A stretch of 64,000 nt of DNA, from the NCBI GenBank assembly GCA_001821765.1, contig MHOA01000006.1, positions 4,389 through 68,388 on the forward strand. Reading direction: 5' to 3'. The DNA comes from Candidatus Ryanbacteria bacterium RIFCSPLOWO2_12_FULL_44_26. Its GTDB lineage: Bacteria; Patescibacteriota; Minisyncoccia; Ryanbacterales; HO2-45-13. The translations under genes were made by a program, and so were the position numbers. Under the pieces are notes generated by a model. The model searched no databases. It was not told the DNA's origin and saw nothing but the letters and a program-made list of their open reading frames with translations. Below, piece after piece: positions 1 to 64,000 of the stretch (positions within the stretch are counted from its first letter, which is position 1; the number at the start of each line of letters is the position of its first letter).

Positions 1-798
1 GGACGCGTGGCCCAAAAGCGCTTGTACCGACCGCAGATCCGCGCCGTTTATGAGCAGATCCGTTGCAAAAAGATGACGAAGCGTGTGAGGAGTCACTTTT
101 TTCGCGATGCCAGCTTTTACCGCGTAACGACCAATCAGCCGCTGTATCTGGCGGACTGTCAAGCGGCCGGGTTTTTTTTGCGTTCCCGCAAATAATGCTT
201 CCTCGGTGTCAGTCCTATGTTTTAGATATTCTTTAAGCGCTTCAGCGGCCCGCGGCGAAAGAAAAACCACCCGCACCCGGCCCCCTTTTCCTCGAATGGA
301 AAACTCCCCGCGCTTGAAGTTGATGGAATCACGATTCAGCGCGACGAGTTCCGATATCCGAAGTCCCGTTGAAAAAAGCAGTTCCAAAATGGTGCGGTTC
401 CGAAGCGATCCCAAGGACTGTCCTTGGGGAGCGGTAAGCAATCTTTCTACGTCCTCAATATCCGGAAGGTCAATGTCACGAGAAGGGAGTTTTGCAAGCT
501 CGATTTTCTCCGGCGCGAGCGTTTCAATATCGCGTCTCGCACAATACTTCAGAAAAGTCCTTAGGGCTATAAGATGATAACTTTGCGTCTTTCTTGAAAG
601 CGATTGTCCTTTATCATTAGTTGTACGATTCAGCCAAAGCCGAAACTTCCGCACACGTTCTTCCGTTATGTCTCTTGGCCGTTTGATTTTTGCCTGGTTT
701 AAAAAACGCTCCAAGTAATGCCTGTAGTTCGCAAGAGTGCGCGGCGAGCGACCGCGCTCAATTTCTAAGTATTCTAAAAATACTTTCAGTAACTTCAT
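1..798 (-). CDS. xerC: Site-specific tyrosine recombinase, XerC/XerD family (partial; C-terminus runs off the window start)
   Basis: Minus-strand translation starting at ATG 798: MKLLKVFLEYLEIERGRSPRTLANYRHYLERFL...RNRTILELLFSTGLRISELVALNRDSINF...TPHTLRHLFATDLLINGADLRSVQALLGHAS. Core-binding and catalytic-domain motifs (R...HxLRH) are typical of XerC/D integrases. The ORF stays open to position 1, which is why it is absent from the ORF track. Confidence 0.8.
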   Translation of the reverse strand, partial: MKLLKVFLEYLEIERGRSPRTLANYRHYLERFLNQAKIKRPRDITEERVRKFRLWLNRTTNDKGQSLSRKTQSYHLIALRTFLKYCARRDIETLAPEKIELAKLPSRDIDLPDIEDVERLLTAPQGQSLGSLRNRTILELLFSTGLRISELVALNRDSINFKRGEFSIRGKGGRVRVVFLSPRAAEALKEYLKHRTDTEEALFAGTQKKPGRLTVRQIQRLIGRYAVKAGIAKKVTPHTLRHLFATDLLINGADLRSVQALLGHAS

Positions 799-948
799 AG
801 GGCACGAATACATATGCAAATAACGATAATATGCGAATGATTCCCGGCGGTCCGCAAACTCTCATGCTTGTTTGTATAGTTGTGCTGATTCGTATATTTG
901 CGCATACTTCATCAAGTCGCACAATATTATACTTTCATTGTAGGGCTG

Positions 949-977
949 TTGTAATATGCGTCAAATTATGTTATAGT
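949..977 (+). promoter_or_regulatory. Candidate sigma70-type promoter for rpsO (TTGTAA, 17-nt spacer, TATAGT)
   Basis: Hexamers read directly about 14 nt upstream of the rpsO ATG at 991. Approximate coordinates. Confidence 0.4.
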
Positions 978-990
978 CTAGCTATCGCTT

Positions 991-1257
991 ATGATTCCAA
1001 CAAAAGATAAGCAAAAAATCATCCAGTCCCACCGAAGACACGAGACTGACACCGGCTCTGCCGAAGTGCAGATAGCGGTTCTTTCGGAGGAAATAGACAG
1101 GCTGGCAAAACATCTTAAAAAACACCGCAAAGACAACCATTCCAGGCGTGGCCTTCTTGGCATGGTCGCCAAACGAAGGTCACTCCTTCGGTATTTATTA
1201 AGAGAAGACCCTAAAAAGTACGAATCAACGATAAAGAAACTGGGGCTGAAAAAATAA
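991..1257 (+). CDS. rpsO: 30S ribosomal protein S15
   Basis: 88 aa. HSRRGLLGMVAKRRSLLRYL and an LGL(K/R)K C-terminus are diagnostic of S15. Confidence 0.95.
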   Translation: MIPTKDKQKIIQSHRRHETDTGSAEVQIAVLSEEIDRLAKHLKKHRKDNHSRRGLLGMVAKRRSLLRYLLREDPKKYESTIKKLGLKK

Positions 1258-1772
1258 TGACAACTGTAAAACACAAGGACCAGCGAGTTGCCTTTTTTAT
1301 TGATGCACAGAATATGTATCACTCAGCCCGCAGCCTCTATAACGCCAGGGTCAACTTTAAAGAAGTTTTAAAAAGCGCCGTTGCCGGAAGGAAACTCATC
1401 CGCGCGTTCGGGTACGTGGTTAGAACAAAAACGGGAGAAGAGCGCGCTTTTTTTGACGCGCTGGTCAAGCTTGGCATTGAAACAAGAGTTCGGGACCTTC
1501 AAGAATTCTTGGGGGGCGTGAAAAAAGCAGACTGGGACGTCGGCATTGCAGTGGACGCCATACGCACAGCGGAAATCGTTGATACGATCATTCTTGCTTC
1601 GGGAGACGGGGATTTCATCCCTCTTTTAGAATATATTAAAAATCAGGGACGGCGCGTTGAAGTTATCGCTTTTGGGCGCAGCGCGTCCGGGAAATTAAAA
1701 GAAATGGCCGATGAATTTATTGATCTGGACTCGGCGCCGGAAAAATATCTGCTGAGAAAAGAAAAAAAATAA
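1257..1772 (+). CDS. NYN-domain (LabA-like, PIN-related) predicted RNase
   Basis: 171 aa. FIDAQNMYH ... ILASGDGDFIPLL ... EVIAFG is the NYN/LabA signature. Sits between rpsO and pnp with a 1-nt overlap to rpsO. Confidence 0.7.
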   Translation: MTTVKHKDQRVAFFIDAQNMYHSARSLYNARVNFKEVLKSAVAGRKLIRAFGYVVRTKTGEERAFFDALVKLGIETRVRDLQEFLGGVKKADWDVGIAVDAIRTAEIVDTIILASGDGDFIPLLEYIKNQGRRVEVIAFGRSASGKLKEMADEFIDLDSAPEKYLLRKEKK

Positions 1773-1788
1773 CAACGCGCAACAATGC

Positions 1789-3969
1789 ATGAAAAAAAAA
1801 GTATTTGAAACAATCATTGGGGGTGAAAAGCTGATCGCTGAATTCTCTCCGCTCGCCACGCAAACAAACGGATCGGTGCTTGTACGACACGGCGAAACAG
1901 TGGTGCTCGCAAACACGGTGATGTCAAAAAAACCAAACGAGGACGCGACGTATTTCCCGCTTAAGGTAGATTACGAGGAACGAATGTATGCGGCGGGACG
2001 CATACCGGGATCTCGCTTTTTAAGAAGAGAGGCGCGCCCTTCGGAGGAGGCAATACTTGTTTCTCGGTTTATCGACCGTTCCATAAGACCGTTGTTTGAT
2101 CAACGGATGCGTTATGATATTCAAGTGGTGGTGATGACGCTCTCGGTGGACAAAAAAAATGATCCCGATATGGCCGCAATGTTTGGAGCGACTCTTGCGC
2201 TTGCTGCTTCAGATATTCCGTGGGGGGGGCCGGTGGGAACGGTGCGCGTCGCTAAAAACGGACAAGGGTTTATCATAAACCCCACATATGAAGAGCGCGA
2301 AACCGCTGACTATGAACTTATTGTGTCCGGGAAAGAAAACAAGATCAACATGATAGAAGGAAAATCCAAGGGCGCAACGGAAAGAACAATGCTTGACGGA
2401 ATTGAGCACGCCAGCAGGGAAATCGGCAAACTCGTGGAGTTTCAAAAACACATCGTTTCAGAGATCGGGAAGGAAAAACAGATCCCGCAAATCCATAAAA
2501 TACCAAAAGAACTGGAAAGTCTTTTTACAAAAACGATCACACCGCGCGTTGAAGAAATATTTGCCGAGCCGCGCGATAAAAAAATATTCTACGAGCTTGT
2601 TGAAGATATACGAAGCGAATGGGAAAAGGGGGCTTTAACGGCGTTTCCTGACACACCCAACGATGTCATCTCCGATATGTTTGAAAGTGCGCTGGATAAA
2701 ACAACACACAACACCATACTGCAAAAGCGCAAACGCCCAGATGGACGAGCAACTGATGAAATACGTACGATCTACGCCGAGGCGGGAATACTGCCGCGCA
2801 CGCACGGATCGGGGCTTTTCTTCCGCGGAGATACGCACATCCTCTCTGTGGCAACGCTCGGTTCGCCCTCAGACGAACAGCTGATAGACACTATTGGGGT
2901 GAAAACCAGTAAGCGTTTTATGCATCATTATAACTTTCCACCCTTCTCGGTCGGAGAAATTAAAGCAATGCATGGCCCGGGAAGACGCGAAATAGGCCAC
3001 GGAGTGCTGGCGGAAAAAGCGCTTGAAACCGTTATTCCCTCAAAGGAAAGTTTCCCCTATGCCATTCGTATCGTTTCTGAAACGCTTTCTTCCAACGGCT
3101 CCTCGTCTATGGGTTCGGTTTGCGCCGGATCATTGGCGCTTATGGACGCCGGCATCCCGATATCAGAACCGGTGGCCGGCGTTGCAATGGGGCTTGTAAT
3201 GAACACAAAAGGAGAACATTGTGTTTTAACTGACATCCAAGGGCCGGAAGACCACTATGGAGACATGGATTGTAAAATTGCCGGAACCCGCAATCATGTA
3301 ACAGCGATGCAAATGGACGTAAAGATAGAAGGTGTTGCGATTGAGATTCTTGAAGAAACGTTTATTCAAGCAAAACATGCCCGTGAAACCATTCTCGATG
3401 ATATGCTAAAAGCCCTGCCGGCTCCAAGAGAAACGCTCTCACCGCATGCTCCGCGAATACTCAAGGTGGTTATTAATGTTGATAAGATTGGAGACGTCAT
3501 CGGCCCGGGAGGAAAAACAATCAACAGGATCGTTGAGGAAACCGGGGCGAAAATTGATATTGAGCAAGACGGAACAATATATGTTTTTTCAGAAAAAAAA
3601 GAATCGGCGGAGAAAGCGGCAGAAAAAATACGACAACTGACGCGGGAGTTTTCTGCGGGAGAAGTCTGCGAAGGCAAAGTAACACGCATCTTTCAGTTCG
3701 GAGCAATGGTTGAAATCGGACCCAATAGAGAAGGGCTTGTACATATTTCGGAGCTCGCCCCGTACAGGGTAGAAAAAGTAACCGATATTGTAAACATTGG
3801 CGATGCCGTTACGGTAAAAGTGATCGGGATTGATGAGTTGGGAAGGATCAACCTTTCCATAAAAGCGTTAAACAGCCCGGCCAATAAAAACGAAAACCGT
3901 TTTCACAAGGATAATAAAACTCATGTTGCGGGATCCAGAGAAAAATCAAGACGAGAGTTCTCAAAATAA
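1789..3969 (+). CDS. pnp: Polyribonucleotide nucleotidyltransferase (PNPase)
   Basis: 726 aa with two RNase PH-like domains, a FSVGE motif, and KH (VIGPGGKTINRI) and S1 (GKVTRIFQFGAMVEI) C-terminal domains. Confidence 0.95.
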   Translation: MKKKVFETIIGGEKLIAEFSPLATQTNGSVLVRHGETVVLANTVMSKKPNEDATYFPLKVDYEERMYAAGRIPGSRFLRREARPSEEAILVSRFIDRSIRPLFDQRMRYDIQVVVMTLSVDKKNDPDMAAMFGATLALAASDIPWGGPVGTVRVAKNGQGFIINPTYEERETADYELIVSGKENKINMIEGKSKGATERTMLDGIEHASREIGKLVEFQKHIVSEIGKEKQIPQIHKIPKELESLFTKTITPRVEEIFAEPRDKKIFYELVEDIRSEWEKGALTAFPDTPNDVISDMFESALDKTTHNTILQKRKRPDGRATDEIRTIYAEAGILPRTHGSGLFFRGDTHILSVATLGSPSDEQLIDTIGVKTSKRFMHHYNFPPFSVGEIKAMHGPGRREIGHGVLAEKALETVIPSKESFPYAIRIVSETLSSNGSSSMGSVCAGSLALMDAGIPISEPVAGVAMGLVMNTKGEHCVLTDIQGPEDHYGDMDCKIAGTRNHVTAMQMDVKIEGVAIEILEETFIQAKHARETILDDMLKALPAPRETLSPHAPRILKVVINVDKIGDVIGPGGKTINRIVEETGAKIDIEQDGTIYVFSEKKESAEKAAEKIRQLTREFSAGEVCEGKVTRIFQFGAMVEIGPNREGLVHISELAPYRVEKVTDIVNIGDAVTVKVIGIDELGRINLSIKALNSPANKNENRFHKDNKTHVAGSREKSRREFSK

Positions 3970-4828
3970 ACCAAAAGGTAAAAAAAGACCTCTATCAGTC
4001 CATACATTGAGAACGGACGCAGCGGAACTCCTGCAGAAAAAAGACGTTTCCCTTATAGACATGATTGCGAGGGAGCAAGAGCGCCGGAGCGAAAAAGCCG
4101 AGTTTGCCAAGCCTTATCAACAGGCAAGGGCGGTTTCCAAAACGGTCATCATATATTCGGCAGTTGCGGTGTTGATCATTATTGGTGCGATTGTGTTAAC
4201 GGTTTCCCTCAAACGAGACGACGGAGCGCTGACAGAACCGGACATCCCAAAACCGTTCCTTGTAGTAAATACGCAAACCGTGCTCTCTGCCAGGCAAAAC
4301 GATCCGACAGAAGTAACAGAAAAAATAAATACCCTCAAGAGAGACCGCCTGCCGGTTGGGGAAGTGAGGTATATACCGATAAAAATTGAACAGTTTGGGC
4401 TGGGATCAAGATTTGCAACGGCAGAAGAATTTTTTGAACTGGCCGGACTAAGTCCGCCGCAGCGCTTTATTGAAAGCGCAAGAGGCAGGTGGAATCTTTA
4501 CCTTTATTATGGGCGCAACGATGAAGACGTTGTATTTGTTTTTGAGACCAACGAGCATGCCGGGGCGCTTGCGGGATTGCTTGCATGGGAGCCGCGACTT
4601 CCTTTTGATTTTATCCGTTTTAGCTCGGCAGCGACTTCGCCAACATCATTCTTCTTTCAAGATAAAGTAATAAAGAACATTGATGCCCGCGTTGTATTTT
4701 CGCAGAAAGAAGGGGAAACACATCCCGCGTATGCTATCTTCGCTAATAAATTTGTCATACTGGCCGGCTCCGAAAATGCGCTTGAAAATATATTAAAACG
4801 GTTTATAGCTGGCCCAATCCGCGCCTAG
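3923..4828 (+). CDS. Hypothetical membrane-anchored protein (start uncertain; overlaps pnp 3' end)
   Basis: 301 aa ORF with a single predicted TM (VIIYSAVAVLIIIGAIVLTV). No recognisable domain. Confidence 0.4.
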   Translation: MLRDPEKNQDESSQNKPKGKKRPLSVHTLRTDAAELLQKKDVSLIDMIAREQERRSEKAEFAKPYQQARAVSKTVIIYSAVAVLIIIGAIVLTVSLKRDDGALTEPDIPKPFLVVNTQTVLSARQNDPTEVTEKINTLKRDRLPVGEVRYIPIKIEQFGLGSRFATAEEFFELAGLSPPQRFIESARGRWNLYLYYGRNDEDVVFVFETNEHAGALAGLLAWEPRLPFDFIRFSSAATSPTSFFFQDKVIKNIDARVVFSQKEGETHPAYAIFANKFVILAGSENALENILKRFIAGPIRA

Positions 4829-4913
4829 TATTGACCGAAAAGAACCAAAGCTGCCTTCAAAAAACACATGTTATACAAACACAATACATCACAAGCATGT
4901 CTTGGGGAACTGA

Positions 4914-5288
4914 TTGAGATATAATAATACTATGAAAAACGTTGAGGAATTTAAAAAACAACTCGAAAACGAAAAGCGCGAACTGGAGAAAACGCTGGGT
5001 TCAATAGGACACAAAACGAAGGTCGGCGGAAAAGAAGATTGGGTTCCCTCATACCCCGATCTTAACCCGATGCAATCGGATAAAAGCGAGATGGCGGATG
5101 AAGTTGAGGAATTTGAAAACCGCATCGGCATTGAGGGCAAGCTCGAGGAGCGCTTAGACGACATACATGCGGCCTTAAAACGCATTGAAGACGGAACGTA
5201 CGGGATATGCGAGGAAGGAGGAGAACAAATAGAACCCGAACGGCTCCGAGCAAATCCCGCTGCCCGCACCTGCATTCAGCACGCATAA
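4914..5288 (+). CDS. DksA/TraR-family protein with degenerate zinc finger
   Basis: 124 aa. C-terminus YGICEEGGEQIEPERLRANPAARTCIQHA aligns to the DksA/TraR CxxC-x17-CxxC region but keeps only 2 of 4 Cys. N-terminal coiled-coil-like region. Confidence 0.55.
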   Translation: MRYNNTMKNVEEFKKQLENEKRELEKTLGSIGHKTKVGGKEDWVPSYPDLNPMQSDKSEMADEVEEFENRIGIEGKLEERLDDIHAALKRIEDGTYGICEEGGEQIEPERLRANPAARTCIQHA

Positions 5289-5385
5289 AATTGCTGGTTT
5301 ATCTTTTGTTATGGAGACTTTGCCTTCTACGATCTTGCAAACTACAGATTTTTGACTTTAGACGTTAGATTATTACACTGATGCT

Positions 5386-6927
5386 ATGGCCGTAAGCATA
5401 AAATCAGGGCAGGTGGTTGGCCTTGAAGGGGTGCCTATAGATGTAGAGGTTGATTTATCCCAAGGACTGCACCGATACTCACTGGTGGGGCTTCCGGACA
5501 AAGCTGTTGACGAAGCGCGGGAACGTATTTCTGCAGCTATAAAAAACTCCGGGCTTAGGCCGCCACACAAAAAGAACCAGCGCGTAACGATTAACCTTGC
5601 CCCTGCGGATTTAAGAAAAGAGGGTCCGCTTTTTGATCTTCCCATCGCCTTAGCGTATGTCCTTGCCTCCAAACAAGCTGCTTTTGTTGCGGACAAAAAA
5701 ATGTTTATAGGGGAACTGGCGCTCGACGGAACACTAAGAAGAGCGCGCGGCGTACTCCCCCTTGCCATAGCGGCGGAACGAATGGGAGTAGAGGAGCTTT
5801 TTGTTCCGAAAGGAAACGGAAAAGAAGCGGCGTTTGTATCCAATATACAGGTGGTGGAAGCGACGTGTTTAAGCGACGTGCTAGATCATCTCGAGGGGCG
5901 TGTTGTCATACCACCGCTCCCCCAAACTCGCTTTCAACCGGAATCAAAAATACTGGAATACGGATTTGAAGACATTAAAGGACAGGAGAGCGCCAAACGA
6001 GCGGCAGAAATAGCTGCTGCAGGCGCACACCATATAGCGCTGTCAGGTCCTCCGGGAACCGGGAAAACCTTGCTGGCAAGGGCAATGCCATCAATCCTTC
6101 CTCCCATTTCATTTACAGAAGCGTTAGAGGTAACCGCAATCTATAGCGTTGCCGGCAAAGAGGAAAAGGCGTTGTCATCTGGGGGACTTGTCAACATTCG
6201 CCCCTTTCGCGCGCCGCACCACACCGCTTCCTACGCCGCGCTTGTGGGCGGGGGACACGTTCCGCGGCCGGGAGAGATAACGCTCGCGCACCGCGGCGTG
6301 CTTTTCTTAGATGAATTTCCCGAGTTTGAAAACAGAAGTATTGAGGCGCTTCGCGAGCCGCTGGAAGAGGGGGTTATTTCAATATCGCGCGTCAAAAGCT
6401 CAACCGCGTTTCCCGCAAGAATTCTGCTTGTTGCGGCAATGAACCTGTGTCCCTGCGGAAACAGAGGAACCGGAAAGGACTGTGTTTGCAGTGCCCGACA
6501 TTTAGCGCGGTATGCGAAACGCATCTCCGGCCCCATCATTGACCGCATTGATCTTTGGGCACAGGTGCCGCACCTAGACCACAAAAAACTGGAAAGCGCT
6601 GAAAAAACCGAAACATCCCAAACGGTCCAAAAACGAGTACATAGCGCCCGTATGATCCAGTCAGAACGATTCAGCAAAACCGTCCCAAACACCAATAGCG
6701 AGATCGGGGTGAGAGAAATAAAAACATATTGTCCGCTGTCTTTGCCTTGTAAAACACTGCTTCAAAACGCGGCCAGCAACCTCCAACTCTCCGCGCGTTC
6801 ATACCACCGCATGATAAAGGTCGCTCGCACCATCGCCGATCTTGAAAACTCCGGTGAAATAAAAGAAGCGCATCTTCTTGAAGCGCTCCAATATAGACCC
6901 CGATTGGATGAGTTGGCCTACGGTTAA
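5386..6927 (+). CDS. comM: YifB/ComM-family Mg-chelatase-like AAA+ ATPase
   Basis: 513 aa. N-terminal Lon-like domain (GLEGVPIDVEVDLSQGLHRYSLVGLPD), Walker A GPPGTGKT, C-terminal ChlI-like region. Confidence 0.9.
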   Translation: MAVSIKSGQVVGLEGVPIDVEVDLSQGLHRYSLVGLPDKAVDEARERISAAIKNSGLRPPHKKNQRVTINLAPADLRKEGPLFDLPIALAYVLASKQAAFVADKKMFIGELALDGTLRRARGVLPLAIAAERMGVEELFVPKGNGKEAAFVSNIQVVEATCLSDVLDHLEGRVVIPPLPQTRFQPESKILEYGFEDIKGQESAKRAAEIAAAGAHHIALSGPPGTGKTLLARAMPSILPPISFTEALEVTAIYSVAGKEEKALSSGGLVNIRPFRAPHHTASYAALVGGGHVPRPGEITLAHRGVLFLDEFPEFENRSIEALREPLEEGVISISRVKSSTAFPARILLVAAMNLCPCGNRGTGKDCVCSARHLARYAKRISGPIIDRIDLWAQVPHLDHKKLESAEKTETSQTVQKRVHSARMIQSERFSKTVPNTNSEIGVREIKTYCPLSLPCKTLLQNAASNLQLSARSYHRMIKVARTIADLENSGEIKEAHLLEALQYRPRLDELAYG

Positions 6928-6966
6928 TGCTCCACGCATCCCAACAACAGAATGTTTGACGTTAGA

Positions 6967-8070
6967 CTAAAACGGATTTCTTGCCCCGCGGACCTCAAAA
7001 TGTACATGGCAGCCGGTTGACCTCCCTGATGTCCCAACAGTCCCTATCTGCTGACCTTTCAGCACAAACCATCCGGGCGCCGCATAGACGGACTGCATAT
7101 GGCTATAGACCGTTTGCGTTCCGTTGGGGTGAGCGATCGCCACATATCTTCCGTATCCTCCGTTCCACCCAGAACTCCGTGCGGTAATAACGTTTCCGGA
7201 CGCAGAAGCGTACAGCGGCGCGCCGCACGAGGTTGCAAGGTCAACAGCGTTAAATCCGTGAAGCCCGTATGTCTTTCTGCCCCCGCTAATGGGGCGCATA
7301 AAGTAACCATCAATAAGTGATCCTTCGCTTTCAACCACGTAGTGCGCGCCGGATGCCTGTGGAATCCTTAAATCAACATTCGGGATAATAATATCCTGTC
7401 CTGCTTTAATATCCTCAGCGGAAACAAGCTCGTTAAAAATTAAAATCTCGCTTTCGTCCGCTTCATACTTATTCGCAATTGACCCAATGGTCTCTCCCTC
7501 CTTCACTGTATGCTTGACGCCGGTCACGGGGAGAATGACCAAAACATCTCCCGGACGGATCAAGTCCGCACGTTTTAAGTTGTTTGCCCAAAATATCGTT
7601 CCAATGCTTACATCAAAGGTGTCCGCGATAACAGACAGGTTATCGCCTTCGCGCACCGTATAGGTTGTAATATTAGATGACCGTATCCCGTCCGCATCGG
7701 CAACATTCCCGAGCGGCCCGACAACAGGCAACAGGGCGTTACCCCCGGCATACTGAAGCAACGCTCCCCCGACTCCGGTTGCCAGCTTTTCATTGTTTGC
7801 CGGATCTAAAAAGGGCCCTTGCCCTATATCAGAAAAGGCTGCGGCATAAGAAGCGGTCTTCACCAACGCATCAGAGCGGGAAAAGATGTTTTTTACAAAA
7901 TCACCAAAGCTAAAGGCGCTTGCGAGCGACGGCAACATCAAAAAAAGGACAAACAGCCCCGTAGCACCCACCTTTGTTCTTCCCAGCATCGGACGATCGG
8001 CTCCGTTATTCAGTTTTCGGTTTGTACCAATAGGTAAAATTTCCTCTTTAGTAACCTTTCCTTCGACCAA
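6967..8070 (-). CDS. Secreted LysM-domain M23 family metallopeptidase
   Basis: 367 aa. Two LysM repeats (YTVREGDNLSVIA..., HTVKEGETIGSIA...) and an M23 catalytic region (GYGRYVAIAHPNGTQTVYSHM...GTSGRSTGCHVHFEVR). Confidence 0.85.
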   Translation of the reverse strand: MVEGKVTKEEILPIGTNRKLNNGADRPMLGRTKVGATGLFVLFLMLPSLASAFSFGDFVKNIFSRSDALVKTASYAAAFSDIGQGPFLDPANNEKLATGVGGALLQYAGGNALLPVVGPLGNVADADGIRSSNITTYTVREGDNLSVIADTFDVSIGTIFWANNLKRADLIRPGDVLVILPVTGVKHTVKEGETIGSIANKYEADESEILIFNELVSAEDIKAGQDIIIPNVDLRIPQASGAHYVVESEGSLIDGYFMRPISGGRKTYGLHGFNAVDLATSCGAPLYASASGNVITARSSGWNGGYGRYVAIAHPNGTQTVYSHMQSVYAAPGWFVLKGQQIGTVGTSGRSTGCHVHFEVRGARNPF

Positions 8071-8193
8071 ACCGTCCCTTATAAAGGTATATATGGAACG
8101 GTGGTGTTATCTTTTCAATTCCGGCTACGTCATATATGGTAGCAGAAAACAGGCCGATGTTCAACAAACCTGTGGAGAGTAAAAATCGTTACT

Positions 8194-10164
8194 ATGCAAC
8201 ACTTTTCAGACATCCTTTCTGGCTTAAATGAGCGCCAAAAAGAAGCGGTTCTTACAACCGAGGGCCCGCTGTTGGTGCTGGCTGGCGCCGGATCGGGCAA
8301 AACAAAGGTTATCGCCCACCGCATTGCCCAAATCATTCAAAGGGGCGCCAGCCCTAAGCGCATTCTTGCGATCACCTTCACAAACAAAGCGGCGGAGGAG
8401 ATGAAAATCCGAATTGCCCAACTGCTCCTGGCGGACGGCAAAAGCGGGAGCGCCGCGAGCCGCAAATCTCCATCTCCAGACTCCATGCCGTTTGTGGGAA
8501 CGTTCCACGCGCTCGGGGTTCAAATTCTAAAAAGGCACGGCTCGCGGATGCTTATTCCGCAAAACTTCACCATTCTTGACGAGAGCGACACAAAGCAGGT
8601 ATGCAAAGAACTGGGGGAGGAGCTTGCACTTGACACAGACACATACGATACAGAACGCCTCCGCGCTTCTATATCAAGATTAAAAAACGAACTGATCAGT
8701 GCCGCTGATTTTGCACGCGAAAGCGCTCAAGAAGATGAACGTGCGTATGAAGCTATCCTGTCAAAAATGTACAGCGCCTACGAAGCTCGACTTTTTAAAA
8801 CAGGAAGCCTTGATTTTGATGACCTTTTAATAAAAACGGTGTTTCTTTTAGAAACGCAAAAAGACGTTCTGGGATATTGGCAAAAACAGTGGGACTATAT
8901 TCATATTGACGAATACCAAGACACCAACAAGGCGCAGTATGCTGTATCACTGCTGCTTGCGCGGGAACATAAAAACATTGCGGTTGTCGGGGACATCGAT
9001 CAGGCCATTTATTCGTGGCGCGGGGGAGACACCAGAAACATTTCCTATTTTGAGCGCGACTTTCCCAACGCCCGCGTCATTGCGCTTGAAGACAACTACC
9101 GCTCAACAAAAATAATTCTTGAAGCGGCACATAATGTTATCGTACATAATGCGCAAAGAAAAAACATCACACTTAGAACCAAAAACCCAGACGGCGAACG
9201 CATAACGATAAGAGTCTTGGAAAACGAAAAGAAAGAAGCGGAAACGATTGTACAAGACATCGGCGCTTTACAACAAAGCGGCGTTCCTTTCAGCGACATC
9301 GCTGTGCTTTTTAGAACAAACGCTCAATCGCGCGCGATTGAGGAAGCATTCGTTCAATCAGCCGTCCCGTACAAACTGGTGGCGGGGGTTCGTTTTTATG
9401 AACGAAAAGAAATAAAGGATGTTCTTTCTTATATAAGATATATCGCAAACAAAAAAGATACACTCGCCCTCAAAAGGATCATCAATACGCCCCTAAGAGG
9501 AATAGGGGCGGTGCTTGCGGCAAAGTATGTTGCCCAAAAACCCTTAAAAGACAATGAAAAAGCAAGGATTGGGCAATTTGAGAACATGATAAAAGACATC
9601 AGCGACGTCGCTAAAACAAAAAAAATCCGCGAACTCCTAAAATATGTTATTTTAAGGGCCGGTTTTAAAAAGCACCACTCCAAAACAGACGACGGGAAAG
9701 ACCGCATTAAAAACATTGAAGAACTCATCACTGTTGCAGATAAGTTTGAGGGTCTTACGCCAAAAGAAAGCATGGAAAAATTTTTAGAAGAAGCCGCGCT
9801 TATGAGCGAACAAGACCTCATCGCACAAGGGAGCGAAAAGGTGCACCTCCTCACCGCACACGCGGCGAAGGGGCTTGAATTTAGAGTTGTGATCATTGCC
9901 GGCATGGAAGAAGGTCTTTTCCCTCATGTGCTTTCCCAAGAAGAAGGAAGAACAGAAGAAGAGCGAAGACTTTTTTATGTGGCTCTTACCAGAGCAAAAG
10001 AAAAAGTGGTCATTACCCTTACCACAAGAAGAATGTTGTGGGGAGAGCTGCTGTTTAACGACCCTTCACGATTCTTAAGAGAAATCCCCCAACATCTCAC
10101 CACTATCAACGAATACAAGGAAGCGTTAGAAGAGGAGTCCGGGGAAACGATACATTATTCATGA
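8194..10164 (+). CDS. pcrA: ATP-dependent DNA helicase, UvrD/PcrA/Rep family
   Basis: 656 aa. Walker A GAGSGKTKVIAHR plus UvrD motifs (TFTNKAAEEM, VDEYQDTN, GDIDQAIYSWRGG, LEDNYRST). Confidence 0.9.
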   Translation: MQHFSDILSGLNERQKEAVLTTEGPLLVLAGAGSGKTKVIAHRIAQIIQRGASPKRILAITFTNKAAEEMKIRIAQLLLADGKSGSAASRKSPSPDSMPFVGTFHALGVQILKRHGSRMLIPQNFTILDESDTKQVCKELGEELALDTDTYDTERLRASISRLKNELISAADFARESAQEDERAYEAILSKMYSAYEARLFKTGSLDFDDLLIKTVFLLETQKDVLGYWQKQWDYIHIDEYQDTNKAQYAVSLLLAREHKNIAVVGDIDQAIYSWRGGDTRNISYFERDFPNARVIALEDNYRSTKIILEAAHNVIVHNAQRKNITLRTKNPDGERITIRVLENEKKEAETIVQDIGALQQSGVPFSDIAVLFRTNAQSRAIEEAFVQSAVPYKLVAGVRFYERKEIKDVLSYIRYIANKKDTLALKRIINTPLRGIGAVLAAKYVAQKPLKDNEKARIGQFENMIKDISDVAKTKKIRELLKYVILRAGFKKHHSKTDDGKDRIKNIEELITVADKFEGLTPKESMEKFLEEAALMSEQDLIAQGSEKVHLLTAHAAKGLEFRVVIIAGMEEGLFPHVLSQEEGRTEEERRLFYVALTRAKEKVVITLTTRRMLWGELLFNDPSRFLREIPQHLTTINEYKEALEEESGETIHYS

Positions 10165-10254
10165 CGAAACATTTTCACTTTAATTGCCTATGTTTGTTTG
10201 GTTATTGTTTCTCACTGTTGATTATTTTTTCAGTTTCATGACCAGTCGCCGCTT

Positions 10255-11112
10255 ATGCAATATATGTCCGTAAAAAAACACAAACACTCCGCTCATCGGC
10301 TCAATCCAAACATTTTCATGGGGCAGCATTTTTTAACCGCACCAGCCGTTCTTCGCAACATCATCGCTGCGGCGAAATTGACAAAAAAAGATACGGTCAT
10401 TGAGATAGGGCCGGGCAAAGGCATTTTAACAGAGGCGCTTATGGGGAGGGTAAAAAAAGTTATTGCGATAGAAAAAGACAAGCGCCTTGTTGCATATCTA
10501 AAAGATGCATTTAAAAACGAAAAAAATGTTGACATTATTGAGGGAGACATTTTAGAAATCGCCTCTCATCCGCATTCCGTCATACACCCCGCACTACAAG
10601 AAACATATAAAATAGTCGCGAATCTGCCCTACTACATCACCTCGCGGTTTTTGCGGGTTTTTCTTTCTCCAAAAACCTTCGCTCCCCCAATCTCCATGAC
10701 GCTTCTGGTCCAAAAAGAGGTGGCCGAACGCATTGTTTTAAGGCACCGAGGCAAGGAAAAAATGAGCCTTTTGGGGCTTTCTGTCGGGGCATACGGCAGT
10801 CCGAACATCATCGCTTCGGTAAAGCCGTCCGCCTTCAAGCCCGCTCCAAAGGTTCACTCGGCTATTTTGTCCATTGAACACATATCCGATGCATTTTTTA
10901 AAAAACACCGCATAGACCCGCAAATATTTTTCTTCATCGCAAAGCAGGCCTTTTCCAAAAAAAGAAAGATGCTCAAATCTTCTCTTGGCATAAAAAATCC
11001 TGCGTACTGCAAAAAGCGGCCGGAGGAGCTTTCTTTGGACGAGTGGGCGATTTTAACGCGAGAGATACTGCACAATGAACAAAAAACAAACAATACGCCG
11101 GATTTTTCTTAA
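10255..11112 (+). CDS. ksgA: 16S rRNA (adenine1518/1519-N6)-dimethyltransferase
   Basis: GQHFL...IEIGPGKGILTE ... ANLPYYITS motifs of the RsmA/KsgA family. Confidence 0.85.
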   Translation: MQYMSVKKHKHSAHRLNPNIFMGQHFLTAPAVLRNIIAAAKLTKKDTVIEIGPGKGILTEALMGRVKKVIAIEKDKRLVAYLKDAFKNEKNVDIIEGDILEIASHPHSVIHPALQETYKIVANLPYYITSRFLRVFLSPKTFAPPISMTLLVQKEVAERIVLRHRGKEKMSLLGLSVGAYGSPNIIASVKPSAFKPAPKVHSAILSIEHISDAFFKKHRIDPQIFFFIAKQAFSKKRKMLKSSLGIKNPAYCKKRPEELSLDEWAILTREILHNEQKTNNTPDFS

Positions 11113-11151
11113 AAAAACTATCCAGTGGTTGTATACAATTTAATCCGCGCG

Positions 11152-11160
11152 TTATCCACA
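11152..11160 (+). promoter_or_regulatory. Perfect DnaA-box consensus TTATCCACA in the ksgA-downstream intergenic region
   Basis: Exact 9-mer read in the sequence. An extended -10-like TGaTATAAT lies about 35 nt downstream (11192-11200). A single box, so functional significance is uncertain. Confidence 0.3.
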
Positions 11161-11257
11161 TACATTCAAACGCTCTGAATGCGAATTTTGCTGATATAAT
11201 AAGGAAAGCGGAGCACTCCGGGTTATTATCAACAGACAACCGGGAGACCGCGGTGTT

Positions 11258-12214
11258 TTGGGTTACCTATCAATTAAAAAAGCCTTCGCAATTGTTCTTA
11301 GTCTCGCTTTGGCGGGGGGAATTTCCTTTTTTTATTTTGACCTGAAGGAAAAATTCCCCAAAAGTGCAAAAGAAGGCGGCATATCAAAACCAAAGATCAC
11401 CGCGCGCACAGGAAACGGTTTGCCCGTATCTTTGGAGAACGGGAGGGGCTGGCGGGAACTGCTTGAAGAGATCCGGTTAAATATTCCGCTTGGAGATCAA
11501 AAAAAACCACCGGATACACCAGTCCTCTTATACGACGAAAACACATTGACAGGAAAGCTGGCCCAGGCAACGGCGGAGCGCTATTTTGAGTTAAAAAAAC
11601 TCTCTCCAAACCTCCCCACATCGGTCATAAACCAAAAAGGGTTTTCCAAAGAAATCGCGGAAGAAATCACGGCGCTCTATCTTGCCAATGGAGCAAACCC
11701 CTATGCCCCAAACAGCATAGCGGTCATAAAAAATGCCGATGTGAACGATCGTCGCCGGTATCTAAACGCGCTCGCGTACGTGCTCAAAACAAACTTCCCC
11801 GCCGGCAATAAGAACAACAGCAATGCCGCAGAAGAGGTGCCGAAAGAAATATTAATCATTCTTTCTACGCTCAAGACAAAACAGTATGAAACTCTTTCCG
11901 ACTTAGATCCGTATATCGCCCATTATGTAAACGCCGCTAAAGGATTTATATCAATACCGGTGCCCGGGGACTACGTTCAGTTTCACCTGCGCCTTAGCAA
12001 TTCTTTCGCAAACGTTGCCTACGCGCTTCAGTCCATGCAGAAATCCGGAAGCGATCCGGTCACGGCCGTTATGGGAAGAAATCTGTATTCAACAGAGATT
12101 AACGCTTCTCGTATTCTTATGACGTACTTAAAGCTGCAAATAGAAAAAAACGAGTTTGTTTTTTCTGCAGAAGAAGACGGGCATTATTTTTACCAATATA
12201 TTAACAAGATTTAA
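11258..12214 (+). CDS. Hypothetical N-terminally membrane-anchored protein
   Basis: 318 aa. N-terminal TM (FAIVLSLALAGGISFFYF). No recognisable domain. Confidence 0.4.
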   Translation: MGYLSIKKAFAIVLSLALAGGISFFYFDLKEKFPKSAKEGGISKPKITARTGNGLPVSLENGRGWRELLEEIRLNIPLGDQKKPPDTPVLLYDENTLTGKLAQATAERYFELKKLSPNLPTSVINQKGFSKEIAEEITALYLANGANPYAPNSIAVIKNADVNDRRRYLNALAYVLKTNFPAGNKNNSNAAEEVPKEILIILSTLKTKQYETLSDLDPYIAHYVNAAKGFISIPVPGDYVQFHLRLSNSFANVAYALQSMQKSGSDPVTAVMGRNLYSTEINASRILMTYLKLQIEKNEFVFSAEEDGHYFYQYINKI

Positions 12215-12222
12215 TTGCGGCC

Positions 12223-13443
12223 ATGACAGTCTTTAAAAACAATGTTATGCAACGACACCATAGAGGCGCTTTGGCGATGCTGCTTTTGCCCGGATGTATG
12301 TTATTTATCCCAAGCTACGCCTTCGCGCAACTGCAGGTGCCGGTATGGGATGAAGCGTTAAGCGGCACATTTGACGGTGATTTTGCATGGTTTAAAAGAA
12401 GTTTTGGCAGAGATCCTTATAGTCCAAATAGCTTTCGGGAAGATTTCAATGAAACGTTTGACCAAGGAGGCCTCCTAGAGGCTCCCATTTCCCTCATAGA
12501 AACAGGGCTCGCTGACTTTGGTGGCGGGTGGTTTTATGACGCCTGGATGGCGACGTTCGGGCCGTATGGGTGGTTTACGCAAAAAGAAGTGGGGACCAAG
12601 GGCTACTATGAAATACTCGGCAGCGGACAGACACTTATAGATTCATGGGATTCAATAGGGTTCTATCAGGAAAAGGACTTATTGAGCGAGGTGTCCAGAA
12701 CAATAACGGCGTTTCTTCTGGAAAGCCGCTACTCGCTGGAAGGCGGCGGCGGAGTGGCAGAGCCGCTCTTTGTCACCTTCACGCCGGACTATATGGACGC
12801 CGAAACGGACAACACCGCGGGTGTGTTTCTCGGAGATCAGTCGCTTACAAACGTATGCGAACCGTTTACGGAAAGTGTGCGAATCGCATTGGCATATCAA
12901 AAAAATAAAGAACAGATTACCTTTAACGAAAAGGCGGACTGCACAAACTTTAATCTGGAAACCTATTACGACAGTTTTCTTGGCGGCGGAGGATGGGATA
13001 CGTGGACGGATTCTTTTGATCCGCAAAACAACTTTTATGGATCGCTGATCATTGCGGAAAGCGAATTTATAGAAAGGGAAAACATCACCAATGCGGAACT
13101 AACCACAGAGCTTATCGGCGGGCAAGGAGTGCTTGACCTTCAGGTGTGTGTGGAAGCGATTACAGAAGACGGTTTTCCGTGTAGCGCCTACCCGGACGAC
13201 GGGTGTTTCTGCAAGACATTTGTCACCCGTACACACGCAAAGTCGGTTCAACAGCTCTTTACGCCTGTTCAGGATGCAAATCTTGAAGTCCGTGGGGATT
13301 CAGACGAACTGACAGAAGACGCGGTGGACGCAATCCTTAGCGCAATTGTCCCGTACGAGAGATATGACAATTTCTATGAGGGTTTCTACCAAGAAACAAT
13401 AAATGGCCTGTGGAGAGACGGCGCACAATGGTATCTTCCTTAA
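12223..13443 (+). CDS. Hypothetical secreted protein
   Basis: 406 aa. Signal-peptide-like N-terminus (ALAMLLLPGCMLFIPSYAFAQ). Acidic, with Trp/Gly-rich GGGG motifs. No recognisable domain. Confidence 0.4.
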   Translation: MTVFKNNVMQRHHRGALAMLLLPGCMLFIPSYAFAQLQVPVWDEALSGTFDGDFAWFKRSFGRDPYSPNSFREDFNETFDQGGLLEAPISLIETGLADFGGGWFYDAWMATFGPYGWFTQKEVGTKGYYEILGSGQTLIDSWDSIGFYQEKDLLSEVSRTITAFLLESRYSLEGGGGVAEPLFVTFTPDYMDAETDNTAGVFLGDQSLTNVCEPFTESVRIALAYQKNKEQITFNEKADCTNFNLETYYDSFLGGGGWDTWTDSFDPQNNFYGSLIIAESEFIERENITNAELTTELIGGQGVLDLQVCVEAITEDGFPCSAYPDDGCFCKTFVTRTHAKSVQQLFTPVQDANLEVRGDSDELTEDAVDAILSAIVPYERYDNFYEGFYQETINGLWRDGAQWYLP

Positions 13444-15853
13444 ACGCCGCAACATTCCAAAAGCACCACGGCATGATCTTACACGCAAGCAACACATGGC
13501 GAAGAGCATAAAACACATCGCCTATCACAGAGTGACGGTGAAACACGTTGTATTTTTTCTGGCAACAGGAACGATTTTGGCGGCGCTGACCGTTCCGCAC
13601 ATCGCCTCTGCCGCCAGCGCTCCGTGCGACGCGTGGGGATTTATTAACATTAAATTCACTGCGGACTGCTTCTCGTGGATCATCTTAAACATATTATATT
13701 TGCCGCTCTACTTGGCGGGATGGCTGCTGCGGTTTGTTGCGGGATTTTTTGACATCGCCGTAAACATTTCCATCCAAAACGGCGCGTACGATCCCGGAGC
13801 CATCCCTGTTATCGGCCTTGGGTGGGGCATCACCAGAGATGTCGCGACCATGTTTCTTATTTTTATACTCCTTATCATTGCCATCGGCATTATCCTCCGG
13901 CTCGAGCGATTCGGATCAAAACAAATTCTCACCTATTTAATCATTGTGGGCCTCCTCATCAACTTCAGCCTGCCTATTTCACAGCTTGTTATTGACGCGT
14001 CAAACGTTCTTGCCCTTACGTTCTATAACGGCTTAGCGGCCAATGCCGGAGCGAGTCCCGCGCCCGCCGCCGTTGGAGGGCTTTTTCCGGCTCCGGCCGG
14101 TATTGCGGGCGTATTTGTTGAAGGACTGGCTCCTCAAAAAACACTGGAAACAGGAAGAACAGCTCCCGGCACCGAAATACTATCGGCGGACGGGGGGGCG
14201 CTGGTTTTAAAGGTGCTCTTGAACGGTATTATTTCGATGCTCATGGGAATTGCTATTATTCTTACTGCCGCGTTCGTCCTCGGCGCGCTTGGAATTCTTT
14301 TTATCATACGGATGGTCGTCCTTTGGATAATCATGATTCTCGCTCCCCTTGCATTTATCGCCATGATACTTCCCGTCACCCGCAGCTACGCGACAAGATG
14401 GTGGCGGAAACTTTTTGAACAGTCCTTCTTTGCTCCTTTTGCGCTTTTTTTCTTCTATCTGGTTGGGAAAGTCATTGAGAGCGGATTTTTAAAAAACGTA
14501 TTTGGAGTTACCGGAAACACGATGGTTACTGATGCCGCGGCGATGTCCGTACTTGTCTCAAATGTCAGAATTATCGCGCAGTATATTGCGCTTATTGTGC
14601 TGCTTATTGCGTCACTCATCGTTTCAAAAGAGCTGAGCGCTTATGGGGCCACTACAGCATTGGCGACGGGGCGCAAAGCCGGAAAGAGCGCGCAAGGCGC
14701 GGCTGGGCGAGCCGCCAGAAGAACGGCGCTTCGGGCCGCCGGCGCTGTTGCCGGAGGGGTCGCGGCGACGAGAGCCGGCAGAGCTGTTATGAACATTGTT
14801 CCCGGGGGGCGGGCGGGCGTACAGCGCGCGATGAGCGAGGGCGCCGAAGCAAGGGACTACAGAGCCAAACAAGAAGCCGAGCGGGTAAAGAATCTCTCTC
14901 CATATGACCTTGCAAGAGCCGCTCCAACGCTGACGCCCGAGGCGCGAGCAAGACTCTTTAAAGGGTGGAGACCGGAACAGCGGGAAAAATATGTAGCAGA
15001 GCTGGAAAAACGCGGGGAGTTGAGTAGTTTTGTAAAAAGCGTTACTGGGGTGGCCAAGGGCGGGGGCGGGGAGCGTTACGCTGGAATTGAAAAAGATCTG
15101 GCAAAATCGGTCGCGCCGCACAACGCAGAAGAGGCACTTAAAATTTCAAACCCCGACGTATTCATCACCACTTCGGGAGGCGAAGAAAGGCTTCCCGAAT
15201 TTGAAAAAGGAGAAGCGGCAAGCGAACGGGCGCAACGGGCGGCAAACGACCTTTTTGCATCTCTTACTCCGGAACAGCGCGCAAAGATCACGCGCGGCAT
15301 CGGCGCCGCCGACACCAATATCGGGAAACGCTACCGCGAGTACATAACACAACAAGGAAAACTGAATGAATTTACGGCTGATCGCGAAACCATAAAACAC
15401 ACCAATCGGATGCTTAACCAAATAGCGGCCGACTACGACGTGGACGTAACAGTGCACATGGAAGAGGCGAGAAAGGAGGCGGAATTTTCCAAAATGAAAG
15501 CCGCCGCGGAATCAAAGGGTATTTCCACAAAAGTACAGGTGGAAAGCCCCGGACGGAAGATAGGAGAGGACAAAACGCACGAGGAGTTAAAACGCGAACT
15601 TGAGTTCGCCGGAGCAAAGGTTGAAGTAACCAATGAGGAGGTTGAGGAAATCGCCAAGCAGAAAACTCTCGCTAAAGTGCAGGAGCGGCTCCGACGGGAA
15701 GGAAAGGGGCAGTTTGCAGACCAACTCTCATCCAATATGGGGACACAGCTATTCTTCAGCCCCAAGCGAGTAGAGATTCGCGGGGGGGAAGAAAAGAAAG
15801 AGAGCGTCACGCGCGAAGATGTTGAGGAAATGATGGAAAGTAAAAAAACATAA
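13403..15853 (+). CDS. Polytopic membrane protein with charged coiled-coil C-terminal tail; candidate TrbL/VirB6-like T4SS component (likely true start ATG 13496)
   Basis: At least 6 predicted TM helices in the first 400 aa, then an Ala/Gly/Arg-rich linker and a long E/K-rich tail. Lies immediately upstream of PrgI-like and VirB4 genes. Assignment is by architecture and context, not by a sequence motif. Confidence 0.5.
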   Translation: MACGETAHNGIFLKRRNIPKAPRHDLTRKQHMAKSIKHIAYHRVTVKHVVFFLATGTILAALTVPHIASAASAPCDAWGFINIKFTADCFSWIILNILYLPLYLAGWLLRFVAGFFDIAVNISIQNGAYDPGAIPVIGLGWGITRDVATMFLIFILLIIAIGIILRLERFGSKQILTYLIIVGLLINFSLPISQLVIDASNVLALTFYNGLAANAGASPAPAAVGGLFPAPAGIAGVFVEGLAPQKTLETGRTAPGTEILSADGGALVLKVLLNGIISMLMGIAIILTAAFVLGALGILFIIRMVVLWIIMILAPLAFIAMILPVTRSYATRWWRKLFEQSFFAPFALFFFYLVGKVIESGFLKNVFGVTGNTMVTDAAAMSVLVSNVRIIAQYIALIVLLIASLIVSKELSAYGATTALATGRKAGKSAQGAAGRAARRTALRAAGAVAGGVAATRAGRAVMNIVPGGRAGVQRAMSEGAEARDYRAKQEAERVKNLSPYDLARAAPTLTPEARARLFKGWRPEQREKYVAELEKRGELSSFVKSVTGVAKGGGGERYAGIEKDLAKSVAPHNAEEALKISNPDVFITTSGGEERLPEFEKGEAASERAQRAANDLFASLTPEQRAKITRGIGAADTNIGKRYREYITQQGKLNEFTADRETIKHTNRMLNQIAADYDVDVTVHMEEARKEAEFSKMKAAAESKGISTKVQVESPGRKIGEDKTHEELKRELEFAGAKVEVTNEEVEEIAKQKTLAKVQERLRREGKGQFADQLSSNMGTQLFFSPKRVEIRGGEEKKESVTREDVEEMMESKKT

Positions 15854-15864
15854 ATATACATTAT

Positions 15865-16785
15865 ATGAAATATTATTCTAAGGAAACGCTCCTCGACCGG
15901 TATGAAAAACTCCCCCAAGAGCTGAAGGGCGCGATATTTGCGCAAGTGAATACCGACAATTTGTTAAAAATAGGAAGGAACAACAATCTTACATTTGACC
16001 AGATAGGCGCGATGGCCAGGGAAACCGGCTATGTCATTCTCGGCATTACACATCCCGCACGCTTTGTATACAAACTGAAAGAAAGTCTCAATATTGACAC
16101 CGCGAGGGCCAATGCCGTGGCGCGCGACATAAACAGGGAAATATTCCGTTCAATCTGGACAAATCTTCGCGAGGTCCACAACATCAAAGATGCCGCGACA
16201 TCTGATGAGGTGGTTGCGGGGAAAAAAGAGGGCGCGAGAACGCCAGCCCCCCAAAAAACGGAAACACCAACCGCTGAACGGGCTATAAACGCTCAACCAG
16301 AAACGGCAACACAAAAAGTGGCGCCCATGGTATTGCCCCAAAAGCCGCCCGCTACAAAAAAAGAACAAACAACACAAGAACAGATCCCCCCTCAAACCGA
16401 TGAACTATTTATCCCGATATTAAGAAAGGTTGCGCCTCCAGCGCGGGAGACGCCCGACGCCGAATACAAAAAAGAAGACGCGGAAGACGGACGAAGCGAA
16501 AAAGTTCAATTAGAACAGAGCGTCGTCATGCCGGAAAAAAAATTACAAGAAACAGTCGGGGCAGAAACACAACAAACGACATTCGCCCCTCTCCCCGAAA
16601 AATCCGAGACAGGCGAAAAAAGCGTTCCACAAGAACGCGCAACCCCGGAGCAACAAACACAAAAAGATATCAAAATGGTCTTCCCGGAAAAGTTTGCCGC
16701 AAAAAGCCCACCGGAGCAAAAAGACCAATCCAAAGAGTCTCCGCCTCCGCCCAAAATAGACCCTTACCGTGAATCGATAGAATAG
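15865..16785 (+). CDS. Hypothetical protein with Pro/Glu/Lys/Thr/Gln-rich low-complexity C-terminal half
   Basis: 306 aa. Globular N-terminal 100 aa followed by disordered repeats (PEQQTQKD..., PPEQKDQSKESPPPPK). Confidence 0.4.
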   Translation: MKYYSKETLLDRYEKLPQELKGAIFAQVNTDNLLKIGRNNNLTFDQIGAMARETGYVILGITHPARFVYKLKESLNIDTARANAVARDINREIFRSIWTNLREVHNIKDAATSDEVVAGKKEGARTPAPQKTETPTAERAINAQPETATQKVAPMVLPQKPPATKKEQTTQEQIPPQTDELFIPILRKVAPPARETPDAEYKKEDAEDGRSEKVQLEQSVVMPEKKLQETVGAETQQTTFAPLPEKSETGEKSVPQERATPEQQTQKDIKMVFPEKFAAKSPPEQKDQSKESPPPPKIDPYRESIE

Positions 16786-16851
16786 AACAAATTACTCATT
16801 AACCTATGTACAGCTACATATTATTCGCAAAGCTCTAAAATTCAGGTACAT

Positions 16852-17271
16852 ATGCAACAATTTCAGGTTCCACAATTCATTGACGTTGAGGATAAGATTA
16901 TAGGGCCGCTTACGCTAAAACAGTTTATATTTCTTGTTGTTGGCGGCGTGCTCGCTTACTTTATCAAGCGGGTGTTTCCGGACATTATATTCTGGGCGGT
17001 TGTCATTCCTATGGGGGGCGCGGTTGCCGCTTTGGCATTCTTAAAAGTAAACGGGCGGCCGCTTTCCCACACCGTCATCAGCGCCTTTAAGTTCTATGCC
17101 ACCTCTCGTCTGTACCTGTGGAGAAAAGGACAGAAAAAGAAACCATTGAAAGAAAAAACAAAACAGGAAGTGCGGCCCCTTGGGCAAATCGTCGGGCCGA
17201 AATTAACAAAAAGAAGACTGGAAGACCTGGCATGGAGTCTGGACGTTCATGAAAAGTTTAAACGCCAATAA
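16852..17271 (+). CDS. PrgI-like / VirB3-like small membrane protein (T4SS)
   Basis: 139 aa. N-terminus IDVEDKIIGPLTLKQFIFLVVGGVLAYFI plus a second TM, typical of PrgI-family proteins that precede VirB4 in Gram-positive-type conjugation loci. Confidence 0.5.
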   Translation: MQQFQVPQFIDVEDKIIGPLTLKQFIFLVVGGVLAYFIKRVFPDIIFWAVVIPMGGAVAALAFLKVNGRPLSHTVISAFKFYATSRLYLWRKGQKKKPLKEKTKQEVRPLGQIVGPKLTKRRLEDLAWSLDVHEKFKRQ

Positions 17272-17288
17272 TATGGTACAAATATAAT

Positions 17289-18008
17289 ATGTGGGAAGGG
17301 GCGCTAAAAAGCGCAAAACCAACTCAAGAAATCGTGCCGATAGAGGAGGTGCGGGATGGGATTGTGGTGTTAAAAAACAAAGGGCTTCGTTCCATTCTTA
17401 TGGCGTCCAGCATCAATTTTGCGCTGAAGTCTGCAGAAGAACAGGATGCCATTATTGTGCAGTTTCAAAATCTTCTAAACACCCTTGACTTCTCGCTCCA
17501 GTTTTTTATTCAATCCCGGCGGCTAAGAATTGAGCCGTATCTGGACCTGCTTCGGGAGAGACTGAAAGAACAGGCCAATGAACTGCTCCGCATCCAAACA
17601 ACAGAGTACATTGAATTTATTAAAAGTCTCGTTGAGAATTCTGACATCGTATCAAAAACATTTTATGTTGTGGTCCCTATAGACCCTGTTATTGTCGATA
17701 TAAAAGTCGGCTTTATTGATAAACTGTTCGGGAAACAAAAACAGCAAGATGGGGGCGGCAGGGGCCTTCCGCAAGAAAAATTTGAAGAATACCGCTATCA
17801 GCTTATCCAACGGGTAGATATTGTACATCAGAGCCTGCTTCGCTTTGGGGTAAGGGCCGTTCCTTTAAACACGGAGGAGATCATTGAGCTGTTTTACAAT
17901 TTATACAATCCCGGAGAAAGCAAAGAAGGAACAATGCCGGAAATAGGCGTGAAGACCGATATAGCGCCCGTAAAAGAAAGTATCAATGATGCGTATGGCT
18001 TTATTTAG
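17289..18008 (+). CDS. VirB4/TrbE N-terminal domain (appears separated from the ATPase domain by a frame change)
   Basis: 239 aa. IVPIEEVRDGIVVLKNKGLRSILMASSINFALKSAEEQDAIIVQFQNLLNTLDFSLQFFIQSRRL matches the characteristic N-terminus of Gram-positive VirB4 homologues. Ends 23 nt inside the next ORF in a different frame. Confidence 0.6.
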   Translation: MWEGALKSAKPTQEIVPIEEVRDGIVVLKNKGLRSILMASSINFALKSAEEQDAIIVQFQNLLNTLDFSLQFFIQSRRLRIEPYLDLLRERLKEQANELLRIQTTEYIEFIKSLVENSDIVSKTFYVVVPIDPVIVDIKVGFIDKLFGKQKQQDGGGRGLPQEKFEEYRYQLIQRVDIVHQSLLRFGVRAVPLNTEEIIELFYNLYNPGESKEGTMPEIGVKTDIAPVKESINDAYGFI

Positions 18009-19815
18009 ACGAGCAAAAAAAGCAGAAGCAGAACAGATGCTTCCCATCTATCCGCAGGAAATATTTGAAGCGGGACTCCTGGACTTAAAGGACGTCTTGG
18101 CTCCTTCCGCGTTTGAGGTCAGCCCGAGCGATATGCGGCTTGGGCAGAAATTCGTACAAACAATATTTGTTTTCTCGTATCCGAGATTTCTTGCAACCAA
18201 CTGGTTTTCCGGCGTTCTGAACCTAGACAAAGAGTTTGATGTTTCCCTTTTTGTGCATCCTGTTGATACCGCGATGATGCTAAGGAGGCTTAGAAAAAAA
18301 GTCGCGGAGGTTCAATCCCAGATTACAGAACGCGAAGAAAAAGGGCTGGTAAGAGACCCTATGCTGGACACCGCCTACCGTGATCTGGAAGACCTTAGAG
18401 ACAAACTCATGCAGGCGCGTGAGCACCTTTTCTCTTTTGGTCTTTACATCACCATCTATGCGGATTCAAAAAGAGATTTGGAGAAGACGGCATCACTGGT
18501 CCGCTCAATGCTTGACGCCAGACTCGTGCTTACGAAGCCGGCATTGTTTCAGCAAAAAGAGGGACTCAATTCCGTTTTCCCGCTGGCAATGGATCAGCTG
18601 AACGTGAACAATTATATGAACTCCGCTCCGCTCTCAAGCGTGTTCCCGTTCACCTCTTTTGACCTTACCTCAAACAAAGGAATACTCTTTGGCATAAACC
18701 GCCACAACAGCTCTCTGGTCCTTTTTGATCGATTCAGTTTTGAAAACTATAACTCCGTTGTCTTTGCAAAGTCTGGGTCGGGAAAATCCTATACGGCAAA
18801 GTTAGAGATTTTGCGTTCGCTTATGCTGGACACCGATGTCATTGTTATAGATCCGGAACGAGAATATGAATATCTCGCTGAAACGGTGGGCGGGAGGTAT
18901 TTCAATATTGCTTTGACTTCAAAACACCACATCAACCCCTTTGATCTTCCTCCTCCACGCGAAGACGAATCTCCGACCGACATTCTTCGTTCACATGTGA
19001 TAAGTCTTGTGGGACTATTTAGAATCATGCTCGGCGGGCTCACTCCTGAAGAGGACGCGATCCTTGACCGTTCAATTAACGAAACCTATGCATCAAAAGA
19101 CATAACGCCGGAAACTGACTTTTCAAAAAAACCCCCTCCGCTGCTTTCCGACCTGGAACTGGTGCTTGCCAGCATGGTCGGCGCCGAATCGCTGGCAATA
19201 CGCCTTAGGAAATTCACCACCGGCACGTGGGGCGGGTTTATCAATCAACACACCAACGTTGACGTTCACAACCAGCTCGTCGTGTTTTCGGTGAGGGACA
19301 TGGAAGACGAACTGCGACCGGTCGCGATGTATTTGATTGTTCAATTCGTTTGGGGGGCAATTCGAAGAGAAATGAAAAAACGGCTTCTCGTGGTAGATGA
19401 GGCGTGGTGGATTATGAAAACTGAAGATGGCGCCTCGTTCCTGTACGGACTTGCGAAGCGGGCACGTAAATATTATCTCGGACTTGCAACGATAACGCAG
19501 GATGTCGCTGACTTTATGGGCTCTCCTTACGGGAAACCCATCATCACAAACTCCTCTATTCAGATGTTGCTCAAACAGTCCCCGGGCACCATTGATGTCG
19601 TGCAAAAAACTTTTAATCTCACCGAGGAGGAAAAATTTTTGCTCCTTGAATCCGACGTGGGGGAGGGAATATTCTTCGCCGGATTAAAACATGTCGCAAT
19701 AAAGATCATTGCCTCATATACCGAGCACCAAATTATCACCTCCGATCCGTCGGAACTTTTGGCCATTAAAAAAGCAAAAGAGGAATATATGGCAAATAAA
19801 GGGGGCAATGTTTAA
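17986..19815 (+). CDS. virB4: VirB4/TrbE/CagE-family type IV secretion ATPase (C-terminal portion incl. Walker A)
   Basis: 609 aa. VVFAKSGSGKSYTAKLEILRS (Walker A), VVDEAWWIM (Walker B) and ITQDVADF motifs typical of VirB4/TraC. Confidence 0.85.
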   Translation: MMRMALFRRAKKAEAEQMLPIYPQEIFEAGLLDLKDVLAPSAFEVSPSDMRLGQKFVQTIFVFSYPRFLATNWFSGVLNLDKEFDVSLFVHPVDTAMMLRRLRKKVAEVQSQITEREEKGLVRDPMLDTAYRDLEDLRDKLMQAREHLFSFGLYITIYADSKRDLEKTASLVRSMLDARLVLTKPALFQQKEGLNSVFPLAMDQLNVNNYMNSAPLSSVFPFTSFDLTSNKGILFGINRHNSSLVLFDRFSFENYNSVVFAKSGSGKSYTAKLEILRSLMLDTDVIVIDPEREYEYLAETVGGRYFNIALTSKHHINPFDLPPPREDESPTDILRSHVISLVGLFRIMLGGLTPEEDAILDRSINETYASKDITPETDFSKKPPPLLSDLELVLASMVGAESLAIRLRKFTTGTWGGFINQHTNVDVHNQLVVFSVRDMEDELRPVAMYLIVQFVWGAIRREMKKRLLVVDEAWWIMKTEDGASFLYGLAKRARKYYLGLATITQDVADFMGSPYGKPIITNSSIQMLLKQSPGTIDVVQKTFNLTEEEKFLLLESDVGEGIFFAGLKHVAIKIIASYTEHQIITSDPSELLAIKKAKEEYMANKGGNV

Positions 19816-19821
19816 AGACGC

Positions 19822-20607
19822 TTGCTCGCATTGATCAATATGGACGAACAACGCACAACGGGACAACAGAGCGAAGAACAGCGACCAGAGCGCGCAATGG
19901 AAAATCGTCGGCTCTCAGGGCTTAACCGCGCTCGGCGCGGGGGCTTAAGAGAATCACTCAGCTTGGTTAAAGAAGCGGCGCACACCACAAAAGCGATTGC
20001 GGAATCGACTGTTGCTATCGGGGCTGTCATCGCCGCAATTCCCACAGGAGGAAGGTCTCTGAATGTTGCGCGCGTGGCAGCGCGTGCGGCGATCAAAGAC
20101 GTCACGCGCGCCGTGCGTGAGCATCGCCGCCGCACGAAAATGAGAGAAAAAAGAAACCGCGAGGATGGTGGAATGCGAGAAAAAAAACAAGACATTCCAC
20201 TTGTAGAAGGAGCGCTATTCGCCGGGTTTCTGTTTTTTCTTTTTGACGTGCCGCAGATGATACTTGCTCTTTTTATTATCGGCATTTTTCTAAACTGGAT
20301 TATAAGCCTCTTCGGCTGGCTCGCTGTTTATATATGGCTAAAAAGAAAAGGGTATTCATTGCTTGATATAAATGATATAAAAAAAGGGTATGGCTCATTG
20401 CTCTTTTTGTTCTCTGGGATGGCCGGAGCGGACGTTGCCACTTTGATTGCGCCGTGCCTCGCCCTTTTTGTTATTATATTTGTTTTGAAAATAAAAGCGG
20501 AAAGGCTCCTTGCAAGGGTGATCGGCAACAAGTCAGCGCAAAAAGCATTATATCCAACATCAAGTCTGGCTGGGCCGCTGATGCTAAATCAAAACACTAA
20601 AAAATAA
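19822..20607 (+). CDS. Hypothetical membrane protein (Arg-rich N-terminus, 3-4 TM C-terminal half)
   Basis: 261 aa. TM helices (LFAGFLFFLFDVPQMILALFIIGIFLNWIISLFGWLAVYIW; LIAPCLALFVIIFVL). Lies inside the T4SS-like cluster. Confidence 0.4.
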   Translation: MLALINMDEQRTTGQQSEEQRPERAMENRRLSGLNRARRGGLRESLSLVKEAAHTTKAIAESTVAIGAVIAAIPTGGRSLNVARVAARAAIKDVTRAVREHRRRTKMREKRNREDGGMREKKQDIPLVEGALFAGFLFFLFDVPQMILALFIIGIFLNWIISLFGWLAVYIWLKRKGYSLLDINDIKKGYGSLLFLFSGMAGADVATLIAPCLALFVIIFVLKIKAERLLARVIGNKSAQKALYPTSSLAGPLMLNQNTKK

Positions 20608-20614
20608 AAGCGCC

Positions 20615-21688
20615 ATGACCGCAAGACTAACAATAAAAACCGTGCCACTTCTGTTTATGCTGTTCGTGTTTTCTGTTGCGCCCTCTACGACAAGCTCCCA
20701 GCCTCTGCCCGAAGCGGGCGGCACGGAAGACGGTGTCAGCGACGCCGTTTCTGATTTTCTAAAAAAACAAGAAAGCCGCTACCGCGCTTTCACGATATCC
20801 ATTCTTATAAAGCCGCAAACACCCGGACCGGGGGGGGTGGTTCGGGCAGTTGCGCAAGGTTTTGGTCGCAACCTCTCGGAAGAAATCATTGTGTGGTACA
20901 AAAACGGGAAGGAAGTGTTCCGCGGACGAGGAGAAACAACGTATGATCTTACAGCCGGCGCGCTAGGATCGGAAACCACAATCACCGCGTCTGTCATATT
21001 TCCCGACGGCGTAGTGAGGTCTGCAACCGAAACGGTTCGTCCGTCAGTGGTGCACCTTATATGGGAAGCAAAAACGCAAGTCCCGCCATGGTATAAAGGA
21101 AAGGCCGTCCCGTCTCCCGGGTCAAATATTGTTGTGGAGGCGATCCCCAAACTCTTTTTCAACGGTTCACCGCTTGATCCCGATAACTTAAACTACACAT
21201 GGAAAATAAATAATCAAACTCAGATACATGCATCAGGCAAAGGCAAACACGCAATACGGTTTCGTGCGGATAACATTGTTGGAGCGGTAAAAAACATTTC
21301 CCTCACCGTCTCAAGCGCAACGGGTGTGGTCAGCGCCAACGGCTCTATTTCCATTCCGGTCTACCGTCCCAAGGTGCTCCTATACAAAGAAGAGCCCCTC
21401 ATTGGAGCAAAAAATGAAAATGCTCTTAACACAATAACAGTGGTTTCGGGCGAAGACGCCTTGCTTCGCGCAGAACCGTTTTTCTTTAACAAAGGCGCCG
21501 CCAACAACCTTGAATACACATGGCGAGTGAACAATGATATTGTGACGGGATCCCAACGAAGCTCGCCGGTGCTGACATTAAAAACGGAATCCGGCGTGAG
21601 CGGAGAACAAGGCATTAATGTTTCCGTGAAGAACCCGGAAAATACTTTTCAAACAACAAACACATTAATTAACGCCTATGTGGAATAA
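20615..21688 (+). CDS. Secreted protein with three tandem ~100-aa repeats (beta-sandwich-like)
   Basis: 357 aa. Signal peptide (LLFMLFVFSVAPSTTSS). The repeat motif recurs three times (IVWYKNGKEV..., NYTWKINNQ..., EYTWRVNND...). Confidence 0.5.
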   Translation: MTARLTIKTVPLLFMLFVFSVAPSTTSSQPLPEAGGTEDGVSDAVSDFLKKQESRYRAFTISILIKPQTPGPGGVVRAVAQGFGRNLSEEIIVWYKNGKEVFRGRGETTYDLTAGALGSETTITASVIFPDGVVRSATETVRPSVVHLIWEAKTQVPPWYKGKAVPSPGSNIVVEAIPKLFFNGSPLDPDNLNYTWKINNQTQIHASGKGKHAIRFRADNIVGAVKNISLTVSSATGVVSANGSISIPVYRPKVLLYKEEPLIGAKNENALNTITVVSGEDALLRAEPFFFNKGAANNLEYTWRVNNDIVTGSQRSSPVLTLKTESGVSGEQGINVSVKNPENTFQTTNTLINAYVE

Positions 21689-22100
21689 TTGGAAAAGGCT
21701 TGTTTGGCTGTTTGCTCTCACTGCTCTATTTCTACTCGGCGCGGTCGGGGTTTCTTTGGCACAAACGTATCGGCTTAGTGCGCCGCTCCCCGGGGGCTCA
21801 ACAGAGGTCGGGACCTTCGCCGACTACACAAACAGCTTGTTTCCGTTTATGCTATCGCTCGCCGCCGGCCTTGCGTTTATCATGCTTATCATCGGCGGGT
21901 TGCAGTATATAGCGGCCGCCGGAAACCCCTCGCGCATCAGCGAAGCAAAAAGCCGCATCATCCACGCGGTCTTGGGCTTGTTGCTTGCCGCTCTTTCCGT
22001 TGTCATACTAAGAGCAATTAATCCGGATCTGGTAAACCTCAAGATAGATGTCGAGCCGGTAGGAAGATTTGAGGACCAAGGAGGCGGAGGGGGAATGTAA
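21678..22100 (+). CDS. VirB2/TrbC-like pilin candidate
   Basis: 140 aa. Signal peptide plus two hydrophobic helices separated by a short loop (LFPFMLSLAAGLAFIMLIIGGLQYIAAAGNP...IIHAVLGLLLAALSVVIL), and a Gly-rich C-terminus. This is the T4SS pilin architecture. Assignment is by architecture only. Confidence 0.5.
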   Translation: MWNNWKRLVWLFALTALFLLGAVGVSLAQTYRLSAPLPGGSTEVGTFADYTNSLFPFMLSLAAGLAFIMLIIGGLQYIAAAGNPSRISEAKSRIIHAVLGLLLAALSVVILRAINPDLVNLKIDVEPVGRFEDQGGGGGM

Positions 22101-22106
22101 TTAGCT

Positions 22107-23285
22107 TTGCTTTCTATGTCAAGAAAAAAGAAAATTATTATCATAGCGTCAATGGGGGCGGTCTTGCTGATTATTGCCCTTGCGGCGCTTTTGCTTTTGG
22201 GAAGAGAAAACAAAGACGGGTTCCTCGACAACCTGTTTAGCGGGGGGTTTTCGCTCCCGGGCGGCAAAGACATAGATTTGGAGGACGATGACGGCGCGGT
22301 AACTGGTGGCGCAGAGAGCCGGTCGGCGCTCTTCATGGTTTCCGACGGTCCCGTTGCGGCGGCAACCATAAGCGGGGACGGAGACGGGGTGCTTTTCTAT
22401 CGAAGTGACGTCGGGCATCTCTATAAGACGGCTCTCACGGGAGGGGCAGCGGAACGGGTTTCAAATCTTACCATTCCTTCAACAATAAATGCCGAATGGT
22501 CTACAGAAAAAGAAACGGCAATGGTTACATTTATAGAAGAAAATAGAGCGCTTAGGTATTTTGTGCTTCACTATGTCGGAACAACCACGGAAGGAGTCGT
22601 CCTCCCCAAAGAAACGTATGCGGCAACGCTGTCACCAAACGGCGAGAACATCGCGTACGCTGTCGCGGTTGGCGACGGCGCCTCGGTGGTAATCGCCAGC
22701 TCTTCAGGAAAAGAACAAAAAAACGTCCTTTTCAGCGAGTTGGCAGATATTGAGCTTTCTTGGATAACTGACGATCTTCTTTTCCTAAAGACGAGGTCTT
22801 CGGCTTTTGCTCCAAGCATACTTTGGTCTCTCTCCGTTTCCGGAAAGACACAAACCCTTCTTACGCCTAAAGAAGGGTTGGGTGTTCTTTTCTCGCCGGA
22901 TGGTGGCCGGTTTCTCTACTCCGAAACGCTCCGCGGCGGCAGAGATTTGGCGTTGTATGTTGCCAATAACAACGATGAGTATTTAAAGCTTCCCGCAACC
23001 ACATTAAGTGAAAAATGTGTTTGGTCAAACAAACAAACCGGTGTTGTGTTTTGTGCGGTCCCGCAAAAACTTTCGGGTTTGCCGCTTCCCGATTCGTGGT
23101 GGAGCGGTGAGGTGTCGTTCATAGACGACTTATGGAGAATTGACACGGAAACCGGCGAGGCAACAATGGTTTGGGATCAAAACGACTTCGACATGGTAAA
23201 AATGTTCCTGTCCCCAGAAGAAGACTATCTTTTCTTTGTGAATAAAAAAGATTCTACGTTGTGGGCAGTTCGGTTGGCTTCTTAG
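22107..23285 (+). CDS. TolB-like WD40/beta-propeller repeat protein, N-terminally anchored
   Basis: 392 aa. N-terminal TM, then repeated LSPNGENIAYAV / FSPDGGRFLYSE-type TolB propeller blades. Confidence 0.55.
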   Translation: MLSMSRKKKIIIIASMGAVLLIIALAALLLLGRENKDGFLDNLFSGGFSLPGGKDIDLEDDDGAVTGGAESRSALFMVSDGPVAAATISGDGDGVLFYRSDVGHLYKTALTGGAAERVSNLTIPSTINAEWSTEKETAMVTFIEENRALRYFVLHYVGTTTEGVVLPKETYAATLSPNGENIAYAVAVGDGASVVIASSSGKEQKNVLFSELADIELSWITDDLLFLKTRSSAFAPSILWSLSVSGKTQTLLTPKEGLGVLFSPDGGRFLYSETLRGGRDLALYVANNNDEYLKLPATTLSEKCVWSNKQTGVVFCAVPQKLSGLPLPDSWWSGEVSFIDDLWRIDTETGEATMVWDQNDFDMVKMFLSPEEDYLFFVNKKDSTLWAVRLAS

Positions 23286-23364
23286 TTGGCGTTGCTTGTT
23301 TGTTTGTCGGCAGAACCATTCACGCGCCATTGTTTCGGAAACCAACGACGCCGGTCAAACCACA

Positions 23365-23859
23365 CTAGGGATATGGTTTGATGACAACTTTTCTTTCCGG
23401 GCCGGTTCCTGTTGATTCGGTTGTGATATCCGGATACTCCTGTAGTGTTAAATGCACAAGCCGTCTCTCAAATGCCGTCATCGGGTCAAGCATAACCTCT
23501 TTTTTAAAATATCTGACTCGCTGGGCTCCCATGCGCGCTTGGTCGCGCAACTCTTCAAAGCGCCTCCGTTGGTAATCGTTTACATCAACAATAAAATGCG
23601 GCGCCTCCGGAAGCTGTCTTTCCACAATTTTTTTTAATAAGTAGTTAAATGCGAACAAATGTTGTCCTTCATCCCCGATCAACAGCCCCGCTTCCGGCGT
23701 TCTAACGGTAAGGGTAACAGTATCTCCAATAAGACCTTCTTCAACTGTTGCGTCGATTTGCATTTTTTTAAGCAGCTGTGTTATACACTCGGCAATTGTT
23801 GCGGTGTGATTTTGTGCTCTGTCATTCATATCCGAGAGCGCTTGCGCGACGACGCACAA
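23365..23859 (-). CDS. jag: Jag-family RNA-binding protein (KH + R3H domains)
   Basis: LIGDEGQHLFAFNYLL (KH-like) and a C-terminal R3H-like segment. Immediately downstream of yidC, the conserved yidC-jag arrangement. True start probably the internal MNDRAQ. Confidence 0.8.
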   Translation of the reverse strand: MCVVAQALSDMNDRAQNHTATIAECITQLLKKMQIDATVEEGLIGDTVTLTVRTPEAGLLIGDEGQHLFAFNYLLKKIVERQLPEAPHFIVDVNDYQRRRFEELRDQARMGAQRVRYFKKEVMLDPMTAFERRLVHLTLQEYPDITTESTGTGPERKVVIKPYP

Positions 23860-24565
23860 CGCTCTCGTGCACTATAGCAAAAATATTCATCACTGTCCAA
23901 TAAAGCGTCAGTGCTGCTGAAAATCTAATGCCAATGAAAAATATTATAAAAGGAAACACATACTGCATCTGTGTTCGCATGGCATGTTGGAAGTCTTTTC
24001 CGAATGACTCTTTCTTTTCGCTTTTATCTATTTGTTTGTTTTTTTCTTCGGCTGGGTAAGCCAACTTTATCTGAAAGTACTGTGACAAGCCCGCCAGCGC
24101 CGCCAAGACAACGCTGCTTTTTACAAGATCGATGCCGAGAAAAATGGAATTGACCCCGTCAGGGACGGACACAAAAGAGTATAACACAGCCGAGATGTCG
24201 CCCTGCAGCCCTCCTTCAAAAATTCTAAGGAGCGCTATGAGAACCGGGAGCTGAATTAAAAGCATAAATATTCCGGAGAACGGGCTTACGCCGTGTTTCT
24301 TATACAACCCCATTGTTGCACGCGCCTGTTCTTCTTTTTTGTTTTTATATCGCTCTTTTATCTTTTGCAGTTCTGGTTCCAGTTTTTTCATTGCTGTCTG
24401 TGTTTTTGCCATTTTGTGCTGAAACGGAAACAAAACGAGCCGAACAAGAATCGTTACCATAATAATTGCCAATCCCAAACTATGGCTCGGTGAAATGTTT
24501 GTGAAAAACACAAGGGCATTAAAAAGGGGTTTATAAAAAAATTCAGTGTAAACAAATGTAAACAT
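23822..24565 (-). CDS. yidC: Membrane protein insertase YidC/Oxa1 (short form)
   Basis: 247 aa. Multi-TM with the conserved core of short YidC (LFNALVFF..., PFQHKMAKTQTAMKKLEPELQKIKERYKNKKEEQARATMGLYKKHGVSPFSG). Confidence 0.85.
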   Translation of the reverse strand: MFTFVYTEFFYKPLFNALVFFTNISPSHSLGLAIIMVTILVRLVLFPFQHKMAKTQTAMKKLEPELQKIKERYKNKKEEQARATMGLYKKHGVSPFSGIFMLLIQLPVLIALLRIFEGGLQGDISAVLYSFVSVPDGVNSIFLGIDLVKSSVVLAALAGLSQYFQIKLAYPAEEKNKQIDKSEKKESFGKDFQHAMRTQMQYVFPFIIFFIGIRFSAALTLYWTVMNIFAIVHESVVRRRASALGYE

Positions 24566-24566
24566 G

Positions 24567-24935
24567 TTATGGTAAGAGTTGTAATTTTCTTATAAGAAAA
24601 ATGACGTCTTTTTTTATTTGAGCAAATGACGCGCCATTAGACAGAGGGAGCGCGCGTATAACAACATCATAACCGGGCCCCATAAAAGGAACAACAAAAA
24701 GTCTCAACACTTCCCGCGTCTTGCGTTTAACGGCGTTTCTCTCAATGGTTTTTCTCGAAACCGTTTTTGACACCACAACGCCGATTTGAGGTTCCCCAGC
24801 CCTTTTAGTTGGGAGCGCTTGCGCAACAAAAAAGAACGTTTGAGCTTTTCTGCCTTTTTTCAGAACAAGTTTATATTGTTTTGGGTTTTTTAGACGACTC
24901 GCGGCCGGGAGCATTGAGTTTCGCCTAAACCACAA
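24567..24935 (-). CDS. rnpA: Ribonuclease P protein component
   Basis: [12 protein letters not shown]...[21 protein letters not shown]...[14 protein letters not shown] is typical of RnpA. TTG start in the track; a shorter form from MLPAAS is likely. Overlaps the rpmH stop. Confidence 0.85.
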
Positions 24936-25059
24936 GTCTTTTTCTTCCTTTTCTCCTTCTTCTGGAAAGAATCCGCCTGCCTGTTTTGCTTCTTTTTCTT
25001 ATACGGAACCCGTGAGTTCTTTTGCGTTTTCTAGTTTTTGGTTGATATGTGATAGACAT
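24925..25059 (-). CDS. rpmH: 50S ribosomal protein L34
   Basis: Not in the ORF track (44 aa). Hand translation of the minus strand gives [44 protein letters not shown], a clear L34 sequence directly upstream of rnpA. Confidence 0.85.
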
Positions 25060-25214
25060 AATGTGCGACTCTATTATACACATTTAATCAACAATTTGTA
25101 AACAATCAGACCATAAATGTTTGATTTCCGCAATATTGAAAACTTCATGTAGAATATACTAATAATATTAATATGCACAACAACATTCCATATGTTTTTT
25201 GTACTTGAGTTATT
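25060..25214. promoter_or_regulatory. Candidate oriC segment / divergent promoter region between rpmH and dnaA
   Basis: AT-rich 155 bp. Contains DnaA-box-like TTATACACA (25074-25082) and a 1-mismatch box ATATGCACA (25181-25189). It has the classic rpmH|dnaA position. Confidence 0.4.
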
Positions 25215-26576
25215 ATGAACCACAAAGATCTCTGGAAACAAGTATTAAACCAGATAGAGCTGGATACATCCAAGGCAAACTTTGCAACGTGGTTTCAGAA
25301 CACAAACCTGGAAAGCATTGACGACGGGAGAGCTGTTGTCTCGGTGCCAAACGCCTTTGCCAAAGAGTGGTTGGAAAAGAAATACCACAAATCAATCGTG
25401 AGGGCGCTGCGCGGTCAAGCAAATTCCATCCGGTCTGTTGGGTATTTAATTTCTTCACAAAAAGACTTTGAAAAACAACACGTCAAACCGAACAGCAAGG
25501 CCGCTTTAAACGAGGAACAACTGGAGTTTAAGGAATTCTCGGTAGATCGGGAGACAAATCTCAACCCCAAGTACACATTCGACACATTCATCGTCGGCTC
25601 GTTTAACGAGCTGGCCCATGCCGCAGCCCTATCAATAACAAAAAACCTTGGTGCGTTGTATAACCCGTATTTCATTTACGGCGGCGTCGGGTTGGGGAAA
25701 ACACACCTTCTACAGGCAATCGGCAACGAGGTAAAAAAAAGAAACCCAATCTTAAAAATCTTATATCTGACGTCTGAGAAGTTTATGAACGAGCTTATTT
25801 CGCTTATTCAAAACAGAGAGCCACTCAATTCATTTAAAGAAAAATACCGGAACGTCGATCTACTTATTATAGACGACGTTCAATTTATAGCCGGTAAAGC
25901 TAAAACGGAGGAAGAATTCTTTCACACTTTTAATGTGTTATACGAAAACGGAAAACAGATTGTGTTTTCGTCCGATCGTCCGCCGCAAGCGATCCCAAAC
26001 CTGGAAGAGCGGCTTCGTTCAAGATTTGAGGCTGGGCTTATTGCCGATATTGGTGAACCAGAATATGAAGCGCGTCTCGCAATACTAAAGTCAAAGATTT
26101 CCGGGAGTGCGCGTCCATTATCTGATGAGGTGTTAGAATACATCGCTTCTGTAATACAAAAAAACATCAGAGAGCTTGAGGGGGCGCTTAATTTATTAAA
26201 TGCAAAAGAAAAGGTTAAAGAGGCGCCTCTAACGCTCGATGAAGTAAAAAATACCCTCAATCAACTCAGCGCGCGCTCTCAACGGGTTGTTTCTACTCAA
26301 CAGATACTAAAAGTGGTTTCGGTGTTTTATAATATTGACGAAAGAGACCTGCTGGCGCGAAGCAGGAAGCGTGAGATTGTAAAGCCGAGACAGGTGGCCA
26401 TGTACCTTATTCGTGAAGACTTTAACGGATCTTACCCATATATAGGACAAAAACTTGGCGGCAGAGACCACACAACCGCACTGCATGGTTATGATAAAAT
26501 TTCTAAGGCGCTAAAAAAAGACGCAAAACTTGTGGAAGAGTTGAGGTTAATCCGTGAAAAATTGTACAAATCATAA
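25215..26576 (+). CDS. dnaA: Chromosomal replication initiator protein DnaA
   Basis: 453 aa. AAA+ Walker A GGVGLGKTHLLQAIGNE, Walker B LLIIDDVQF, and the C-terminal DNA-binding domain (VAMYLIREDFNGSYPYIGQKLGGRDHTT). Confidence 0.95.
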   Translation: MNHKDLWKQVLNQIELDTSKANFATWFQNTNLESIDDGRAVVSVPNAFAKEWLEKKYHKSIVRALRGQANSIRSVGYLISSQKDFEKQHVKPNSKAALNEEQLEFKEFSVDRETNLNPKYTFDTFIVGSFNELAHAAALSITKNLGALYNPYFIYGGVGLGKTHLLQAIGNEVKKRNPILKILYLTSEKFMNELISLIQNREPLNSFKEKYRNVDLLIIDDVQFIAGKAKTEEEFFHTFNVLYENGKQIVFSSDRPPQAIPNLEERLRSRFEAGLIADIGEPEYEARLAILKSKISGSARPLSDEVLEYIASVIQKNIRELEGALNLLNAKEKVKEAPLTLDEVKNTLNQLSARSQRVVSTQQILKVVSVFYNIDERDLLARSRKREIVKPRQVAMYLIREDFNGSYPYIGQKLGGRDHTTALHGYDKISKALKKDAKLVEELRLIREKLYKS

Positions 26577-26751
26577 ACCCAGACATCCTAATTGCTCCGC
26601 TTATAAAACACACATACACAGGTTATACAATAAAAGTTAGATTTTGTTTGATTAATAAAGCTGTTGTGTGTCTCTTTTTTTGGTATTGTTCACATATACC
26701 TCCCTACAGTAATAACAACTGTTTATATATATAGATTTTATTATTATCTCC

Positions 26752-27861
26752 ATGCAGTTTGAGTGTCTTGTTGAAAACATTAAAAACGCTGTAAATATTG
26801 TTGAAAAAATCACCGGTAAAAATACAACAATACCCATTCTTAATTCTTTTTACATAGAGAGTTTAAGTAAAAACATCAATATCTCAACGACAAACCTAGA
26901 ACTAGGAATTCAAACTCCAATAAACGGTATCGTGAAAAAAACAGGAGTGGTTGTTGTTCCTTCAAAGGTGTTTAGTTCTTTTATTTCCTCGCTTCCAATC
27001 AGAGAGAGAGTAATAGTCACTTCGGAAGGTAATAATATTGTTTTGGAAACAGAAAAACACCGAACAGTTATCAAAGGGTTTGACGTTGATGAATTTCCTC
27101 CGTTCCCTGTTATAGAAGAAATTTACAATATTCAAATAACAAAAACACATTTACTGGATGCCTTGAGACGGAGCATAATTGCTGCTTCTTATTTTAATAC
27201 CAAACAGGAGCTTTCAAGTGTTTTTATTTCACGAAATAACGAGTTAACGTTTGCTTCCACGGATAGTTTTCGGCTGGCGGAAGAAAGAATAGAGAAAAAA
27301 TACTTTGAGGCATCAAAAAACAATTTTTCCTTTCTCGTTCCGGTTCGAACAATAGATGAACTGGTGCGCCTGCTTGAGTTGGATAAAAGCGGCGTTGTTG
27401 CATTCAACGTGTCAGGCAACGGTATTGTTGTGTCAACAGAGTTGTTTACACTCTTTTCGCGATTGATCGAAGGAAAATTTCCTGAATATAAAGATATTGT
27501 TCCCGTTAGATTTAAAACAACGGCAGTTGCAAAAAAACACGACCTCGCAGATCATATTAAACAAGCCCGTGTTTTTTCTGGAAAACTCAACGAACTTAAA
27601 TTAACAGTGGACCCGGAGGGTTTGATATGTTTTACAGCACAAGACAACAACATTGGCGAACATCAATCAAACATAAAAGCCAAAGTAACTGGAGAGAAGA
27701 CAATTCTCTCTGTTAATTGGAAATACCTTTTAGATGGGGTGTCTGGTTTTAAGGAAGGGGAAATTTATATGGGTTTTAACGATCCTTTGGATCCGATTCT
27801 TTTAAAGCCAAACACACAAGGATCTTTTTTTCACATTATTATGCCCATGAGAGGAGTGTGA
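26752..27861 (+). CDS. dnaN: DNA polymerase III beta sliding clamp
   Basis: 369 aa in the conserved position after dnaA. Three-domain clamp length and motifs (STDSFRLAE). Confidence 0.9.
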   Translation: MQFECLVENIKNAVNIVEKITGKNTTIPILNSFYIESLSKNINISTTNLELGIQTPINGIVKKTGVVVVPSKVFSSFISSLPIRERVIVTSEGNNIVLETEKHRTVIKGFDVDEFPPFPVIEEIYNIQITKTHLLDALRRSIIAASYFNTKQELSSVFISRNNELTFASTDSFRLAEERIEKKYFEASKNNFSFLVPVRTIDELVRLLELDKSGVVAFNVSGNGIVVSTELFTLFSRLIEGKFPEYKDIVPVRFKTTAVAKKHDLADHIKQARVFSGKLNELKLTVDPEGLICFTAQDNNIGEHQSNIKAKVTGEKTILSVNWKYLLDGVSGFKEGEIYMGFNDPLDPILLKPNTQGSFFHIIMPMRGV

Positions 27862-27862
27862 C

Positions 27863-28156
27863 ATGGCCCTTTTAAAACTTTCAAACCTTCTCAATAAAAG
27901 AGCGAAACAACTCTTGTGTAAAGAGGTTCGTGACAGCAAAGACATAGCCGAAATTGTACAACTTTTTTTAAACGAAAGAAGCGTAAAAACAGACATTTCC
28001 ATAAAAAACATCAAATACACCGGAAACACTTTAACCTTAACGCTTGGTTCCAGTGTGTTAAAGTATCAACTCTACGCACTCGAGGAAGAATTGTTAGATC
28101 GTCTTAACAAAACATTTCCTTTCCGGGAACCATTTTCTAAAATTCGATTTCGATAG
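27863..28156 (+). CDS. DUF721 / DciA-like small protein downstream of dnaN
   Basis: 97 aa. C-terminal NTLTLTLGSSVLKYQLYALEEELLDRLNK resembles the DUF721 pattern (L.V.v.ss.w.qeL...ll.kLN), in the conserved dnaN-adjacent position. Confidence 0.5.
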   Translation: MALLKLSNLLNKRAKQLLCKEVRDSKDIAEIVQLFLNERSVKTDISIKNIKYTGNTLTLTLGSSVLKYQLYALEEELLDRLNKTFPFREPFSKIRFR

Positions 28157-30704
28157 GAATCCGAAGCTCTCCCCGATTTCCTACATCGTCATACAATCTC
28201 AATGTTAGAATATTTTTGTTTCCTATCACACTGACCGTTTTAAGGTCAAGCAGTATCTTATTATATGTGTCTTTTTGCGATCGAACAAAATCCTCATTAA
28301 AGAAGACGTCAAGTTGCCCCAAAGCTCGCTTTGACGAAGCATTAATAAAAACCTCAACGGTATCGTTTGGACCAAACAATCCTTCTATAGGATGCCGGAG
28401 CGTTATAGTTGGCTCAAGCTCAGGCGAGTGAACGTTGTCAAAATCAGCTGGGACTACAGAGCGCTCATCTTCTTCGATGTTATTTTCTTCAACCCACTTT
28501 CGTACGGGTCCCTCCCAGTTTGTGTATTGAGAGTCTTGTTGGGGGTTTTGGGGTATGGGTCCTTGTGGGTTGTCTTTGTCTATCCAATGAAGTATTGTAT
28601 GAACCGATCTAATAATCTTTTCTTCTCGAAAAACAGGGGGGGTAAAATCGGTTGCCAGTTTTCCAGACACTTTGTCTATCACATAGGTCTCCGACCCTCT
28701 CCACTCCGCATTTAGAACCGGCTTCCCGTTGTTTTCATATATTGGCGGATCCACAAACCCAACCTCCTCGGCGCGAACCCTGATAAGGGCATAATCCATA
28801 AACTCCCTCCAAAAAGGAGCAACGATAAAACCCGCGATTTTCTTCTCCATAGAAGAGTTGTCGTTGTTCCCAGCCCACGCGCCGACAGCAATTTTTGGGT
28901 TGTATCCAATAATCCAAGCGTCTCTAGAGTCGTTTGTCGTGCCTGTTTTCGCGGCAACGGCATACTGTTCGAAATAGAGCGGGGATTGTTGACCGAACGC
29001 AGGAGCTCTTGCTTCGTTGTCGCTGAGTATGTTTGTTACGGTGCGGCTGATTTCCGGCGTGAGCGCGCGCACAGGCATCGCCTCGTGTTTGAACAGCTCC
29101 GACCCATCGTTATTTTCAATCTTTAATATTGATGAGTATGGGACGCGCATGCCGTCAGCCGCAAACACCCCATATGCCGAGGTTAGTTCAAGTAGTGAAA
29201 CCTCTCCGCCGCCGAGAACCAGCGTGAGACCGTAGCGATCCGGTTCGTTGAGTGTTGTTATGCCGAGGTCTTTGGCGGTTGCCAAAGCGTTCCCAAGCCC
29301 GGCAAGATAGAGTGTTTTTACAGAAGGAATATTGAGCGACTGGGCAAGAGCCTCTCTGAGCGTTACCGGCCCGCGGTATTTTTCGTCATAGTTTTGTGGT
29401 ATATATGAGCCCGCTCCTTGTACAGCGAACTCTGTTTCCAAGTCAAACACGGTGGTGTTTGGGGTATATCCTTTTTTGAATGCCGTCGCATACACTATTG
29501 GTTTGAATGCAGACCCGGGTTGTCGGCGGGCGAGAGTAACATTGAAATTTCCTTCCCGTTCCGTATCAAAGTAATTTCTGGAACCAACCATTGCAAGCAC
29601 CTCCCCTGTTCGCGGGTTGATGGCCACCAACCCCGCATTCGTCGCGCCAAACTGTTGCTCGTTGATTTCTCCGTAACGGGCCACAATCTCTTCCGCTCGT
29701 TGTTGTAACTGAAGGTCAAGAGTTGTTGTGACTCGAAGTCCTTTCCCTTTGATAAAGTTTTCATCGAAAAGACTTTCCAGTTGTTCGCGCACATATATCA
29801 CAAAGTGCGGCGCCTTGATGCCGCGATCAGAAGGAGGCCTGAACGAAACACGCTCATTCTTTGCCTCTTCAAGCTCCTCTGTTGTTATAAACCCAAGCTC
29901 AAACATTCTTCTGATGGCAATATTTTTACGTTTCTCGAGCTCGTCTCGGTGATTCCCGTACGGCGAATAATACGAGGGAGCTTGTGGAAGGGACGCGAGA
30001 TAAGAAGCCTCCGCCAATGTTACATCTGCGCTGGACTTTCCAAAGAATGTTTGTGCGGCCGCCTCCACGCCGTACGCGTTTGAGCCATACGGTATTTCAT
30101 TAAGATAGAGCCCTAATATTTCGTCTTTGGAGTACACCCCGTCGAGCTTTGCGGCTATGACGATTTCTTTTGCCTTTCTTGTAATTGTTTGTTTCGGAAC
30201 GAGCAGCGTGTTTTTTACCAACTGTTGCGTTATTGTTGATCCGCCTTGCTCGATTTTGCCGCTCAACACATCAACAATGAAAGCTCTCAGCATTGAGAGA
30301 GGACTGATTCCTTTGTGCGAGTAAAAGGAACTATCCTCGAGCGCAACAGTAGCGTTTTTCATATGCCGGCTGATTTGGTTGAATGGAACAACCGTGCGTC
30401 GTTCTTCCCCATAGATTTCCCAAAGCAGTTCCTCTCCGCTCCTGTCGAATATTTTGGTGGATTGCACAACTTCTCTCTCCTGAAAGTTATTGATGCTTGG
30501 CACATCAACAAGCCAGAAAAAAAGAAAACCCGCCGCAGCAGTAAGGGTTGTCAAAATAGCGGCGGCGTATATAAGCGGCAACAACAGCCGCCCGCCGCGC
30601 TTTCGTTTCATTATTTTTTGTTTTGCGGTTTTTGCCACTCTGTCTATAAGACTACATAAAGCCCGCCAGTTACAAGGAAGGCCGGCGGTGCCCGCCCCCA
30701 TCAT
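28137..30704 (-). CDS. Class A penicillin-binding protein (PBP1A; transglycosylase + transpeptidase)
   Basis: 855 aa. N-terminal TM; GT51 motifs (EDSSFYSHKGISP, GGSTITQQLVKN); transpeptidase SxxK/SxN/KTG (PGSAFKP, KTGTTND). Confidence 0.9.
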   Translation of the reverse strand: MMGAGTAGLPCNWRALCSLIDRVAKTAKQKIMKRKRGGRLLLPLIYAAAILTTLTAAAGFLFFWLVDVPSINNFQEREVVQSTKIFDRSGEELLWEIYGEERRTVVPFNQISRHMKNATVALEDSSFYSHKGISPLSMLRAFIVDVLSGKIEQGGSTITQQLVKNTLLVPKQTITRKAKEIVIAAKLDGVYSKDEILGLYLNEIPYGSNAYGVEAAAQTFFGKSSADVTLAEASYLASLPQAPSYYSPYGNHRDELEKRKNIAIRRMFELGFITTEELEEAKNERVSFRPPSDRGIKAPHFVIYVREQLESLFDENFIKGKGLRVTTTLDLQLQQRAEEIVARYGEINEQQFGATNAGLVAINPRTGEVLAMVGSRNYFDTEREGNFNVTLARRQPGSAFKPIVYATAFKKGYTPNTTVFDLETEFAVQGAGSYIPQNYDEKYRGPVTLREALAQSLNIPSVKTLYLAGLGNALATAKDLGITTLNEPDRYGLTLVLGGGEVSLLELTSAYGVFAADGMRVPYSSILKIENNDGSELFKHEAMPVRALTPEISRTVTNILSDNEARAPAFGQQSPLYFEQYAVAAKTGTTNDSRDAWIIGYNPKIAVGAWAGNNDNSSMEKKIAGFIVAPFWREFMDYALIRVRAEEVGFVDPPIYENNGKPVLNAEWRGSETYVIDKVSGKLATDFTPPVFREEKIIRSVHTILHWIDKDNPQGPIPQNPQQDSQYTNWEGPVRKWVEENNIEEDERSVVPADFDNVHSPELEPTITLRHPIEGLFGPNDTVEVFINASSKRALGQLDVFFNEDFVRSQKDTYNKILLDLKTVSVIGNKNILTLRLYDDVGNRGELRIPIEIEF

Positions 30705-30752
30705 TGGGGCTCAAAAACATTCGCCTGTTTCCTGGACAGGCGAATGTTTTAC

Positions 30753-30947
30753 TTATACAAAATCCTCATCAAGCGCGTCCAAATCCTCATCAACTTCATG
30801 GGTGGCATCTTCTATCTCGCTGTTTTCTTGTGGGAAACCCTCTTCTTCAAACCATTCTTCTTCCTCCAGAGCGGTAAGAACATCGTATTGGCGCATTTTT
30901 GCGAATAGATTGTGTTTAATCGGATTATGTAGGAGACCTTTTTGCAA
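30753..30947 (-). CDS. Hypothetical small acidic protein
   Basis: 64 aa ORF with an extremely acidic C-terminal half (EEEEWFEEEGFPQENSEIEDATHEVDEDLDALDEDFV), between PBP1A and ruvC on the same strand. No homology recognised. Confidence 0.25.
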   Translation of the reverse strand: MQKGLLHNPIKHNLFAKMRQYDVLTALEEEEWFEEEGFPQENSEIEDATHEVDEDLDALDEDFV

Positions 30948-31032
30948 CTATTTCTTTCTTAACAGGAAAGCAAATCTGTGTAAAGGCGTTGGTTATGCTG
31001 TGGATAATTTGTATATTGCGTTTGGAAAACAC

Positions 31033-31518
31033 TCAACGCATAGCAGCAGACATGTTCAGCGCAGCTGATGCCAAAGCTATTGCAACAGCATCATACACAT
31101 CGTCAGGCCCGAGATCTTCTTTGAAACGCAATATCTTTTTTACCATACCGCTCACCTGCGTTTTATCCGCCTTTCCATAACCAGTGAGCGCCACTTTTAC
31201 CTGCAGCGGCGTTGGTTCTATGGTGGGTATGTGTTTTTGCGCCAAAAGCACCAATATGACGCCTCTGGCCTCGGCGACTGACATCGCTGACTTGCTATTG
31301 ACGGTAAAGTACAACGTTTCAACTCCGGCCAAGGAAGGGGTGGCTCGTTCCAACACCTCCAAGAGTTGTCTGTAGATCAAATCAAGCCGCTCCCCCTTCG
31401 TTTTAAGAGGAGATGTCTTGATGAGTCCGCTTTCCACCAACTTGTCTTGGGTGTTTGTGTGGTCGATCACCGCGTACCCCACACGCTCGAGCCCGGGATC
31501 AATTCCAACAACCTTCAT
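31033..31518 (-). CDS. ruvC: Crossover junction endodeoxyribonuclease RuvC
   Basis: 161 aa. MKVVGIDPGLERVGYAVI plus a conserved acidic catalytic pattern. Confidence 0.9.
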   Translation of the reverse strand: MKVVGIDPGLERVGYAVIDHTNTQDKLVESGLIKTSPLKTKGERLDLIYRQLLEVLERATPSLAGVETLYFTVNSKSAMSVAEARGVILVLLAQKHIPTIEPTPLQVKVALTGYGKADKTQVSGMVKKILRFKEDLGPDDVYDAVAIALASAALNMSAAMR

Positions 31519-32069
31519 GTTTTTTTCTCGTTTGTGAAGACGTTTTGGACGTCGTCATGGTTGTTTAACGCGTCAAGTAATTGCATAAAATAATCCTTGT
31601 CTTTTGGACCGAGGTCTACCAGCAAATGCTTTTTCGGAGCCCATATACCTCTTACGTGGTCAAACGCCCAAAGCACGCTTCCCGGAGACGCTAGCTTTCC
31701 ATGATGGGAGTTCAGTATATGTTTTATTTCTCCTAAAGATCTATTTGTGTTGTCTGTAATTCCCAACACAAGCATAGCAACCCCTCCCGGTCCATAGGCT
31801 TCGTACAGGAATTCTTCCAGCTTTGTTTCGCCTTCCCCAGTCCCGCGGCGCATTGCCCGCGCAATATTTTCTGACGGCATGTTTAACGATTTGGCTTTTT
31901 CAATGGCCTCTCGGAGTTTTGTATTCCCGGACGGGTCCGTTCCCCCTTCTCGAGCCGCCACAGCAATCAGTCGCGACAGCTTTGAGAACAGCTGTCCACG
32001 GCGCTCATCCGCCGCCGCTTTTTTGTGTTTGATTTGAGACCACTTGGAATGTCCTGACATTATTTGCAC
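31515..32069 (-). CDS. yebC: YebC/PmpR-family DNA-binding regulator (short form)
   Basis: MSGHSKWSQIKHKKAAADERRGQLFSKLSRLI is the family N-terminus. 184 aa, shorter than the usual ~240. 4-nt overlap with ruvC. Confidence 0.85.
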   Translation of the reverse strand: MQIMSGHSKWSQIKHKKAAADERRGQLFSKLSRLIAVAAREGGTDPSGNTKLREAIEKAKSLNMPSENIARAMRRGTGEGETKLEEFLYEAYGPGGVAMLVLGITDNTNRSLGEIKHILNSHHGKLASPGSVLWAFDHVRGIWAPKKHLLVDLGPKDKDYFMQLLDALNNHDDVQNVFTNEKKT

Positions 32070-32138
32070 ATCTCCAGTTAAAAAAACTCCTTAAAGTGTG
32101 TAATAAGATAATGGATAGCGGATCTATCGTCTTAAGGC

Positions 32139-32645
32139 TTAGGAATCTTTCCGTAACTTCTCGCTTTGCGATAATATTATACTTTTTGCTTGGTTGCAAT
32201 GCGACACGTCTCGTATTGAGAAACTTGTCTCGCCTGCAGTTTGCACAGTAATATTTCCAAAACCAAGGAAAGTCGCAAGTATGTTTGGGATAGAAACCGT
32301 CACATCTTGCACGCGTGTCAGTGAAAACTCGGAGATTCTTCTATGAAACAGCGCCACCTGATCAATATCAATGACCCGCTCTGTGGTAATAACCCAAACG
32401 TCCAGCCAGTATTTTATCCAGACCACAAATAACCAACCCACAACAACCATCCAATAAAGAGTGATTATGAAAAACAAAAAAGGCCCAACCCCGCCGCCAG
32501 GCAGTTTTTGAAACAAACCCCCAAACAGAACGAGTATTATGGGAATCAAAAAAAGCAGCACCGTGGCAACAACCTGTCCCGCTATAACAATCCAGTGCCT
32601 GTGGAGCACCAACAACACCTTTTCGTTTTTTTTAAGTTCAATCAC
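32139..32645 (-). CDS. Bacterial PH-domain (bPH_2, YdbS/YdbT-like) membrane protein
   Basis: 168 aa. Two TM helices, then ITTERVIDIDQVALFHRRISEFSLTRVQDVTV...GNITVQTAG, typical of bPH_2. Confidence 0.5.
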   Translation of the reverse strand: MIELKKNEKVLLVLHRHWIVIAGQVVATVLLFLIPIILVLFGGLFQKLPGGGVGPFLFFIITLYWMVVVGWLFVVWIKYWLDVWVITTERVIDIDQVALFHRRISEFSLTRVQDVTVSIPNILATFLGFGNITVQTAGETSFSIRDVSHCNQAKSIILSQSEKLRKDS

Positions 32646-32863
32646 AGTTGCACATTGAAACCAAGGTCATTCCACGGCACCTTCAGAAATGCCATAAAAG
32701 AAAGAAACGCCAACGCCACCGTCATCGCGACAAACATTCTTGTGTACACTCGCCCCTCTTTGCCGGGTGCGCTGTATTTTCTTACGTGGTGTAGAATTGC
32801 CGCGGTAAAGGCCGCATAACCTACAAGGAACAGAACATACAATAGCAGCGCTAGCCGAAACAT
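32642..32863 (-). CDS. Small two-TM membrane protein (translationally coupled to the downstream PH-domain gene)
   Basis: 73 aa with two hydrophobic helices and a 4-nt overlap with the next gene. Confidence 0.35.
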   Translation of the reverse strand: MFRLALLLYVLFLVGYAAFTAAILHHVRKYSAPGKEGRVYTRMFVAMTVALAFLSFMAFLKVPWNDLGFNVQL

Positions 32864-32869
32864 GTTTTT

Positions 32870-33907
32870 TTAGAAGAATCTTGATTGTTTATCATTTGAT
32901 ACATCTATCCCAAGATGTTTAAACGCATGGATGGTAGCCACCCTTCCCTTGGGAGTGCGCTCAATAAACCCAAGACGGATAAGGTATGGCTCGTAAACCT
33001 CTTCTATGGTGCCGACATCTTCCGATATGGAAGCCGCAAGGGTATTTAAACCAACAGGCCCTCCTCTATGCTTGATGATCAAAGATTTAAGAAGTCTTCG
33101 GTCCTCTCCATTCAGTCCTTTTTCATCAATATCCAACAACTCCAGCGCCTCCATGGCTATTGCGCGGGTGATTTCCTTGCTTCCAACGACGTCGGCGACA
33201 TCACGGCAACGCTTCAACAGCTGGTTCGCTATCCTCGGGGTGCGACGGCTCCGAAGAGCAATCTCCCGGACGGCATCTTTTTCGGTTAAGATGCCCAATA
33301 TATTGCTCGAGCGCTCCACTATGTTTCTGATGTCGCTTTCATCATAAAACTCAAGTCGAAACACGCCCCCGGAAAAACGTGATCTTAAAGGCGAGGAAAG
33401 AAGAGAGATACGTGTTGTCGCGGCAATCAATGTAAAAGACGGGAGGTCTAACTGGATTGTTCTGGCCGACGGTCCTTTCCCGATAATAATGTCAAGCGCC
33501 CCGGATTCCATCGCTGAATATAACATTTCTTCGGCAAGCTTGTTTATGCGGTGAGCCTCGTCAATAAATAATATATCCCCCTCGGAGAGATTTGTAAGAA
33601 GCGCGGCAAGATCTCCGACACGCTCTATCACCGGGCCGGATGTGACTTTTATCTGCGCATTCATTTCTTTTGCCACAAGGTGCGCTAAAGTGGTTTTGCC
33701 GAGCCCAGCAGGCCCATACAAAAGCAGGTGCTCAACAGGTTCTTTGCGCTTTTGCGCCGCCTCGATGAGAACCGACAATGCTTTTTTGACTTGCTCCTGC
33801 CCCACATACTCTTTCCACCGCCTCGGACGCAATGCAGCGTCCAGGCGTCCAGGCTCAGGTCTTTCTCCGACTTTCTCTTTTTTGTTTTTATTGGGGGGGG
33901 TTGACAC
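32870..33907 (-). CDS. ruvB: Holliday junction branch migration helicase RuvB
   Basis: 345 aa. LLLYGPAGLGKTTLAHLVAKEM (Walker A), DEAHRIN, sensor and C-terminal winged-helix. Confidence 0.95.
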   Translation of the reverse strand: MSTPPNKNKKEKVGERPEPGRLDAALRPRRWKEYVGQEQVKKALSVLIEAAQKRKEPVEHLLLYGPAGLGKTTLAHLVAKEMNAQIKVTSGPVIERVGDLAALLTNLSEGDILFIDEAHRINKLAEEMLYSAMESGALDIIIGKGPSARTIQLDLPSFTLIAATTRISLLSSPLRSRFSGGVFRLEFYDESDIRNIVERSSNILGILTEKDAVREIALRSRRTPRIANQLLKRCRDVADVVGSKEITRAIAMEALELLDIDEKGLNGEDRRLLKSLIIKHRGGPVGLNTLAASISEDVGTIEEVYEPYLIRLGFIERTPKGRVATIHAFKHLGIDVSNDKQSRFF

Positions 33908-34150
33908 GCGCAGGTTTTTTTGTTAGACTAAAGTGTTATTGATTTTTACCTAAAAATGGCTTTTTGCCAGAACACTCTGGGCAATTGAGGTTATCCTTAT
34001 CTGGGCCGTCTTCCAGCCTAGGACAGCTTGGCCTCTCGCTTTTGCGAGAACAGCTCCGCTGCTCCTCGAAGAAGGCTCCCTAGCTCCGCGCATCATTGCT
34101 TGCCGGAGCGGTTGCCCGGAGCGTTCTGGCCGTAAAGGCGTCAAAATGTC

Positions 34151-35824
34151 TTAAAACTCGCCGGCAACGCGAATAAGCTCGGCAACGCTGGTAATTCCTT
34201 CGGCTGCTTTTAGTATACCGTCTTGGTGCAACGTTAGCATCCCTTGTGCTCTTGCGGCATCCAACACCTCTGCCTCCGAGGGATTTTTAAAAATCAGTTT
34301 TTCGATTTTTTCGTCAATCGCAAAAACCTCAAATATGCCGATGCGGCCCTTAAATCCAACCATATTGCAGGCCTCACAACCGTCCGCCTCCCAGAATTTT
34401 ATATGTTGTAAGTCCGGCCTCTTGTATGGTTTTGGAAGCCCTTTTAGTATTCGTTCCGCATAGTCAAGGTCTCTTGCGGAAGGCGCGTACTGGTGTTTAC
34501 ATTGTTGACACAGGTGCCTGATCAATCTTTGAGCAATGGCCACGTTTATGGCCGGAGCTATGATGTTTGGTTTGGCGCCGATGTCAATGAGTCTTGGGAT
34601 TGTTGCCGGAGCATTGTTGGTGTGGAGAGTGGAAAATACAAGGTGTCCGGTGAGTGCGGCATGTAAAGCGGTGCGCGCGGTTTCGAGGTTGCGGATTTCT
34701 CCAACGAGTATGACATCAGGATCTTGTCTGAGAATTGACTGGAGGCCGGTTTCGAACGTATATTTTCCGTTGGTATCCACTTGTGTTTGGGTGATGCCCT
34801 TGATATGGTATTCAACCGGATTTTCAATAGTTACAATGTTGATTTGGGGCGAGTTTATCTTTTTTATGAACGCGTACAGCGTTGTGGTCTTTCCAGACCC
34901 TGTCGGTCCCGTCGTTAAAATCATGCCGTTAGGTTTTCGAATTTCCTTGGAAAGCAGTTCGTAAACCGGTTGCTGCATGCCGAGCTCTTCAAGCGAAAGA
35001 CTGATGGTTTTGGGATTAAGTAAACGCAGCACCGTAGTTTCCCCAAAAGGACCCGGAAGTGTTGAGGCTCGTATCTCAATATCCTCGTCCGCGGCGCGTA
35101 TGGTAAAGCGCCCATCCTGCGCACTGTCGCGGACGTTCAGCTTTAACCCCGACAGCAGTTTAATACGAGAAAGGAGCAACTTATACAACTCATGCTTAAA
35201 CGATGTTATGTTGTGGAGCATGCCGTCAAGGCGGAGGCGCATGGTCACCGTTTCTTCCGAGGGTTCAATATGGACATCTGATGCGCCAAGTTTAAGGCCG
35301 CTTGCCAGAATAAGTTGCAGCAGTTCCGTTGTGTTCATTCGCGGCCCTTTTGCAATGAGGTCTCGGAGCAATTCAGCTACATTGTCAAAAATTTTTAAAC
35401 GTTCTCCAAGCTCAGCCATCTGCGATTTTCCGATGACAATCATTCCCTCAAAAGTTTCCGTCCCTTTTGTGATTTCCCTATATCTTTCCCACGTGTGTTG
35501 TAGCCCTGCAGGCGAAGACAAATAAAGGTTAAAACTGTAACCGTTTTTCCTCAACTCTGTAAGGAAGGATTTGGTGTGCGGAAGCGTCGGGTTTTTAACA
35601 GCAATGTCAAGGATTCTCCCTTTTCTTCTTATGATAGCGACGCCATTTTCTTTGGCTATTTGTTCGGATATCGTGTTCAGCGCCTCAAGATCAATTGAGG
35701 CGCGAAACAAGTTCACGTATGGGATTTTATACTTTTCGGAGAGAATGCGGGCAAGATCTTCTTGTTCTCTTTTTTTAATTACTTCAAGCTGTTCTTCCTG
35801 TTTTTTTTCATCGAATGTCACCAC
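34151..35824 (-). CDS. pilB: Type IV pilus / type II secretion assembly ATPase (PilB/GspE family)
   Basis: 557 aa. GPTGSGKTTTLYAFI (Walker A), VGEIRNLETA, a tetracysteine-like CQQC...CEAC motif, N-terminal GspE_N-like region. Confidence 0.9.
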   Translation of the reverse strand: MVTFDEKKQEEQLEVIKKREQEDLARILSEKYKIPYVNLFRASIDLEALNTISEQIAKENGVAIIRRKGRILDIAVKNPTLPHTKSFLTELRKNGYSFNLYLSSPAGLQHTWERYREITKGTETFEGMIVIGKSQMAELGERLKIFDNVAELLRDLIAKGPRMNTTELLQLILASGLKLGASDVHIEPSEETVTMRLRLDGMLHNITSFKHELYKLLLSRIKLLSGLKLNVRDSAQDGRFTIRAADEDIEIRASTLPGPFGETTVLRLLNPKTISLSLEELGMQQPVYELLSKEIRKPNGMILTTGPTGSGKTTTLYAFIKKINSPQINIVTIENPVEYHIKGITQTQVDTNGKYTFETGLQSILRQDPDVILVGEIRNLETARTALHAALTGHLVFSTLHTNNAPATIPRLIDIGAKPNIIAPAINVAIAQRLIRHLCQQCKHQYAPSARDLDYAERILKGLPKPYKRPDLQHIKFWEADGCEACNMVGFKGRIGIFEVFAIDEKIEKLIFKNPSEAEVLDAARAQGMLTLHQDGILKAAEGITSVAELIRVAGEF

Positions 35825-35838
35825 TCTGTCATTGTATC

Positions 35839-36690
35839 CTATAGGGTTGTCTTGAGCAATTTCCTTGCCTCGAGTTCTGCTTCTGTGAAGCTGTTAAAAT
35901 CAGGAATAAGGAAATAGTCGCTTTTCGGAACGACTCCCAACTTAGATGAGAGCACGGAAAGAGCCCGGGCATCTTTTGAGTAAATGAGCCCTCCAACCGA
36001 TTCCTTCGGCGATCCCTGCCAGAGCACCACTACAAAACGAGGAAGTCCCGCAAGCGCCGCGATAACGCTCGTCATCGGAAAAATAGCCGTTGGAGCAGTG
36101 TTCGTCTTTGTGAAATCTGATGGAGCAAGAAAAGACCAAAAAGTGTTCAGCTCCTTTTCCGTACGAGCACGGGCAAGTAACCTGGAAAGGAGCGGCAAAG
36201 AACTGACACCAGCCGGTTGTGGCGGCGTGCCCCCTTTTTTAAGAAAGAAGAATTCTTGTCCGTTTGTATTTCTGAGGCGCGAGGCAAGAGTTTTTTTTGC
36301 CTCATCCTCATTTAAAAATCCTATAGCAACAACCAAATCACTTTCCGGCAGCATTTGTTCAAATGCGAAACTGCTTTTTGTGATGGGATTATAACTTGTA
36401 AAAAATACCACCAGCTTCTCGCCCTGTTTCTCATATCGGAGCTCCTCAATCGGGAAGCGGCTGGTGTCAATAGAGACCGCGAAGTCCTTGGGGGCCAGCG
36501 CTTCGTCTTCAAAAAGCGCATGCCAACTGCTCCGCACTGATTCTTCTCCACCGACGATAAACACTTTTTCGCCGCCGGCCTTCCTTATGGCGAATGCGGC
36601 GAGCAGTATCTCGTCTGAAGTATCATCGGGCACAAGAACAGCAACACTGTTCGCGTTGTCTATTTTTTCCTTTAAATCGCGCATGCTCAC
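35839..36690 (-). CDS. Hypothetical protein, possibly catalytically degenerate DHH-family (NrnA-like) fold
   Basis: 283 aa. VAVLVPDDTSDEILLAAFAIRKAGGEKV resembles DHH motif I/II spacing, but the DHH triad position reads GFLNED. Weak inference. Confidence 0.3.
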   Translation of the reverse strand: MSMRDLKEKIDNANSVAVLVPDDTSDEILLAAFAIRKAGGEKVFIVGGEESVRSSWHALFEDEALAPKDFAVSIDTSRFPIEELRYEKQGEKLVVFFTSYNPITKSSFAFEQMLPESDLVVAIGFLNEDEAKKTLASRLRNTNGQEFFFLKKGGTPPQPAGVSSLPLLSRLLARARTEKELNTFWSFLAPSDFTKTNTAPTAIFPMTSVIAALAGLPRFVVVLWQGSPKESVGGLIYSKDARALSVLSSKLGVVPKSDYFLIPDFNSFTEAELEARKLLKTTL

Positions 36691-36780
36691 GGATTATTCT
36701 TATCATATAAAGGCGGTTGTCGCAATACTTTCTTATGGGGCTTGGTTTGGTTTGGGGCGTTGTCAGCCGGCGTTGGTGTG

Positions 36781-36809
36781 TTGACACATCGGGCTTTAAG
36801 GTGTATAAT
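36781..36809 (+). promoter_or_regulatory. Perfect sigma70 consensus promoter (TTGACA, 17-nt spacer, TATAAT)
   Basis: TTGACAcatcgggctttaaggtgTATAAT read directly. Followed by a short hairpin (ctctttc...gaaagag), an AGGAAGGA RBS and an ATG at 36873. Confidence 0.5.
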
Positions 36810-36872
36810 TACCGCAAATCAACAACCGCTCTTTCTTTGCAAAAAAGAAAGAGCCAGAAGGAAGGAAATGCA

Positions 36873-37328
36873 ATGAAAGCTCTTTTGATGTTTTTGGTCG
36901 CGGCATGCGTGCTTGCTTTGCCGGCGGCTGTCTACGCCGGCGGTTGTCACTATCACGGCAGCCGGCTGTGCTGTTTCGAGCACGGCCGTAGCGCCTATGG
37001 CGGCTACGACGATGGCTACAGGAACTACGGTGACTCCGGCAATCTTCTCGAGTATCGGCTTGAGTCGGCAGCTGCTGATGGAGCAGCGGGACTCATCCGA
37101 ACAGTAAGTGGCGCCGTAATTACCGGCGCACAGCAAAGAATGTTTCAGGCCACCGAGCCGTCCGGAAAAACCGGTTGCCAGCCGCACGACGTAGAATGTC
37201 GGCGGCAAGCGGGAGCAGAAGCAGGTCGGCTGGCCGGTCTTTCCAGATCGGCTGCCGTTGCAGAGCAGGAGGCATATCTGCAGGCGCTGTGTGATGCACA
37301 CCCAGCATCTGCAGAGTGTCGAAGGTGA
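36873..37328 (+). CDS. Small secreted Cys/His-rich protein in a GC-rich cassette
   Basis: 151 aa. Signal peptide MKALLMFLVAACVLALPAAVYA. Mature part has a CHYH...CC motif and an internal repeat (GCQPHDVECRR / LCDAHPASAECRR). The ORF-track entry 36717..37328 extends upstream of the promoter; ATG 36873 has the RBS. Local GC is clearly higher than the flanks. The opposite-strand ORF 36819..37301 is regarded as spurious. Confidence 0.5.
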   Translation: MKALLMFLVAACVLALPAAVYAGGCHYHGSRLCCFEHGRSAYGGYDDGYRNYGDSGNLLEYRLESAAADGAAGLIRTVSGAVITGAQQRMFQATEPSGKTGCQPHDVECRRQAGAEAGRLAGLSRSAAVAEQEAYLQALCDAHPASAECRR

Positions 37329-37353
37329 GCAGTCGCGTGTCGCACGCGATAGG

Positions 37354-37394
37354 GAGCGGCAGTGCTTTTAAGCAGTGCCGCTCTTTTTGTTTTC
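37354..37394 (+). terminator. Rho-independent terminator after the Cys-rich gene
   Basis: GAGCGGCA...TGCCGCTC 8-bp GC stem followed by TTTTTGTTTT, directly after the stop codon. Confidence 0.6.
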
Positions 37395-37424
37395 ATGTTC
37401 TGGGCGGCGTGCTAACCTAAAACC

Positions 37425-37883
37425 ATGCTTGTTGAGATTAACACAACATCTGAACGGGAGACGAAAAAAGTGGCAGCATTGCTGGCGGAGGAAATAATGA
37501 AAGAAAAGCTTCGCCGCCGACACGCACTCATCATTGCCCTTATCGGAGAGCTGGGCGCCGGAAAGACCACATTTGTTAAGGGGTTTGCACGCGGTCTTCA
37601 TATTGCGGGGCGTATATTGTCTCCAACGTTTACCCTGCTTAAGGTTCACCCCTTGGAGGCAAAATACTACAGTTTTTTGTATCATGTCGATTGTTACCGA
37701 ATTACCGCAAGGGACGTAAAACGGGCACTTGGATGGGAAAAACTTTTAAAAGACCGAAGGAGTATCGTTGTTGTTGAGTGGGCTGACCGCATAAAAAAAC
37801 TTTTGCCAAAAAGGCGCATTGACGTGTTTTTCTCTTGCAGCAACAAAACCTCTAGAACGCTAAAGATGGTGTTTCATGAGTAA
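37425..37883 (+). CDS. tsaE: tRNA threonylcarbamoyladenosine biosynthesis protein TsaE (YjeE)
   Basis: 152 aa. P-loop LIGELGAGKTTFVKG and SPTFTL motifs of TsaE. Confidence 0.85.
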   Translation: MLVEINTTSERETKKVAALLAEEIMKEKLRRRHALIIALIGELGAGKTTFVKGFARGLHIAGRILSPTFTLLKVHPLEAKYYSFLYHVDCYRITARDVKRALGWEKLLKDRRSIVVVEWADRIKKLLPKRRIDVFFSCSNKTSRTLKMVFHE

Positions 37884-40500
37884 AGAAAAAAATACAATTG
37901 TTCTTTTGGATATGCACGCGCTCATACACCGCTCTTATCACGCGTTGCCGGAACTTACAAATGCGGAGGGAGAACCGATTGGAGCGGTGTACGGAGTATC
38001 ATCCGTTCTCCTAAAACTTATAAGAGAACTGAAGCCAACACACCTAGCGGCGGCATTTGATCTGCCGGAACCCACCTTTAGGCATATTGCATATGAGCAG
38101 TATAAGGCCCATCGTGAAAAAGCACCCGACGAGCTCATAAAGCAATTTGAAAAAGCGCGTGATATTGTACGCGCTTTCAACATACCAATCTACGAAGCGC
38201 CCGGATTTGAGGCCGACGACATTATTGGCACACTGGCCGATCTCCTTAAAAAAGAGAAAGGCACGCGTGTCATCATAGCGTCAGGGGATCTTGATACTCT
38301 CCAGCTTGTTGAAGGGGAAAAGGTGACTGTGTACACGCTTCGCAAAGGCATTCAAGACACGATTATATATGATGAGCAGGCTGTCATGGACCGTTTTGGT
38401 TTTTCCCCATCCTTCCTCGCTGACTTTAAGGGGTTGAAAGGGGATCCATCGGACAACATCATCGGCATAAAAGGGATTGGCGAAAAAACGGCGGCACGTT
38501 TGGTTGGCGAATACGGATCTTTGGAGAATTTTTATACAAAGACAAAAGACCAAAAACCGGAGTGGCTTTCAGAGCGACTGTATCAAAAACTCTGCTTAGG
38601 CAGGGAGGACGCGTTTTTTTCAAAGGAACTCGCGCTTATCAGAAAAGACGCGCCGATTCGGGCAACGTTGAGCGGTCTTACGTGGTCCTTCCCAAAAGAA
38701 AGCGTGAAGAGCGTTTTTATGAAATTGAACTTTAAAAGTTTACTTTCCCGCTTGCCAGACACTTCCACAGCCGGTGGCGAACTTCTCGCGGACAGCAATG
38801 ATCCCAAAACTGAAACCGCAGTCAAGGCGTTCAGCGCCGACAAAAGAAACTTTCAGCTGGACATAGCGTCCGCGGGCGCCGTGTCTGTGTATATGGCTGA
38901 AGACGGAGCAGCGTTTTTTTTGTGTGATGAAAGGACGCTGTGGAGAGCAGAAACATCCGAAAAAGTGATTTTTTTTAGGACAGCGTTGGAGCATATAAGA
39001 AAGAACCCGATATTCATCGGTCACGATCTAAAAGGTTTTTTTAGATTTCTCCTGCGCAACAACATACCCCTCCCGGAAACGTATTTTGATACCATGGTCG
39101 CTTTTTGGGTGCTTTATCCGGATGTCCAACATCCAAAGTTGTTCGATTTGTCTGACCGCTTTCTTTTTCAGCGCCCGGACACGGATGCCCGGCACGCAAT
39201 ATTACTCCCTGTGATTGAACGAAAACTGCGCCAAGAACTTGAAAAAGCAGAGATCCATAACGTCTACTTTGACATGGAGCTGCCGCTTATTCCTGTCCTT
39301 GCAATGATGGAGGAACACGGAGTTGAGTTTAAAGCGGAAGTGTTACACGCGATTTCCAAAGATGTACGGCAGCGTCTGTATGCGCTTGAAAGGGAAATAT
39401 TTAAACTTGCCGGGGTCAGTTTCAATATCCAATCTCCCAAGCAACTTTCCGAGCTGTTATTTTCTAAGCTCAGGCTTGAATCAAAAGGGATCCGAAAAAC
39501 AGCCGAAACCAAGGCCCCTTCTACCAGGAACTCGGAACTCGCAAAGCTAAAAGAAGCGCATCCGATAGTCTCAAAAATAATCAGTTTTCGTGAGCTTTCC
39601 AAGCTCCTTTCAACCTATATTGAAACGCTTCCAAAGCTTGTTGGAAGCGATGGGAGAATCCACACGCAATTTAACCAGACGGGAACTGTCACTGGCAGGC
39701 TTTCCTCCAAAGATCCAAACCTTCAAAACATTCCTATAAGAACCAATGAAGGGGAGGCGATTCGAAGAGCTTTTGTTGCAAAGAAAGGTTACGAGTTTGT
39801 TGCATTTGATTATTCCCAAATTGAGCTTAGAATTGCAGCCTCCTTCGCTGGGGATGAGGTTATGATGAATGCCTTCAAGGAAGGGAAGGATATCCACCGC
39901 CTTACGGCGGCAGCCATAAACCACATTATGCCCGAGGAGGTAACGCCACTTATGCGGCGACGCGCTAAAACGATCAATTTCGGCATTCTCTATGGAATGG
40001 GAGAAAATGCTTTATCTGAACTTATTGGCGTCACAAGGGCCGATGCGCGGGCGTATTTGGATGCTTATTTCCGAAACTTTAAAGGAATTGCTCAATATAT
40101 AAAGAAGACGAAAGAGCGCGCTCGTGAAAAAGGATATGTTGAAACCCTTTATGGAAGGCGCCGGTATCTTCCGGGGATTCGTAGCAAAGAGTTCCGAGTC
40201 GTGCGCGAAGCCGAACGCATGGCGGTAAATGCGCCGGTGCAAGGAACCGGGGCCGATATTATAAAGCATGCCATGCTCGCCATTGAGAAAGAGTTTCGTT
40301 TGCTGGGCGGCAGTCGTGATGTGAGGATGCTGCTTCAAATACACGACGACCTGCTTTTTGAAATCAGAAAGGGCGTAGTTGTCCAGTCCGCCAGAAAAAT
40401 AAAGGACATTATGGAAACAGCCGCCGCTCTCGCCGTTCCACTGGTGGTAGAAGTAAAAAGAGGCGTGAATTGGACAGACATGAAGGAGTTGCGCCTATGA
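37876..40500 (+). CDS. polA: DNA polymerase I
   Basis: 874 aa. N-terminal 5'-3' exonuclease (FEADDIIGTLA, GDLDTLQL), C-terminal family A polymerase motifs (DYSQIELR, RRRAKTINFGILYG, QIHDDLLFE). Confidence 0.95.
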   Translation: MSKEKNTIVLLDMHALIHRSYHALPELTNAEGEPIGAVYGVSSVLLKLIRELKPTHLAAAFDLPEPTFRHIAYEQYKAHREKAPDELIKQFEKARDIVRAFNIPIYEAPGFEADDIIGTLADLLKKEKGTRVIIASGDLDTLQLVEGEKVTVYTLRKGIQDTIIYDEQAVMDRFGFSPSFLADFKGLKGDPSDNIIGIKGIGEKTAARLVGEYGSLENFYTKTKDQKPEWLSERLYQKLCLGREDAFFSKELALIRKDAPIRATLSGLTWSFPKESVKSVFMKLNFKSLLSRLPDTSTAGGELLADSNDPKTETAVKAFSADKRNFQLDIASAGAVSVYMAEDGAAFFLCDERTLWRAETSEKVIFFRTALEHIRKNPIFIGHDLKGFFRFLLRNNIPLPETYFDTMVAFWVLYPDVQHPKLFDLSDRFLFQRPDTDARHAILLPVIERKLRQELEKAEIHNVYFDMELPLIPVLAMMEEHGVEFKAEVLHAISKDVRQRLYALEREIFKLAGVSFNIQSPKQLSELLFSKLRLESKGIRKTAETKAPSTRNSELAKLKEAHPIVSKIISFRELSKLLSTYIETLPKLVGSDGRIHTQFNQTGTVTGRLSSKDPNLQNIPIRTNEGEAIRRAFVAKKGYEFVAFDYSQIELRIAASFAGDEVMMNAFKEGKDIHRLTAAAINHIMPEEVTPLMRRRAKTINFGILYGMGENALSELIGVTRADARAYLDAYFRNFKGIAQYIKKTKERAREKGYVETLYGRRRYLPGIRSKEFRVVREAERMAVNAPVQGTGADIIKHAMLAIEKEFRLLGGSRDVRMLLQIHDDLLFEIRKGVVVQSARKIKDIMETAAALAVPLVVEVKRGVNWTDMKELRL

Positions 40501-40513
40501 TATAATAGAAGGA

Positions 40514-41725
40514 ATGTATCTGGATGAACGAACGCGTGGCCAGGGGCAGCTCAGCGCAAAAGCGGGCGAGAGGACGCCTCGCTGGACGAAGTCATTGTTT
40601 GTAAAGTTTTTTCTGGCGCTTATTTCTCTTTCTTTAATACCGGCCGCGCTTGTGGCGGTGTTCACAGCCGCGGCGTATCAGGTGGTTCTTCGGGGTTATG
40701 TTGCGCCGGAAGTCGTCAACGAGCTTACGCAAAACCTTATCACACAGGCCATTCTCGTATTTTTGTTTATCACCGTTATCGCCCTTTTTGTGGCGTTTTT
40801 GCTTTCACAAAGCATTACTCGCCCCTTAAGAACTCTCGCGACTGCAGTTGAACGAATTGTGAAAGGCGATCTTGATCTTTCTTTTAAGATCACGCGTGAA
40901 GACGAGATCGGCGCTCTCGGACATTTTTTTAATGACATGGTCGTACAGTTGAAGGAAGTTGCTGAACGGCAAAAGGCCATCAACCGTGTAAAATCTGAAT
41001 TTATCTCTATCACCGCGCATCAGCTGCGAACGCCTTTGTCCGCTATGAAGTGGTCGTTGGGAATGTTTCTTGACGGCGACTTGGGGCCTGTAACCAAAAA
41101 GGAGCGCGAAATGCTTGAGCGGGCTTATAAAGAAAATGAACGCATGATCCGTCTTGTAAATGATTTGCTCAACGTCGCTCGAATTGAAGAGGGCAAGTTT
41201 GGTTATTCATTTGCGCCGCTCAATGTAAATTCTTTCCTCAATAGGCTGGTAAGCAACTATGCTTTAACGGCAGAGCATAGGCATTTAACAGTGTCGCTGA
41301 ATCTCCCAAAGACAAGCTATACGATATACGCAGACGAGGAAAAACTCTCCATCGCCATAGGAAATGTCATTGAGAACGCGCTCAAGTATACTCCCGAGGG
41401 CAAACATATCGACGTCACGTTATCAGCGCAAAAAAGAGACTTTCTTCTGCTGAAGGTGAAGGATGAAGGCGTTGGAATTTCCAAGGAGAATTTGAAACGC
41501 ATTTTTACCAAGTTTTTTCGATCACAAAAGGTGATCCAGATGGAAACACAAGGAACAGGTTTGGGTTTGTTTATAACAAAGAATATCATTCGCAGGCACG
41601 GCGGAAAAGCCTGGCTTACATCCGAAGAGGAAAAAGGAACAACGTTTTTTATCACATTACCGCTTCGCTCGGAACTTGTTCCCGATAAGGAGCTTTCGTA
41701 TGAAGAGTTCATTGAGGCCTTTTAA
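40514..41725 (+). CDS. Sensor histidine kinase (TM-HAMP-HisKA-HATPase_c)
   Basis: 403 aa. Two TM, HAMP-like segment, H-box SITAHQLRTPLSAM, N/G boxes (NVIENALKYT; GTGLGLFITKNII). Confidence 0.85.
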   Translation: MYLDERTRGQGQLSAKAGERTPRWTKSLFVKFFLALISLSLIPAALVAVFTAAAYQVVLRGYVAPEVVNELTQNLITQAILVFLFITVIALFVAFLLSQSITRPLRTLATAVERIVKGDLDLSFKITREDEIGALGHFFNDMVVQLKEVAERQKAINRVKSEFISITAHQLRTPLSAMKWSLGMFLDGDLGPVTKKEREMLERAYKENERMIRLVNDLLNVARIEEGKFGYSFAPLNVNSFLNRLVSNYALTAEHRHLTVSLNLPKTSYTIYADEEKLSIAIGNVIENALKYTPEGKHIDVTLSAQKRDFLLLKVKDEGVGISKENLKRIFTKFFRSQKVIQMETQGTGLGLFITKNIIRRHGGKAWLTSEEEKGTTFFITLPLRSELVPDKELSYEEFIEAF

Positions 41726-41850
41726 CATCACGGTTTTCTATAACCATATGCTGTAAAGCCGCTTAGGATATGGGGCGTTTTATCTGACGTGTTGTGCGTG
41801 TTGGTTGTTCCAATCAACGCTAGACTGATGATTTTTCCTGTGATACGCTT

Positions 41851-42318
41851 ATGTATATGATGGACGAGGACAAAGGGGGTGATAAGAAAACAGATTCAAA
41901 ACGATATGCAATGCCTATCTCGTCGCTTCAAAAAGCAGGCGAAACGTCGGTGCTTATTATTGAGGATGATAAATTTCTTCGCGATCTTATGATGGAGAAA
42001 CTGGCCAAAGAGGGATACACGGTCTACGGCGCGATTACCGGCGAAGAAGGCCTTAAACAGATAAAGGACAAAAAACCAACACTGACGCTTTTGGATCTGG
42101 TGCTGCCCGGAATGGACGGTTTTGAATTGTTAAAAACTTTAAAAGAAGACGGCACCATAGGAAATGCCCCCGTTATTGTGCTTTCAAATCTTGGAACAAA
42201 AGAGGACATTGATCGGGCAATGGAGCTGGGCGCCAAGGATTTTCTGATAAAGGCGCATTTTACACCCGCGGAAATTGTAGAAACGGTAAAGAAAACAATT
42301 CAGGAATCATATCTCTAG
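41851..42318 (+). CDS. Single-domain response regulator (CheY-like receiver)
   Basis: VLIIEDDKFLRDLM...LLDLVLPGMDGFELLKTLK...VIVLSNLG...AKDFLIKA is a receiver domain with conserved Asp pocket and Lys. No output domain. Confidence 0.8.
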   Translation: MYMMDEDKGGDKKTDSKRYAMPISSLQKAGETSVLIIEDDKFLRDLMMEKLAKEGYTVYGAITGEEGLKQIKDKKPTLTLLDLVLPGMDGFELLKTLKEDGTIGNAPVIVLSNLGTKEDIDRAMELGAKDFLIKAHFTPAEIVETVKKTIQESYL

Positions 42319-42431
42319 AGTCTGCGGCGTTTTCGAGAGCAAAGCACTGTCCAATATATACTGTCGAGGTTTAAGTGCCAACGCGCTCATTTGATTTTTG
42401 GGTGTAAGGTTTCGAGTACAAATTTTGTCCT

Positions 42432-43196
42432 ATGCTGTATTTTTTTTATGGCGACGACTGGAGAGCGTCTCTCAATGAAGTAAATAAGACAATCGGCCAG
42501 TTTGGAAAAGAAACTATACAAAGCGGTCATATAGTTTTTGATTTAGAGGAGGCGCCCGTTGAGGTATTGGAAAATGTTCTTGTTTCCAATTCTCTCTTTT
42601 CTAACAGACAATTGCTTGTGTTGAAGCATCTTTTTGGGGCGCCGCATGCGCACGACTTTTTTGTAAATAACATAAAGCGTTTTCGAGACTCGGACGACGT
42701 GTTTATAGTTTGGGAACGCGGCAGACTTGACGGTGCCGTTGTTAAAACTGAAGCGATGAAAACGCTTTTAGCGAATAGCCACTCAAAGGAATTCCGTCTG
42801 AAGCTTCGGGATAAAGCGCCCCTGCCTCCCCGCCGCATGATATATGAATTTGTGGACGCGTGGGTTGGAAAAGATAGGCCGCGGGCCATTTATTTGTTTC
42901 ATGTCCTTATTGCCAACGGCGTTGGCCCGGAGGAACTTTTTTGGGCGCTGGTTTGGCAGATTCGAAATATCTTGGCAGTAGCATCGTTGCTTAAGGAGCA
43001 CATGAACGCAGAGGACATAAAACGCACGACCGGCCTTCATCCATTTGTTGTAAAAAAGAGCATTGCGCAGAACAGGACAACGCCGCACGGATTTCCAGCA
43101 ACCTCTCTTGCAAAACTTCGTGTGATCGATGAAAGGGTAAAAAGAGAGTCCGCAAAGTTAGAAGAACTTCTTTTGCACTTCCTGCTTACAACGTAG
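42432..43196 (+). CDS. holA: DNA polymerase III delta subunit-like (HolA-like, short)
   Basis: 254 aa. N-terminal MLYFFYGDD...FDLEE pattern resembles HolA (iyllyGed). C-terminal helical region. Shorter than canonical HolA. Confidence 0.45.
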   Translation: MLYFFYGDDWRASLNEVNKTIGQFGKETIQSGHIVFDLEEAPVEVLENVLVSNSLFSNRQLLVLKHLFGAPHAHDFFVNNIKRFRDSDDVFIVWERGRLDGAVVKTEAMKTLLANSHSKEFRLKLRDKAPLPPRRMIYEFVDAWVGKDRPRAIYLFHVLIANGVGPEELFWALVWQIRNILAVASLLKEHMNAEDIKRTTGLHPFVVKKSIAQNRTTPHGFPATSLAKLRVIDERVKRESAKLEELLLHFLLTT

Positions 43197-43207
43197 GCGG
43201 ATGAGAT

Positions 43208-43471
43208 TTACAATTCCTTATTCACTGCCCGCGACAGGCGCGCTTTTTTTCTGCTCGCTGTGTTTTTTTTAATGATCCCTGTCTTTGCTGCTTTATCCAG
43301 CGTCTTATAGACTTGCGGCAAGAGCGCTGACGCCTCTTCTTTTTTCTTGTTTGTGATTGCCTTTTTGAGACGCTTTATTGCTTCTTTCAGTCGGCGGCTT
43401 TGCTGAAGATTTCTTGTGTGTCTTCGTTCAGCTTGCCGGAGCGCCTTTTTTGCAGATCGTGTATTTGGCAT
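43208..43471 (-). CDS. rpsT: 30S ribosomal protein S20
   Basis: 87 aa. MPNTRSAKKALRQAERRHTRN is a typical S20 N-terminus. Confidence 0.9.
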   Translation of the reverse strand: MPNTRSAKKALRQAERRHTRNLQQSRRLKEAIKRLKKAITNKKKEEASALLPQVYKTLDKAAKTGIIKKNTASRKKARLSRAVNKEL

Positions 43472-43634
43472 GAAATAACAACGGAATCAAACATTAAAAT
43501 CGAATATCGTGTAAGGTGATACGCGTATTATATCAGCGGCACGGGCCATCGTCAAGCAGTCTTGGAGGGTCCGCCGAAATAATCAACTCCCTCTATAAGT
43601 ATAGATATGAAACACCAGGTGTCTCATTTTGAGA

Positions 43635-45617
43635 TTATAAGGTCCGCAACAAGTCACGAAGTTCTTTTGCCTTTTCAAACTCAAGGTTGGCGGCGGCTTC
43701 CAACATTTCAGCCTCGATCTCTTTTTTGAGCGCTACGAGCGATCTTTTTTGATTGCCTTTCTTTGTTTTGGCAAACAATTCCTGCAGTTGGGCATCCAGA
43801 GTTTTTTTCTTAAAGCGTTTTCTTTCGCCAAACAAGGCCGGACGCATCGCCTTTTTTAACGCCTTTGGTATGATGCCGTGTTTTTTATTATAATCCTGCT
43901 GGTGAGCTCGTCGTCTTGCTGTTTCTTCCATTGCTTCCTTCATAGCATCGGTTATCGTATCAGCAAAGAAAATGGTTCGCCCTTGGGGATGGCGCGACGC
44001 TCTTCCCATAGTTTGAATAAGCGTTGTTTTATTTCTTAGAAACCCTTCTTTGTCGGCGTCCAATATGCATACCAACGAAACCTCTGGAAGATCCAGGCCC
44101 TCTCTTAGGAGATTTACTCCAACCAACACATCGTATGTTCCTTTTCTTAAATCTCGAAGGATTTCGGGGCGCTCCAGCGTTTCAATGTCCGAATGGAGCC
44201 ACGCGACGCGAATTCCTTTTTGCTTCATATAGTCGGCGATATCTTCTGCGTTACGTTTGGTCAGCGCTATGAGAAGCGCCCGTTCGTTTTTGTGTATGAG
44301 TTTCTGAGTTTCCTCTATGGCATCGCGGATTTGGTGTTTGGTTGGTAAAATTTCAACGGTCGGATCAAGCAACCCTGTTGGACGAACAAGCTGTTCTATG
44401 ACAGGCCCCCTTGCCAGCTCGTATTGAGCGGGCGTTGCGCTGATGTATATAGTTTGTCCGATTTTTTTCTCAAACTCTTCAAATGTAAGCGGCCGATTAT
44501 CAAGCGCTGACTTAAGCCTAAAACCATTTTCCACCAGCACGAGCTTTCGCGCTCTATCGCCGTTATACATTCCCCTGATTTGCGGAATGGTGATGTGCGA
44601 TTCATCTATACAGGTAAGGAAGTCGTCCCCGAGATAATCCAGAAGAGTAAATGGGGGTTCGCCGGCGGCTCTAAACGAGAGGTGTCTGGAATAATTCTCA
44701 ATGCCCGCGCTGTAGCCCGTTTCGCTCAGCATCGCCATGTCAAAACGTGTGCGTTTATGTAGGCGCTCGGCTTCAAACGCTTTTCCCTCTTTTTTAAGCT
44801 CTGCGATGCGGCTCTCCAATTCCTTTTCAATGTTTTTTATCGCCACCTTGAGGGCGGCGTTTGGTGTGACAAAATGTTTGTTGGGGAAAAAGAGCGCCCG
44901 TTGCTGTCGTGTCGCTGCACTATAAGATGTGGCGTTTTTTCTTTCCGTAATGCGCTCAATGGTGTTTCCGTGGAATTCAATTCTTGTTCGTGTTTGTCCG
45001 TCGGGAGACATTACTTCTATAACATCTCCTTTTACACTAAATGTACCAGCGGCTCCTTCAATGTCGTTGCGTGTATATTGCAGATCCGCAAGTGCGCCAA
45101 GAAACTCTTTTCTTATAACTGTATTCCCGACAGTTACTTCGTGTGCCATATTTTTATATTCAGCCGGGTTGCCCAGCCCATAAATGGCTGACACGGAGGC
45201 GACAACAATGCAGTTTTTCGCGCTTAAGAGCGACGCCGTGGTCGCATGCCGCAACTGGTCGATGAAGTCATTGATACTGGCGCTTTTTTCAATAAAGGTG
45301 TCGGTTGAAGGAATATATGCCTCCGGTTGGTAATAATCATAGTAGGACACGAAATAATGGACGGGGTTTTGAGGGAAAAACTCCTTCAGCTCCTCATAGA
45401 GTTGTGCGGCAAGCGTTTTATTGTGTGAGAGCACCAGTGTTGTTTTGTTTGTTTGAGCAATGACATTTGCTATGGTAAATGTTTTTCCGGATCCGGTAAC
45501 TCCGAGCAGTGTTTGGTTTTTTATTCCGCTGCGAATCCCCTCGGCAAGTTGTTTTATTGCCTTTGGCTGATCCCCGGCTGGTTTAAATGGCGAGTGCAGC
45601 GCAAAAAGTTTATTCAT
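43635..45617 (-). CDS. uvrB: Excinuclease ABC subunit B
   Basis: 660 aa. GVTGSGKTFT Walker A, helicase motifs, and the C-terminal UVR domain (EFEKAKELRDLL). Confidence 0.95.
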   Translation of the reverse strand: MNKLFALHSPFKPAGDQPKAIKQLAEGIRSGIKNQTLLGVTGSGKTFTIANVIAQTNKTTLVLSHNKTLAAQLYEELKEFFPQNPVHYFVSYYDYYQPEAYIPSTDTFIEKSASINDFIDQLRHATTASLLSAKNCIVVASVSAIYGLGNPAEYKNMAHEVTVGNTVIRKEFLGALADLQYTRNDIEGAAGTFSVKGDVIEVMSPDGQTRTRIEFHGNTIERITERKNATSYSAATRQQRALFFPNKHFVTPNAALKVAIKNIEKELESRIAELKKEGKAFEAERLHKRTRFDMAMLSETGYSAGIENYSRHLSFRAAGEPPFTLLDYLGDDFLTCIDESHITIPQIRGMYNGDRARKLVLVENGFRLKSALDNRPLTFEEFEKKIGQTIYISATPAQYELARGPVIEQLVRPTGLLDPTVEILPTKHQIRDAIEETQKLIHKNERALLIALTKRNAEDIADYMKQKGIRVAWLHSDIETLERPEILRDLRKGTYDVLVGVNLLREGLDLPEVSLVCILDADKEGFLRNKTTLIQTMGRASRHPQGRTIFFADTITDAMKEAMEETARRRAHQQDYNKKHGIIPKALKKAMRPALFGERKRFKKKTLDAQLQELFAKTKKGNQKRSLVALKKEIEAEMLEAAANLEFEKAKELRDLLRTL

Positions 45618-45666
45618 AAATTATATTTTGTAGCATATTATTTTTAACGGTATATTATATCTATAT

Positions 45667-46254
45667 ATGATAGCGCACATTGAGGGCAATATTGTTTTTC
45701 GGGGAAGCCGTTTTGTTATTGTCGAAGCGGGCGGCATTGGCTATCGCGTCTTTATTTCAAAAGAGGCAATGAAAAGCATTCCTGAGAAAGGTTCGAGCGT
45801 GAAATTTTTTACACATCTTCATACAAGAGAAGACACCATGGAGCTTTACGGATTTTTGACGTTTGCTGAGCTTGAATTTTTTGAGCTGCTCATTTCTATT
45901 TCCGGCATTGGGCCAAAACTGGCGTTGGGTGTTCTTGGTGTCGCTCCCCTTGACAGCATTAAAAGAGCAGTCGCCTTTGGGGAAGTCGAGCATCTTGTGA
46001 AAGTTTCGGGCATTGGCAGGAAAATAGCGGAGAAGATTGTGCTAGAACTCCGGGATGTTTTGAAGGGGAGCACTGAAACGGCGCCGGAGTTTTTTGAGGC
46101 GGAATCGGATGCGCTTGATGCCCTCGTTGTGCTTGGATATAAAAAACAAGAAGCGCGCGAGGCGTTAAAGAAAGTGCCCAACAGTGTCACGAACGTCGAA
46201 CAACGCATCACTTTGGCTTTAAAAGCAATGGGAAAGAAAACGCGGCGTTCTTAA
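45667..46254 (+). CDS. ruvA: Holliday junction DNA helicase RuvA
   Basis: 195 aa. N-terminal OB (MIAHIEGNIVFRGSRFVIVEAGGIGYRV), HhH motifs (ISGIGPKLAL; VSGIGRKIAEKI). Confidence 0.9.
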   Translation: MIAHIEGNIVFRGSRFVIVEAGGIGYRVFISKEAMKSIPEKGSSVKFFTHLHTREDTMELYGFLTFAELEFFELLISISGIGPKLALGVLGVAPLDSIKRAVAFGEVEHLVKVSGIGRKIAEKIVLELRDVLKGSTETAPEFFEAESDALDALVVLGYKKQEAREALKKVPNSVTNVEQRITLALKAMGKKTRRS

Positions 46255-46351
46255 GGGTTGAGCTTGCTTAGGGGTTTCCGTCGGGATATACTATGGAAGC
46301 CACGCTTATAAGGCGGAAAAGCGCGGCCTTTATTTTTTTACCAGGCAGTTT

Positions 46352-46513
46352 ATGGCAAAAAGCGGGCTTCCTAAAAGCATCCGAAAGCATGTTCGAACGA
46401 AAAAAGCCGAAATCCGACGGCGCCTTATTAGTGATGACGAAAAGAAGCGCGCTATAAAGGATTTATACGATGAAGTATTAAAACAGGTAAAGCCGAAAAA
46501 AAATGACACGTAG
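46352..46513 (+). CDS. Possible small basic protein (53 aa), not in the ORF track
   Basis: Hand-translated ORF MAKSGLPKSIRKHVRTKKAEIRRRLISDDEKKRAIKDLYDEVLKQVKPKKNDT between ruvA and rarA. Overlaps the rarA start by 11 nt in another frame. Weak RBS; speculative. Confidence 0.25.
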   Translation: MAKSGLPKSIRKHVRTKKAEIRRRLISDDEKKRAIKDLYDEVLKQVKPKKNDT

Positions 46514-47771
46514 TCTTTTTGACACACGCCAAAGGTCATTTTCGCCGCTTGCAGACCGCTTGCGTCCAAAGAACCTTGATGAATTTATCGGACAAGAAGA
46601 GGTAATGGAGAAAGGGAAACCGCTGCGCACAGCTATTGAGCGCGATGAATTGCAAAGCGCCATACTGTGGGGGCCGCCCGGTTCGGGAAAAACCACGCTC
46701 GCGCGCATTATCGCAGAGAGCACTAAGTCATATTTTCAACCCTTTTCAGCCGCTGTTTCCGGTGTGGGGGAATTGAGGGGTTTTATAAAGGATGCAAGTG
46801 AACGGCTGAAACTGTACAAAAAACGGACGATTTTATTTGTTGATGAAATCCATCGGTTTAACAAAACCCAGCAGGACGCTTTTTTACCATACGTTGAGGA
46901 CGGAACGATTATTCTCATCGGCGCGACGACCGAAAACCCCTCGTTTGAGCTGAATGGTCCTCTCCTTTCACGCTCTTTGATCTTTGTGCTGAAGCCCCTT
47001 TCTCATCAACACATTAAACGCATTCTTGGCCGGGCCATTTCAGATAAAGAGCGAGGACTCGGTAACGAAAAGATACATGTTTTGGAAGAAGCGCTTGAAA
47101 AACTGGCGGCGTTCGCAGATGGGGACGCGCGCGCAGCGTTAAACGCACTTGAATTCGTTGCGGCAAGCACACAGCACACACAAGGCAATAATATTATTGA
47201 TGGGAGGCGCGTTGAGGAAGCGTTTCAGAAAAAAGCTATTTTGTATGACAAGTCCAGCGAGGAGCATTATAATCTCATCTCTGCTTTTATTAAATCTTTA
47301 CGAGATTCTGATCCGGACGCCGCGCTTTACTGGATGACGCGCATGTTGGAAGGCGGTGAGGATCCACGTTTTATTGCGAGGCGAATGCTTGTTTTTGCTT
47401 CCGAAGACGTGGGTAATGCCGATCCATTGGGAATTGTCGTGGCGTCGGCCGTTGCGGATGCTGTTGAATACGTCGGCATGCCGGAATCAGCAATTAACCT
47501 CGCACAAGGGGTGACGTATTTGGCGAGCGCGCCAAAAGACAACGCTTCTTATAAGGCGTTGATGGAAGCGTGGGACGACACCAAAAAATACGGCGCTCTC
47601 CCGGCCCCGTTGCATTTAAGGAACGCCGTTACTAACCTTATGAAAGAATTAGGATACGGAAAGGGATACAAATACGCCCACGACTTTAAGGACGCCAAAA
47701 CAGATCAGGAACATTTTCCCCAAAAACTGAAAAAGAAAAAGTACTACCACCCCCGGAAGCGCCGTTCATGA
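46503..47771 (+). CDS. rarA: Replication-associated recombination protein A (RarA/MgsA AAA+ ATPase)
   Basis: 422 aa. ILWGPPGSGKTTLARIIA, LFVDEIHRFNK, and a C-terminal MgsA helical domain. Confidence 0.9.
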   Translation: MTRSLFDTRQRSFSPLADRLRPKNLDEFIGQEEVMEKGKPLRTAIERDELQSAILWGPPGSGKTTLARIIAESTKSYFQPFSAAVSGVGELRGFIKDASERLKLYKKRTILFVDEIHRFNKTQQDAFLPYVEDGTIILIGATTENPSFELNGPLLSRSLIFVLKPLSHQHIKRILGRAISDKERGLGNEKIHVLEEALEKLAAFADGDARAALNALEFVAASTQHTQGNNIIDGRRVEEAFQKKAILYDKSSEEHYNLISAFIKSLRDSDPDAALYWMTRMLEGGEDPRFIARRMLVFASEDVGNADPLGIVVASAVADAVEYVGMPESAINLAQGVTYLASAPKDNASYKALMEAWDDTKKYGALPAPLHLRNAVTNLMKELGYGKGYKYAHDFKDAKTDQEHFPQKLKKKKYYHPRKRRS

Positions 47772-48244
47772 AACGGACAAAGAGACTCTTTGTTGTGGCG
47801 CACAACGTAAGAAGCGTGGCCAACGTAGGGTCTCTGTTTAGAACCTGTGACGGGGTAGGAGCGGCAAAGGTTTTTCTTACCGGTTATACCCCGTCTCCCG
47901 TTGATGAAATGGGAAGAGCAAGAAATGATTTTCAAAAAACCGCCCTCGGCGCGGATAAAAATGTTGTTTGGGAAAAACAAAGCAGTATAGCGCGTCTTAT
48001 AGAGCGTTTAAGGAATGAAGGAATAAGCATTGTTATGCTTGAGCAATCAAAATCAGCGATTGATTACAGAGCATTTCGTCCCCAGTTCCCTTTGGCGCTT
48101 GTGGTGGGGAACGAAGTGCGCGGGCTTTCAGAGAAACTGCTCAAGAAAGCTGATTGGTTTATTCAAATTCCGATGTTTGGAAAAAAGGAATCCTTAAACG
48201 TTGCTGTCGCTTTCGGCATCGCAGCGTATAAACTACTGGAGTAA
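47768..48244 (+). CDS. SpoU/TrmH-family RNA 2'-O-methyltransferase
   Basis: 158 aa. LVVGNEVRGLSEKLL...IQIPMFGKKESLNVAVAFGIAAY SPOUT knot motifs. 4-nt overlap with rarA. Confidence 0.8.
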   Translation: MKRTKRLFVVAHNVRSVANVGSLFRTCDGVGAAKVFLTGYTPSPVDEMGRARNDFQKTALGADKNVVWEKQSSIARLIERLRNEGISIVMLEQSKSAIDYRAFRPQFPLALVVGNEVRGLSEKLLKKADWFIQIPMFGKKESLNVAVAFGIAAYKLLE

Positions 48245-48431
48245 GGCGTGGATTATATGCCGGTAGACGAAAAGGCCTCCGTGCCGCCTCGCAAAACGAT
48301 AGCGTCGGTGTTTCCTGCCATCCTTATTTTTATGTTATATAATGTAAGTGTGGTGTTTGTAGGTTTATTTCCTGCATCGCCAAATCCCCCGGCAATCCGG
48401 GGGATTTCAGCATAGTAGTTTTTAGCACACA

Positions 48432-49118
48432 TTGATTTCTCAACTGACGGTGAAACAAGAAAGCGTACGGTCCATTAAACTGAAAACGGCTGATGGCGTT
48501 GAGATTGTTGGCGATTATTTCTCTGGCGTTACGGATCGCGGCGTCCTGCTTTTGCACATGATGCCCGAAACAAGAGAATCATGGGACGAATTTGCTCTTA
48601 TGCTTCAGGAACATGGTTACCACGTTCTTACAATTGACCTAAGAGGGCATGGAGAAAGCGAAAAAGGTCCCGACGGTTATAAACGTTTTTCTGATCAGGA
48701 CCATCAGTCATCGCGTTTAGACGTTGATGCGGCGGTTGATTTTTTAACGGCGTCGGGAGCAAAACACGTTTTCCTCATCGGGGCTTCTATTGGGGCGAAT
48801 CTCGCGCTGCAGCATCTCTGCTCCCACACGGAAATCCCCGCAGCGGTGCTTTTTTCTCCCGGTCTTGATTATAAAGGGATTGAAACCCTTCCGCTTGTAA
48901 AAAAACTCAATCCCCGACAGGCGGCGTTTTTTGTCGGATCACGAGATGACATTCGTAAAGACGGTTGGTCAAATGCGGAAATGGTTGAAGAACTTTATAA
49001 AAATTGCTCGGGCGAGTGTGACATCAAAATATTTGATGACGCCGGTCACGGAATCACGATCTTAAAACGATACCCGTCGTTTGCCGAGGAGATTATGGAG
49101 TGGCTTGAAGGGCGCTAA
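48432..49118 (+). CDS. Alpha/beta hydrolase fold protein
   Basis: 228 aa. Nucleophile elbow GASIGAN, catalytic Asp/His near the C-terminus (DDAGHG). Confidence 0.7.
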   Translation: MISQLTVKQESVRSIKLKTADGVEIVGDYFSGVTDRGVLLLHMMPETRESWDEFALMLQEHGYHVLTIDLRGHGESEKGPDGYKRFSDQDHQSSRLDVDAAVDFLTASGAKHVFLIGASIGANLALQHLCSHTEIPAAVLFSPGLDYKGIETLPLVKKLNPRQAAFFVGSRDDIRKDGWSNAEMVEELYKNCSGECDIKIFDDAGHGITILKRYPSFAEEIMEWLEGR

Positions 49119-49173
49119 GCTGTTGGTTCTGCATCTGGCGTCAATTACGAAAAGGTGTATAATATAGCAAGGT

Positions 49174-49977
49174 ATGAGTAAAGAAGTGGTTTTTGATTTG
49201 GAAACCGAAAAATCATTTGATGAAGTTGGCGGGCGCGGCAACGTGCATCTTTTGGGGGTTACGGTGGTCGGCGTCTATGATTACAACTCCGATACATATC
49301 GCGTTTTTGAGAAGGAAGATTTTAAGGCGCTTGCCGATTTTTTTAAGGGAGCAAGCAGAATTATAGGGTTTAATGTTCGGGCGTTTGATGTGCCTGTGCT
49401 TGCTCCGCATGTGGATTTTAATGTTTTTACGCTTCCCTTGCTTGATCTTATGGATGACGTTGAAAAATCCGCTGGGTTTAGGGTTTCTCTTGATAATCTT
49501 TCCAAAGCAACAATCGGGTCCTGCAAAAGCGGCCACGGGCTGGATGCTATTCAGTGGTGGAGAGAGGGCAGAAAAGATGAGGTGAAGAAATATTGCTTAC
49601 AGGATGTTCGATTAACGCGCGATTTATATGAGTTTGGCAAAAAAGAAGGATATGTGTTTTTTGAGTCCCGAACGACAGGCGCTAGGTCCAAACTGCCCGT
49701 TTCTTGGAAGCCAGCGGCGGCGGAGGATGTTTTAAGCGTTTTGCAAAACGGATTTCTGAAACGAAAAACTGTTGCTATAAGCTACCTATCCGCAGCCGGC
49801 GCTTCTTCAACCGAGCGGCTCGTTGATATTTATGCTATAAATCAAAGAACGTTTGAAGGGTATTGCCACTTACGTTCAGCGCGGAGAATCTTTACTATAG
49901 ACGGCGTAACAAGCGCCAAGATTACTGATAATACGTATAAAATTCAGGAAGATGTCCAACAACGACTCATCTCATAA
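49174..49977 (+). CDS. DEDDy-type 3'-5' exonuclease (PolB-exo/YprB-like RNase H fold) fused to a C-terminal WYL-like domain
   Basis: 267 aa. Exo I VVFDLETE, Exo II IIGFNVRAFDVPVL, Exo III YCLQDVRLTRDLY. C-terminal 90 aa (KTVAISYLSAAGASSTERLVDIYAINQRTFEGYCHLRSARRIFTIDGV) follows the WYL-domain pattern (v.i.Y...R.v.P..l...wyL.ayC.lR...R.Frl.RI) with EGY in place of WYL. Overlaps the next gene by 26 nt. Confidence 0.6.
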   Translation: MSKEVVFDLETEKSFDEVGGRGNVHLLGVTVVGVYDYNSDTYRVFEKEDFKALADFFKGASRIIGFNVRAFDVPVLAPHVDFNVFTLPLLDLMDDVEKSAGFRVSLDNLSKATIGSCKSGHGLDAIQWWREGRKDEVKKYCLQDVRLTRDLYEFGKKEGYVFFESRTTGARSKLPVSWKPAAAEDVLSVLQNGFLKRKTVAISYLSAAGASSTERLVDIYAINQRTFEGYCHLRSARRIFTIDGVTSAKITDNTYKIQEDVQQRLIS

Positions 49978-50470
49978 TGCTGTTTTTTACAACTCTAAAG
50001 GAACAGTGTTCACTCTTGATAATCTTTGTTCTGCGGTAAGGGACTACATTGTGCTCCATCCAAACGATTCGTACGAGATTGTCGTTGGCACCGATTCGCG
50101 CACTTCCGCCAATCACGCGCTGTTTGTAACTTCGCTTGTCGTAAGAAGGGTCGGCAATGGAGGGATATTTTTTTACACGCGCTTTAAAGAAAAGAAGGAA
50201 TATACCATTCGCGAGCGCATCTGGAAAGAAACCATGGTTTCCATTACACTGGCGCAGGAGATACGAAGCCGCATGAAAGAATCTCTCGGAGAGGAAATAT
50301 TCTGGAATAAGCAAATTCAGTTTCATCATATTCATCTTGATGTCGGCGTGAAAGGACCCACACGCGAGCTGGTGGACGGTGTAACCGGCGTGGTGAAAGG
50401 GTTTGGCTTTGTGCCGGTTATTAAGCCGGACTCCTACGGCGCGTTTGTGGTTGCTGATTTGTATACATGA
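49952..50470 (+). CDS. DUF458 / YkuK-family RNase H-like protein
   Basis: 172 aa. IVVGTDSRTSANHALFVTSLVVRRVGNGGIFFYTRF...RERIW...HIHLDVGVKGPTRELVDGVTGVVKGFGFVPVIKPDSYGAFVVAD closely follows the conserved blocks of B. subtilis YkuK (IVGTDSQ...HRVGKGG.YFY...RERLY...EIHLDVG..G.T.EL......GMV.G.GF....KPE.YAA..VAD), as recalled from memory. Confidence 0.7.
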   Translation: MSNNDSSHNAVFYNSKGTVFTLDNLCSAVRDYIVLHPNDSYEIVVGTDSRTSANHALFVTSLVVRRVGNGGIFFYTRFKEKKEYTIRERIWKETMVSITLAQEIRSRMKESLGEEIFWNKQIQFHHIHLDVGVKGPTRELVDGVTGVVKGFGFVPVIKPDSYGAFVVADLYT

Positions 50471-50627
50471 ATGTTTTTTATTCTTTCTTTGCAATCCTGA
50501 CGTTTCTTTCATAATTTAAAATAAGAAAGTCGGGATCCCAATCTTGCGTCGGGATGTAATAGTCCCGGCACCACACAGGACGCAGGGCAAACAAAACGCT
50601 GGCTCTTTTGCCCCGCACCAGCCCTGT

Positions 50628-50699
50628 GCCCCCATAGCTCAACGGATAGAGTACGGGTTTCCGGAACCCGGGATCGAGGTTCAATTCCTCGTGGGGGTA
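50628..50699 (+). tRNA. tRNA-Arg (anticodon CCG), CCA not encoded
   Basis: Manual cloverleaf: acceptor GCCCCCA/TGGGGGT, D-arm GCTC-AACGGATA-GAGT, anticodon arm CGGGT-TTCCGGA-ACCCG (U33, CCG, G37), T-arm CGAGG-TTCAATT-CCTCG, discriminator A. Coordinates approximate. Confidence 0.8.
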
Positions 50700-50764
50700 T
50701 AGGCATGGTGCGGGGCGGCACTTAAGAGATATGAATCGAGCTCTCTTAAGGCGTTTACTATAAT

Positions 50765-51277
50765 TTGCCCATACAAACAACAATGAAAATAACCCCGATC
50801 AAACAAAAAGATGATTCCGCTTGCGGCCCAACCAGTATCCAGATGGTGCTGGCATACTTTGGATTTTCTTATACATTTGAAATGATCGCAAAAATTTCAC
50901 AGTACAAGAAAAAGGATGGTCTTTCCAATAAAGATCTTGTTAAAACGCTGCGAGTATTACATTTTACCGTTCAAGAAAAAGCAAACGCGACATGGGCTGA
51001 TCTTACGCGATACAATACGGCTGATAAGGCTATCATCGTGTCATGGATGATGTTCGGATATATTGGACACTTTAGTGTTGTTGAAAAAGTTGATAAAAAA
51101 TATATCACCTTGGCAAATCCACACGATGGCAAGCATGCCAAGATGGAGAAAATGGCATTCATGCGCCTCTGGATGGATTATGACGACATGTGGTACCCGA
51201 TAAAAAATACTGACATTCAGCTGCGTTGGATGTGTATTATCTCAAAGAAAGGTAAGAAAAAAGCCCGAGGCAGGTGA
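50765..51277 (+). CDS. Standalone C39-like (papain-fold) cysteine peptidase domain protein
   Basis: 170 aa, TTG start. DDSACGPTSIQMVLAYFG (catalytic Cys context of peptidase C39 / C39_2) and a downstream HFSVV His. No ABC transporter adjacent. Confidence 0.5.
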   Translation: MPIQTTMKITPIKQKDDSACGPTSIQMVLAYFGFSYTFEMIAKISQYKKKDGLSNKDLVKTLRVLHFTVQEKANATWADLTRYNTADKAIIVSWMMFGYIGHFSVVEKVDKKYITLANPHDGKHAKMEKMAFMRLWMDYDDMWYPIKNTDIQLRWMCIISKKGKKKARGR

Positions 51278-51289
51278 ACCGCCTCGGGC
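51263..51289 (+). terminator. GC hairpin at the 3' end of the C39 peptidase gene (terminator-like, weak U-tract)
   Basis: GCCCGAGGC-aggtgaacc-GCCTCGGGC, 9-bp perfect stem overlapping the stop codon. Confidence 0.35.
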
Positions 51290-51357
51290 AAGTCGTCTTA
51301 CTGTGATTCATATACCCAACCGAGAGGGCACATCAGAGATTTTTGCTAAAATATGTT

Positions 51358-51427
51358 CAAGCTTGGTCGTATAAATACACCAGAACAAAACTTTTCGGCT
51401 TTTTGGTGTATTTATACGACCAAGCTT
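51358..51427. repeat. 24-bp perfect inverted repeat (hairpin, 21-nt loop)
   Basis: CAAGCTTGGTCGTATAAATACACCA ... TGGTGTATTTATACGACCAAGCTT read directly. Lies between the C39 gene and the tRNA-Phe promoter. The + strand ORFs through it (51343..51564, 51353..51595) look spurious. Confidence 0.6.
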
Positions 51428-51517
51428 TTAAGCAATCGCAGACACACCCCCATAGTGTCCGCTTCAGGAGCACTACTGCCGGGGTTCGGTTACCCCCCAC
51501 TTTTTACCTATATGTTT

Positions 51518-51545
51518 TTGCAAATCTGCGCGGAATTGGTATACT
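51518..51545 (+). promoter_or_regulatory. Candidate promoter for the tRNA-Phe/tRNA-Val operon (TTGCAA, 16-nt spacer, TATACT)
   Basis: Hexamers about 55 nt upstream of the tRNA 5' end. Approximate. Confidence 0.35.
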
Positions 51546-51601
51546 TTTTTTGTTGCCGAGGTAGCTGTGTTTTTAACGACGGCTTTTCCCGGTAACATCC
51601 T

Positions 51602-51914
51602 GCTTGGGTAGCTCAGTGGTAGAGCGCTTGCCTGAATCTTCGGGCCATCCCGCAGTAATGCGGGATTGCAAATCGGGTGAAATCGGAGAAACTTCCGCCA
51701 TAAACGGAACAACCCCGAGCCAAGCCGAAGCACATAACGTCTTATGTGCTCGGAAGGTGTAGAGACTATCCCTTTAAGGGAGTACTCCATTAGATGAATG
51801 CAGATTTATTAAATGGGGGAAGCGCCCGACATCCGCCCTAGGCGGATGATGATATAGTCCAAGTTGCTCAGGAAGAGCAAGGCGTCGGGAGTTCGATTCT
51901 CCCCCCAAGCACCA
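51602..51914 (+). tRNA. tRNA-Phe (anticodon GAA) interrupted by a group I intron in the anticodon loop; CCA encoded
   Basis: Exon 1 GCTTGGGTAGCTCAGTGGTAGAGCGCTTGCCT (acceptor, D-arm, 5' anticodon stem, C32 U33). Exon 2 GAAGAGCAAGGCGTCGGGAGTTCGATTCTCCCCCCAAGCACCA (anticodon GAA, 3' anticodon stem GCAAG pairs with CTTGC, 5-nt variable loop, T-arm GGGAG-TTCGATT-CTCCC, acceptor CCCAAGC, A73, CCA). The 5' exon ends in U and the intron ends in G, as required for group I splicing. The exact splice junction is ambiguous by the shared G/GAA. Confidence 0.7.
51634..51871 (+). ncRNA. Group I self-splicing intron (about 238 nt) within tRNA-Phe
   Basis: Contains the conserved group I core P7 strands: an R-like element AGAGACTATCC (GACTA) and an S element GATGATATAGTCC (matches consensus AAGATATAGTCC). 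GACTA/TAGTC are complementary as in P7. No ORF (too short for a homing endonuclease). Confidence 0.7.
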
Positions 51915-51927
51915 GTATTAAACTTAT

Positions 51928-52001
51928 GGGCGGCTAGCTCAGTTGGTTAGAGCGTCTCGTTTACACCGAGAAGGCCTCAGGTTCGAATCCTGAGCCGCCC
52001 A
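51928..52001 (+). tRNA. tRNA-Val (anticodon TAC), CCA not encoded
   Basis: GGGCGGC-TA-GCTC-AGTTGGTTA-GAGC-G-TCTCG-TTTACAC-CGAGA-AGGCC-TCAGG-TTCGAAT-CCTGA-GCCGCCC-A. U33, TAC, A37. Confidence 0.85.
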
Positions 52002-52297
52002 TTAAAATTTTCATTACAGCTTCTTTCCAATCCTTATCGTTATCTGCACAGAGCATTTCATCTGTGGCACATTTGTGTTTATTGGCAACTTGCTTGTATA
52101 TTTCTTTTTCATTCTCAAAACGCATTTCGATTTATTTTGAGCCCCAATTTCTAACTACGGCGGGCGTTTAGCGCAAGCCGTCGCTTTTCCATACGAGCTC
52201 TTTTTAAGAATGGAGTACTATAACAACATAACGTGGCCCTATCGCGCGGCATTATGTTATTGTGGTGAAGGTTGGCCATCCGGCACAAAATCAAACA

Positions 52298-52320
52298 CCA
52301 CGCTAGTGTTGCTAGCGTGG
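52298..52320 (-). terminator. Rho-independent terminator of hsp20 (minus strand)
   Basis: CCACGCTAG-tgttg-CTAGCGTGG 9-bp perfect stem immediately 3' of the hsp20 stop. On the minus strand it is followed by TGTTTGATTTTGT. Confidence 0.5.
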
Positions 52321-52327
52321 TTGGTTG

Positions 52328-52849
52328 TTACTCGTGCTTCACTCGCAGTTTCTGGATTCGTTTTTTGTCCCGTTTTTTAAGACGTATGGTAAGCATGCCG
52401 TTTTTGAGCGTTGCCTGCGCGTCGTCAGCGTCTACTTCCTGCGGAAGGAGGATCGATCGCGCAAAAGACCCCCAATACAGTTCCTGATAGTAATAATCTT
52501 CGTCGGTTGTTTCGTTTAGTCGCTGGCGTCTTCCGCGAATAGTGAGCATGTCTTGAGTGATGGAAACGTCCAAATCATCAAGCCGGACACCCGCCACAAA
52601 TCCCTGTATGACGATCTCATCGGGAGTTTGAAAAACATCAATGGTAAGCTGTCCTTCCTCTTCCTCCGCCCAGTCGTTATTTTTTTCATTTGCCTCTTTT
52701 GCGGTTCTCGCATTCGGGCGAAGCTGTGCGGTTTCTCCTCCCGCTTCGCTATTGCTTTCCACGTTCATACTGCCAGTGAGCCGCTCAAAAAAAGATCTTC
52801 TTTCTTTTGGCATGCATGTATTATAGCGTGTAGCGGGCGTATGCAACAA
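52328..52849 (-). CDS. Small heat shock protein, Hsp20/alpha-crystallin family
   Basis: Alpha-crystallin domain motifs (DVFQTPDEIVIQGFVAGVRLDDLDVSITQDMLTIRGRR...GSFARSILLPQEVDADDAQATLKNGMLTIRLKK). Likely true start at the internal MPKERRS. Confidence 0.85.
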   Translation of the reverse strand: MLHTPATRYNTCMPKERRSFFERLTGSMNVESNSEAGGETAQLRPNARTAKEANEKNNDWAEEEEGQLTIDVFQTPDEIVIQGFVAGVRLDDLDVSITQDMLTIRGRRQRLNETTDEDYYYQELYWGSFARSILLPQEVDADDAQATLKNGMLTIRLKKRDKKRIQKLRVKHE

Positions 52850-52853
52850 GCAA

Positions 52854-53651
52854 TTAATGAACTATGTGGATAGATCTTTCCGTCCCCAGCGTTTGTGTTT
52901 CGGGCGGGCAGTAGCGTCCGCCGCATCTTTTGGCGGGATGACATGTTTGATGCACCTTTTTTATATGTTCAAATGCAAAAATAACAAAAATCCCTACAAT
53001 TCCAACAAGCACAAGCGCTGGCTTTATGTCCTGACTGCCGGTATTGAGAATAATGATGTTAAATGTCGTATGTATAAGGGTTGCCGCCAAAAGGCCGGTT
53101 ACAAGACTAATACGTTGTCTTGTTTTGCTGTTACAAAACTGGTGTGCGATAAAAAAACCAAGCGTGCCGGAGGCAAGAGTATGAAGCAATGTTGCCCCAA
53201 GAAAACGCAAATTACCCATATCAATTCCCACATATATGCTGGCAGCGAATTCAGGAATGAGATACATGATGTTCTCCGCCGAAGCAAAGCCAAGCGCCGC
53301 TGTCATAAGATATACCATTGCATCTACCGGCTCGTTAAAGTCTTTTCTCCAGAAGATAATTCTTTTTGTAAGCGCATATTTTGACGTTTCCTCAATAAAT
53401 GCCAATCCTAAAAGCGTGGCGAGTCCCGCTGTGACTGGAGAGGAGAAAAGAAACCCAGCGCCACTTTTCCATATGAGCGAAAAAAGGAGCGCCGGAGGAA
53501 TGGCAAGAATTCCTCCCAGAAACGCGTAAAAGAGCAGCCGCTTTGGTTCCGGGTGGCAGTCCTCTTTAATCCAGAAAAACAGCCAAATAAGCGCCGGAAT
53601 AAGCCCCCCGATTACTGCATATGAAAACGACTGCTGTGTTATCTGGGCCAT
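52854..53651 (-). CDS. prsW: PrsW-family intramembrane glutamic protease
   Basis: 265 aa polytopic. Conserved FIEETSKY (EExxK) and GFASAENIMY motifs of PrsW. Confidence 0.7.
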   Translation of the reverse strand: MAQITQQSFSYAVIGGLIPALIWLFFWIKEDCHPEPKRLLFYAFLGGILAIPPALLFSLIWKSGAGFLFSSPVTAGLATLLGLAFIEETSKYALTKRIIFWRKDFNEPVDAMVYLMTAALGFASAENIMYLIPEFAASIYVGIDMGNLRFLGATLLHTLASGTLGFFIAHQFCNSKTRQRISLVTGLLAATLIHTTFNIIILNTGSQDIKPALVLVGIVGIFVIFAFEHIKKVHQTCHPAKRCGGRYCPPETQTLGTERSIHIVH

Positions 53652-55732
53652 GTTTCAATAATAAGGAGCTCTTTTTTTTCTTTCGGAAGATTCTCCCAGA
53701 CGCGTTCGGTAACAAAAGGGATAAAAGGATGCAGTACTTTCAGCGAGGAGGCAAGAACCCAAAGCAGCGTTTCGTTGGTCTCTTTTTTGTCCTTTAGTTC
53801 CGGATGTTTTGCGTTTTCCAGATACTGGTCGCAGAACGTATGCCAGAAGAAATCATATATATCGTGCAGCGCCTGACCGAACTCAAAATGTTCAATGTGG
53901 GCGGTGACGCGATCCCGGGACGCTTCAAACGTTTGTATAATGTTTGAGTTTGCATCAAGGGTTGTTTTCGGTTTTGCGTCCGGTATGTTGGAATTTTCTG
54001 TTTGCTGTAAAACAAACCGGCTCGCATTCCATATCTTGTTTAGAAACTTTTTCCCTGCAACCACATGCTCTTCCGCCCAGCGTATGTCCTGCCCCCCCAT
54101 TGCCTGCCAGATAATGCCAAAGCGCGTTGCGTCTGCCCCGTGCTTTTCTATAAGGCGCAAAGGATCAATGCCGGTGCCCAGAGATTTTGACATGCGTTTG
54201 CCTTCGCTGGTGAGAATCGTTGCATGGATCACGAGGTCTTTGAATGGGACCTCGTTTACGAACTCAAGTCCGGAAAAGATCATGCGCGCGTCCCATAAAT
54301 TAATGATTCCACGATCATTGGTGAGGACGTTGGTGGGGTAGTATGTTGCGAGATCTTTTGTTTTCTTCGGCCACCCAAGCGTGACGAATGGCCAAAGAGC
54401 TGAAGAAAACCATGTGTCAAGAACGTCGGTTTCGCCCTCAAGCGGGATGCGATGTCCCCACCAAATTTGACGCGAGATGCACCAGTCGCGAATGTTGTCG
54501 AGCCAGTTGAAGTAAAGTTTTTCCCATCGCTTTGGATGAAAGACCACTTTTCCCGATACCACAGCTTCTCTTGCCTTTTTTGCGAGCTCATCCATTTTCA
54601 AAAACCATTGGTCTGAAAGAAGCGGCTCAAGCACCGTTCCGCAGCGGTAACAGACGGCAACATTGTGGATATAATCTTCTATACGCGAGAGTAGTCCAAT
54701 CGCCTCAAGATCTTTGACAATTTGTTCCCGCGCTTCGCGCACGGCCATGCCCTCATACCGGATGCCGGCTTCATGTGTCATCCGCCCGTCTTCTCCTATA
54801 ACTTTTATGACGGGAACCTCATGATGTCGCTCTTTGATCTCGAAATCGGTGATGTCGTGCGCAGGCGTCACTTTAATCACGCCGCTTCCAAACTCGGGAT
54901 TTGCCGCTTCGTCGGAGATGACTTTTATGGAAATTTCTTTGAGGCGCGGCGCTTCCGTGCGGGGGACGTTGGGGTCGACCGATTGGATCAAGATTTCTTT
55001 CCCCGCATATTGTCTGTACCGCTCGTCATCCGGGTGCACCGCAAGCGCAGTGTCGCCCAGTTTTGTTTCCGGGCGCACCGTGCCGATGATAACAGGACCA
55101 TACTGTATATAATAGAACTTCGTCTTTTCCTCCCGGTATTCAATCTCAAGGTCGGAAAGACTGGTAACACAGCGCGAGCACCAGTTGATCGTGCGCTTTC
55201 CTTTATAGATCCAGCCCTTTTGGTGGTAGTGGAGAAATGCCATTTCAACCGCCTTTTGGTATGCAGTGTCCATGGTAAAGCGCGTGCGCGACCAATCAAG
55301 CGAGGCGCCGAGCTTGCGGAGTTGGTCAAGGATAATTTCGCCGTAGGTTTCTTTCCATTTCCACACGCGCAGAAGGAATTTTTCGCGGCCGAGGTCGTGC
55401 CGTGTTTTGCCTTCTTTTTTAAGTTCTTTCTCCACGACATTTTGCGTTGCAATGCCGGCGTGATCAGTGCCCGGCAGCCATAATACGCGATATCCCCGCA
55501 TCCTTTTGTATCGTATGAGAACGTCTGAAATGATATATTCAAGCGCATGTCCCATATGGAGGGAGCCGGTCACATTCGGCGGCGCCATGGTCATACAAAA
55601 AGGCTGTGTATGTCTTTCGGGGAGATTATCAGGGTTAAAAAGACCGGAATCCTCCCAGCGTTTGTATATGACTTGTTCATGTTCCTTTGGGTCGTACGCC
55701 TTTGAAAACCCCGAGTCTTTCATATGCGTCAT
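53639..55732 (-). CDS. valS: Valine--tRNA ligase (short form lacking C-terminal coiled coil)
   Basis: 697 aa. PPNVTGSLHMGHALEY (HIGH), GTDHAGIATQ, KRMSKSLG (KMSKS). ValS-type CP1 editing region. Confidence 0.9.
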   Translation of the reverse strand: MTHMKDSGFSKAYDPKEHEQVIYKRWEDSGLFNPDNLPERHTQPFCMTMAPPNVTGSLHMGHALEYIISDVLIRYKRMRGYRVLWLPGTDHAGIATQNVVEKELKKEGKTRHDLGREKFLLRVWKWKETYGEIILDQLRKLGASLDWSRTRFTMDTAYQKAVEMAFLHYHQKGWIYKGKRTINWCSRCVTSLSDLEIEYREEKTKFYYIQYGPVIIGTVRPETKLGDTALAVHPDDERYRQYAGKEILIQSVDPNVPRTEAPRLKEISIKVISDEAANPEFGSGVIKVTPAHDITDFEIKERHHEVPVIKVIGEDGRMTHEAGIRYEGMAVREAREQIVKDLEAIGLLSRIEDYIHNVAVCYRCGTVLEPLLSDQWFLKMDELAKKAREAVVSGKVVFHPKRWEKLYFNWLDNIRDWCISRQIWWGHRIPLEGETDVLDTWFSSALWPFVTLGWPKKTKDLATYYPTNVLTNDRGIINLWDARMIFSGLEFVNEVPFKDLVIHATILTSEGKRMSKSLGTGIDPLRLIEKHGADATRFGIIWQAMGGQDIRWAEEHVVAGKKFLNKIWNASRFVLQQTENSNIPDAKPKTTLDANSNIIQTFEASRDRVTAHIEHFEFGQALHDIYDFFWHTFCDQYLENAKHPELKDKKETNETLLWVLASSLKVLHPFIPFVTERVWENLPKEKKELLIIETWPR

Positions 55733-55801
55733 TATGGTTTATTTTTAAGCGTTTTCCAAGCTCATCCAGAGCTTTTTATATTCGGCCATAGCGGCGTTGT
55801 A

Positions 55802-57028
55802 TTATAAACGGAGGTTCCCTTGCGCGTGGAGTTGTTGTGGGTTTGCGAATTTTTTCTTTAGAGCATAAAAGTACGCAGCCGCTCCAATCATTGCGGCGTT
55901 ATCTGTCGTTAATTGTTTCTTTGGAAGAAAAAGTCGTAGCCCCTTATGCATAGCTTTTCGTTTATAGAAGAGCTGTTTTCTTAATTCTGCGTTTGCTGCC
56001 ACGCCCCCGCCCAGAATGAGAGACGCTGCCTTATGTGTTTTTACTGCTCTGGCTGTTTTGGCAATGAGTGTTTCTATAACAGATTCCTGAAACGATGCAG
56101 CAACATCGTTTTTGTTATATGCGGGATGATCGCGTAAGTAATAAAGAACCGCAGTTTTAAGCCCGGAGAAACTGAAGTCGAGAGATTGTGAATGTATCAT
56201 AGGGCGCGGGAACGGAATTGCGTTTTTATTTCCTTTGCGCGCGACGCGTGCTATTTCCGGTCCGCCGGGATATCCGAGCTGAAGCATTCTCGCAACTTTG
56301 TCAAAAACCTCGCCCGCGGCGTCATCTCGCGTCTCTCCAATTACTTTATAATCTAACCATTTTTTTATGAGCACCAGCTCTGTATGGCCTCCCGATACCA
56401 GAAGCGCCAGCGCAGGAAAAGTAATGTTCGTGCTTTGCGCTTTTTTGTTTTTGCCTGCGATGTTTGACTTTTTCCTCCCTCGCTTCGTCTGGCGAAGCCG
56501 GGGACTTTTGATGTTTGTATTGAGGAGTGCGGCGACGATATGCCCTTCCATGTGATTGATTCCCAATATCGGTTTATCCCAAAGCGCTCCGAGCGCTTTT
56601 GCAAAGTTGATGCCAGTCCAAAGCGCCGGCTCCAATCCAGGTCCATATGTTACAGCTATAGCATCAACGCTCGGTGGCGCAAGCGGCAGGATGGATTGTT
56701 TAAAACGCCTGAAAAGTTCCGGCTCGTGTTCCAGGAATGTCTTTATTTTTTGTATTTTCTGATTTGTGAGAGGTGCGGATGCGGGCCGTGGCTTTAAGAA
56801 CATTAATTTTCCTTTCATAAGAGCGGCCTTTAAAACAAGGGAGAGGTTTCGTTCGTGTTCGCGCCTAGCAAGGTTCGGCACTACACCACCCCACTTGGAA
56901 TGAACGCGCGCTTGAGAAGCCACGGCATTCGAAAGAATCCCAAAAGTGGGGCTGGTAAACCCTCCCCACCCTTCTATAACGGCGATCGCAGTTTCATCGC
57001 ACGATGTTTCAATGGCGAGAATTTTCAT
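55802..57028 (-). CDS. tsaD: tRNA N6-adenosine threonylcarbamoyltransferase TsaD (Kae1/YgjD family) with a Lys-rich insertion
   Basis: 408 aa. MKILAIETSCDETAIAVIEG, HMEGHI, and a GxxGxxxxA C-terminal motif. A roughly 40-aa basic insert (KRGRKKSNIAGKNKKAQSTN). Confidence 0.9.
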   Translation of the reverse strand: MKILAIETSCDETAIAVIEGWGGFTSPTFGILSNAVASQARVHSKWGGVVPNLARREHERNLSLVLKAALMKGKLMFLKPRPASAPLTNQKIQKIKTFLEHEPELFRRFKQSILPLAPPSVDAIAVTYGPGLEPALWTGINFAKALGALWDKPILGINHMEGHIVAALLNTNIKSPRLRQTKRGRKKSNIAGKNKKAQSTNITFPALALLVSGGHTELVLIKKWLDYKVIGETRDDAAGEVFDKVARMLQLGYPGGPEIARVARKGNKNAIPFPRPMIHSQSLDFSFSGLKTAVLYYLRDHPAYNKNDVAASFQESVIETLIAKTARAVKTHKAASLILGGGVAANAELRKQLFYKRKAMHKGLRLFLPKKQLTTDNAAMIGAAAYFYALKKKFANPQQLHAQGNLRL

Positions 57029-57145
57029 AGCAGGCTTTGCGTTGGCAACTTCGCGGGTACCAGCGACTGTCGCTTTCTATTATACCGTTGCGCTATCTTA
57101 TGGCGAGATGTATGATATCAATATACACGTAACGAGTATTACATT

Positions 57146-58087
57146 ATGAGTGACATACAACAAACAGGGCCGAAAGATGTGTTTTTTCGTCTTGCCGAGA
57201 CCATAGCGCTCTATGCGGTGATTGTGAGTTTCGGATCGCTTGTTTTTCAATTAATCAATTTTTATTTTCCTGATTCTCTTGCTGGTCATTTTGACAGGTT
57301 TGCGAGGGAAAATCTTCGCTGGCCCGTTTCTGTTTTGGTTGTGGTGTTTCCGCTATTCGCTTGGATTTCATGGAAGTTGCAGAAAGAGGTGATCGCAAAC
57401 CCGGCGAAGCGGGGGCTTCGAACAAGAAAATGGCTGATGTATCTCACATTGTTTCTGGCTTCCGTTGTCATAGCGGTTGACCTGATAACGCTTATATTTC
57501 GTTTTCTTGGAGGCGAACTGACCACGCGTTTTTCCTTAAAGGTGCTTACGGTGCTTGTGATGGCTGGAGCAGTGTTTACCTATTATGGCTGGAACTTAAG
57601 AAAAGACATCTTGCCCTCAAAAGATCCGAGGATGAGATTTTTCATCTGGGGTGTTGTCGCAATCGTCGTTCTCGCTCTTGTGGCCGGTTTCTTTGTTGCC
57701 GGTTCTCCCCAGTCTGAGCGTCTTAGACGTTTTGACAGTGAGCGCGTAGGAGATTTGCAGAATCTTCAGTTTCAGATTGTTGAATACTGGCAGACAAAAA
57801 GAACACTGCCAGCCAGTCTCGACGCGCTTTCCGATGATATTATCGGTTTTGTGCCTCCTGTTGACCCACAAAGCGGAGAGTTGTATGAATACAAGGTAAC
57901 CGGAGATTTGTCATTTGAATTATGCGCGGTATTCAATACGGAAAGCGAAGGCGTTATGCAAGAAAAATCGCTTGCAATACGTGACCCGTACGCAGTTGAA
58001 TCCAACTGGGAACATAAGAGCGGCAGGGTATGTTTTAACCGCACTATTGATCCGGATCGTTTTCCCCCTCGTAAAGCCGTTCTATAA
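57146..58087 (+). CDS. Hypothetical polytopic membrane protein
   Basis: 313 aa. About 5 TM helices in the N-terminal 200 aa and a C-terminal soluble segment (YEYKVTGDLSFELCAVF). No domain recognised. Confidence 0.45.
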   Translation: MSDIQQTGPKDVFFRLAETIALYAVIVSFGSLVFQLINFYFPDSLAGHFDRFARENLRWPVSVLVVVFPLFAWISWKLQKEVIANPAKRGLRTRKWLMYLTLFLASVVIAVDLITLIFRFLGGELTTRFSLKVLTVLVMAGAVFTYYGWNLRKDILPSKDPRMRFFIWGVVAIVVLALVAGFFVAGSPQSERLRRFDSERVGDLQNLQFQIVEYWQTKRTLPASLDALSDDIIGFVPPVDPQSGELYEYKVTGDLSFELCAVFNTESEGVMQEKSLAIRDPYAVESNWEHKSGRVCFNRTIDPDRFPPRKAVL

Positions 58088-58145
58088 AAAGCAAAAAATC
58101 TCTTTAAAGGTTTAGCGGACACCATTTATACATTTTTCAACGAAA

Positions 58146-58328
58146 GTGTCTATGAACAATGATCAATGCTCAACATGCGGAGGAGCGGTAAGCGGGCACG
58201 AGTGCATCTCGTGCGGCGCGGAGGCCGATAACAGGGCGCAGAGCTGTTCTTGCGGCGGTAGCGTTGCGCCTGCATGTGCCGGATGTAGCGAGCTTGAGCC
58301 GAATTGTTCCTGCGGCAGTGGTAAATAA
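58146..58328 (+). CDS. Cys-rich small protein (12 Cys in 60 aa; metallothionein-like or RiPP-precursor-like)
   Basis: MSMNNDQCSTCGGAVSGHECISCGAEADNRAQSCSCGGSVAPACAGCSELEPNCSCGSGK with repeated CxxC / CxC motifs. Probable true ATG at 58152. GC-rich; opposite-strand ORFs (58150..58356, 58170..58493) are Arg-rich and look spurious. Confidence 0.35.
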   Translation: MSMNNDQCSTCGGAVSGHECISCGAEADNRAQSCSCGGSVAPACAGCSELEPNCSCGSGK

Positions 58329-58480
58329 GGGTTTCAACGGCAAGTTCCCGGCACAATCAAACAAGCGTCCGGCTTGGCTGGGCATTTTGTGTTTAAACAC
58401 AACTAACGTCGCTTCATTTTGCTGATGGTTAAAAAAACAGATAAAATTCCATATTATAAGCCGTACTTCGTTACGCCGGT

Positions 58481-59677
58481 ATGCGCGTAGCATCTGTTAT
58501 CAGGGTAAATACGCCAAAGCGTTTGCTGCTTTTGTATCACTTTGTTTTAGCGTTGCTTGCCGGATTTTTGTATCGTTTTCCTTCCCGCGCCATGACGGTG
58601 ATCGGGGTTACCGGCACCAATGGAAAATCAACTGTTGTGGAGATGTTGCGGCACATTTTCGAGGAAGACAGCAGACGCGTTGCTTCCATTTCATCCATTC
58701 GATTCCAGATAGGAAAGCATGAATGGAGAAATGATTTAAAAATGACAATGCCGGGGAGATTTTTCCTCCAGCGTTTTCTTGCTGATGCACGGAAGGCAAA
58801 GTGCAGCTTGGTTATTTTAGAGGTAACCTCCGAAGGCATAGCGCAGTTCCGGCATCGGTTTATTGCTTTTGACGCTGCGGTTTTAACGAACCTCACGCCG
58901 GAACACATTGAGTCCCACGGTTCTTTTAAGAAATATAGGGAGGCGAAGGCACAGCTTTTCCGGCGCACCCCCGTGCATATTCTAAATGGAGACGATAAAA
59001 ACATTGATTATTTTAGTAATATTGCGGCAAAGAAGCGGGTTGTTTACCGCGAAAAAGACTTCCCATCCAACATGGCGTTGCATTTGCCGGGCCGCTTTAA
59101 CCGCCGTAATGCCGTTGCGGCAGTAAAGACAAGCGCGCTGTTTGGCGTGGATGAGAAAACCGCGTACCGTGCCCTAGGACGCATAAAAAGCATACCGGGC
59201 CGGTTGGAGCGGATAGCCAAACATCCTTTCACAGTTTATGTAGATTATGCGCATACGCCAGACGCACTTATGCAGGTTTATAAAACACTCAGACCTCCGG
59301 GCGGTTCGGGGGAAAGCCACGGTTTTATTTGTGTGCTGGGGTCGGCAGGGGGGGGAAGGGATATATGGAAACGAGAGGAGCTAGGGCGCATCGCGGATAG
59401 TTTTTGCGACGCTATTATTCTTACCAACGAAGATCCGTATGATGAAAACCCCTTAGATATACTGAAGGATATTGCAAAAGGCATTCAATCAAAGAAACCT
59501 CATACAATTCTTGATCGGCGGGCCGCCATTCGGCAAGCATTGACAGAAGCAAAAGAAAAGGATGTGGTTATTATTACCGGCAAGGGTTCAGAACCGTGGA
59601 TGATGGTTGCGCGCGGCGGGAAAATTCCGTGGGATGATCGCGCGGTTGTAAGGGAAGAAATGGGGCGCTTGTTTTAA
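58481..59677 (+). CDS. murE: Mur ligase family protein, MurE-like (short N-terminal domain)
   Basis: 398 aa. VIGVTGTNGKSTV (P-loop), DYAHTPDAL (Mur ligase C-terminal motif), ILTNEDPYDE. Confidence 0.75.
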   Translation: MRVASVIRVNTPKRLLLLYHFVLALLAGFLYRFPSRAMTVIGVTGTNGKSTVVEMLRHIFEEDSRRVASISSIRFQIGKHEWRNDLKMTMPGRFFLQRFLADARKAKCSLVILEVTSEGIAQFRHRFIAFDAAVLTNLTPEHIESHGSFKKYREAKAQLFRRTPVHILNGDDKNIDYFSNIAAKKRVVYREKDFPSNMALHLPGRFNRRNAVAAVKTSALFGVDEKTAYRALGRIKSIPGRLERIAKHPFTVYVDYAHTPDALMQVYKTLRPPGGSGESHGFICVLGSAGGGRDIWKREELGRIADSFCDAIILTNEDPYDENPLDILKDIAKGIQSKKPHTILDRRAAIRQALTEAKEKDVVIITGKGSEPWMMVARGGKIPWDDRAVVREEMGRLF

Positions 59678-59740
59678 AAAACAGGAGAAGTGTTGCGTTG
59701 GTGTCACACATTGCTTGCATAAAGCGTTGGTTTTAAAAAA

Positions 59741-59766
59741 GCTCGGGCAATTTGTGAAGCCCGAGC
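59741..59766 (-). terminator. Rho-independent terminator readable on the minus strand
   Basis: GCTCGGGC-aatttgtgaa-GCCCGAGC 8-bp perfect stem. On the minus strand it is followed by TTTTTTAAAACC. Confidence 0.5.
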
Positions 59767-59818
59767 TGCCGGTTCATTTCCGCTTGGGAGGCGGTTTCCG
59801 TTTATTAGAACCTTATTT

Positions 59819-60118
59819 TCATCTGATCGGTACGCTGTGTGTTTTAGCAATCGTTTCTTTCCATCCAACCACTCGTTTGCCGTTCCACCAGCCAATGCCA
59901 ACCGTTGCCGTCTCGCAAAAAAAGTTCTGCGCGCGCAGCGTAAAATGGAATCCGGCGTGTACAAGTCTGTCGTTTTCTTCTATTTCCCCGGCGCAAACAG
60001 CGACAAACTGGCCGGGAAAAATAAAATCATCGCACAGGATACATCTTGTTGTGAGTCCCTTCCCGATCGCCCGCTTTGCCCGTCTTTTCCAAAAAAGCCA
60101 GCGAATGTATTTGAGCAC
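59819..60118 (-). CDS. Hypothetical protein (strand/frame uncertain in this region)
   Basis: 99 aa ORF. It is the only ORF in 59.7-60.2 kb that is followed in the right orientation by the strong terminator at 59741-59766 and is co-oriented with the dCMP deaminase and kinase genes upstream. Overlapping + strand ORFs (59715..60134, 59837..60157) cannot be excluded. Confidence 0.25.
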   Translation of the reverse strand: MLKYIRWLFWKRRAKRAIGKGLTTRCILCDDFIFPGQFVAVCAGEIEENDRLVHAGFHFTLRAQNFFCETATVGIGWWNGKRVVGWKETIAKTHSVPIR

Positions 60119-60248
60119 CGATATTCTCCCTTAAAAGAAAGTCCATCCAAAGAGTAATGGAACACCGCCTTTTCGTCAACGAGGTTTATAGGCAATCCAG
60201 GACAACTCTAAGTTTCATAAAAAACATAGCAGCATATTTAGATGTGCT

Positions 60249-60794
60249 CTAGAAGCACAATGAGAGCACGTGCTCAATTTTTTTATTCAACTCATCAAGG
60301 GTGCCGTCATTGATGATGCTATGGTCCGCAATCTTTAGCAACGAGTCAATCTGCAGTTCTGTTTTCCGTGCCTCTTGCTCATTAAATTGTTCTTGAGAAA
60401 GTCCTGTATCGTCTGCTTTTTCGTTTCGCATGGTTATGCGCTGGTACCGCTTATCCGCATTCGCACTCATTGCTATGAGTTTCGCGTTCGGGAGCGTTTT
60501 AATAATGTTCCATTCGTCCTGATATCTTACGCCGTCAACAACAGCGATGTCTGGGCGTGTTGATTGTATATCTTTTGCAAGAACCTTCGCAAGAATATCA
60601 TTTCCGTAGAGTTGTCGCAGGTCAAGCGCAAGCTGTATTTGATTATCACGCGTATGCGGCAGATGGAGCCGTATAAGAATATCATCAAGAATTTTTGAAA
60701 ATCGGAACACCACTGCACCGTGCCGTATCTTTATATAGTCCGCCACCGTGCCTTTACCGCTTCCCTTTTTCCCCGTGAGCGCAATGATTATCAT
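60249..60794 (-). CDS. P-loop nucleotide/nucleoside monophosphate kinase-like protein (dNMP kinase-like)
   Basis: 181 aa. MIIIALTGKKGSGKGTVADYI Walker A. 4-nt overlap with the upstream dCMP deaminase suggests a nucleotide-salvage pair. Confidence 0.6.
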   Translation of the reverse strand: MIIIALTGKKGSGKGTVADYIKIRHGAVVFRFSKILDDILIRLHLPHTRDNQIQLALDLRQLYGNDILAKVLAKDIQSTRPDIAVVDGVRYQDEWNIIKTLPNAKLIAMSANADKRYQRITMRNEKADDTGLSQEQFNEQEARKTELQIDSLLKIADHSIINDGTLDELNKKIEHVLSLCF

Positions 60795-61273
60795 GATACC
60801 GGCGGTTCTAACTTTTCGAAGGTAACGCCGGCTTCTTGAAATAATTTTTTTGAGTCCTCATCATTAGAATATGCGCTGTTATAGACCACCCGTCTTATAC
60901 CGCCGTTAATGATTGATTTTGCGCAAAAAATACAAGGACTGTTCATTGTGTACATTGTGCCATTGCTAATACTCATGCCGTGGTACGCTGCTTGGATAAT
61001 CGCATTTTCCTCCCCATGAACGCAAAAACATTTATCAAGATGCGTTCCGCTTTCAACGTTGCTGTTACAACGAGGGCATCCTCCTTCATTACAGTTTTTG
61101 ATATTTCTTGGTGTTCCGTTATAGCCGCTTGAAAGCACCATTTTATCACGCACGATAACGGCACCGGTTTTCCGCGTTAGGCAGTTTGAGCGTTCGGCTA
61201 CTACTTTTGCAATCTGCATAAAATAATGATCCCAACTTGGACGTGCGGGGCGAGACGACGTGGATTTATTCAT
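60791..61273 (-). CDS. dCMP deaminase (ComEB-like cytidine/deoxycytidylate deaminase)
   Basis: CVHGEENAI (H-x-E) and PCIFCA (PCxxC) zinc-binding motifs. 160 aa. Confidence 0.85.
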   Translation of the reverse strand: MNKSTSSRPARPSWDHYFMQIAKVVAERSNCLTRKTGAVIVRDKMVLSSGYNGTPRNIKNCNEGGCPRCNSNVESGTHLDKCFCVHGEENAIIQAAYHGMSISNGTMYTMNSPCIFCAKSIINGGIRRVVYNSAYSNDEDSKKLFQEAGVTFEKLEPPVS

Positions 61274-61411
61274 ATTGTTTTATTTAAAATGCTTCCGTGT
61301 TAACCATGATAGCCGGTCTCACGGCAGACGCAATGGTTGTTTTCTTCCTGTAAGTTTCTTTTGCAGACGACGGTTTGTGTTTTTAAATAGACTCAATGTT
61401 TATTTATGGAT

Positions 61412-61486
61412 TGGTGCCGCCACGGGGAATCGAACCCCGATTTGCGCCTTGAAAGAGCGCTGTCCTAACCATTAGACGATGGCGGC
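61412..61486 (-). tRNA. tRNA-Glu (anticodon TTC), CCA encoded
   Basis: Minus strand reads GCCGCCA-TC-GTCT-AATGGTTA-GGAC-A-GCGCT-CTTTCAA-GGCGC-AAAT-CGGGG-TTCGATT-CCCCG-TGGCGGC-A-CCA. U33, UUC, A37. Confidence 0.85.
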
Positions 61487-61577
61487 ATATTCGGCTTCGC
61501 TCCGTTTTTGCAGAAAAAGAGCGCTGTGTCCTCCGCCGTTTCGTTGATAATATTAAATGGAGTCAAGGTGAAAGATT

Positions 61578-61982
61578 TTGGCGGGAGAGAACAAACTCTA
61601 TCGTATCACTTTTCTTTTCGCTTTTAAAGAGTATAATGGTGCCATGGATTTGGCCGGAAAGGAAGTTGCCCCCTGTGATATCGGAGTCTCTCCTTTGCCT
61701 AAAGAGGAGATTGCCAAATACGTCAGCGAGGTAGGTGGCTGGAGTCTGAAGGACGATGGCAGAAAGATTGAGAAAAAGTTTACATGTAAAGATTTTAAAG
61801 CGGCAATGGTATTTATAAATACGGTGGCAGATGTTGCGGAACAGGCGGGACACCATCCGGATATCCATGTGTTCTATAATAAGATAACCATCGAGTTGTG
61901 GACCCATGCCATTGGCGGGCTCTCTAGAAACGATTTTATTGTAGCGGCAAGAATTGATCAGTTGCCTTATATGCGCGCGTAG
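61578..61982 (+). CDS. Pterin-4-alpha-carbinolamine dehydratase (PCD/DCoH)
   Basis: EQAGHHPDIHVFYNKITIELWTHAIGGLS matches the PCD signature [EDKH]-x3-H-[HN]-P-x5-Y-x3-[LIVM]-x3-H. Probable real start at the internal MDLAGKEV (about 61644), preceded by a TATAAT box. Confidence 0.8.
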   Translation: MAGENKLYRITFLFAFKEYNGAMDLAGKEVAPCDIGVSPLPKEEIAKYVSEVGGWSLKDDGRKIEKKFTCKDFKAAMVFINTVADVAEQAGHHPDIHVFYNKITIELWTHAIGGLSRNDFIVAARIDQLPYMRA

Positions 61983-62049
61983 CTCAGTTGGTTAGAGCGC
62001 TTGCTCGACACGCAAGAGGTCAGAGGTTCGAATCCTCTCGCGCGCACCA
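61973..62049 (+). tRNA. tRNA-Val (anticodon GAC) with unusual C33; CCA encoded
   Basis: GCGCGCG-TA-GCTC-AGTTGGTTA-GAGC-G-CTTGC-TCGACAC-GCAAG-AGGTC-AGAGG-TTCGAAT-CCTCT-CGCGCGC-A-CCA. The loop reads U32 C33 GAC A37. Starts within the last codons of the PCD gene. Confidence 0.7.
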
Positions 62050-62074
62050 GTGAAGTATTATCCTAAAATAAGTT

Positions 62075-62500
62075 ATGATGAATCATTGTTTGTTTTGTAA
62101 AATTGCCTCCGGGGAGATCCCAAGCGAGAAAATATATGAGGATGAAAACGTTTTGGCGTTTCTTGATATTCAGCCGCGCAGCCCCGGTCATACAATGATC
62201 ATTCCTAAAAACCATGCGGCGAACTTGTCCGAATTGCCGGACAGCGCAATCGGCCCTTTTTTCTCTTCCGTTAAAAAAGTAACAGATATGCTCAAAAAAG
62301 CACTTACTCCCGACGGTTTTACGCTGGGCATGAATTACGGCGCTGCGGCGGGGCAGGAAGTTCAGCATATGCATTTTCATATCATGCCACGCTGGTTTAC
62401 CGATGGCGGCGGTCCTATTCAGCGCGTTGTGTCAAATACGCCAGATGAGCGTTTAGAGGAGATGGCGGAAAAAATCCGCGGCGCCGGACAGCAACAATAA
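62075..62500 (+). CDS. HIT-family (histidine triad) nucleotide hydrolase/transferase
   Basis: 141 aa. CLFCKI...ENVLAFLDIQPRSPGHTMIIPKNH ... HMHFHIMPR (H-x-H-x-H-xx). Confidence 0.85.
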   Translation: MMNHCLFCKIASGEIPSEKIYEDENVLAFLDIQPRSPGHTMIIPKNHAANLSELPDSAIGPFFSSVKKVTDMLKKALTPDGFTLGMNYGAAAGQEVQHMHFHIMPRWFTDGGGPIQRVVSNTPDERLEEMAEKIRGAGQQQ

Positions 62501-62504
62501 AGCC

Positions 62505-63167
62505 GTGCAAATTATCTATGAAGACGATGACGTGTTTGCGGCGGTAAAGCCAGCTGGTGTTGTCATGCACGCAGACAGTCACCATCCAAAAGGTTCTTTT
62601 CTTGAAATGGTGTGTACATTGCGTCCAACAGCGCAGCTGTTGCACCGCTTGGATAAAGACACTTCCGGGGTGGCGCTTTTTGCAAAGACGGATGCGGCGG
62701 CTTCCTATTATAAAAAACTTTTCAAAGACACCTTGATTCAAAAAACATATTTGGCGCTTGTTGTAGGAACATTCACAAAGAAAAAAGGAATTATTGCTCT
62801 TCCTATCGGAAGGTCGTCCTCTGACCCCAGAAAACGGAGCGTTGGCGGAAAGAAAGGAAAATTGCGGGAAGCGCGCACCGATTACAGCGTTTTGGAGCGC
62901 TTTGGAGACAGTTTTACGCTGTTGGAAGTTTTCCCGAAAACCGGGAGAACGCACCAAGTCAGATCTCACCTTGCCTCAATTGGGCACCCCGTGGCTTGTG
63001 ATGCGCTTTACGGAGGAAAAAAATATGCTTGCCCGCAAGGCCTTAAGCGCCAGTTTTTGCATGCGTTTGGTCTTTCATTTACAAGCCGAAAAGGGATTCG
63101 TGTAAAAGTGGAAGCGGATCTTCCGGAGGATTTGCGATACACACTTAAAGAATTGAAGAAAAAGTGA
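62505..63167 (+). CDS. RluA-family pseudouridine synthase (no S4 domain)
   Basis: HRLDKDTSGVALFAKT catalytic-Asp motif, plus KTYLALV and GRTHQVRSHL motifs of RluA/RluC/RluD. Confidence 0.85.
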   Translation: MQIIYEDDDVFAAVKPAGVVMHADSHHPKGSFLEMVCTLRPTAQLLHRLDKDTSGVALFAKTDAAASYYKKLFKDTLIQKTYLALVVGTFTKKKGIIALPIGRSSSDPRKRSVGGKKGKLREARTDYSVLERFGDSFTLLEVFPKTGRTHQVRSHLASIGHPVACDALYGGKKYACPQGLKRQFLHAFGLSFTSRKGIRVKVEADLPEDLRYTLKELKKK

Positions 63168-63229
63168 TATTATGGTATAAAGTGGTTTAATAATACTTTT
63201 TTGGTGTATAGCTTTATTGAAGAAACAGT

Positions 63230-63715
63230 ATGCAGAGTAAGAGAGCAACAATTGATATGCGCCCGGGGGATATCGTACGGGTGTATCAGAAGATAAAAGA
63301 AAAAGACAAAACCCGCATTCAGGTATTTGAGGGGCTTGTTATTGCCCGCAAGCATGGCGCGGAGCCGGGTGCGACGTTTACGGTACGCAAGATAAGTCAG
63401 GGTGTTGGGGTTGAGCGCATTTATCCTTTACACTCGTCAAATGTTGAAAAAATAGAAATCGTGAAGCGTTCTCCAAAAGTGCGGCGCGCAAAGCTTTATT
63501 ATATTCGCGAGAAAGCGGCGCGCGAATCCAGGAAAAGACTGCGTCATGAGTATCTGGCAAGCAAAATCACTGTCGGAAGCATTGAGGAAGAGTCAAGCGG
63601 GAAACAGTCTAGCCAAGAAACAGATGAAAACCGCAAAGAAAGCCCTTTAACCCAACAGAACAACGAGCCAAAGAGCGAAAAAAGGGAGTTGAAAGAAGAA
63701 AGGGAAACGAAATAA
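63230..63715 (+). CDS. rplS: 50S ribosomal protein L19 with Lys/Glu-rich C-terminal extension
   Basis: [31 protein letters not shown]...[30 protein letters not shown] is L19. About 45 aa of extra charged tail. Confidence 0.9.
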
Positions 63716-63773
63716 AAAGCAAAAAGCCAGTTTTGGATAAATGCCGTTTTTATAGTAACCTGTATTGGTGTCA

Positions 63774-63859
63774 GCCCAGGTGGTGGAATTGGTATACACA
63801 CATGGTTGAGGGCCATGGCTCGAAAGAGCGTGCGGGTTCAAATCCCGCCCTGGGCACCA
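63774..63859 (+). tRNA. tRNA-Leu (anticodon GAG), long variable arm, CCA encoded
   Basis: GCCCAGG-TG-GTG-GAATTGGTATA-CAC-A-CATGG-TTGAGGG-CCATG-GCTCGAAAGAGCGT (variable arm hairpin)-GCGGG-TTCAAAT-CCCGC-CCTGGGC-A-CCA. Confidence 0.8.
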
Positions 63860-64000
63860 AACAGGAAAAGTCAAAGAGCTTTGGTTCGCCTCGCGGAGTT
63901 TATCCTGAGCAAAATCGAAGGACTCGGCGACTAATTGGTATTCAATTTTGGGGGCAAAAACGAATGGCTCGACTGCGCTCACCACAAGTTGGCGGTTTCG

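Follow-up and report, generated by a model that had tools for sequence, protein, structure and literature searches.

Beside its replication origin, a Candidatus Ryanbacteria genome (an uncultivated MAG) carries a cluster of genes resembling a type IV secretion system (T4SS), which raises the question of whether such a locus encodes a conjugation machine, a DNA importer, an adhesive pilus or a conduit between the cell and a host. Few envelope machines are conserved in Patescibacteria; the T4SS is among them, and it was essential in the one species tested.

Layout and conservation of the locus

Eleven genes tightly packed on one strand (+) occupied positions 11258-23285 of the window (the whole stretch of 64,000 nucleotides that was analysed), between ksgA and the jag/yidC/rnpA/rpmH/dnaA genes. 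The earlier note had described a tight same-strand run of eight genes at 13403-23285. The strand and the spacing stood, with all ORFs on the plus strand and separated by gaps of 6-66 nt or overlapping by 11-23 nt, but nine ORFs were found rather than eight, because the N and C parts of VirB4 are two genes. The pair of genes upstream of this run (11258-12214 and 12223-13443) was likewise on the plus strand and tightly spaced. The KsgA/RrnaAD gene (10255-11112) flanked the cluster on one side; Jag, YidC, rnpA and rpmH, on the minus strand, flanked it on the other, followed by dnaA (25215-26576) beyond rpmH and dnaN (26752-27861) beyond dnaA. The GC content of the locus (0.46-0.52) was close to that of its neighbourhood. 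A gene for an M23 and LysM peptidase (6967-8070) was located on the strand opposite to the cluster, about 3 kb upstream of it and about 5.4 kb from the VirB6-like gene. A PilB ATPase gene was also present within the 64-kb window. The scan for promoters (sigma-70) and terminators was uninformative (9 promoter-like sites vs 12.8 expected).

The gene order recurred in up to 80 Parcubacteria/Paceibacteria genomes, as displayed by the synteny comparison with other Patescibacteria that the earlier note had advised. It ran ksgA-(2 genes)-VirB6-DPYRE protein-PrgI-TrsD-VirB4-(small TM) and continued Ig protein-pilin-propeller-jag-yidC-rnpA-dnaA-dnaN, and its repetition in so many related genomes indicates that the arrangement is not due to chance. 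The ksgA flank and the dnaA/dnaN/rnpA/rpmH flank both recurred at related loci. VirB6, PrgI and TrsD were present in all 37 of 37 loci, and the Ig protein, the pilin and the propeller in 43-44 of 49. In 40 of 42 genomes VirB4 was better conserved than DnaA, a comparison with a bias, since similarity to VirB4 was how the loci had been found. The extracellular proteins were 26-41% identical across loci, compared to 70% for VirB4. The cluster is an origin-proximal, relaxase-less T4SS typical of ultrasmall Patescibacteria.

Translocon and pilin genes

The locus encoded a translocon module made of an extended VirB6/TrbL, a PrgI/VirB3 and a VirB4 with a separate TrsD-like N-domain, with a VirB2-like pilin in the same cluster. 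Profile searches of the locus proteins (Pfam, NCBIfam), which had been suggested as a check, placed PrgI, VirB4 and the pilin above curated thresholds.

The VirB4-family ATPase (609 aa, 17986-19815) was of the monoderm MPF_FATA (CD1110) type, scoring 348 bits against NF045971 (cut-off 325) and 4.8e-24 against PF19044. Both the Walker A (AKSGSGKS) and Walker B (LLVVDEA) motifs were intact in its translation, and this ATPase is the predicted motor of the system. The protein covered positions 178-732 of the CD1110 model. The gene ahead of it (239 aa, 17289-18008) encoded a TrsD-like, free-standing homologue of the VirB4 N-terminal domain, which covered positions 2-118 of the CD1110 model and 100-233 of the Mbov_0397 VirB4 model (E 6.8e-9) and matched NF041427 TrsD/TraD (E 3.2e-5), all three below curated cut-offs. 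The split VirB4 of the earlier note was therefore kept, as a TrsD-like gene followed by VirB4. Both genes were distinct ORFs in 72 of 73 related loci, so that the split is ancestral, and a frameshift or pseudogene was ruled out on the same count. The TrsD-like protein was 32% identical (E 3e-27) to the gene before VirB4 on a Pontibacillus plasmid. By identity, the closest relatives of VirB4 were those of Patescibacteria (60-75% across 80 loci), well apart from plasmid VirB4s (at most 36%, best among more than 5000 plasmid records).

Immediately upstream of TrsD, a two-TM PrgI/VirB3-like protein (139 aa, 16852-17271), the membrane partner of VirB4, displayed two hydrophobic helices and matched PF12666 PrgI with 37.4 bits (cut-off 27), which bears out its earlier identification. 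Its gene was matched by tblastn in 73 of 80 loci.

The extended VirB6/TrbL-like polytopic membrane protein (785 aa, 13496-15853; 816 aa if started at ATG 13403) paired a transmembrane N-half of about 400 aa (some 7-8 hydrophobic segments) with a C-half that is probably cytoplasmic and forms a charged tail of about 365 aa. This is the architecture formerly described as a polytopic protein of about 800 aa with a charged tail, and it proved VirB6-like at the family level. PF04610 TrbL was matched by 18 of the 49 syntenic orthologues (best E 3.5e-10), and the best PDB match for the family profile of the TM domain was TrwI, the VirB6 of R388 (7o3v_F, E 0.0094). The copy in the window gave TrbL an E-value of 7.6 over residues 142-353, which is not significant (Pfam, NCBIfam scans); judged by its orthologues' sequences, the protein is assigned to the extended VirB6/TrbL family. 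The gene was kept in all 37 loci spanning ksgA to VirB4.

The VirB2-like T4SS pilin (140 aa, 21678-22100), encoded 1.9 kb downstream of virB4, matched PF18895 T4SS_pilin with 41.4 bits (cut-off 26.6) and NF045849, Mbov_0395 pilin-like, at 3.2e-5. Its signal peptide followed by two hydrophobic helices had been read correctly beforehand as pilin-like. The pilin was present in 44 of 49 loci, and no second copy was found within the window.

Accessory proteins

Conserved envelope proteins accompanied the translocon, one with three Ig-like domains, one an anchored propeller and one small and polytopic, along with a further secreted pair. The first of these (357 aa, 20615-21688), secreted or anchored, was modelled as tandem Ig-like beta-sandwiches at residues ~58-142, 145-250 and 253-356, with conserved tryptophans (W94, W196 and W303) spaced 102-107 residues apart; the three tandem repeats noticed earlier in this protein correspond to these sandwiches. 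A homologue search with the single sequence gave only 4 proteins. The protein is a candidate stalk in the cell envelope, or a candidate adhesin, of the system. By position it was also the best candidate for the missing VirB8/TcpC-like component, but this identification was rejected, as the model showed three Ig-like sandwiches and no NTF2 fold.

The propeller protein (392 aa, 22107-23285, with a likely start at ATG 22116) was predicted by AlphaFold2 (mean pLDDT 86.7) to consist of a TM helix (residues 6-31), a disordered linker of about 35 residues and about 28 strands over residues 75-389. Foldseek matched this model to seven-bladed propellers (E ~1e-12) and the sequence gave a weak PD40 match, so that the anchored TolB-like propeller proposed in the earlier note was recovered with its helix, linker and seven blades. 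A pair of cysteines (C304/C316) was conserved in the family, which was present in 44 of 49 loci, and the protein was identical (100%) to a Candidatus Ryanbacteria hypothetical protein.

Between VirB4 and the Ig protein, a small membrane protein (19822-20607; 261 aa from TTG, with a likely start at ATG 19840) displayed a charged N-terminus and 3-4 TM segments, in line with the multi-TM protein called there before. Only 4 matches were obtained by tblastn. The same gap nonetheless contained an ORF of 100 aa or more in 44 of 66 loci; most of these ORFs had 2-4 TM segments, and many shared an N-terminal ENER..L..AR-like motif. The gene thus evolves fast yet keeps its position across loci.

The gene following VirB6 (15865-16785) encoded a cytoplasmic protein of 306 aa without TM segment, in which about 110 conserved residues form an N-terminal domain ahead of a disordered P/E/K/Q-rich linker (P 9.5, E 11.1 and K 9.8% of the protein, as expected from its earlier description as P/E/K-rich and of low complexity). 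A DPYRE(P/S)IE motif was near-invariant at its C-terminus, directly before the stop codon, and D299, Y301 and E303 were invariant in the alignment of 46 orthologues. The motif was C-terminal in this gene at 31 loci and absent elsewhere in the window. Profile searches against Pfam, NCBIfam and PDB gave no match for this protein, which may be an adaptor or a substrate.

The two genes at the ksgA end encoded an N-terminally anchored extracellular protein (318 aa, 11258-12214) and a secreted protein with conserved cysteines (406 aa, 12223-13443). The former carried a TM-like segment at residues 4-29; its window copy had no Pfam match, and 13 of 19 orthologues matched PF18884 TSP3_bac (bacterial TSP3 calcium-binding repeats). 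The latter carried a signal-like segment at residues 17-35, and C212, C240 and W258 were invariant among 25 orthologues. Pfam and PDB sequence searches gave no consistent match for the 406-aa family, and scattered Ig/Fn3 add-ons were found by Pfam in its orthologues. Nothing relevant was obtained when the family profiles of the 406-aa, 318-aa and 306-aa proteins were compared with PDB sequences, including no VirB8-type chain for the 318-aa and 406-aa profiles. Among the 37 loci spanning ksgA to VirB6, the 318-aa gene was found in 15 and the 406-aa gene in 18. The suggestion that this pair belongs to the same locus therefore holds as to strand and tight spacing, but synteny in only about half of the spanning loci makes membership plausible and weaker than for the other genes, and both proteins are probably peripheral members.

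Relation to known systems and possible function

A Pfam scan of the 35 window ORFs of at least 150 aa outside the locus returned housekeeping families only (2 of 35 had no match). No relaxase, VirD4-type coupling protein (T4CP), VirB11 or integrase was found among the scanned ORFs of at least 150 aa in the 64-kb window, in agreement with the absence of VirD4, relaxase and VirB11 reported earlier. The gene for a coupling protein may lie in another part of the genome; many distant T4CP homologues are described in Patescibacteria by Quinonero-Coronel et al. 2025 (PMC12102498), who found a relaxase in only 103 of the 3,035 genomes of Patescibacteria. None of the eleven locus proteins matched a hydrolase family (Pfam, NCBIfam) that would point to a VirB1-like cell-wall hydrolase, and no VirB8-like or VirB1-like component was recognised within the locus.

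This type of T4SS is already known. In the account of Quinonero-Coronel et al. 2025 (PMC12102498), Patescibacteria VirB4 forms a monophyletic clade inside MPF_FATA, mostly without relaxase, and a site near dnaA/dnaN/rnpA/rpmH/ksgA is typical of Paceibacteria and Microgenomatia. The Ryanbacteria locus shared with these systems an MPF_FATA-type VirB4, a separate TrsD-like gene, PrgI/VirB3, VirB6, a PF18895 VirB2-like pilin, the lack of a relaxase near the cluster and the same chromosomal site. The prototype by experiment is SEML1_0006-0019 of Ca. Southlakia epibionticum ML1 (Wang et al. 2023, PMC10633639), which has a six-gene pilin array where the Ryanbacteria locus has a single pilin gene. Unlike these published systems, the Ryanbacteria locus had no peptidase or lysozyme directly downstream of virB4. 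Agreement with both papers supports the earlier reading of a non-conjugative, CPR-type T4SS, which also fits the Candidatus Ryanbacteria origin of the DNA. The locus shows the Paceibacteria arrangement cleanly and in full, and is no new kind of system. The three-Ig-domain, propeller and DPYRE-tail proteins belong to this arrangement and are unmentioned in the main text of PMC12102498.

Among MPF_FATA conjugation systems (CTn2 CD1110 of C. difficile, pCF10 Prg/Pcf, pGO1 Trs), common features were the CD1110 equivalog VirB4, the PrgI-type VirB3, the absence of outer-membrane core proteins and, for pGO1 Trs, the TrsD-like N-domain gene. Unlike them, the Ryanbacteria locus lacked a T4CP, a relaxase and a PrgB-type adhesin, had no recognised VirB8-like (PrgL/TcpC) or VirB1-like (PrgK/CD419) gene, and harbored a VirB2-like pilin within a fixed, non-mobile chromosomal gene set. 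Plasmids of Embleya sp. NBC_00896 (NZ_CP108778.1) and Pontibacillus sp. ALD_SL1 (NZ_CP062975.1) encoded a PF18895 pilin, PrgI, a TrsD-like part, a long TrbL/VirB6-like protein and a VirB4 32-36% identical to that of the locus. They differed by a pilin located upstream of VirB6 and by the absence of Ig-like, propeller and DPYRE-tail genes. In Embleya, PrgI was fused to the TrsD-like part, and a VirD4-type T4CP, a replication-relaxation protein and an NlpC/P60 hydrolase followed; in Pontibacillus, a 1050-aa M23 peptidase followed the module. With diderm systems (Agrobacterium VirB, R388 Trw), the locus shared a VirB2-type pilin, VirB3, VirB4 and VirB6, TrwI of R388 being the best solved-structure match of the VirB6-like family. 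The VirB7/9/10 outer-membrane core, VirB5, VirB8, VirB11 and VirD4 of these systems were not recognised in the locus, whose VirB4 is split and whose VirB6 carries the long charged tail.

The locus is very probably a Patescibacteria T4SS located beside the replication origin. Its most likely role is that of a host-interaction conduit, required for an epibiotic way of life, through which protein or nucleic acid would pass between symbiont and host. In Tn-seq, S. epibionticum could not grow epibiotically without its T4SS and pilin genes (PMC10633639; PMC12857230), and tubes tentatively taken as T4SS pili were seen where a cultivated Minisyncoccota parasite meets its host (bioRxiv 10.64898/2026.06.21.733656). 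By analogy with VirB-type systems, a VirB4 hexamer would dock on VirB3/VirB6 in the single membrane and pull processed pilin out of it, to be polymerised into a thin tube that would cross the wall, aided by the Ig-like and propeller proteins, and contact the host cell.

That the cluster is instead the core of an integrated conjugative element, remnant or active, exporting DNA to other cells, is very improbable. VirB4 falls within the CD1110/MPF_FATA conjugation family, and the same pilin-VirB6-PrgI-TrsD-VirB4 module occurs in the nearest relatives on plasmids, Embleya adding a T4CP and a relaxase-like protein to it. However, relaxase, T4CP and integrase were lacking among the ORFs scanned in the window, the flanks are core genes, the GC content follows the neighbourhood, relaxases are rare in Patescibacteria, and dozens of species have the cluster inserted at exactly this point between ksgA and jag/yidC/dnaA. 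The relaxase, coupling protein and integrase missing from the scanned ORFs, together with a position fixed across species, thus argue against a conjugation machine, and the reading as an ICE or mobile element was rejected on these grounds. The same lack of relaxase and T4CP would suit a ComB- or Ced-like machine, i.e., a T4SS working in reverse to import DNA of the environment or of the host as a nucleotide source or for transformation. Patescibacteria lack nucleotide biosynthesis, T4SS-mediated uptake has been proposed by reviewers (PMC11665869), and VirB4 weakly matched archaeal DNA importers (CedB 7e-12, CedD 2e-5; NCBIfam). We nevertheless regard DNA uptake, which the earlier note had suggested alongside cell-cell attachment, as unlikely: the matches reached 44.8 bits for CedB (cut-off 700) and 23.4 for CedD (cut-off 600), a general VirB4-family similarity, and in the saccharibacterium S. 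epibionticum natural transformation needs comEC, whereas growth requires the T4SS but not comEC (PMC12857230), so that the T4SS is not the transformation route in that species.

An adhesive pilus or surface structure attaching the cell to a host, without substrate translocation, is a rather doubtful alternative. The VirB2-like pilin adjoins Ig-like and propeller surface proteins, whose folds are common in adhesins, and the fast evolution of the extracellular parts relative to VirB4 suits host-specific contacts. On the other hand, type IV pili already provide Patescibacteria with adhesion and motility, as stated in PMC12102498 and PMC12857230, and PilB is encoded in the window; the complete VirB3/VirB4/VirB6 translocon and the long cytoplasmic VirB6 tail also suggest transport, a weak sign since pilus assembly needs the same parts. 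It is conceivable, if improbable, that the Paceibacteria T4SS is a feeding tube importing host macromolecules such as RNA or nucleotides, in which the part of the missing coupling protein, as a module for gating or for handling substrates, would be taken by the cytoplasmic protein with the DPYRE(P)IE tail together with the long tail of VirB6. The pilus, held through the wall by the three-Ig-domain protein and the propeller, would then pierce the host envelope, and the conserved accessory set would define a new functional subtype of T4SS.

Minor additions to the published picture are the conserved accessory gene set, the DPYRE(P)IE-tail protein and the finding that the closest VirB4 genes on monoderm plasmids also have PF18895 pilins as neighbours. 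Dozens of genomes combine the core with the unannotated accessory genes (Ig, propeller, DPYRE(P)IE and small polytopic), whose products are concrete candidates for contacting the host and handling substrates. The plasmid pilins bear on whether the patescibacterial pilin was inherited together with the system or later co-opted.

Layout and core components of the locus

Eleven plus-strand genes followed one another between 11258 and 23285 (ORF list), with only 6-66 nt between neighbours apart from two overlaps (17986-18008, 23 nt; 21678-21688, 11 nt), confirming the tightly spaced, same-strand run of type IV secretion system (T4SS)-like genes described in an earlier note. That note counted eight genes within 13403-23285 yet listed nine with both VirB4 parts, and nine were found. 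Both flanks consisted of housekeeping genes: UvrD/PcrA (8194-10164) and KsgA (10255-11112) on the 5' side, and minus-strand Jag/KhpB (R3H), YidC, rnpA and rpmH on the 3' side, followed by dnaA (25215-26576) and dnaN (26752-27861). The GC content of the locus (0.46-0.52) did not depart from the rest of the window. The window's GC minimum (0.38-0.41, 24000-28000) spanned rpmH-dnaA-dnaN and the DNA between them, in keeping with a region that holds the replication origin. Exact-sequence look-ups placed the proteins in Candidatus Ryanbacteria, from MAGs of Rifle groundwater, where every locus protein was deposited as hypothetical.

Three genes passed curated family cut-offs, in line with the earlier calls: PrgI/VirB3 (16852-17271; PF12666, 37.4 bits, cut-off 27), VirB4 (17986-19815; NF045971 CD1110 family, 348 bits, cut-off 325) and a VirB2-like pilin (21678-22100; PF18895, 41.4 bits, cut-off 26.6) that carries a signal peptide plus a pair of hydrophobic helices. 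The VirB4 translation contained both Walker motifs, A (AKSGSGKS) and B (LLVVDEA). The proposed split of VirB4 was borne out: the 239-aa protein (17289-18008; TrsD/TraD family, 3.2e-5) covered positions 2-118 of the CD1110 model and the 609-aa protein positions 178-732, both jointly representing, as judged from model coverage, one full VirB4. Their counterparts were two distinct ORFs, barely separated or slightly overlapping, in 72 of 73 related loci, which ruled out a sequencing frameshift or pseudogene and pointed to an ancestral gene arrangement.

The 785-aa protein (13496-15853) combined a polytopic N-half with a charged C-half. Alone, it matched Pfam TrbL below significance (E 7.6, residues 142-353), while among the 49 orthologues that were syntenic and could be aligned, 18 matched PF04610 TrbL/VirB6 (best E 3.5e-10), and the best match across the whole PDB for a profile of the family's transmembrane half was TrwI, the VirB6 of plasmid R388 (E 0.0094). 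As this family-level evidence was stronger than that of the window copy, the protein was accepted as a predicted extended VirB6, upholding the previous VirB6-like call for a polytopic protein with a charged tail. Its start differed among public entries (816 vs 785 aa).

Conservation and accessory proteins

A scan limited to a single genome for each species yielded 80 loci, every one of them in a Patescibacteria MAG (Giovannonibacteria, Niyogibacteria, Ryanbacteria, Parcubacteria, Paceibacterota; many TPA records carried the generic label 'Saccharibacteria'), with VirB4 identities of 60-75%. The conserved order was ksgA-(two genes)-VirB6-DPYRE protein-PrgI-TrsD-VirB4, continuing as (small TM protein)-Ig protein-pilin-propeller-jag-yidC-rnpA-dnaA-dnaN. 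Presence was normalised by contig reach, counting only loci spanning the relevant interval. VirB6, PrgI and TrsD were each present in 37/37 loci spanning ksgA..VirB4 and the DPYRE protein in 25/37; pilin and propeller each occurred in 44 and the Ig protein in 43 of the 49 loci spanning VirB4..yidC; the 406-aa and 318-aa proteins were found in 18 and 15, respectively, of the 37 loci spanning ksgA..VirB6. Median identity was highest for VirB4 (70%), followed by TrsD (52%), PrgI (43%) and the pilin (41%); the remaining locus proteins (VirB6-like, cytoplasmic DPYRE-tail and surface proteins) stood at 26-34%. DnaA was less conserved than VirB4 in 40 of 42 genomes, a comparison biased by the selection of loci on VirB4 similarity.

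The 357-aa three-Ig-domain protein (20615-21688) belonged to a large, uniform family (2095 representative clusters at E<=1e-30, with lengths almost always of 320-350 aa). The anchored propeller suggested earlier was recovered in the 392-aa protein (22107-23285), in which a disordered linker joined a TM helix (6-31) to a seven-bladed propeller (mean pLDDT 86.7; AlphaFold2 models took alignments of database homologues as input) matching other seven-bladed propellers at E about 1e-12 (Foldseek). The 306-aa protein (15865-16785) had no TM segment and displayed a conserved N-terminal domain of ~110 aa leading into a variable, disordered linker rich in P/E/K/Q; its C-terminus was a near-invariant DPYRE(P/S)IE-stop motif (16759-16785). 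This motif ended the gene in 31 loci, was absent elsewhere in the window, and resembles a short peptide of the docking or secretion-signal type. The small, polytopic 261-aa protein (19822-20607) diverged fast, with sequence matches in only 4 loci; the gap between VirB4 and the Ig protein held an ORF of 100 aa or more in 44 of 66 loci, usually with 2-4 TM segments. The two upstream proteins, of 318 and 406 aa, were anchored or secreted; TSP3 calcium-binding repeats occurred in orthologues of the former, and no other known family matched either protein.

The TTG starts of the mechanical ORFs 19822-20607 and 22107-23285 were probably too far 5'; orthologue N-termini suggested that the small membrane protein starts at ATG 19840 and the propeller at ATG 22116; the NCBI entry of the latter starts at 22152 (377 aa).

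Relation to known systems and possible function

For Patescibacteria T4SS, Quinonero-Coronel et al. 2025 (PMC12102498) described a monophyletic VirB4 clade within MPF_FATA, its commonest associated component being TrsD, with PrgI-type VirB3, VirB6 and, close to virB4, VirB2-like pilins (PF18895/PF04956). VirB8 and VirB1 were scarce there, relaxases occurred in only 103/3,035 genomes and, in Paceibacteria and Microgenomatia, the genes lay beside dnaA, dnaN, rnpA, rpmH and ksgA. The locus agreed with this description in its MPF_FATA-type VirB4, TrsD, PrgI/VirB3, VirB6, pilin and chromosomal position, in the lack of VirB1-like hydrolase matches among its proteins and in the lack of a relaxase among the ORFs scanned. 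This kind of system is thus already known, and component matches, synteny and literature together supported the T4SS interpretation of the earlier note. The value of the locus lies in its unannotated conserved accessory genes and the functional question rather than in the locus itself.

The closest plasmid relatives of VirB4 (33-36% identity) occurred in monoderms (Actinomycetota, Bacillota). On Embleya plasmid NZ_CP108778.1 (L081:4583-8420) and Pontibacillus megaplasmid NZ_CP062975.1 (L082:4492-10806), VirB4 shared a module, as in the window, with a PF18895 pilin, a long TrbL/VirB6-like protein, PrgI and a TrsD-like part. The TrsD-like part was fused to PrgI in Embleya, where a T4CP, a replication-relaxation protein and NlpC/P60 came after the module. 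Among monoderm T4SSs, VirB2-like pilins thus occur outside Patescibacteria as well, and the shared module suggests that the patescibacterial pilin, whose origin was left open in 2025 (PMC12102498), may have arrived with the monoderm ancestor of the system and not through co-option from diderm systems. The Embleya pilin ORF was absent from the PLSDB gene table.

A Pfam scan covered 35 window ORFs of at least 150 aa outside the locus. Matches were to housekeeping families only, including PNPase, ComM-like, M23/LysM peptidase, PBP1, PilB, PolA, UvrB, RuvABC, tRNA synthetase and TsaD/E, and two ORFs had no match. No VirD4-type coupling protein, relaxase, VirB11 or integrase was found among these ORFs of the 64-kb window, consistent with the previously noted lack of the first three. 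The T4SS of S. epibionticum (SEML1_0006-0019) likewise lacks coupling and relaxase proteins and, together with a pilin array, was essential for epibiotic growth in Tn-seq (Wang et al. 2023, PMC10633639). A 2024 perspective called the role of the T4SS 'completely unknown' (PMC11665869); host RNA uptake and tubular structures, maybe T4SS pili, were described in a cultivated Minisyncoccota parasite (2026 preprint, bioRxiv 10.64898/2026.06.21.733656).

The locus most likely encodes a putative non-conjugative host-interaction conduit. Parts list and conservation are direct results, and the steps of the mechanism draw on established VirB biology. VirB4 and its detached N-domain TrsD would dock on PrgI/VirB3 and VirB6 in a single membrane, and VirB4 would pull processed pilin out (dislocation) and polymerise the pilus, while the Ig-like protein and propeller, tethered outside the membrane, would probably form or stabilise a wall-crossing or host-contact part. 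The VirB6 tail opens with positive charge, which suggests that it lies in the cytoplasm; this tail and the DPYRE-tail protein would be candidates for substrate handling, given that the scanned ORFs included no coupling protein. A purely adhesive pilus is conceivable, if unlikely. A DNA-uptake machine appears improbable, as Ced matches fell far below cut-off and comEC is dispensable in S. epibionticum (2025 FEMS review, PMC12857230), so that the T4SS would not be essential there through natural transformation. A remnant of an ICE is hardly credible for a locus that is fixed in chromosomal position and had no mobility genes among the window ORFs scanned.

Other genes of the window

A secreted Peptidase_M23 + LysM protein (6967-8070, minus strand) was encoded ~3 kb upstream of the cluster and ~5.4 kb from the VirB6-like gene; since M23/LysM domains have been noted in VirB1-like proteins of Patescibacteria, it could be a candidate cell-wall hydrolase of the T4SS. 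A PilB-type T2SS/T4P assembly ATPase (34151-35824, minus strand; PF00437, 1.8e-113) indicated a type IV pilus system encoded ~11 kb from the T4SS; the adjoining 283-aa ORF (35839-36690, minus strand) had no Pfam match. Upstream plus-strand genes (1257-3969, 5386-6927) encoded an NYN-domain RNase-like protein, a polynucleotide phosphorylase (RNase_PH/KH/S1) and a ComM/YifB-type Mg-chelatase-like ATPase; PNPase has been tied to feeding on host RNA in the phylum (bioRxiv 10.64898/2026.06.21.733656). Uncharacterised families with no evident T4SS link were represented on the plus strand by a protein with RNase_H_2 + WYL domains (49174-49977) and by a membrane protein of the DUF5671 family (57146-58087).

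Follow-up and report, generated by a model that had tools for sequence, protein, structure and literature searches.

Bacteria of the CPR are thought to live attached to hosts. Among described proteins, an architecture that the one discussed here recalls is that of the CHCH/twin-CX9C family (Cox17, Mia40 substrates), in which two CX9C motifs lie on antiparallel helices and a helix-loop-helix of ~50 aa carries one Cys pair on each arm. At the level of nucleic acids, bacterial coding regions are selected for local mRNA secondary structure, as Katz and Burge reportedly found in 2003. Host-associated microbes also produce small secreted cysteine-rich orphans, the SSCP/SCP effectors of fungi being an example (PMC5038961, PMC7170778). 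The latter are small, have a signal peptide and several Cys, are lineage-restricted and rapidly evolving, and reside in effector-rich accessory regions of the genome.

Here we analyse a gene found in a 64-kb stretch of DNA (hereafter the window) of a groundwater bacterium belonging to Candidatus Ryanbacteria (Parcubacteria/CPR). Its product shares with the fungal effectors all of these protein features, but it comes from a different domain of life, it is the cargo of one conserved core-genome slot rather than of an accessory region, and a role directed at a host target is here at most a candidate. We favour, with a probability of about 0.6, the reading that this is a real gene, a non-imported occupant of a conserved slot, which encodes an exported Cys/His-rich orphan.

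Results

The locus has the organization of a monocistronic transcription unit. Its sigma-70-type promoter (TTGACA-17-TATAAT, 36781-36809 on the + strand, with the -35 box at 36781-36786 and the -10 box at 36804-36809) matches the consensus at 12/12 positions and is the sole perfect match in the window, where 0.03 would be expected by chance; transcription would start near 36816. The 5'UTR contains a stem-loop (36828-36854, +) with an 11-bp perfect stem and a 5-nt loop, located 8 nt before the ribosome-binding site (dG -15 kcal/mol, z -2.8), which occurs as a single copy in the window and for which no counterpart was evident by eye in the sequences upstream of the relatives' slots. The ribosome-binding site, as read from the sequence (AAGGAAGGAAA / GGAAGGAAAT, 36860-36869, +), has its AGGA at 36863-36866, 6 nt ahead of the start codon (ATG, 36873). 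Downstream of the stop codon, folding revealed an intrinsic terminator (37332-37396, +) consisting of two hairpins, one with 8 GC base pairs (37332-37350) and the other with 15 bp (37351-37386), followed by the U-tract UUUUUGUUUU; its dG of -36.6 (z -5.9) was equalled in 0 of 200 shuffles. A simple consensus scan passed over this terminator because of one internal mismatch. Taking as the definition of such a unit two hexamers spaced by 17 ± 1 nt and a GC-rich hairpin that precedes a U-tract, the promoter-to-terminator block is, as judged from its DNA, a sigma-70 promoter plus intrinsic terminator transcription unit, in line with the rare perfect promoter, the strong terminator and the self-contained promoter-RBS-ORF-terminator arrangement proposed in the initial annotation. 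The consensus promoter would yield a ~580 nt transcript with a 57-nt hairpin-bearing leader, ending at the double hairpin just upstream of tsaE-polA, and the gene is probably strongly expressed.

Translation and a codon-frame model place the coding sequence, 151 codons and a TGA stop, at 36873-37328 on the + strand. Both strands are open in this region, as had been pointed out, a 160-aa antisense ORF extending over 36819-37301. The codon-frame model scored the + ORF best as coding and the antisense ORF best as the reverse complement of a coding frame, the margin being positive but low (0.078 per codon vs 0.20 ± 0.06 for known genes). The opposite-strand ORFs (160 aa and 83 aa) were rejected: they score as antisense and are without family support, the best match being DUF2749 with E = 0.13. 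The initial choice of the + strand and of the RBS-preceded 151-aa ORF is thus backed by the codon-frame model and by this lack of homology on the other side, and by these signals the gene is a real one and the + strand frame the coding one. The product has been deposited at NCBI as OGZ41873.1 and others under the label 'hypothetical protein', and intact copies occur in 4 NCBI MAG accessions as well as on at least 23 contigs, which come from several Rifle samples.

Homology searches with the peptide, an obvious follow-up to the initial annotation, did not retrieve any relative by family or structure. Among ~15 billion proteins, interrogated by word-indexed searches of 5.8 billion clusters and exhaustive phmmer searches of 1.84 billion representatives, the matches to the 151-aa protein all belong to its own population, Candidatus Ryanbacteria of the Rifle aquifer. 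Pfam and NCBIfam gave no family at E <= 10, neither PHROG nor a tblastn search of plasmids and phages gave a match, the best phmmer hit among PDB sequences was not significant (E = 0.15), paralogues were absent from the window and a literature search for such proteins in CPR/Parcubacteria returned nothing relevant. A 110-aa phage protein (L031/L032) retrieved in a scan of viral contigs (YGGYDDGY...NLLExRLE, 31 bits) was rejected as a chance match because the 8-mer is the search seed, a database this large should by our own estimate yield hundreds of matches of 31 bits, and phmmer was silent. Within the databases covered, the 151-aa protein is an orphan.

Sequence features delimit a putative signal peptide at residues 1-22 (MKALLMFLVAACVLALPAAVYA, 36873-36938, +), in agreement with the initial annotation. 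On a heuristic reading this is a textbook Sec-type N-terminus that fits the signal peptidase I pattern of a charged n-region, an h-region of 10-20 residues and small residues at -3 and -1: MK is followed by an 18-residue hydrophobic core, ALLMFLVAACVLALPAAV, and then by VYA|GG. A heuristic scan of the window for exported ORFs (K/R near the N-terminus, a hydrophobic core and no early D/E) singled out the 151-aa protein, no other Cys-rich candidate being preceded by an RBS. Export through the Sec pathway would be followed by cleavage, most likely after VYA22, in a context that resembles the VFA|GGGH of the slot protein of the relative L012.

The mature protein would be an extracytoplasmic polypeptide of ~129 aa made up of three parts, i.e. 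a flexible Tyr/Gly/Asp/His/Cys-rich N-terminal stretch, a central Ala/Gly-rich helix and a compact C-terminal helical hairpin. The first part, residues 23-58 (GGCHYHGSRLCCFEHGRSAYGGYDDGYRNYGDSGNL, 36939-37046, +), is rich in Tyr/Gly/Asp/His, contains 3 Cys and is probably disordered (pLDDT <50 in the full-length AlphaFold model, which at an overall pLDDT of 50 was too poor for further use). A similar theme recurs in the H/R/Y/G/D-rich mature N-termini of the relatives' slot proteins. The protein has eight Cys in total (12, 25, 33, 34, 102, 109, 140 and 149); because C12 falls within the signal peptide, the mature part has seven and not the eight first attributed to it. The repeat originally described as C-x-(P/A)-H-x(3-5)-E-C-R-R is real, with ECRR occurring twice in 0 of 200,000 shuffles, although the spacings between H and E are x2 in copy 1 (CQPHDVECRR, residues 102-111, nt 37176-37205, +) and x4 in copy 2 (CDAHPASAECRR, residues 140-151, nt 37290-37325, +); the two copies are encoded by different codons. 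Single-sequence AlphaFold2 models the C-terminal 55 aa (residues 97-151, 37161-37325, +) as a helix-loop-helix hairpin bracketed by the two motifs, with a mean pLDDT of 83.8, a pTM of 0.62 and helices at 99-115, 117-120, 125-141 and 144-150. The open end of this hairpin would be clamped by the two C-x2-H-xn-E-C-R-R motifs, with two disulfides or a Cys4His2 metal site about equally plausible as the clamp. Known metal-binding modules (HMA/CopZ, metallothionein, CusF, PCuAC) gave no Pfam/NCBIfam match and no MxCxxC is present.

The predicted hairpin recalls the CHCH fold in its size, its helix-loop-helix topology and its Cys pair per arm, and the pairs could likewise staple it by two disulfides in an oxidising extracytoplasmic compartment. 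Unlike CHCH proteins, it shows CX6C and CX8C spacings instead of CX9C, its Cys pairs enclose a His and end in E-C-R-R, the second pair spans a helix break, and the protein is bacterial and predicted to be Sec-exported. There is no Pfam CHCH match, and a Foldseek search of the PDB with the C-terminal model gave 0 matches; only the topology is alike, so that the resemblance is to be read as an analogy.

By synteny, the gene occupies a slot whose left anchor is the divergently oriented gene of a conserved 283-aa protein (35839-36690, - strand), itself devoid of Pfam or PDB matches and followed by a PilB/GspE-type ATPase gene. On the right lie tsaE (37425-37883, +; Pfam TsaE, E = 1.6e-31) and polA (37876-40500), in a gene order that is the same in relatives. 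The position is ~10 kb from dnaA, among core genes (dnaA/dnaN, ruvABC, polA, uvrB). In relatives, the syntenic slot is marked out by homologues of the 283-aa protein that are 30-53 % identical to it, and in 11/11 of these relatives the slot promoter can be aligned without gaps, TTGAC and TAnnnT being conserved and the 17-nt spacing invariant. An A(A/G)GGAGG stands at the corresponding RBS position of the relatives' slots, and all 9-10 relatives checked downstream have a terminator at the same place, with a partly similar sequence (CGGCAG...). Small exported or lipoprotein genes fill the slot in 10/11 relatives, the ORFs with signal peptides measuring 146-290 aa; as extra occupants, L010 has an ABC-transporter-like ORF and L016 a 235-aa ORF that is not exported. 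While the flanks of L026 and L011 are 88/78 % identical, their slot proteins share 30/20 %, and in the pair L012 and L019 flanks of 78/71 % identity enclose a slot protein conserved at 37 %.

Positional counterparts in related Parcubacteria MAGs include an exported His/Arg/Tyr-rich protein of 210 aa from Ca. Ryanbacteria RIFCSPHIGHO2_02_FULL_45_17b (L012, 3271-3903), a 190-aa Gly-zipper_YMGG lipoprotein (P0010; L005, 5638-6210) and a 146-aa lipoprotein (L004, 723-1163). They have in common with the window gene the slot, the alignable strong promoter, the RBS, the terminator, the small size and an N-terminal signal peptide or lipobox. The mature parts are rich in H/R/Y/G/D and often have 2-4 C-terminal Cys; all of these proteins are near-orphans. 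The window protein differs in being Ala/Gly/Cys-rich and not His/Arg-rich, and no other copy than that of the window markedly exceeds its own flanks in GC. Whether by BLASTP, by phmmer on all 2,454 ORFs of the loci retrieved or by hhalign with a pair of small family alignments, a likeness to the slot proteins was detected in the signal peptide only, and the global identity to the L004 protein (23 % vs 17.3 ± 2.5 in shuffles) is marginal. PF13441 (Gly-zipper_YMGG) is present in P0010 and P0011, the slot proteins of L005 and L014, but Pfam finds no match to it in the window protein, whose alignment by hhalign with P0010/P0011 covers just the signal peptide with a probability of 2.6 %. A family profile built from the L005-type C-terminal Cys region was set aside, since that region is itself an orphan with 2 proteins only.

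Discussion

The reading that we favour is that the window gene is the local occupant of an 'expression slot', ancestral in origin and delimited by the 283-aa gene and tsaE. Promoter and terminator are conserved across the clade, whereas the cargo, which comprises between one and three small genes for signal-peptide proteins or lipoproteins, has diverged several times faster than the flanks and is in the end unalignable between lineages. Cargo replacement is a possible alternative to rapid divergence, sequence similarity to the relatives' slot proteins being confined to the signal peptide. The encoded protein is likely a highly expressed, fast-evolving surface or secreted factor, with envelope, adhesion, host contact or metal handling as conceivable roles.

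The unusual self-complementarity of the coding sequence lies outside what this reading accounts for. Its folding z-score is -4.3, vs 0.1 for tsaE, and stays extreme upon codon shuffling (-3.7) and protein-preserving synonymous permutation (-3.9); the same property was found in the slot coding sequences of 6/8 relatives tested. Since folding is just as good on the antisense strand (z -4.7 to -5.3), the signal is DNA-symmetric and not RNA-specific. When three orthologues of a related slot gene were folded jointly with RNAalifold, the result was a covariation penalty of +5.8 and the loss of more than half of the energy, so that the base pairs are not conserved; a conserved RNA structure was discarded on this result. 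Rfam gave nothing at the gathering threshold and chance-level matches alone at E <= 10. The coding sequence resembles the regions attributed to Katz and Burge in folding better than its protein-preserving synonymous permutations, but differs from them in effects of z -3 to -5.5 per gene, in the equal behaviour of the antisense strand and in pairs that are not conserved.

The locus may also be prone to deletion. Imperfect direct repeats (CAGCCGGC..., 36764-36784 and 36959-36979, +) lie 195 nt apart and match a 195-bp deletion allele (P0013 from SRC, SRR3989344, reading ..VVSRR|CCFEHG..), which would remove the promoter, the 5'UTR, the start codon and the signal peptide. A pair of CGGCA microhomologies (36956-36960 and 37203-37207, +; 247 nt apart) matches a frameshifting 247-bp deletion allele (P0002 from SRC, SRR3989338), which reads ..GGCHYHG|RREQKQVGWPVF.. 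and continues in the +1 frame. The DNA junctions of both alleles were deduced from protein sequence only, the DNA of the P0002 variant not being on record. Because two putatively inactivating deletion alleles occur in the same aquifer data set, the gene may be dispensable.

It is tempting to speculate, as a possibility that we hold only tentatively, that the slot is a conserved 'expression frame', with a strong promoter and terminator of ancestral origin, ~10 kb from oriC, whose cargo is continually remade from hairpin-rich, quasi-palindromic DNA prone to slippage and template switching, that the odd Ala/Gly/Cys or His/Arg/Tyr compositions partly translate self-complementary nucleic acid, and that the window orphan is one snapshot of this turnover. 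Were this true, the slot would be a hotspot that diversifies, or renews near de novo, a highly expressed surface or secreted protein in an episymbiotic CPR bacterium, and the deletion alleles could serve as on/off variants.

A more sceptical and, in our view, unlikely interpretation regards the ORF as the dispensable or decaying product of an unstable hairpin- and repeat-rich spacer, a peptide with little or no selected function, the strong promoter serving mainly tsaE-polA through terminator read-through. Two independent loss-of-function deletions between short GC-rich direct repeats, the extreme divergence or turnover of the cargo, the abundance of quasi-palindromes on both strands, the low codon-frame margin together with the atypical codon usage, and the lack of a strong promoter between the terminator and tsaE all speak in its favour. 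Yet an identical intact ORF is found on the many Rifle contigs mentioned above, the promoter-proximal slot ORFs of relatives keep a signal peptide or lipobox, unlike what random drift would leave, the Cys/His motif is duplicated with synonymous differences and the C-terminal domain is confidently foldable by prediction; moreover, the deletion alleles are single Plass-assembled sequences, which could be rare variants or chimeric reads.

About as improbable is that the product is not soluble and secreted but a lipoprotein, processed by signal peptidase II and anchored by C25 or C12. Clear lipoproteins do occur in the slots of L004 (LSLAAC), L005 (FLSGC) and L014 (FSGC), and in the window protein a Cys comes after the hydrophobic core (A-G-G-C25), while V-A-A-C12 fits a minimal lipobox, the pattern expected where the h-region ends being [LVI][ASTVI][GAS]C. 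C25, however, is preceded by A and Y at -3/-4, unlike the usual L/V/I at -3, and the Y at -4 presumably breaks the PROSITE PS51257 pattern; C12 is too near the N-terminus, and the hydrophobic core of 18 residues runs on uninterrupted to either side of it. VYA|GG, on the other hand, is a canonical signal peptidase I site, mirrored in L012 without a Cys.

The initial annotation had further suggested that the GC-rich block was possibly acquired horizontally. The block is indeed richer in GC than its surroundings (0.60 vs 0.47), the ORF reaching 0.598, whereas 46 genes of the window have 0.466 ± 0.028 (z 4.7). Only 0.4 % of segments of 453 nt attain such a GC content, and the GC maximum of the window lies elsewhere, near 14631. 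The ORF is rich in Ala/Gly/Arg/Cys and poor in Lys/Ile/Asn, and its amino acids, together with the codon preferences of the window, predict a GC of 0.582, leaving a residual of 0.016 that is within the gene-to-gene spread (-0.002 ± 0.014). The excess is therefore due almost fully to amino-acid composition. Import of the promoter-gene-terminator block, or at least of the coding sequence, from a GC-richer donor is accordingly very unlikely. On its side stand the GC content, a GC3 of 0.563 that equals the maximum among the 46 genes, a mildly unusual synonymous codon choice (z -2.9, the minimum of the 46 genes being -2.1) and the fact that the closest relative, L004, with flanks about 50 % identical, has an unalignable protein in the same slot. 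Against it, besides the normal GC residual, promoter, 5'UTR start and terminator are orthologous to those of relatives in a core neighbourhood, no integrase or transposase was seen and no tRNA lies within ~13 kb (the nearest being at 50627), short direct repeats exist only inside the unit, no homologue or donor turned up among ~15 billion proteins, plasmids, phages and viral contigs, and rapid divergence within the slot is observed directly in sister lineages. As a candidate genomic islet or cassette, the locus shows the synonymous usage as its sole positive sign, and comparison with relatives argues that the gene is not an imported cassette.

Finally, a transcript that is primarily a structured non-coding or dual-function RNA with an incidental ORF is hardly to be expected, given that the folding of the coding sequence, persistent under permutation and repeated in relatives, and a strong promoter and terminator around a transcript open on both strands are countered by the equal folding of the antisense strand, the unconserved pairs in orthologues of the related slot gene, the lack of an Rfam family, an ORF with RBS, signal peptide, frame-specific codon signal and protein-level repeat, and the signal-peptide ORFs of relatives in the same place.

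On its own, the gene adds one more lineage-specific hypothetical exported protein, already in GenBank, and its value is modest. Import is a tempting reading of a GC-rich block that brings along a perfect promoter and a terminator, but here it is a mistaken one, as the composition follows from the protein sequence and the regulatory frame dates back to an ancestor. What the analysis exposes is a small, well-delimited locus of Ryanbacteria-like Parcubacteria, in which a strong promoter and a terminator are conserved and the exported proteins have changed beyond recognition between lineages whose flanking genes are 50-90 % identical. It is among the fastest-evolving and most strongly expressed surface proteins of CPR bacteria that one would naturally seek factors of host contact or phage evasion, and the slot offers for this reason a concrete starting point.

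Results

On the + strand, the cassette at 36781-37396 makes up a compact transcription unit. A perfect promoter found by consensus scan (TTGACA-17-TATAAT, 36781-36809, +), the single such match in the 64-kb window against a chance expectation of 0.03, precedes a leader of about 57 nt if transcription starts near 36816. The leader carries a stem-loop with an 11-bp perfect stem (36828-36854, dG -15, z -2.8) and the ribosome-binding site AAGGAAGGAAA, and is followed by a 151-aa ORF (ATG 36873 to TGA 37326-37328) and a strong terminator (hairpins 37332-37350 and 37351-37386, then a U-tract; dG -36.6, z -5.9), all on the + strand; tsaE starts at 37425. The promoter-ORF-terminator architecture described in the initial annotation is thus correct, as is the GC-richness of the block (ORF GC 0.598 versus 0.466 +/- 0.028 in the 46 other ORFs of the window). 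Together with its flank, the 5' arm of the stem-loop in the leader (CCGCTCTTTCTTTGC) is similar to the 3' arm of the terminator with its T-tract (CCGCTCTTTTTGTTTTC; pairs compared, 36841-36854 with 37380-37393 and 36825-36840 with 37377-37394), which leaves the stem-loop's 3' arm 86 % complementary to the transcript 3' end; this likeness may be coincidental or go back to an earlier terminator.

A codon-frame model trained on 46 window genes, which recovered the right frame for all 92 control chunks (151 codons each), selected the + ORF with a margin of 0.078 per codon, positive but below that of known genes (0.20 +/- 0.06), and gave the antisense ORF of 160 aa the class "reverse complement of a coding frame"; family support was absent for both antisense ORFs. 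The N-terminus has the layout of a canonical Sec signal (MK, a hydrophobic core of 18 residues, VYA↓GG), and among the heuristic exported-ORF candidates of the window this is the sole Cys-rich one with a ribosome-binding site. The ECRR-containing motif occurs twice with different codons in each copy, and none of 200,000 shuffled versions of the mature chain contained ECRR twice. From the codon-frame result, the motif repeat, the Sec signal and the unsupported antisense ORFs we conclude that the cassette is a protein-coding gene on the + strand, the strand originally chosen. Two details of the protein needed revision: the motif is indeed present in two copies, but the distance from His to Glu is x2 in CQPHDVECRR and x4 in CDAHPASAECRR rather than x(3-5), and the eight Cys assigned to the mature part are the total, C12 lying inside the signal peptide and seven in the mature chain. 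Elsewhere in the window, a 140-aa ORF with a signal-like N-terminus (21678-22100, +) matches Pfam T4SS_pilin (E = 1.6e-10) and adjoins unannotated 357-aa and 392-aa ORFs.

The AlphaFold model of the full-length protein was poor (pLDDT 50; helices at residues 69-92, 107-120 and 125-142), with predicted disorder over residues 23-58 (GGCHYHGSRLCCFEHGRSAYGGYDDGYRNYGDSGNL), but the C-terminal 55 residues alone gave a confident helix-loop-helix (mean pLDDT 83.8, pTM 0.62; helices 99-115, 117-120, 125-141 and 144-150) without a PDB match in Foldseek. In this model the first arm carries C102 and C109, the second ends with C140, and C149 sits on the short third helix; H105 and H143 are each enclosed by one Cys pair. 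At the open end of the hairpin the four Cys would come together, alone or with the two His, and could there form two disulfides, a version that would give a CHCH-like topology, or a Cys/His metal site. The duplicated C-x2-H-xn-ECRR motif may plausibly bind metal or staple the hairpin by disulfides.

The protein is identical to OGZ41873.1, OGZ42821.1, OGZ48233.1 and OGZ50009.1, annotated as "hypothetical protein" in Candidatus Ryanbacteria bacterium RIFCSP... MAGs, and occurs on at least 23 contigs of the Rifle aquifer data sets (study PMC5079060). Neither a word-indexed search of 5.8 billion protein clusters nor an exhaustive phmmer search of 1.84 billion representatives matched anything other than the protein itself and a truncated variant, and Pfam, NCBIfam, PHROGs, PDB sequences, plasmids and phages gave zero matches. 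One phage protein from viral contigs matched at 31 bits, but this hit was discarded: the search pattern itself had seeded it, and in a database of that size such a score is no better than chance. Read from its sequence, this is a real and ordinary-looking gene, without homologues in these collections, predicted to encode a small exported Cys/His-rich protein and probably highly transcribed.

The neighbourhood is core genome. Upstream lie dnaA (25215-26576), dnaN (26752-27861), a PBP1-type gene, ruvC, yebC, ruvB, a PilB/GspE-type ATPase gene (34151-35824) and, divergent from the cassette, a conserved 283-aa gene with no assigned function (35839-36690); tsaE, polA, a histidine kinase gene, holA, uvrB and ruvA follow downstream. 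Through homologues of the 283-aa protein (30-53 % identity), 11 distinct related loci were located in metagenomes and Parcubacteria MAGs. The slot between tsaE and the 283-aa gene is occupied in 10 of these 11 by small genes, one to three in number and on the tsaE strand, which open with a signal peptide or lipobox and whose mature products are of odd composition. The closest relative (L004) has a 146-aa lipoprotein with four Cys; L010, L012 and L019 have His/Arg/Tyr/Gly/Asp-rich proteins of 196-250 aa; L011, L013, L016 and L026 have gene pairs (236-275 and 89-99 aa); L005 and L014 have a Gly-zipper lipoprotein whose tail carries four Cys. L010 and L016 have an additional larger non-exported ORF. 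A further exception outside these 11 is the L007-L009 lineage, where an AbiEii/DUF6922 toxin-antitoxin pair and a 70-aa HMA (CopZ-like) gene (L007 184-1367) stand on the slot side of the 283-aa gene instead of tsaE and the small exported protein. Just ahead of the start of the 283-aa gene, read on the slot strand, a motif ATTCCTAGCA(C) is kept in nearly all loci (L004-L028), with a diverged TTCTTATCA in the window (36691-36713); it may be the ribosome-binding site or a promoter element of that gene.

Upstream of the first slot gene, all 11 relatives have a sigma-70 match (best score 9-12 of 12) with 17-nt spacing in 10 and, by scan, 16 nt in L028. The 12 promoters, including that of the window, align without internal gaps, and the -10 form GGTGTAnnnT is common to the window and several relatives. 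A strong intrinsic terminator closes the slot in 9 of 9 relatives checked, its 5' arm being similar in several of them (CGGCAGAGAGAAG...) and CGGCAG in the window. The two elements behind the block's self-contained appearance thus belong to the site rather than to an imported cassette, and the regulatory frame of the slot is, on these comparisons, ancestral. Between slot terminator and tsaE, L013 (2491-2915) and L026 (674-1043) carry near-perfect hairpins of great length (stem about 20-30 bp), which could be palindromic mobile or repeat elements.

The coding sequence folds far better than controls: z -4.3 against the folding tool's own dinucleotide shuffles (-4.2 and -4.9 with independently made shuffles), -3.7 against codon shuffles and -3.9 against synonymous permutation keeping protein and codon counts, the same three tests giving 0.1, -0.4 and -0.3 for tsaE. 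Among 55 background windows of 456 nt (mean -0.49, sd 1.48) only one was more extreme, and it harbours a 24-bp perfect palindrome. The unalignable slot coding sequences of L005, L010, L012, L013, L019 and L026 are also self-complementary (z -3.8 to -5.8), with z -3.0 to -5.5 under synonymous permutation in the five genes tested (window, L005, L012, L019, L026); the property is absent from the slot coding sequences of L004 and L028 and from neighbouring genes.

The most extreme folding z-score of the window (-6.95) belongs to a 24-bp perfect inverted repeat without Rfam family (AAGCTTGGTCGTATAAATACACCA ... TGGTGTATTTATACGACCAAGCTT, loop of about 20 nt, 51355-51428), intergenic between ORF 50765-51277 and a tRNA-Phe(GAA)-like gene (51602-51924, +). 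This gene is apparently split in the anticodon loop by a group I intron (Rfam match 51624-51880, 71.7 bits): ARAGORN missed it on the raw sequence and called it after in-silico splicing, Phe GAA being obtained with boundaries 51630/51867 or 51631/51868. An intact separate tRNA-Val(TAC) follows (51927-52002).

Discussion

Slot proteins that can still be aligned between relatives are far more diverged than their flanks: 30 % and 20 % identity in L026 versus L011 (283-aa protein/TsaE, 88/78 %), 37 % in L012 versus L019 (78/71 %) and 30 % and 34 % in L013 versus L026 (70/70 %). Between the window and its nearest relative, L004, the flanks themselves are only 53/46 % identical, so loss of any detectable similarity between the slot proteins (23 % global identity; shuffles 17.3 +/- 2.5) is to be expected. 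In direct tests against every slot protein the 151-aa protein matched in the signal peptide only, and the L005-type Cys tail is an orphan as well. The resemblance of the cleavage region (VYA↓GGCH) to that of L012 (VFA↓GGGH), together with a common H/Y/G/R/D-rich start of the mature chain, is suggestive. Rapid divergence would explain the orphan status, and replacement of the cargo may explain it as well.

The antisense strand of the coding sequence folds equally well, and RNAalifold on three orthologues of a related slot gene (about 65 % protein identity) gave a covariation penalty and less than half the single-sequence energy, so the property is a general self-complementarity of the DNA and not a conserved RNA fold. 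It could stem from a mutational regime of slippage or template switching, which fits two deletion alleles from the same aquifer, each a single Plass-assembled protein sequence (10.1101/386110) with junctions reconstructed from protein only. In P0013 (SRR3989344), 195 bp are missing between the copies of CAGCCGGC that begin at 36764 and 36959, a loss that would take out promoter through signal peptide; P0002 (SRR3989338) is short of 247 bp between copies of CGGCA at 36956 and 37203, so that the frame would shift. The other possible explanation is selection for stable mRNA structure of whatever kind, in a gene whose protein is little constrained.

Horizontal acquisition, raised as a possibility in the initial annotation, is unlikely. 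GC1 and GC2 of the ORF lie 4.2 sd and GC3 2.2 sd above the gene mean, but the GC expected from the amino acids and the window's own synonymous preferences is 0.582, leaving an ordinary residual of 0.016 (46 genes, -0.002 +/- 0.014, maximum 0.029). The excess is thus due to amino-acid composition (Ala 18.5 % versus 8.5 % in window genes, Gly 11.9 versus 6.6 %, Cys 5.3 versus 0.5 %, Lys and Ile each 1.3 versus 7.1 %). Synonymous codon usage did prove somewhat unusual (z -2.9; GGG and CGC absent, CGG in excess), the sole residual hint of an atypical origin; the core and slot context, the ancestral promoter and terminator and the absence of a donor in the searched protein, plasmid and phage collections argue against import. 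The GC-richest 453-nt stretch of the window, exceeding the cassette, lies at about 14631-15083 (GC 0.63), inside ORF 13403-15853.

On this comparison the 151-aa gene is the local cargo of a slot that is conserved in Ryanbacteria-like Parcubacteria, has a strong promoter and terminator, and carries small, predicted exported proteins that evolve fast. The gene itself is of moderate to low interest; that of the slot, with its self-complementary and unstable coding DNA, is somewhat higher.

What the first reader, a model, noticed from the sequence alone, without database searches (positions are those of the whole stretch)
49174..50470. Translationally coupled pair: DEDDy 3'-5' exonuclease-WYL fusion plus DUF458/YkuK RNase H-like protein, a candidate ligand-regulated nuclease module
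The first gene combines an intact DEDDy exonuclease (all three Exo motifs incl. Y-x3-D) with a C-terminal domain matching the WYL ligand-sensing fold. WYL domains are recurrent regulatory or sensor modules in prokaryotic defence systems (CRISPR accessory proteins, BREX/PIF1-associated). The second gene, overlapping by 26 nt, is a YkuK/DUF458 RNase H-like protein of unknown function. Two predicted nucleases under one WYL sensor domain, next to several tRNA genes, suggest a defence, tRNA/RNA-processing or nucleic-acid surveillance module. I am not aware of this two-gene combination being characterised.
Basis: partly seen in the sequence, partly recalled or inferred. Interest (0 to 1): 0.75.

Follow-up and report, generated by a model that had tools for sequence, protein, structure and literature searches.

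The report
Conserved exonuclease–YkuK nuclease operon in Parcubacteria
Two overlapping nuclease genes in this candidate-phyla-radiation bacterium form a conserved operon found across many relatives, and the evidence points to routine DNA repair or replication work (the first enzyme probably docks on the DNA sliding clamp) rather than to a ligand-switched anti-phage system.

Summary
ORF1 (49174-49977, 267 aa) is an intact DEDDy 3'-5' exonuclease with a real WYL domain. ORF2 (49952-50470, 172 aa) is a DUF458/YkuK RNase H-like protein. They overlap by 26 nt. The pairing is not chance: 49 of 61 informative metagenome loci have DUF458 directly downstream on the same strand, often with the same dual-coded ATGTCCAA junction.

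The interpretation needs revising.
- The WYL domain is dispensable: it was lost at least four times while the pair was kept.
- The context is syntenic housekeeping (RuvA, SpoU methylase, tRNA-Arg, Hsp20, PrsW, ValRS), and no defence model matches DUF458.
- Almost all homologues end in Q-x-S-L-[F/L/I], a beta-clamp-binding-type motif. It persists without WYL and without DUF458.
- The closest relatives of the exonuclease domain (41-44% identity) are fused to MrfA/YprA DNA-repair helicases.
- The WYL domain is closest to the ssDNA-binding WYLs of Pif1 and PafBC.

Best reading: a housekeeping, probably clamp-tethered, MrfB-like DNA exonuclease co-translated with an RNase H-like nuclease. The role of DUF458, and the conserved tRNA-Arg(CCG) gene immediately downstream, remain unexplained. 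I found no published description of this pair.

The parts
49174..49977 (+). Gene 1: DEDDy 3'-5' exonuclease + WYL domain + C-terminal clamp-binding-type tail (267 aa; NCBI A3C80_04240, annotated 'hypothetical protein')
   Evidence: ORF. Pfam PF13482, PF13280 and PF10108 all above their cut-offs. 100% identical to P0001 from Candidatus Ryanbacteria. AF2 pLDDT 90.7.
49174..49707 (+). Exonuclease domain (res 1-178), DEDDy: D8, E10, N67, D72, Y140, D144
49726..49920 (+). WYL domain (res 185-249), core motif FEGYCHLRSARRIF
49957..49971 (+). C-terminal pentapeptide Q262-Q-R-L-I266 (followed by S267 and the stop codon): a beta-clamp-binding-type motif, QxxL[F/L/I]
   Evidence: 100 of 120 homologues end exactly in Q-x-x-L-[LIFM], and 6 more do so with up to 2 extra residues. 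Kept in WYL-less forms and in loci without DUF458. Background is 1 of about 930 other ORFs. pLDDT is below 50 for residues 261-267. Published consensus is QL[S/D]LF or QxxLF (PMC12309361). Binding itself is inferred, not shown.
49952..50470 (+). Gene 2: DUF458/YkuK RNase H-like nuclease (172 aa; NCBI A3C80_04245, annotated as a shorter 154-aa form)
49952..49977 (+). 26-nt dual-coding overlap. The ATG of gene 2 lies inside the D-V codons just before the Q of gene 1's tail (gATGTCCAA).
   Evidence: The same nATGTCCAA junction, with a 23-nt overlap, occurs in 12 or more divergent loci. Of 62 loci carrying both genes, 26 overlap, 19 have a gap of 0-60 nt, 17 have 61-300 nt and none has more.
50627..50700 (+). 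tRNA-Arg(CCG), a conserved downstream neighbour of the pair on the same strand. Its relation to the pair is unexplained.
   Evidence: ARAGORN. A tRNA lies 4-130 nt downstream of DUF458 in 22 of 39 loci scanned, and it is tRNA-Arg(CCG) in 18 of them. No CCA is encoded.

Best explanation
The two genes are a vertically inherited, housekeeping nuclease operon of Parcubacteria-type Patescibacteria. It most likely acts on DNA during repair or replication.

Gene 1 is an MrfB/PolB-proofreading-like DEDDy 3'-5' exonuclease. Its disordered C-terminal Q-x-S-L-[F/L/I] peptide probably tethers it to the beta sliding clamp. That is the logic of Pol III epsilon and of the mycobacterial non-canonical DnaQ (exonuclease + BRCT + C-terminal clamp-binding motif). 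The WYL domain, where present, most likely holds single-stranded DNA as an accessory substrate-binding or substrate-sensing module, as in Pif1 helicases. It is not essential to the pair.

Gene 2 (YkuK/DUF458) is a catalytically intact RNase H-fold nuclease, made in fixed proportion with gene 1 by translational coupling. My working model is that it makes or processes the entry point (a nick, an RNA-DNA junction or a flap) from which the exonuclease resects 3'-5'.

Shown: the domain identities, the intact active sites, the conserved operon and dual-coded junction, the housekeeping synteny, the conservation of the tail motif, and the homology to helicase-fused repair exonucleases.

Inferred: clamp binding, DNA rather than RNA as substrate, ssDNA binding by the WYL domain, and the division of labour with DUF458.
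For: Operon:
- DUF458 lies immediately downstream on the same strand in 49 of 61 loci and in 3 of 3 reverse look-ups.
- Gaps never exceed 300 nt and 26 of 62 loci overlap. The nATGTCCAA dual-coding junction is conserved.

Housekeeping:
- Neighbours recur across loci: SpoU methylase, alpha/beta hydrolase, RuvA, tRNA-Arg, Hsp20-PrsW-ValRS.
- There are thousands of homologues of both proteins in Patescibacteria.
- The active sites are invariant.

DNA-directed:
- The closest non-stand-alone relatives of the exonuclease domain (41-44% identity over 175 aa, DEDDy kept) are fused to DEAD + Helicase_C + WHD_HRQ1 + MZB helicases of the MrfA/YprA type. [quoted passage not shown]
- MrfB is a 3'-5' DNA exonuclease.
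- The top structural neighbours are DNA polymerase proofreading domains, ExoI and epsilon. The PHROGs match is 'DNA polymerase exonuclease subunit'.

Clamp tether:
- 106 of 120 homologues end in Q-x-x-L-[LIFM] with up to 2 extra residues, and serine dominates the third position. This fits the consensus QL[S/D]LF or QxxLF.
- WYL-less forms keep the tail.
- Distant exonuclease-only forms from Uhrbacteria and Magasanikbacteria end in N-L-[T/S]-[L/M]-[P/G]-[F/L]. That resembles the hexapeptide class, for example QLSLPL.
- The tail is also present where DUF458 is absent. It is disordered in the model. Background is 1 of about 930 ORFs.
- Precedent: the mycobacterial DnaQ has a C-terminal Q[Y/L]ALF that is essential for beta-clamp binding.

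WYL as an ssDNA binder:
- The best profile hits are the Pif1 WYL and PafBC. The arginines implicated in ssDNA binding in Pif1 and DriD are conserved at 234, 238 and 244. CapW, PafBC and DriD bind ssDNA through their WYL domains.
Against: - No biochemical data exist for any member of either family. Clamp binding rests on motif similarity alone. The window protein itself has one extra residue after the motif (QQRLIS) and Ile rather than Phe at the last position.
- A tRNA gene sits 4-130 nt downstream in 22 of 39 loci, and a SpoU-type methylase is a frequent upstream neighbour. That would fit an RNA role.
- No MrfA-like helicase was found in the window or in any fetched locus, so the MrfAB analogy is incomplete.
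Confidence: 0.55

Rival explanations
1. RNA or tRNA processing module. Gene 1 would be an RNase D-like DEDDy exoribonuclease whose Sm/SH3-like WYL domain binds RNA. DUF458 would be an RNase H-like endoribonuclease. Together they would mature or police transcripts such as the tRNA co-transcribed just downstream.
For: - A tRNA (mostly tRNA-Arg CCG) lies 4-130 nt downstream on the same strand in 22 of 39 loci. With gaps of only 4-7 nt in several loci (L091 4, L024 6, L026/L027/L099 7) it must be co-transcribed there.
- A SpoU/TrmL-like methylase is a frequent upstream neighbour.
- Many homologues carry precomputed PF01612 hits.
Against: - PF01612 is below its cut-off for the window protein (12.8 against 23.6), and there is no HRDC domain.
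- 18 of 20 adjacent tRNA genes lack an encoded CCA. By established knowledge that points to RNase Z plus a CCA-adding enzyme rather than exonucleolytic trimming.
- The conserved C-terminal clamp-binding-type motif has no known role in RNA metabolism.
- The nearest relatives of the exonuclease domain are fused to DNA-repair helicases.
- tRNA genes are common synteny anchors, and 15 of 39 loci have no adjacent tRNA.
Confidence: 0.2
2. One reading: a defence or nucleic-acid surveillance module in which the WYL domain senses a ligand (a nucleotide signal or phage-derived nucleic acid) and switches on one or both nucleases.
For: - WYL domains are enriched in defence loci, and the PADLOC CRISPR-associated WYL model matches at E=6.5e-9.
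- Two nucleases in one operon is a common defence architecture.
- YprA-family helicases related to MrfA are central to several defence systems.
- One locus has an Mrr-type restriction gene 3 kb away (L104).
Against: - WYL is absent from many pairs: 12 of 13 short forms keep DUF458, and WYL was lost at least four times.
- The neighbourhood is conserved housekeeping, not a variable island.
- DUF458 has no PADLOC hit.
- The phylogeny is consistent with vertical inheritance: the DUF458 linkage is confined to one clade and the flanks are syntenic.
- The helicase-fused relatives belong to the repair branch of YprA, not the defence branch.
- The characterised WYL relatives bind ssDNA.
Confidence: 0.07
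3. A conserved operon without mechanistic cooperation. The two nucleases would be kept together only by ancestral gene order and overlapping reading frames in very compact genomes, each acting in a separate pathway.
For: - Other neighbours (tRNA-Arg, SpoU methylase, Hsp20-PrsW-ValRS) are also conserved across loci without an obvious functional link, which shows strong microsynteny in these genomes.
- Basal clades of the exonuclease family lack DUF458.
- Four loci inside the linked clade have lost it: L028, L030, L042 and L052.
Against: - The adjacency (80%) is more conserved than any other neighbour.
- It survives gain and loss of the WYL domain and changes of the flanking genes.
- The overlapping start is maintained at the nucleotide level across proteins only about 45-55% identical.
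- No locus has the genes separated by another gene or by more than 300 nt.
Confidence: 0.15

Closest known systems
MrfB/YprB exonuclease of the MrfAB mitomycin-C repair pathway, and MrfA(YprA)-exonuclease fusion proteins
   Same: - Same Pfam family, PF13482.
- The exonuclease domains of DEAD-Helicase_C-WHD_HRQ1-MZB-exonuclease fusion proteins are 41-44% identical to the window's exonuclease domain over about 175 aa and keep DEDDy.
- MrfB is a 3'-5' DNA exonuclease that carries an accessory C-terminal domain.
   Different: - No MrfA-like helicase is fused or adjacent here.
- The accessory domain is WYL, not TPR.
- The stand-alone forms here add a C-terminal clamp-binding-type tail that the helicase fusions lack.
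- They are paired with DUF458, which the one helicase-fusion locus examined is not.
Clamp-tethered proofreading exonucleases: E. coli Pol III epsilon and the mycobacterial non-canonical DnaQ (exonuclease + BRCT + C-terminal Q[Y/L]ALF)
   Different: - DEDDy rather than DEDDh, and no PF00929 hit.
- WYL in place of BRCT or of epsilon's alpha-binding tail.
- Clamp binding is untested here.
WYL domains of Pif1 helicases (TePif1, DdPif1, SsPif1) and of PafBC, DriD and CapW
   Same: - These are the best sequence-profile and fold matches.
- The conserved arginines correspond to the ssDNA-contacting residues.
- As in Pif1, the WYL domain is a dispensable C-terminal add-on to a nucleic-acid enzyme rather than part of a transcription factor.
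   Different: It is fused to an exonuclease, an architecture the founding WYL survey does not mention. There is no HTH or WCX domain. The window protein has Gly at position 244, where 97 of 111 homologues have Arg or Lys.
YkuK/DUF458 (PF04308, COG1978), predicted RNase H1-clade nuclease
   Same: A strong Pfam match, E=1.5e-38. It is a single-domain protein, as described for the family. The conserved D...E...(H-x-)D residues match the RNase H1-like active site with the extra helix-alpha1 Glu noted by Majorek et al. 2014.
   Different: - The family has no known function. B. subtilis ykuK is only known as a Spo0A-dependent gene.
- The conserved coupling to an exonuclease has not been described.
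RNase D (DEDDy exoribonuclease for tRNA 3' maturation)
   Different: No HRDC domain, and PF01612 scores below its cut-off. RNase D has no clamp-binding-type tail. The nearest sequence relatives are DNA-repair proteins.

Membership tests
DEDDy 3'-5' exonuclease (DnaQ-like fold; Pfam PF13482 RNase_H_2 / PF10108) | Exo I (D-x-E), Exo II (N-x2-3-[F/Y]-D) and Exo III (Y-x3-D) motifs | tested here: met
   D8/E10, N67/D72 and Y140/D144 are invariant in 120/120 homologues.
DEDDy 3'-5' exonuclease (DnaQ-like fold; Pfam PF13482 RNase_H_2 / PF10108) | Profile score above the curated cut-off, and the DnaQ-like fold | tested here: met
DEDDy 3'-5' exonuclease (DnaQ-like fold; Pfam PF13482 RNase_H_2 / PF10108) | Metal-dependent 3'-5' exonuclease activity | not testable with these tools
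   Requires an enzyme assay.
MrfAB DNA-repair system | MrfB-type exonuclease homologous to those associated with or fused to the MrfA helicase | tested here: met
   41-44% identity to the exonuclease domains of DEAD-Helicase_C-WHD_HRQ1-MZB fusion proteins.
MrfAB DNA-repair system | Partner MrfA/YprA helicase (DEAD + DUF1998/MZB) fused or adjacent | tested here: not met
   tblastn with the helicase parts finds nothing in the window or in 104 loci. The rest of the genome could not be searched.
WYL domain (PF13280) | Profile score above the cut-off, an SH3/Sm-like fold matching solved WYL domains, and the core motif with conserved Arg | tested here: met
   26.1 bits against 21.8. Fold matches to CapW, PafBC, BrxR and DriD. 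R234 is kept in 100/111 and R238 in 106/111 homologues.
WYL domain (PF13280) | Binds a ligand (ssDNA, RNA or a small molecule) that modulates the fused effector | not testable with these tools
   Inferred only, from the Pif1, DriD, PafBC and CapW precedents.
DUF458/YkuK (PF04308) | Profile match, RNase H-like fold, and conserved D-E-D catalytic residues | tested here: met
Beta-clamp-binding proteins (clamp-binding motif) | A pentapeptide QL[S/D]LF or QxxL[F/L] (or a hexapeptide QLxLxL) in a disordered, usually terminal, segment | tested here: met
   The window protein ends ...DVQQRLIS. 100 of 120 homologues end exactly in QxxL[LIFM]. pLDDT is below 50 for residues 261-267. The consensus is taken from PMC12309361.
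Beta-clamp-binding proteins (clamp-binding motif) | Direct binding to the DnaN hydrophobic cleft | not testable with these tools
It needs AF-multimer, ITC or a pull-down.
Known anti-phage defence systems (PADLOC-DB) | Match to a system-specific protein model, and a defence-island context | tested here: not met
   DUF458 has no hit. ORF1 matches only generic WYL-domain models. The neighbours are RuvA, RarA, SpoU, a hydrolase, tRNAs, Hsp20, PrsW and ValRS.
RNase D family | PF01612 exonuclease domain plus HRDC domain(s) | tested here: not met
   PF01612 scores 12.8 bits against a cut-off of 23.6, and there is no HRDC hit.
Pol III epsilon / DnaQ (PF00929, DEDDh) | DEDDh motif III (H-x4-D) and a PF00929 match | tested here: not met
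   Motif III is Y-x3-D, and there is no PF00929 hit.

The most novel reading that the evidence does not exclude
Parcubacteria carry a lineage-wide, clamp-tethered 'nick-and-resect' or extrinsic-proofreading module. In it YkuK/DUF458 is the endonuclease (RNase H-like, acting on RNA-DNA junctions, ribonucleotides or lesions). An MrfB-like DEDDy exonuclease, docked on the beta clamp and guided by an optional ssDNA-binding WYL domain, removes the 3' strand. The module would partly replace canonical functions such as epsilon proofreading, RNase H or mismatch and excision repair in these reduced genomes. It would give the first function to the DUF458/YkuK family. The tight linkage to tRNA-Arg(CCG) might then reflect co-regulation with growth.
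Probability: 0.3. Interest if true: 0.7.

Novelty: new variant of a known kind. Interest (0 to 1): 0.52.

Why it matters
Patescibacteria make up a large share of bacterial diversity, have tiny genomes, and their DNA-maintenance machinery is almost unexplored. This operon is abundant: there are thousands of non-redundant homologues of each gene. It is under strong purifying selection at both active sites.

If the clamp-binding and DNA-repair reading holds, it defines a new accessory factor of the bacterial replisome or repair toolbox. It extends the MrfB exonuclease family to a helicase-independent context, and gives a second example (after Pif1) of a WYL domain used as an accessory on a nucleic-acid enzyme rather than as a transcriptional sensor. 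It also provides the first testable functional hypothesis for DUF458/YkuK, a family without a function since its 2005 prediction as an RNase H relative.

It is also a caution against reading 'WYL + nuclease' as defence by default.

Tried and rejected
- Sequence searches of the PDB with either single protein found nothing useful. The DUF458 profile also found nothing.
- NCBIfam has no model for either protein.
- PADLOC gave no system-level hit.
- The genome-contig scan with the single protein reached only distant exonuclease-only forms from Uhrbacteria and Magasanikbacteria, which lack DUF458 (0 of 15). On its own this would have wrongly suggested chance adjacency. The metagenome scan with an alignment corrected it.
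- The phage collection gave only weak hits: 'PolB-associated exonuclease' of Brucella phages at 30% identity, and one unannotated huge-phage hit for DUF458.
- The promoter and terminator scan around the pair was no better than shuffled sequence, so no transcript boundaries are claimed.
- The afdb50 fold library was unavailable.
- I considered the tail as a docking peptide for DUF458. I rejected this because the tail is conserved in clades and loci that lack DUF458.
- I considered that the D-V residues before the tail are conserved only because they encode DUF458's ATG. That explains [D/Y/N]-V (all NAT-GTN codons), but not Q, L and [F/L/I], which are also conserved where the genes do not overlap.
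- A PHROGs scan of the neighbours of the distant DUF458 on contig L096 failed because those ORFs contain in-frame stops.
Full report
**1. What is there**

The window comes from a Candidatus Ryanbacteria genome (Patescibacteria/CPR). ORF1 is 100% identical to NCBI protein A3C80_04240, and ORF2 corresponds to A3C80_04245.

ORF1 (49174-49977, +, 267 aa) and ORF2 (49952-50470, +, 172 aa) overlap by 26 nt.

Pfam places ORF1 in three families, all above their curated cut-offs:
- RNase_H_2, PF13482 (res 29-153).
- DNA_pol_B_exo2, PF10108.
- WYL, PF13280 (res 185-249, 26.1 bits against 21.8).

ORF2 matches PF04308 (DUF458/YkuK) at E=1.5e-38.

The exonuclease motifs D8-x-E10, N67...D72 and Y140-x3-D144 are invariant in 120 of 120 homologues. 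In DUF458, D48 and E93 are kept in 145 of 146 homologues and H128 and D130 in 144 of 146. Both enzymes are therefore predicted to be catalytically active.

The AF2 models are confident (pLDDT 90.7 and 85.9).
- The C-terminal half of ORF1 matches the WYL domains of CapW, PafBC, BrxR and DriD.

NCBI's 154-aa version of ORF2 starts too late. Homologues of 171 aa cover the whole 172-aa form, F12 is conserved, and residues 11-20 are modelled confidently.

**2. The pairing is conserved, and how**

A first scan of species-representative genomes reached only distant, exonuclease-only relatives in Uhrbacteria and Magasanikbacteria. None of these 15 had DUF458 within 5 kb.

A metagenome scan with a family alignment gave 80 loci.
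- Of the 61 loci with at least 550 nt downstream of the exonuclease gene, 49 (80%) have DUF458 immediately downstream on the same strand.
- Starting from DUF458 instead, 3 of 3 CPR look-ups have the exonuclease immediately upstream.
- Among 62 loci with both genes, 26 overlap, 19 have gaps of 0-60 nt, 17 have gaps of 61-300 nt and none has more.

In the commonest arrangement DUF458's ATG lies inside the [D/Y/N]-V codons (NAT-GTC) of the exonuclease. This gives a conserved dual-coding string nATGTCCAA and a 23-nt overlap. The window has one extra codon and hence 26 nt. This is good evidence for ancestral translational coupling.

An NJ tree of the exonuclease domain (no support values) shows the DUF458 linkage confined to one large crown clade, with basal clades lacking it. 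Inside that clade, forms with and without WYL are interleaved at four or more positions. WYL-less exonucleases of 191-198 aa keep DUF458 in 12 of 13 loci. The WYL domain is thus an optional accessory and not the organising sensor of the pair.

**3. Context**

The neighbours in the window are RuvA, RarA/MgsA, a SpoU/TrmL-like methylase, an alpha/beta hydrolase, [the pair], tRNA-Arg(CCG), a C39-like peptidase, tRNA-Val, Hsp20, PrsW and ValRS.

Much of this recurs elsewhere:
- SpoU methylase in 12 loci, the hydrolase in 11, and RuvA in 7.
- The downstream block Hsp20-PrsW-ValRS in L068, L072 and L099.

This is vertically inherited housekeeping synteny, not a defence island. PADLOC has no model for DUF458 and matches ORF1 only with generic WYL-domain models.

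**4.

The last residues of ORF1 (...Y-K-I-Q-E-D-V-Q-Q-R-L-I-S) are disordered in the model (pLDDT below 50) yet conserved.
- 100 of 120 homologues end exactly in Q-x-x-L-[L/I/F/M], and 6 more do so with one or two extra residues. Ser dominates the third position.
- WYL-less forms retain the tail directly after the exonuclease domain, for example AQASLF, RQHSLF and YVQPSLI. One has QGMLPLA.
- The distant Uhrbacteria and Magasanikbacteria forms end in N-L-[T/S]-[L/M]-[P/G]-[F/L].
- The tail is present in loci and clades without DUF458, so it is not a docking site for the partner.
- Only 1 of about 930 unrelated ORFs in the same DNA carries such an ending.

The motif matches the bacterial beta-clamp-binding motif. 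The pentapeptide consensus is QL[S/D]LF or QxxLF, positions 1, 4 and 5 are critical, and it is often C-terminal, as in PolC. A hexapeptide class is exemplified by QLSLPL (PMC12309361).

A direct precedent is the mycobacterial non-canonical DnaQ. It has an exonuclease domain, a BRCT domain and a C-terminal Q[Y/L]ALF that is essential for binding DnaN (PMC11348249).

Clamp binding here is an inference from the motif and has not been shown.

**5. Relatives of the exonuclease domain**

An exhaustive profile search found 4534 representatives at 50% identity clustering with E at most 1e-3.

Besides the stand-alone forms, the same domain sits at the C-terminus of proteins of 800-1176 aa. Their architecture is DEAD + Helicase_C + WHD_HRQ1 + MrfA Zn-binding domain + exonuclease, that is, MrfA/YprA helicase fusions.
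- These domains are 41-44% identical to the window's over about 175 aa.
- They keep DEDDy.
- They end right after the domain, without the tail.

One such fusion lies in an ordinary Gram-negative context without DUF458.

MrfB is a 3'-5' DNA exonuclease of mitomycin-C repair. It is DEDDh but has a DEDDy-like fold, and it carries an accessory TPR domain (PMC11194089).

No MrfA-like helicase is present in the window or in any fetched locus.

**6. The WYL domain**

By profile, the closest solved sequences are the C-terminal WYL domains of the thermophile Pif1 helicases (8bns and 8bnv, E about 1e-4) and PafBC.

In Pif1 the WYL domain is a dispensable ssDNA-binding accessory whose arginines contact the backbone (PMC9964779). 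In DriD, PafBC and CapW the WYL domain also binds ssDNA (PMC11662680).

The equivalent arginines are conserved here. R234 is kept in 100 of 111 homologues, R238 in 106 of 111, and position 244 is R or K in 97 of 111, although it is Gly in the window protein.

The founding WYL survey does not mention exonuclease fusions.

**7. Best explanation and rivals**

Taken together, the evidence favours a housekeeping DNA-repair or replication operon (confidence about 0.55). In it, an MrfB/PolB-like 3'-5' exonuclease is probably tethered to the sliding clamp, optionally assisted by an ssDNA-binding WYL domain, and co-translated with an RNase H-fold nuclease.

The division of labour is inferred. DUF458 would create or process the entry point, and the exonuclease would resect from it.

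The main rival is RNA or tRNA processing (about 0.2). It rests on a notable observation. A tRNA gene lies 4-130 nt downstream of DUF458, on the same strand, in 22 of 39 loci scanned, and it is tRNA-Arg(CCG) in 18 of them. A further 8 loci have tRNA-Arg(CCG) 0.7-3.4 kb downstream. With gaps of 4-7 nt in several loci, co-transcription is unavoidable there.

Against this rival:
- There is no HRDC domain, and PF01612 is below its cut-off.
- The clamp-type tail and the helicase fusions have no RNA rationale.

A 'linked only by gene order' model (about 0.15) is disfavoured because the adjacency is more persistent than any other neighbour and the junction is conserved at the nucleotide level.

**8. 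Novelty and score**

Both domain families are known. Clamp-tethered exonucleases and MrfB-type repair exonucleases are known kinds.

What I found no published description of:
- The architecture DEDDy exonuclease + WYL + clamp-binding-type tail.
- The helicase-independent occurrence of an MrfB-like exonuclease.
- Its conserved translational coupling to YkuK/DUF458 across a major bacterial lineage.

I rate it a new variant of a known kind, with interest about 0.5. It is not a startling mechanism. It is an abundant, unstudied module that makes the function of DUF458, and part of CPR genome maintenance, directly testable.

Noticed in passing
window 50627-50700, and loci L017-L104: tRNA-Arg(CCG) directly follows DUF458 on the same strand in 18 of 39 loci scanned. 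tRNA-Lys(CTT) or tRNA-Pro(GGG) takes its place in 4 more. Gaps are as small as 4-7 nt (L091, L024, L026, L027, L099), so the tRNA must be co-transcribed with the nuclease operon there. The gap in the window is 156 nt. Whether this is functional or just gene order is unexplained.
   Followed up: partly
window 49952-50008: The NCBI annotation of the DUF458 gene (A3C80_04245, 154 aa) uses a GTG start at about 50006. Homologue coverage, the conserved F12 and the structure model all support the ATG at 49952 (172 aa). The public annotation therefore hides the overlap with the upstream gene.
   Followed up: yes
window 49951-49959, and 12 or more loci: The dual-coding string nATGTCCAA is conserved at the nucleotide level across proteins only about 45-55% identical. 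It encodes [D/Y/N]-V-Q in the exonuclease frame and M-S-N in the DUF458 frame. The residue before V varies only among amino acids with NAT codons, which is a signature of selection on the embedded start codon.
   Followed up: yes
L096 (ENA ERZ1767599 NODE_17, 172-kb contig), 1-12516: A distant DUF458 branch (about 36% identity) sits on a large contig where all genes are on one strand, have no Pfam hits except two GIY-YIG genes, and at least one called gene contains in-frame stop codons under table 11. This looks like a large phage with a reassigned stop codon. DUF458 also hits one 484-kb 'uncultured phage' record (LR756508.1).
   Followed up: partly
L007, L009, L013, L014: Four MAG records titled 'uncultured Gammaproteobacteria bacterium' (one a 1.0-Mb complete chromosome, OZ246408.1) carry the Uhrbacteria/Magasanikbacteria-type exonuclease. 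They cluster with those CPR sequences in the tree, so their taxonomic labels are probably wrong.
   Followed up: no
L038, L040, L067, L069: A small clade of exonucleases with a WYL domain ends in ...[I/V]P[T/S]A[I/V][A/P]E instead of the clamp-binding-type tail. It also lacks DUF458 downstream (L067 has too little downstream sequence to tell). This may be a paralogue with a different partner or role.
   Followed up: no
window 50765-51277: A stand-alone C39-family peptidase-like gene (170 aa, PF03412 E=2.8e-15) lies between tRNA-Arg and tRNA-Val. It has no counterpart in any of the 104 related loci, so it looks like a lineage-specific insertion next to a tRNA gene.
   Followed up: no
window 49158-49163: A perfect TATAAT hexamer lies 10 nt upstream of the exonuclease ATG, with no recognisable -35 element. 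The consensus scan did not call it. If it is used, the mRNA would be nearly leaderless.
   Followed up: no
L104 8740-9621 and 9661-10263: In one Parcubacteria locus an Mrr-type restriction endonuclease gene and a LexA-like repressor gene lie about 3-4 kb downstream of the pair. This is the only defence-like or SOS-like neighbour seen in any locus.
   Followed up: no
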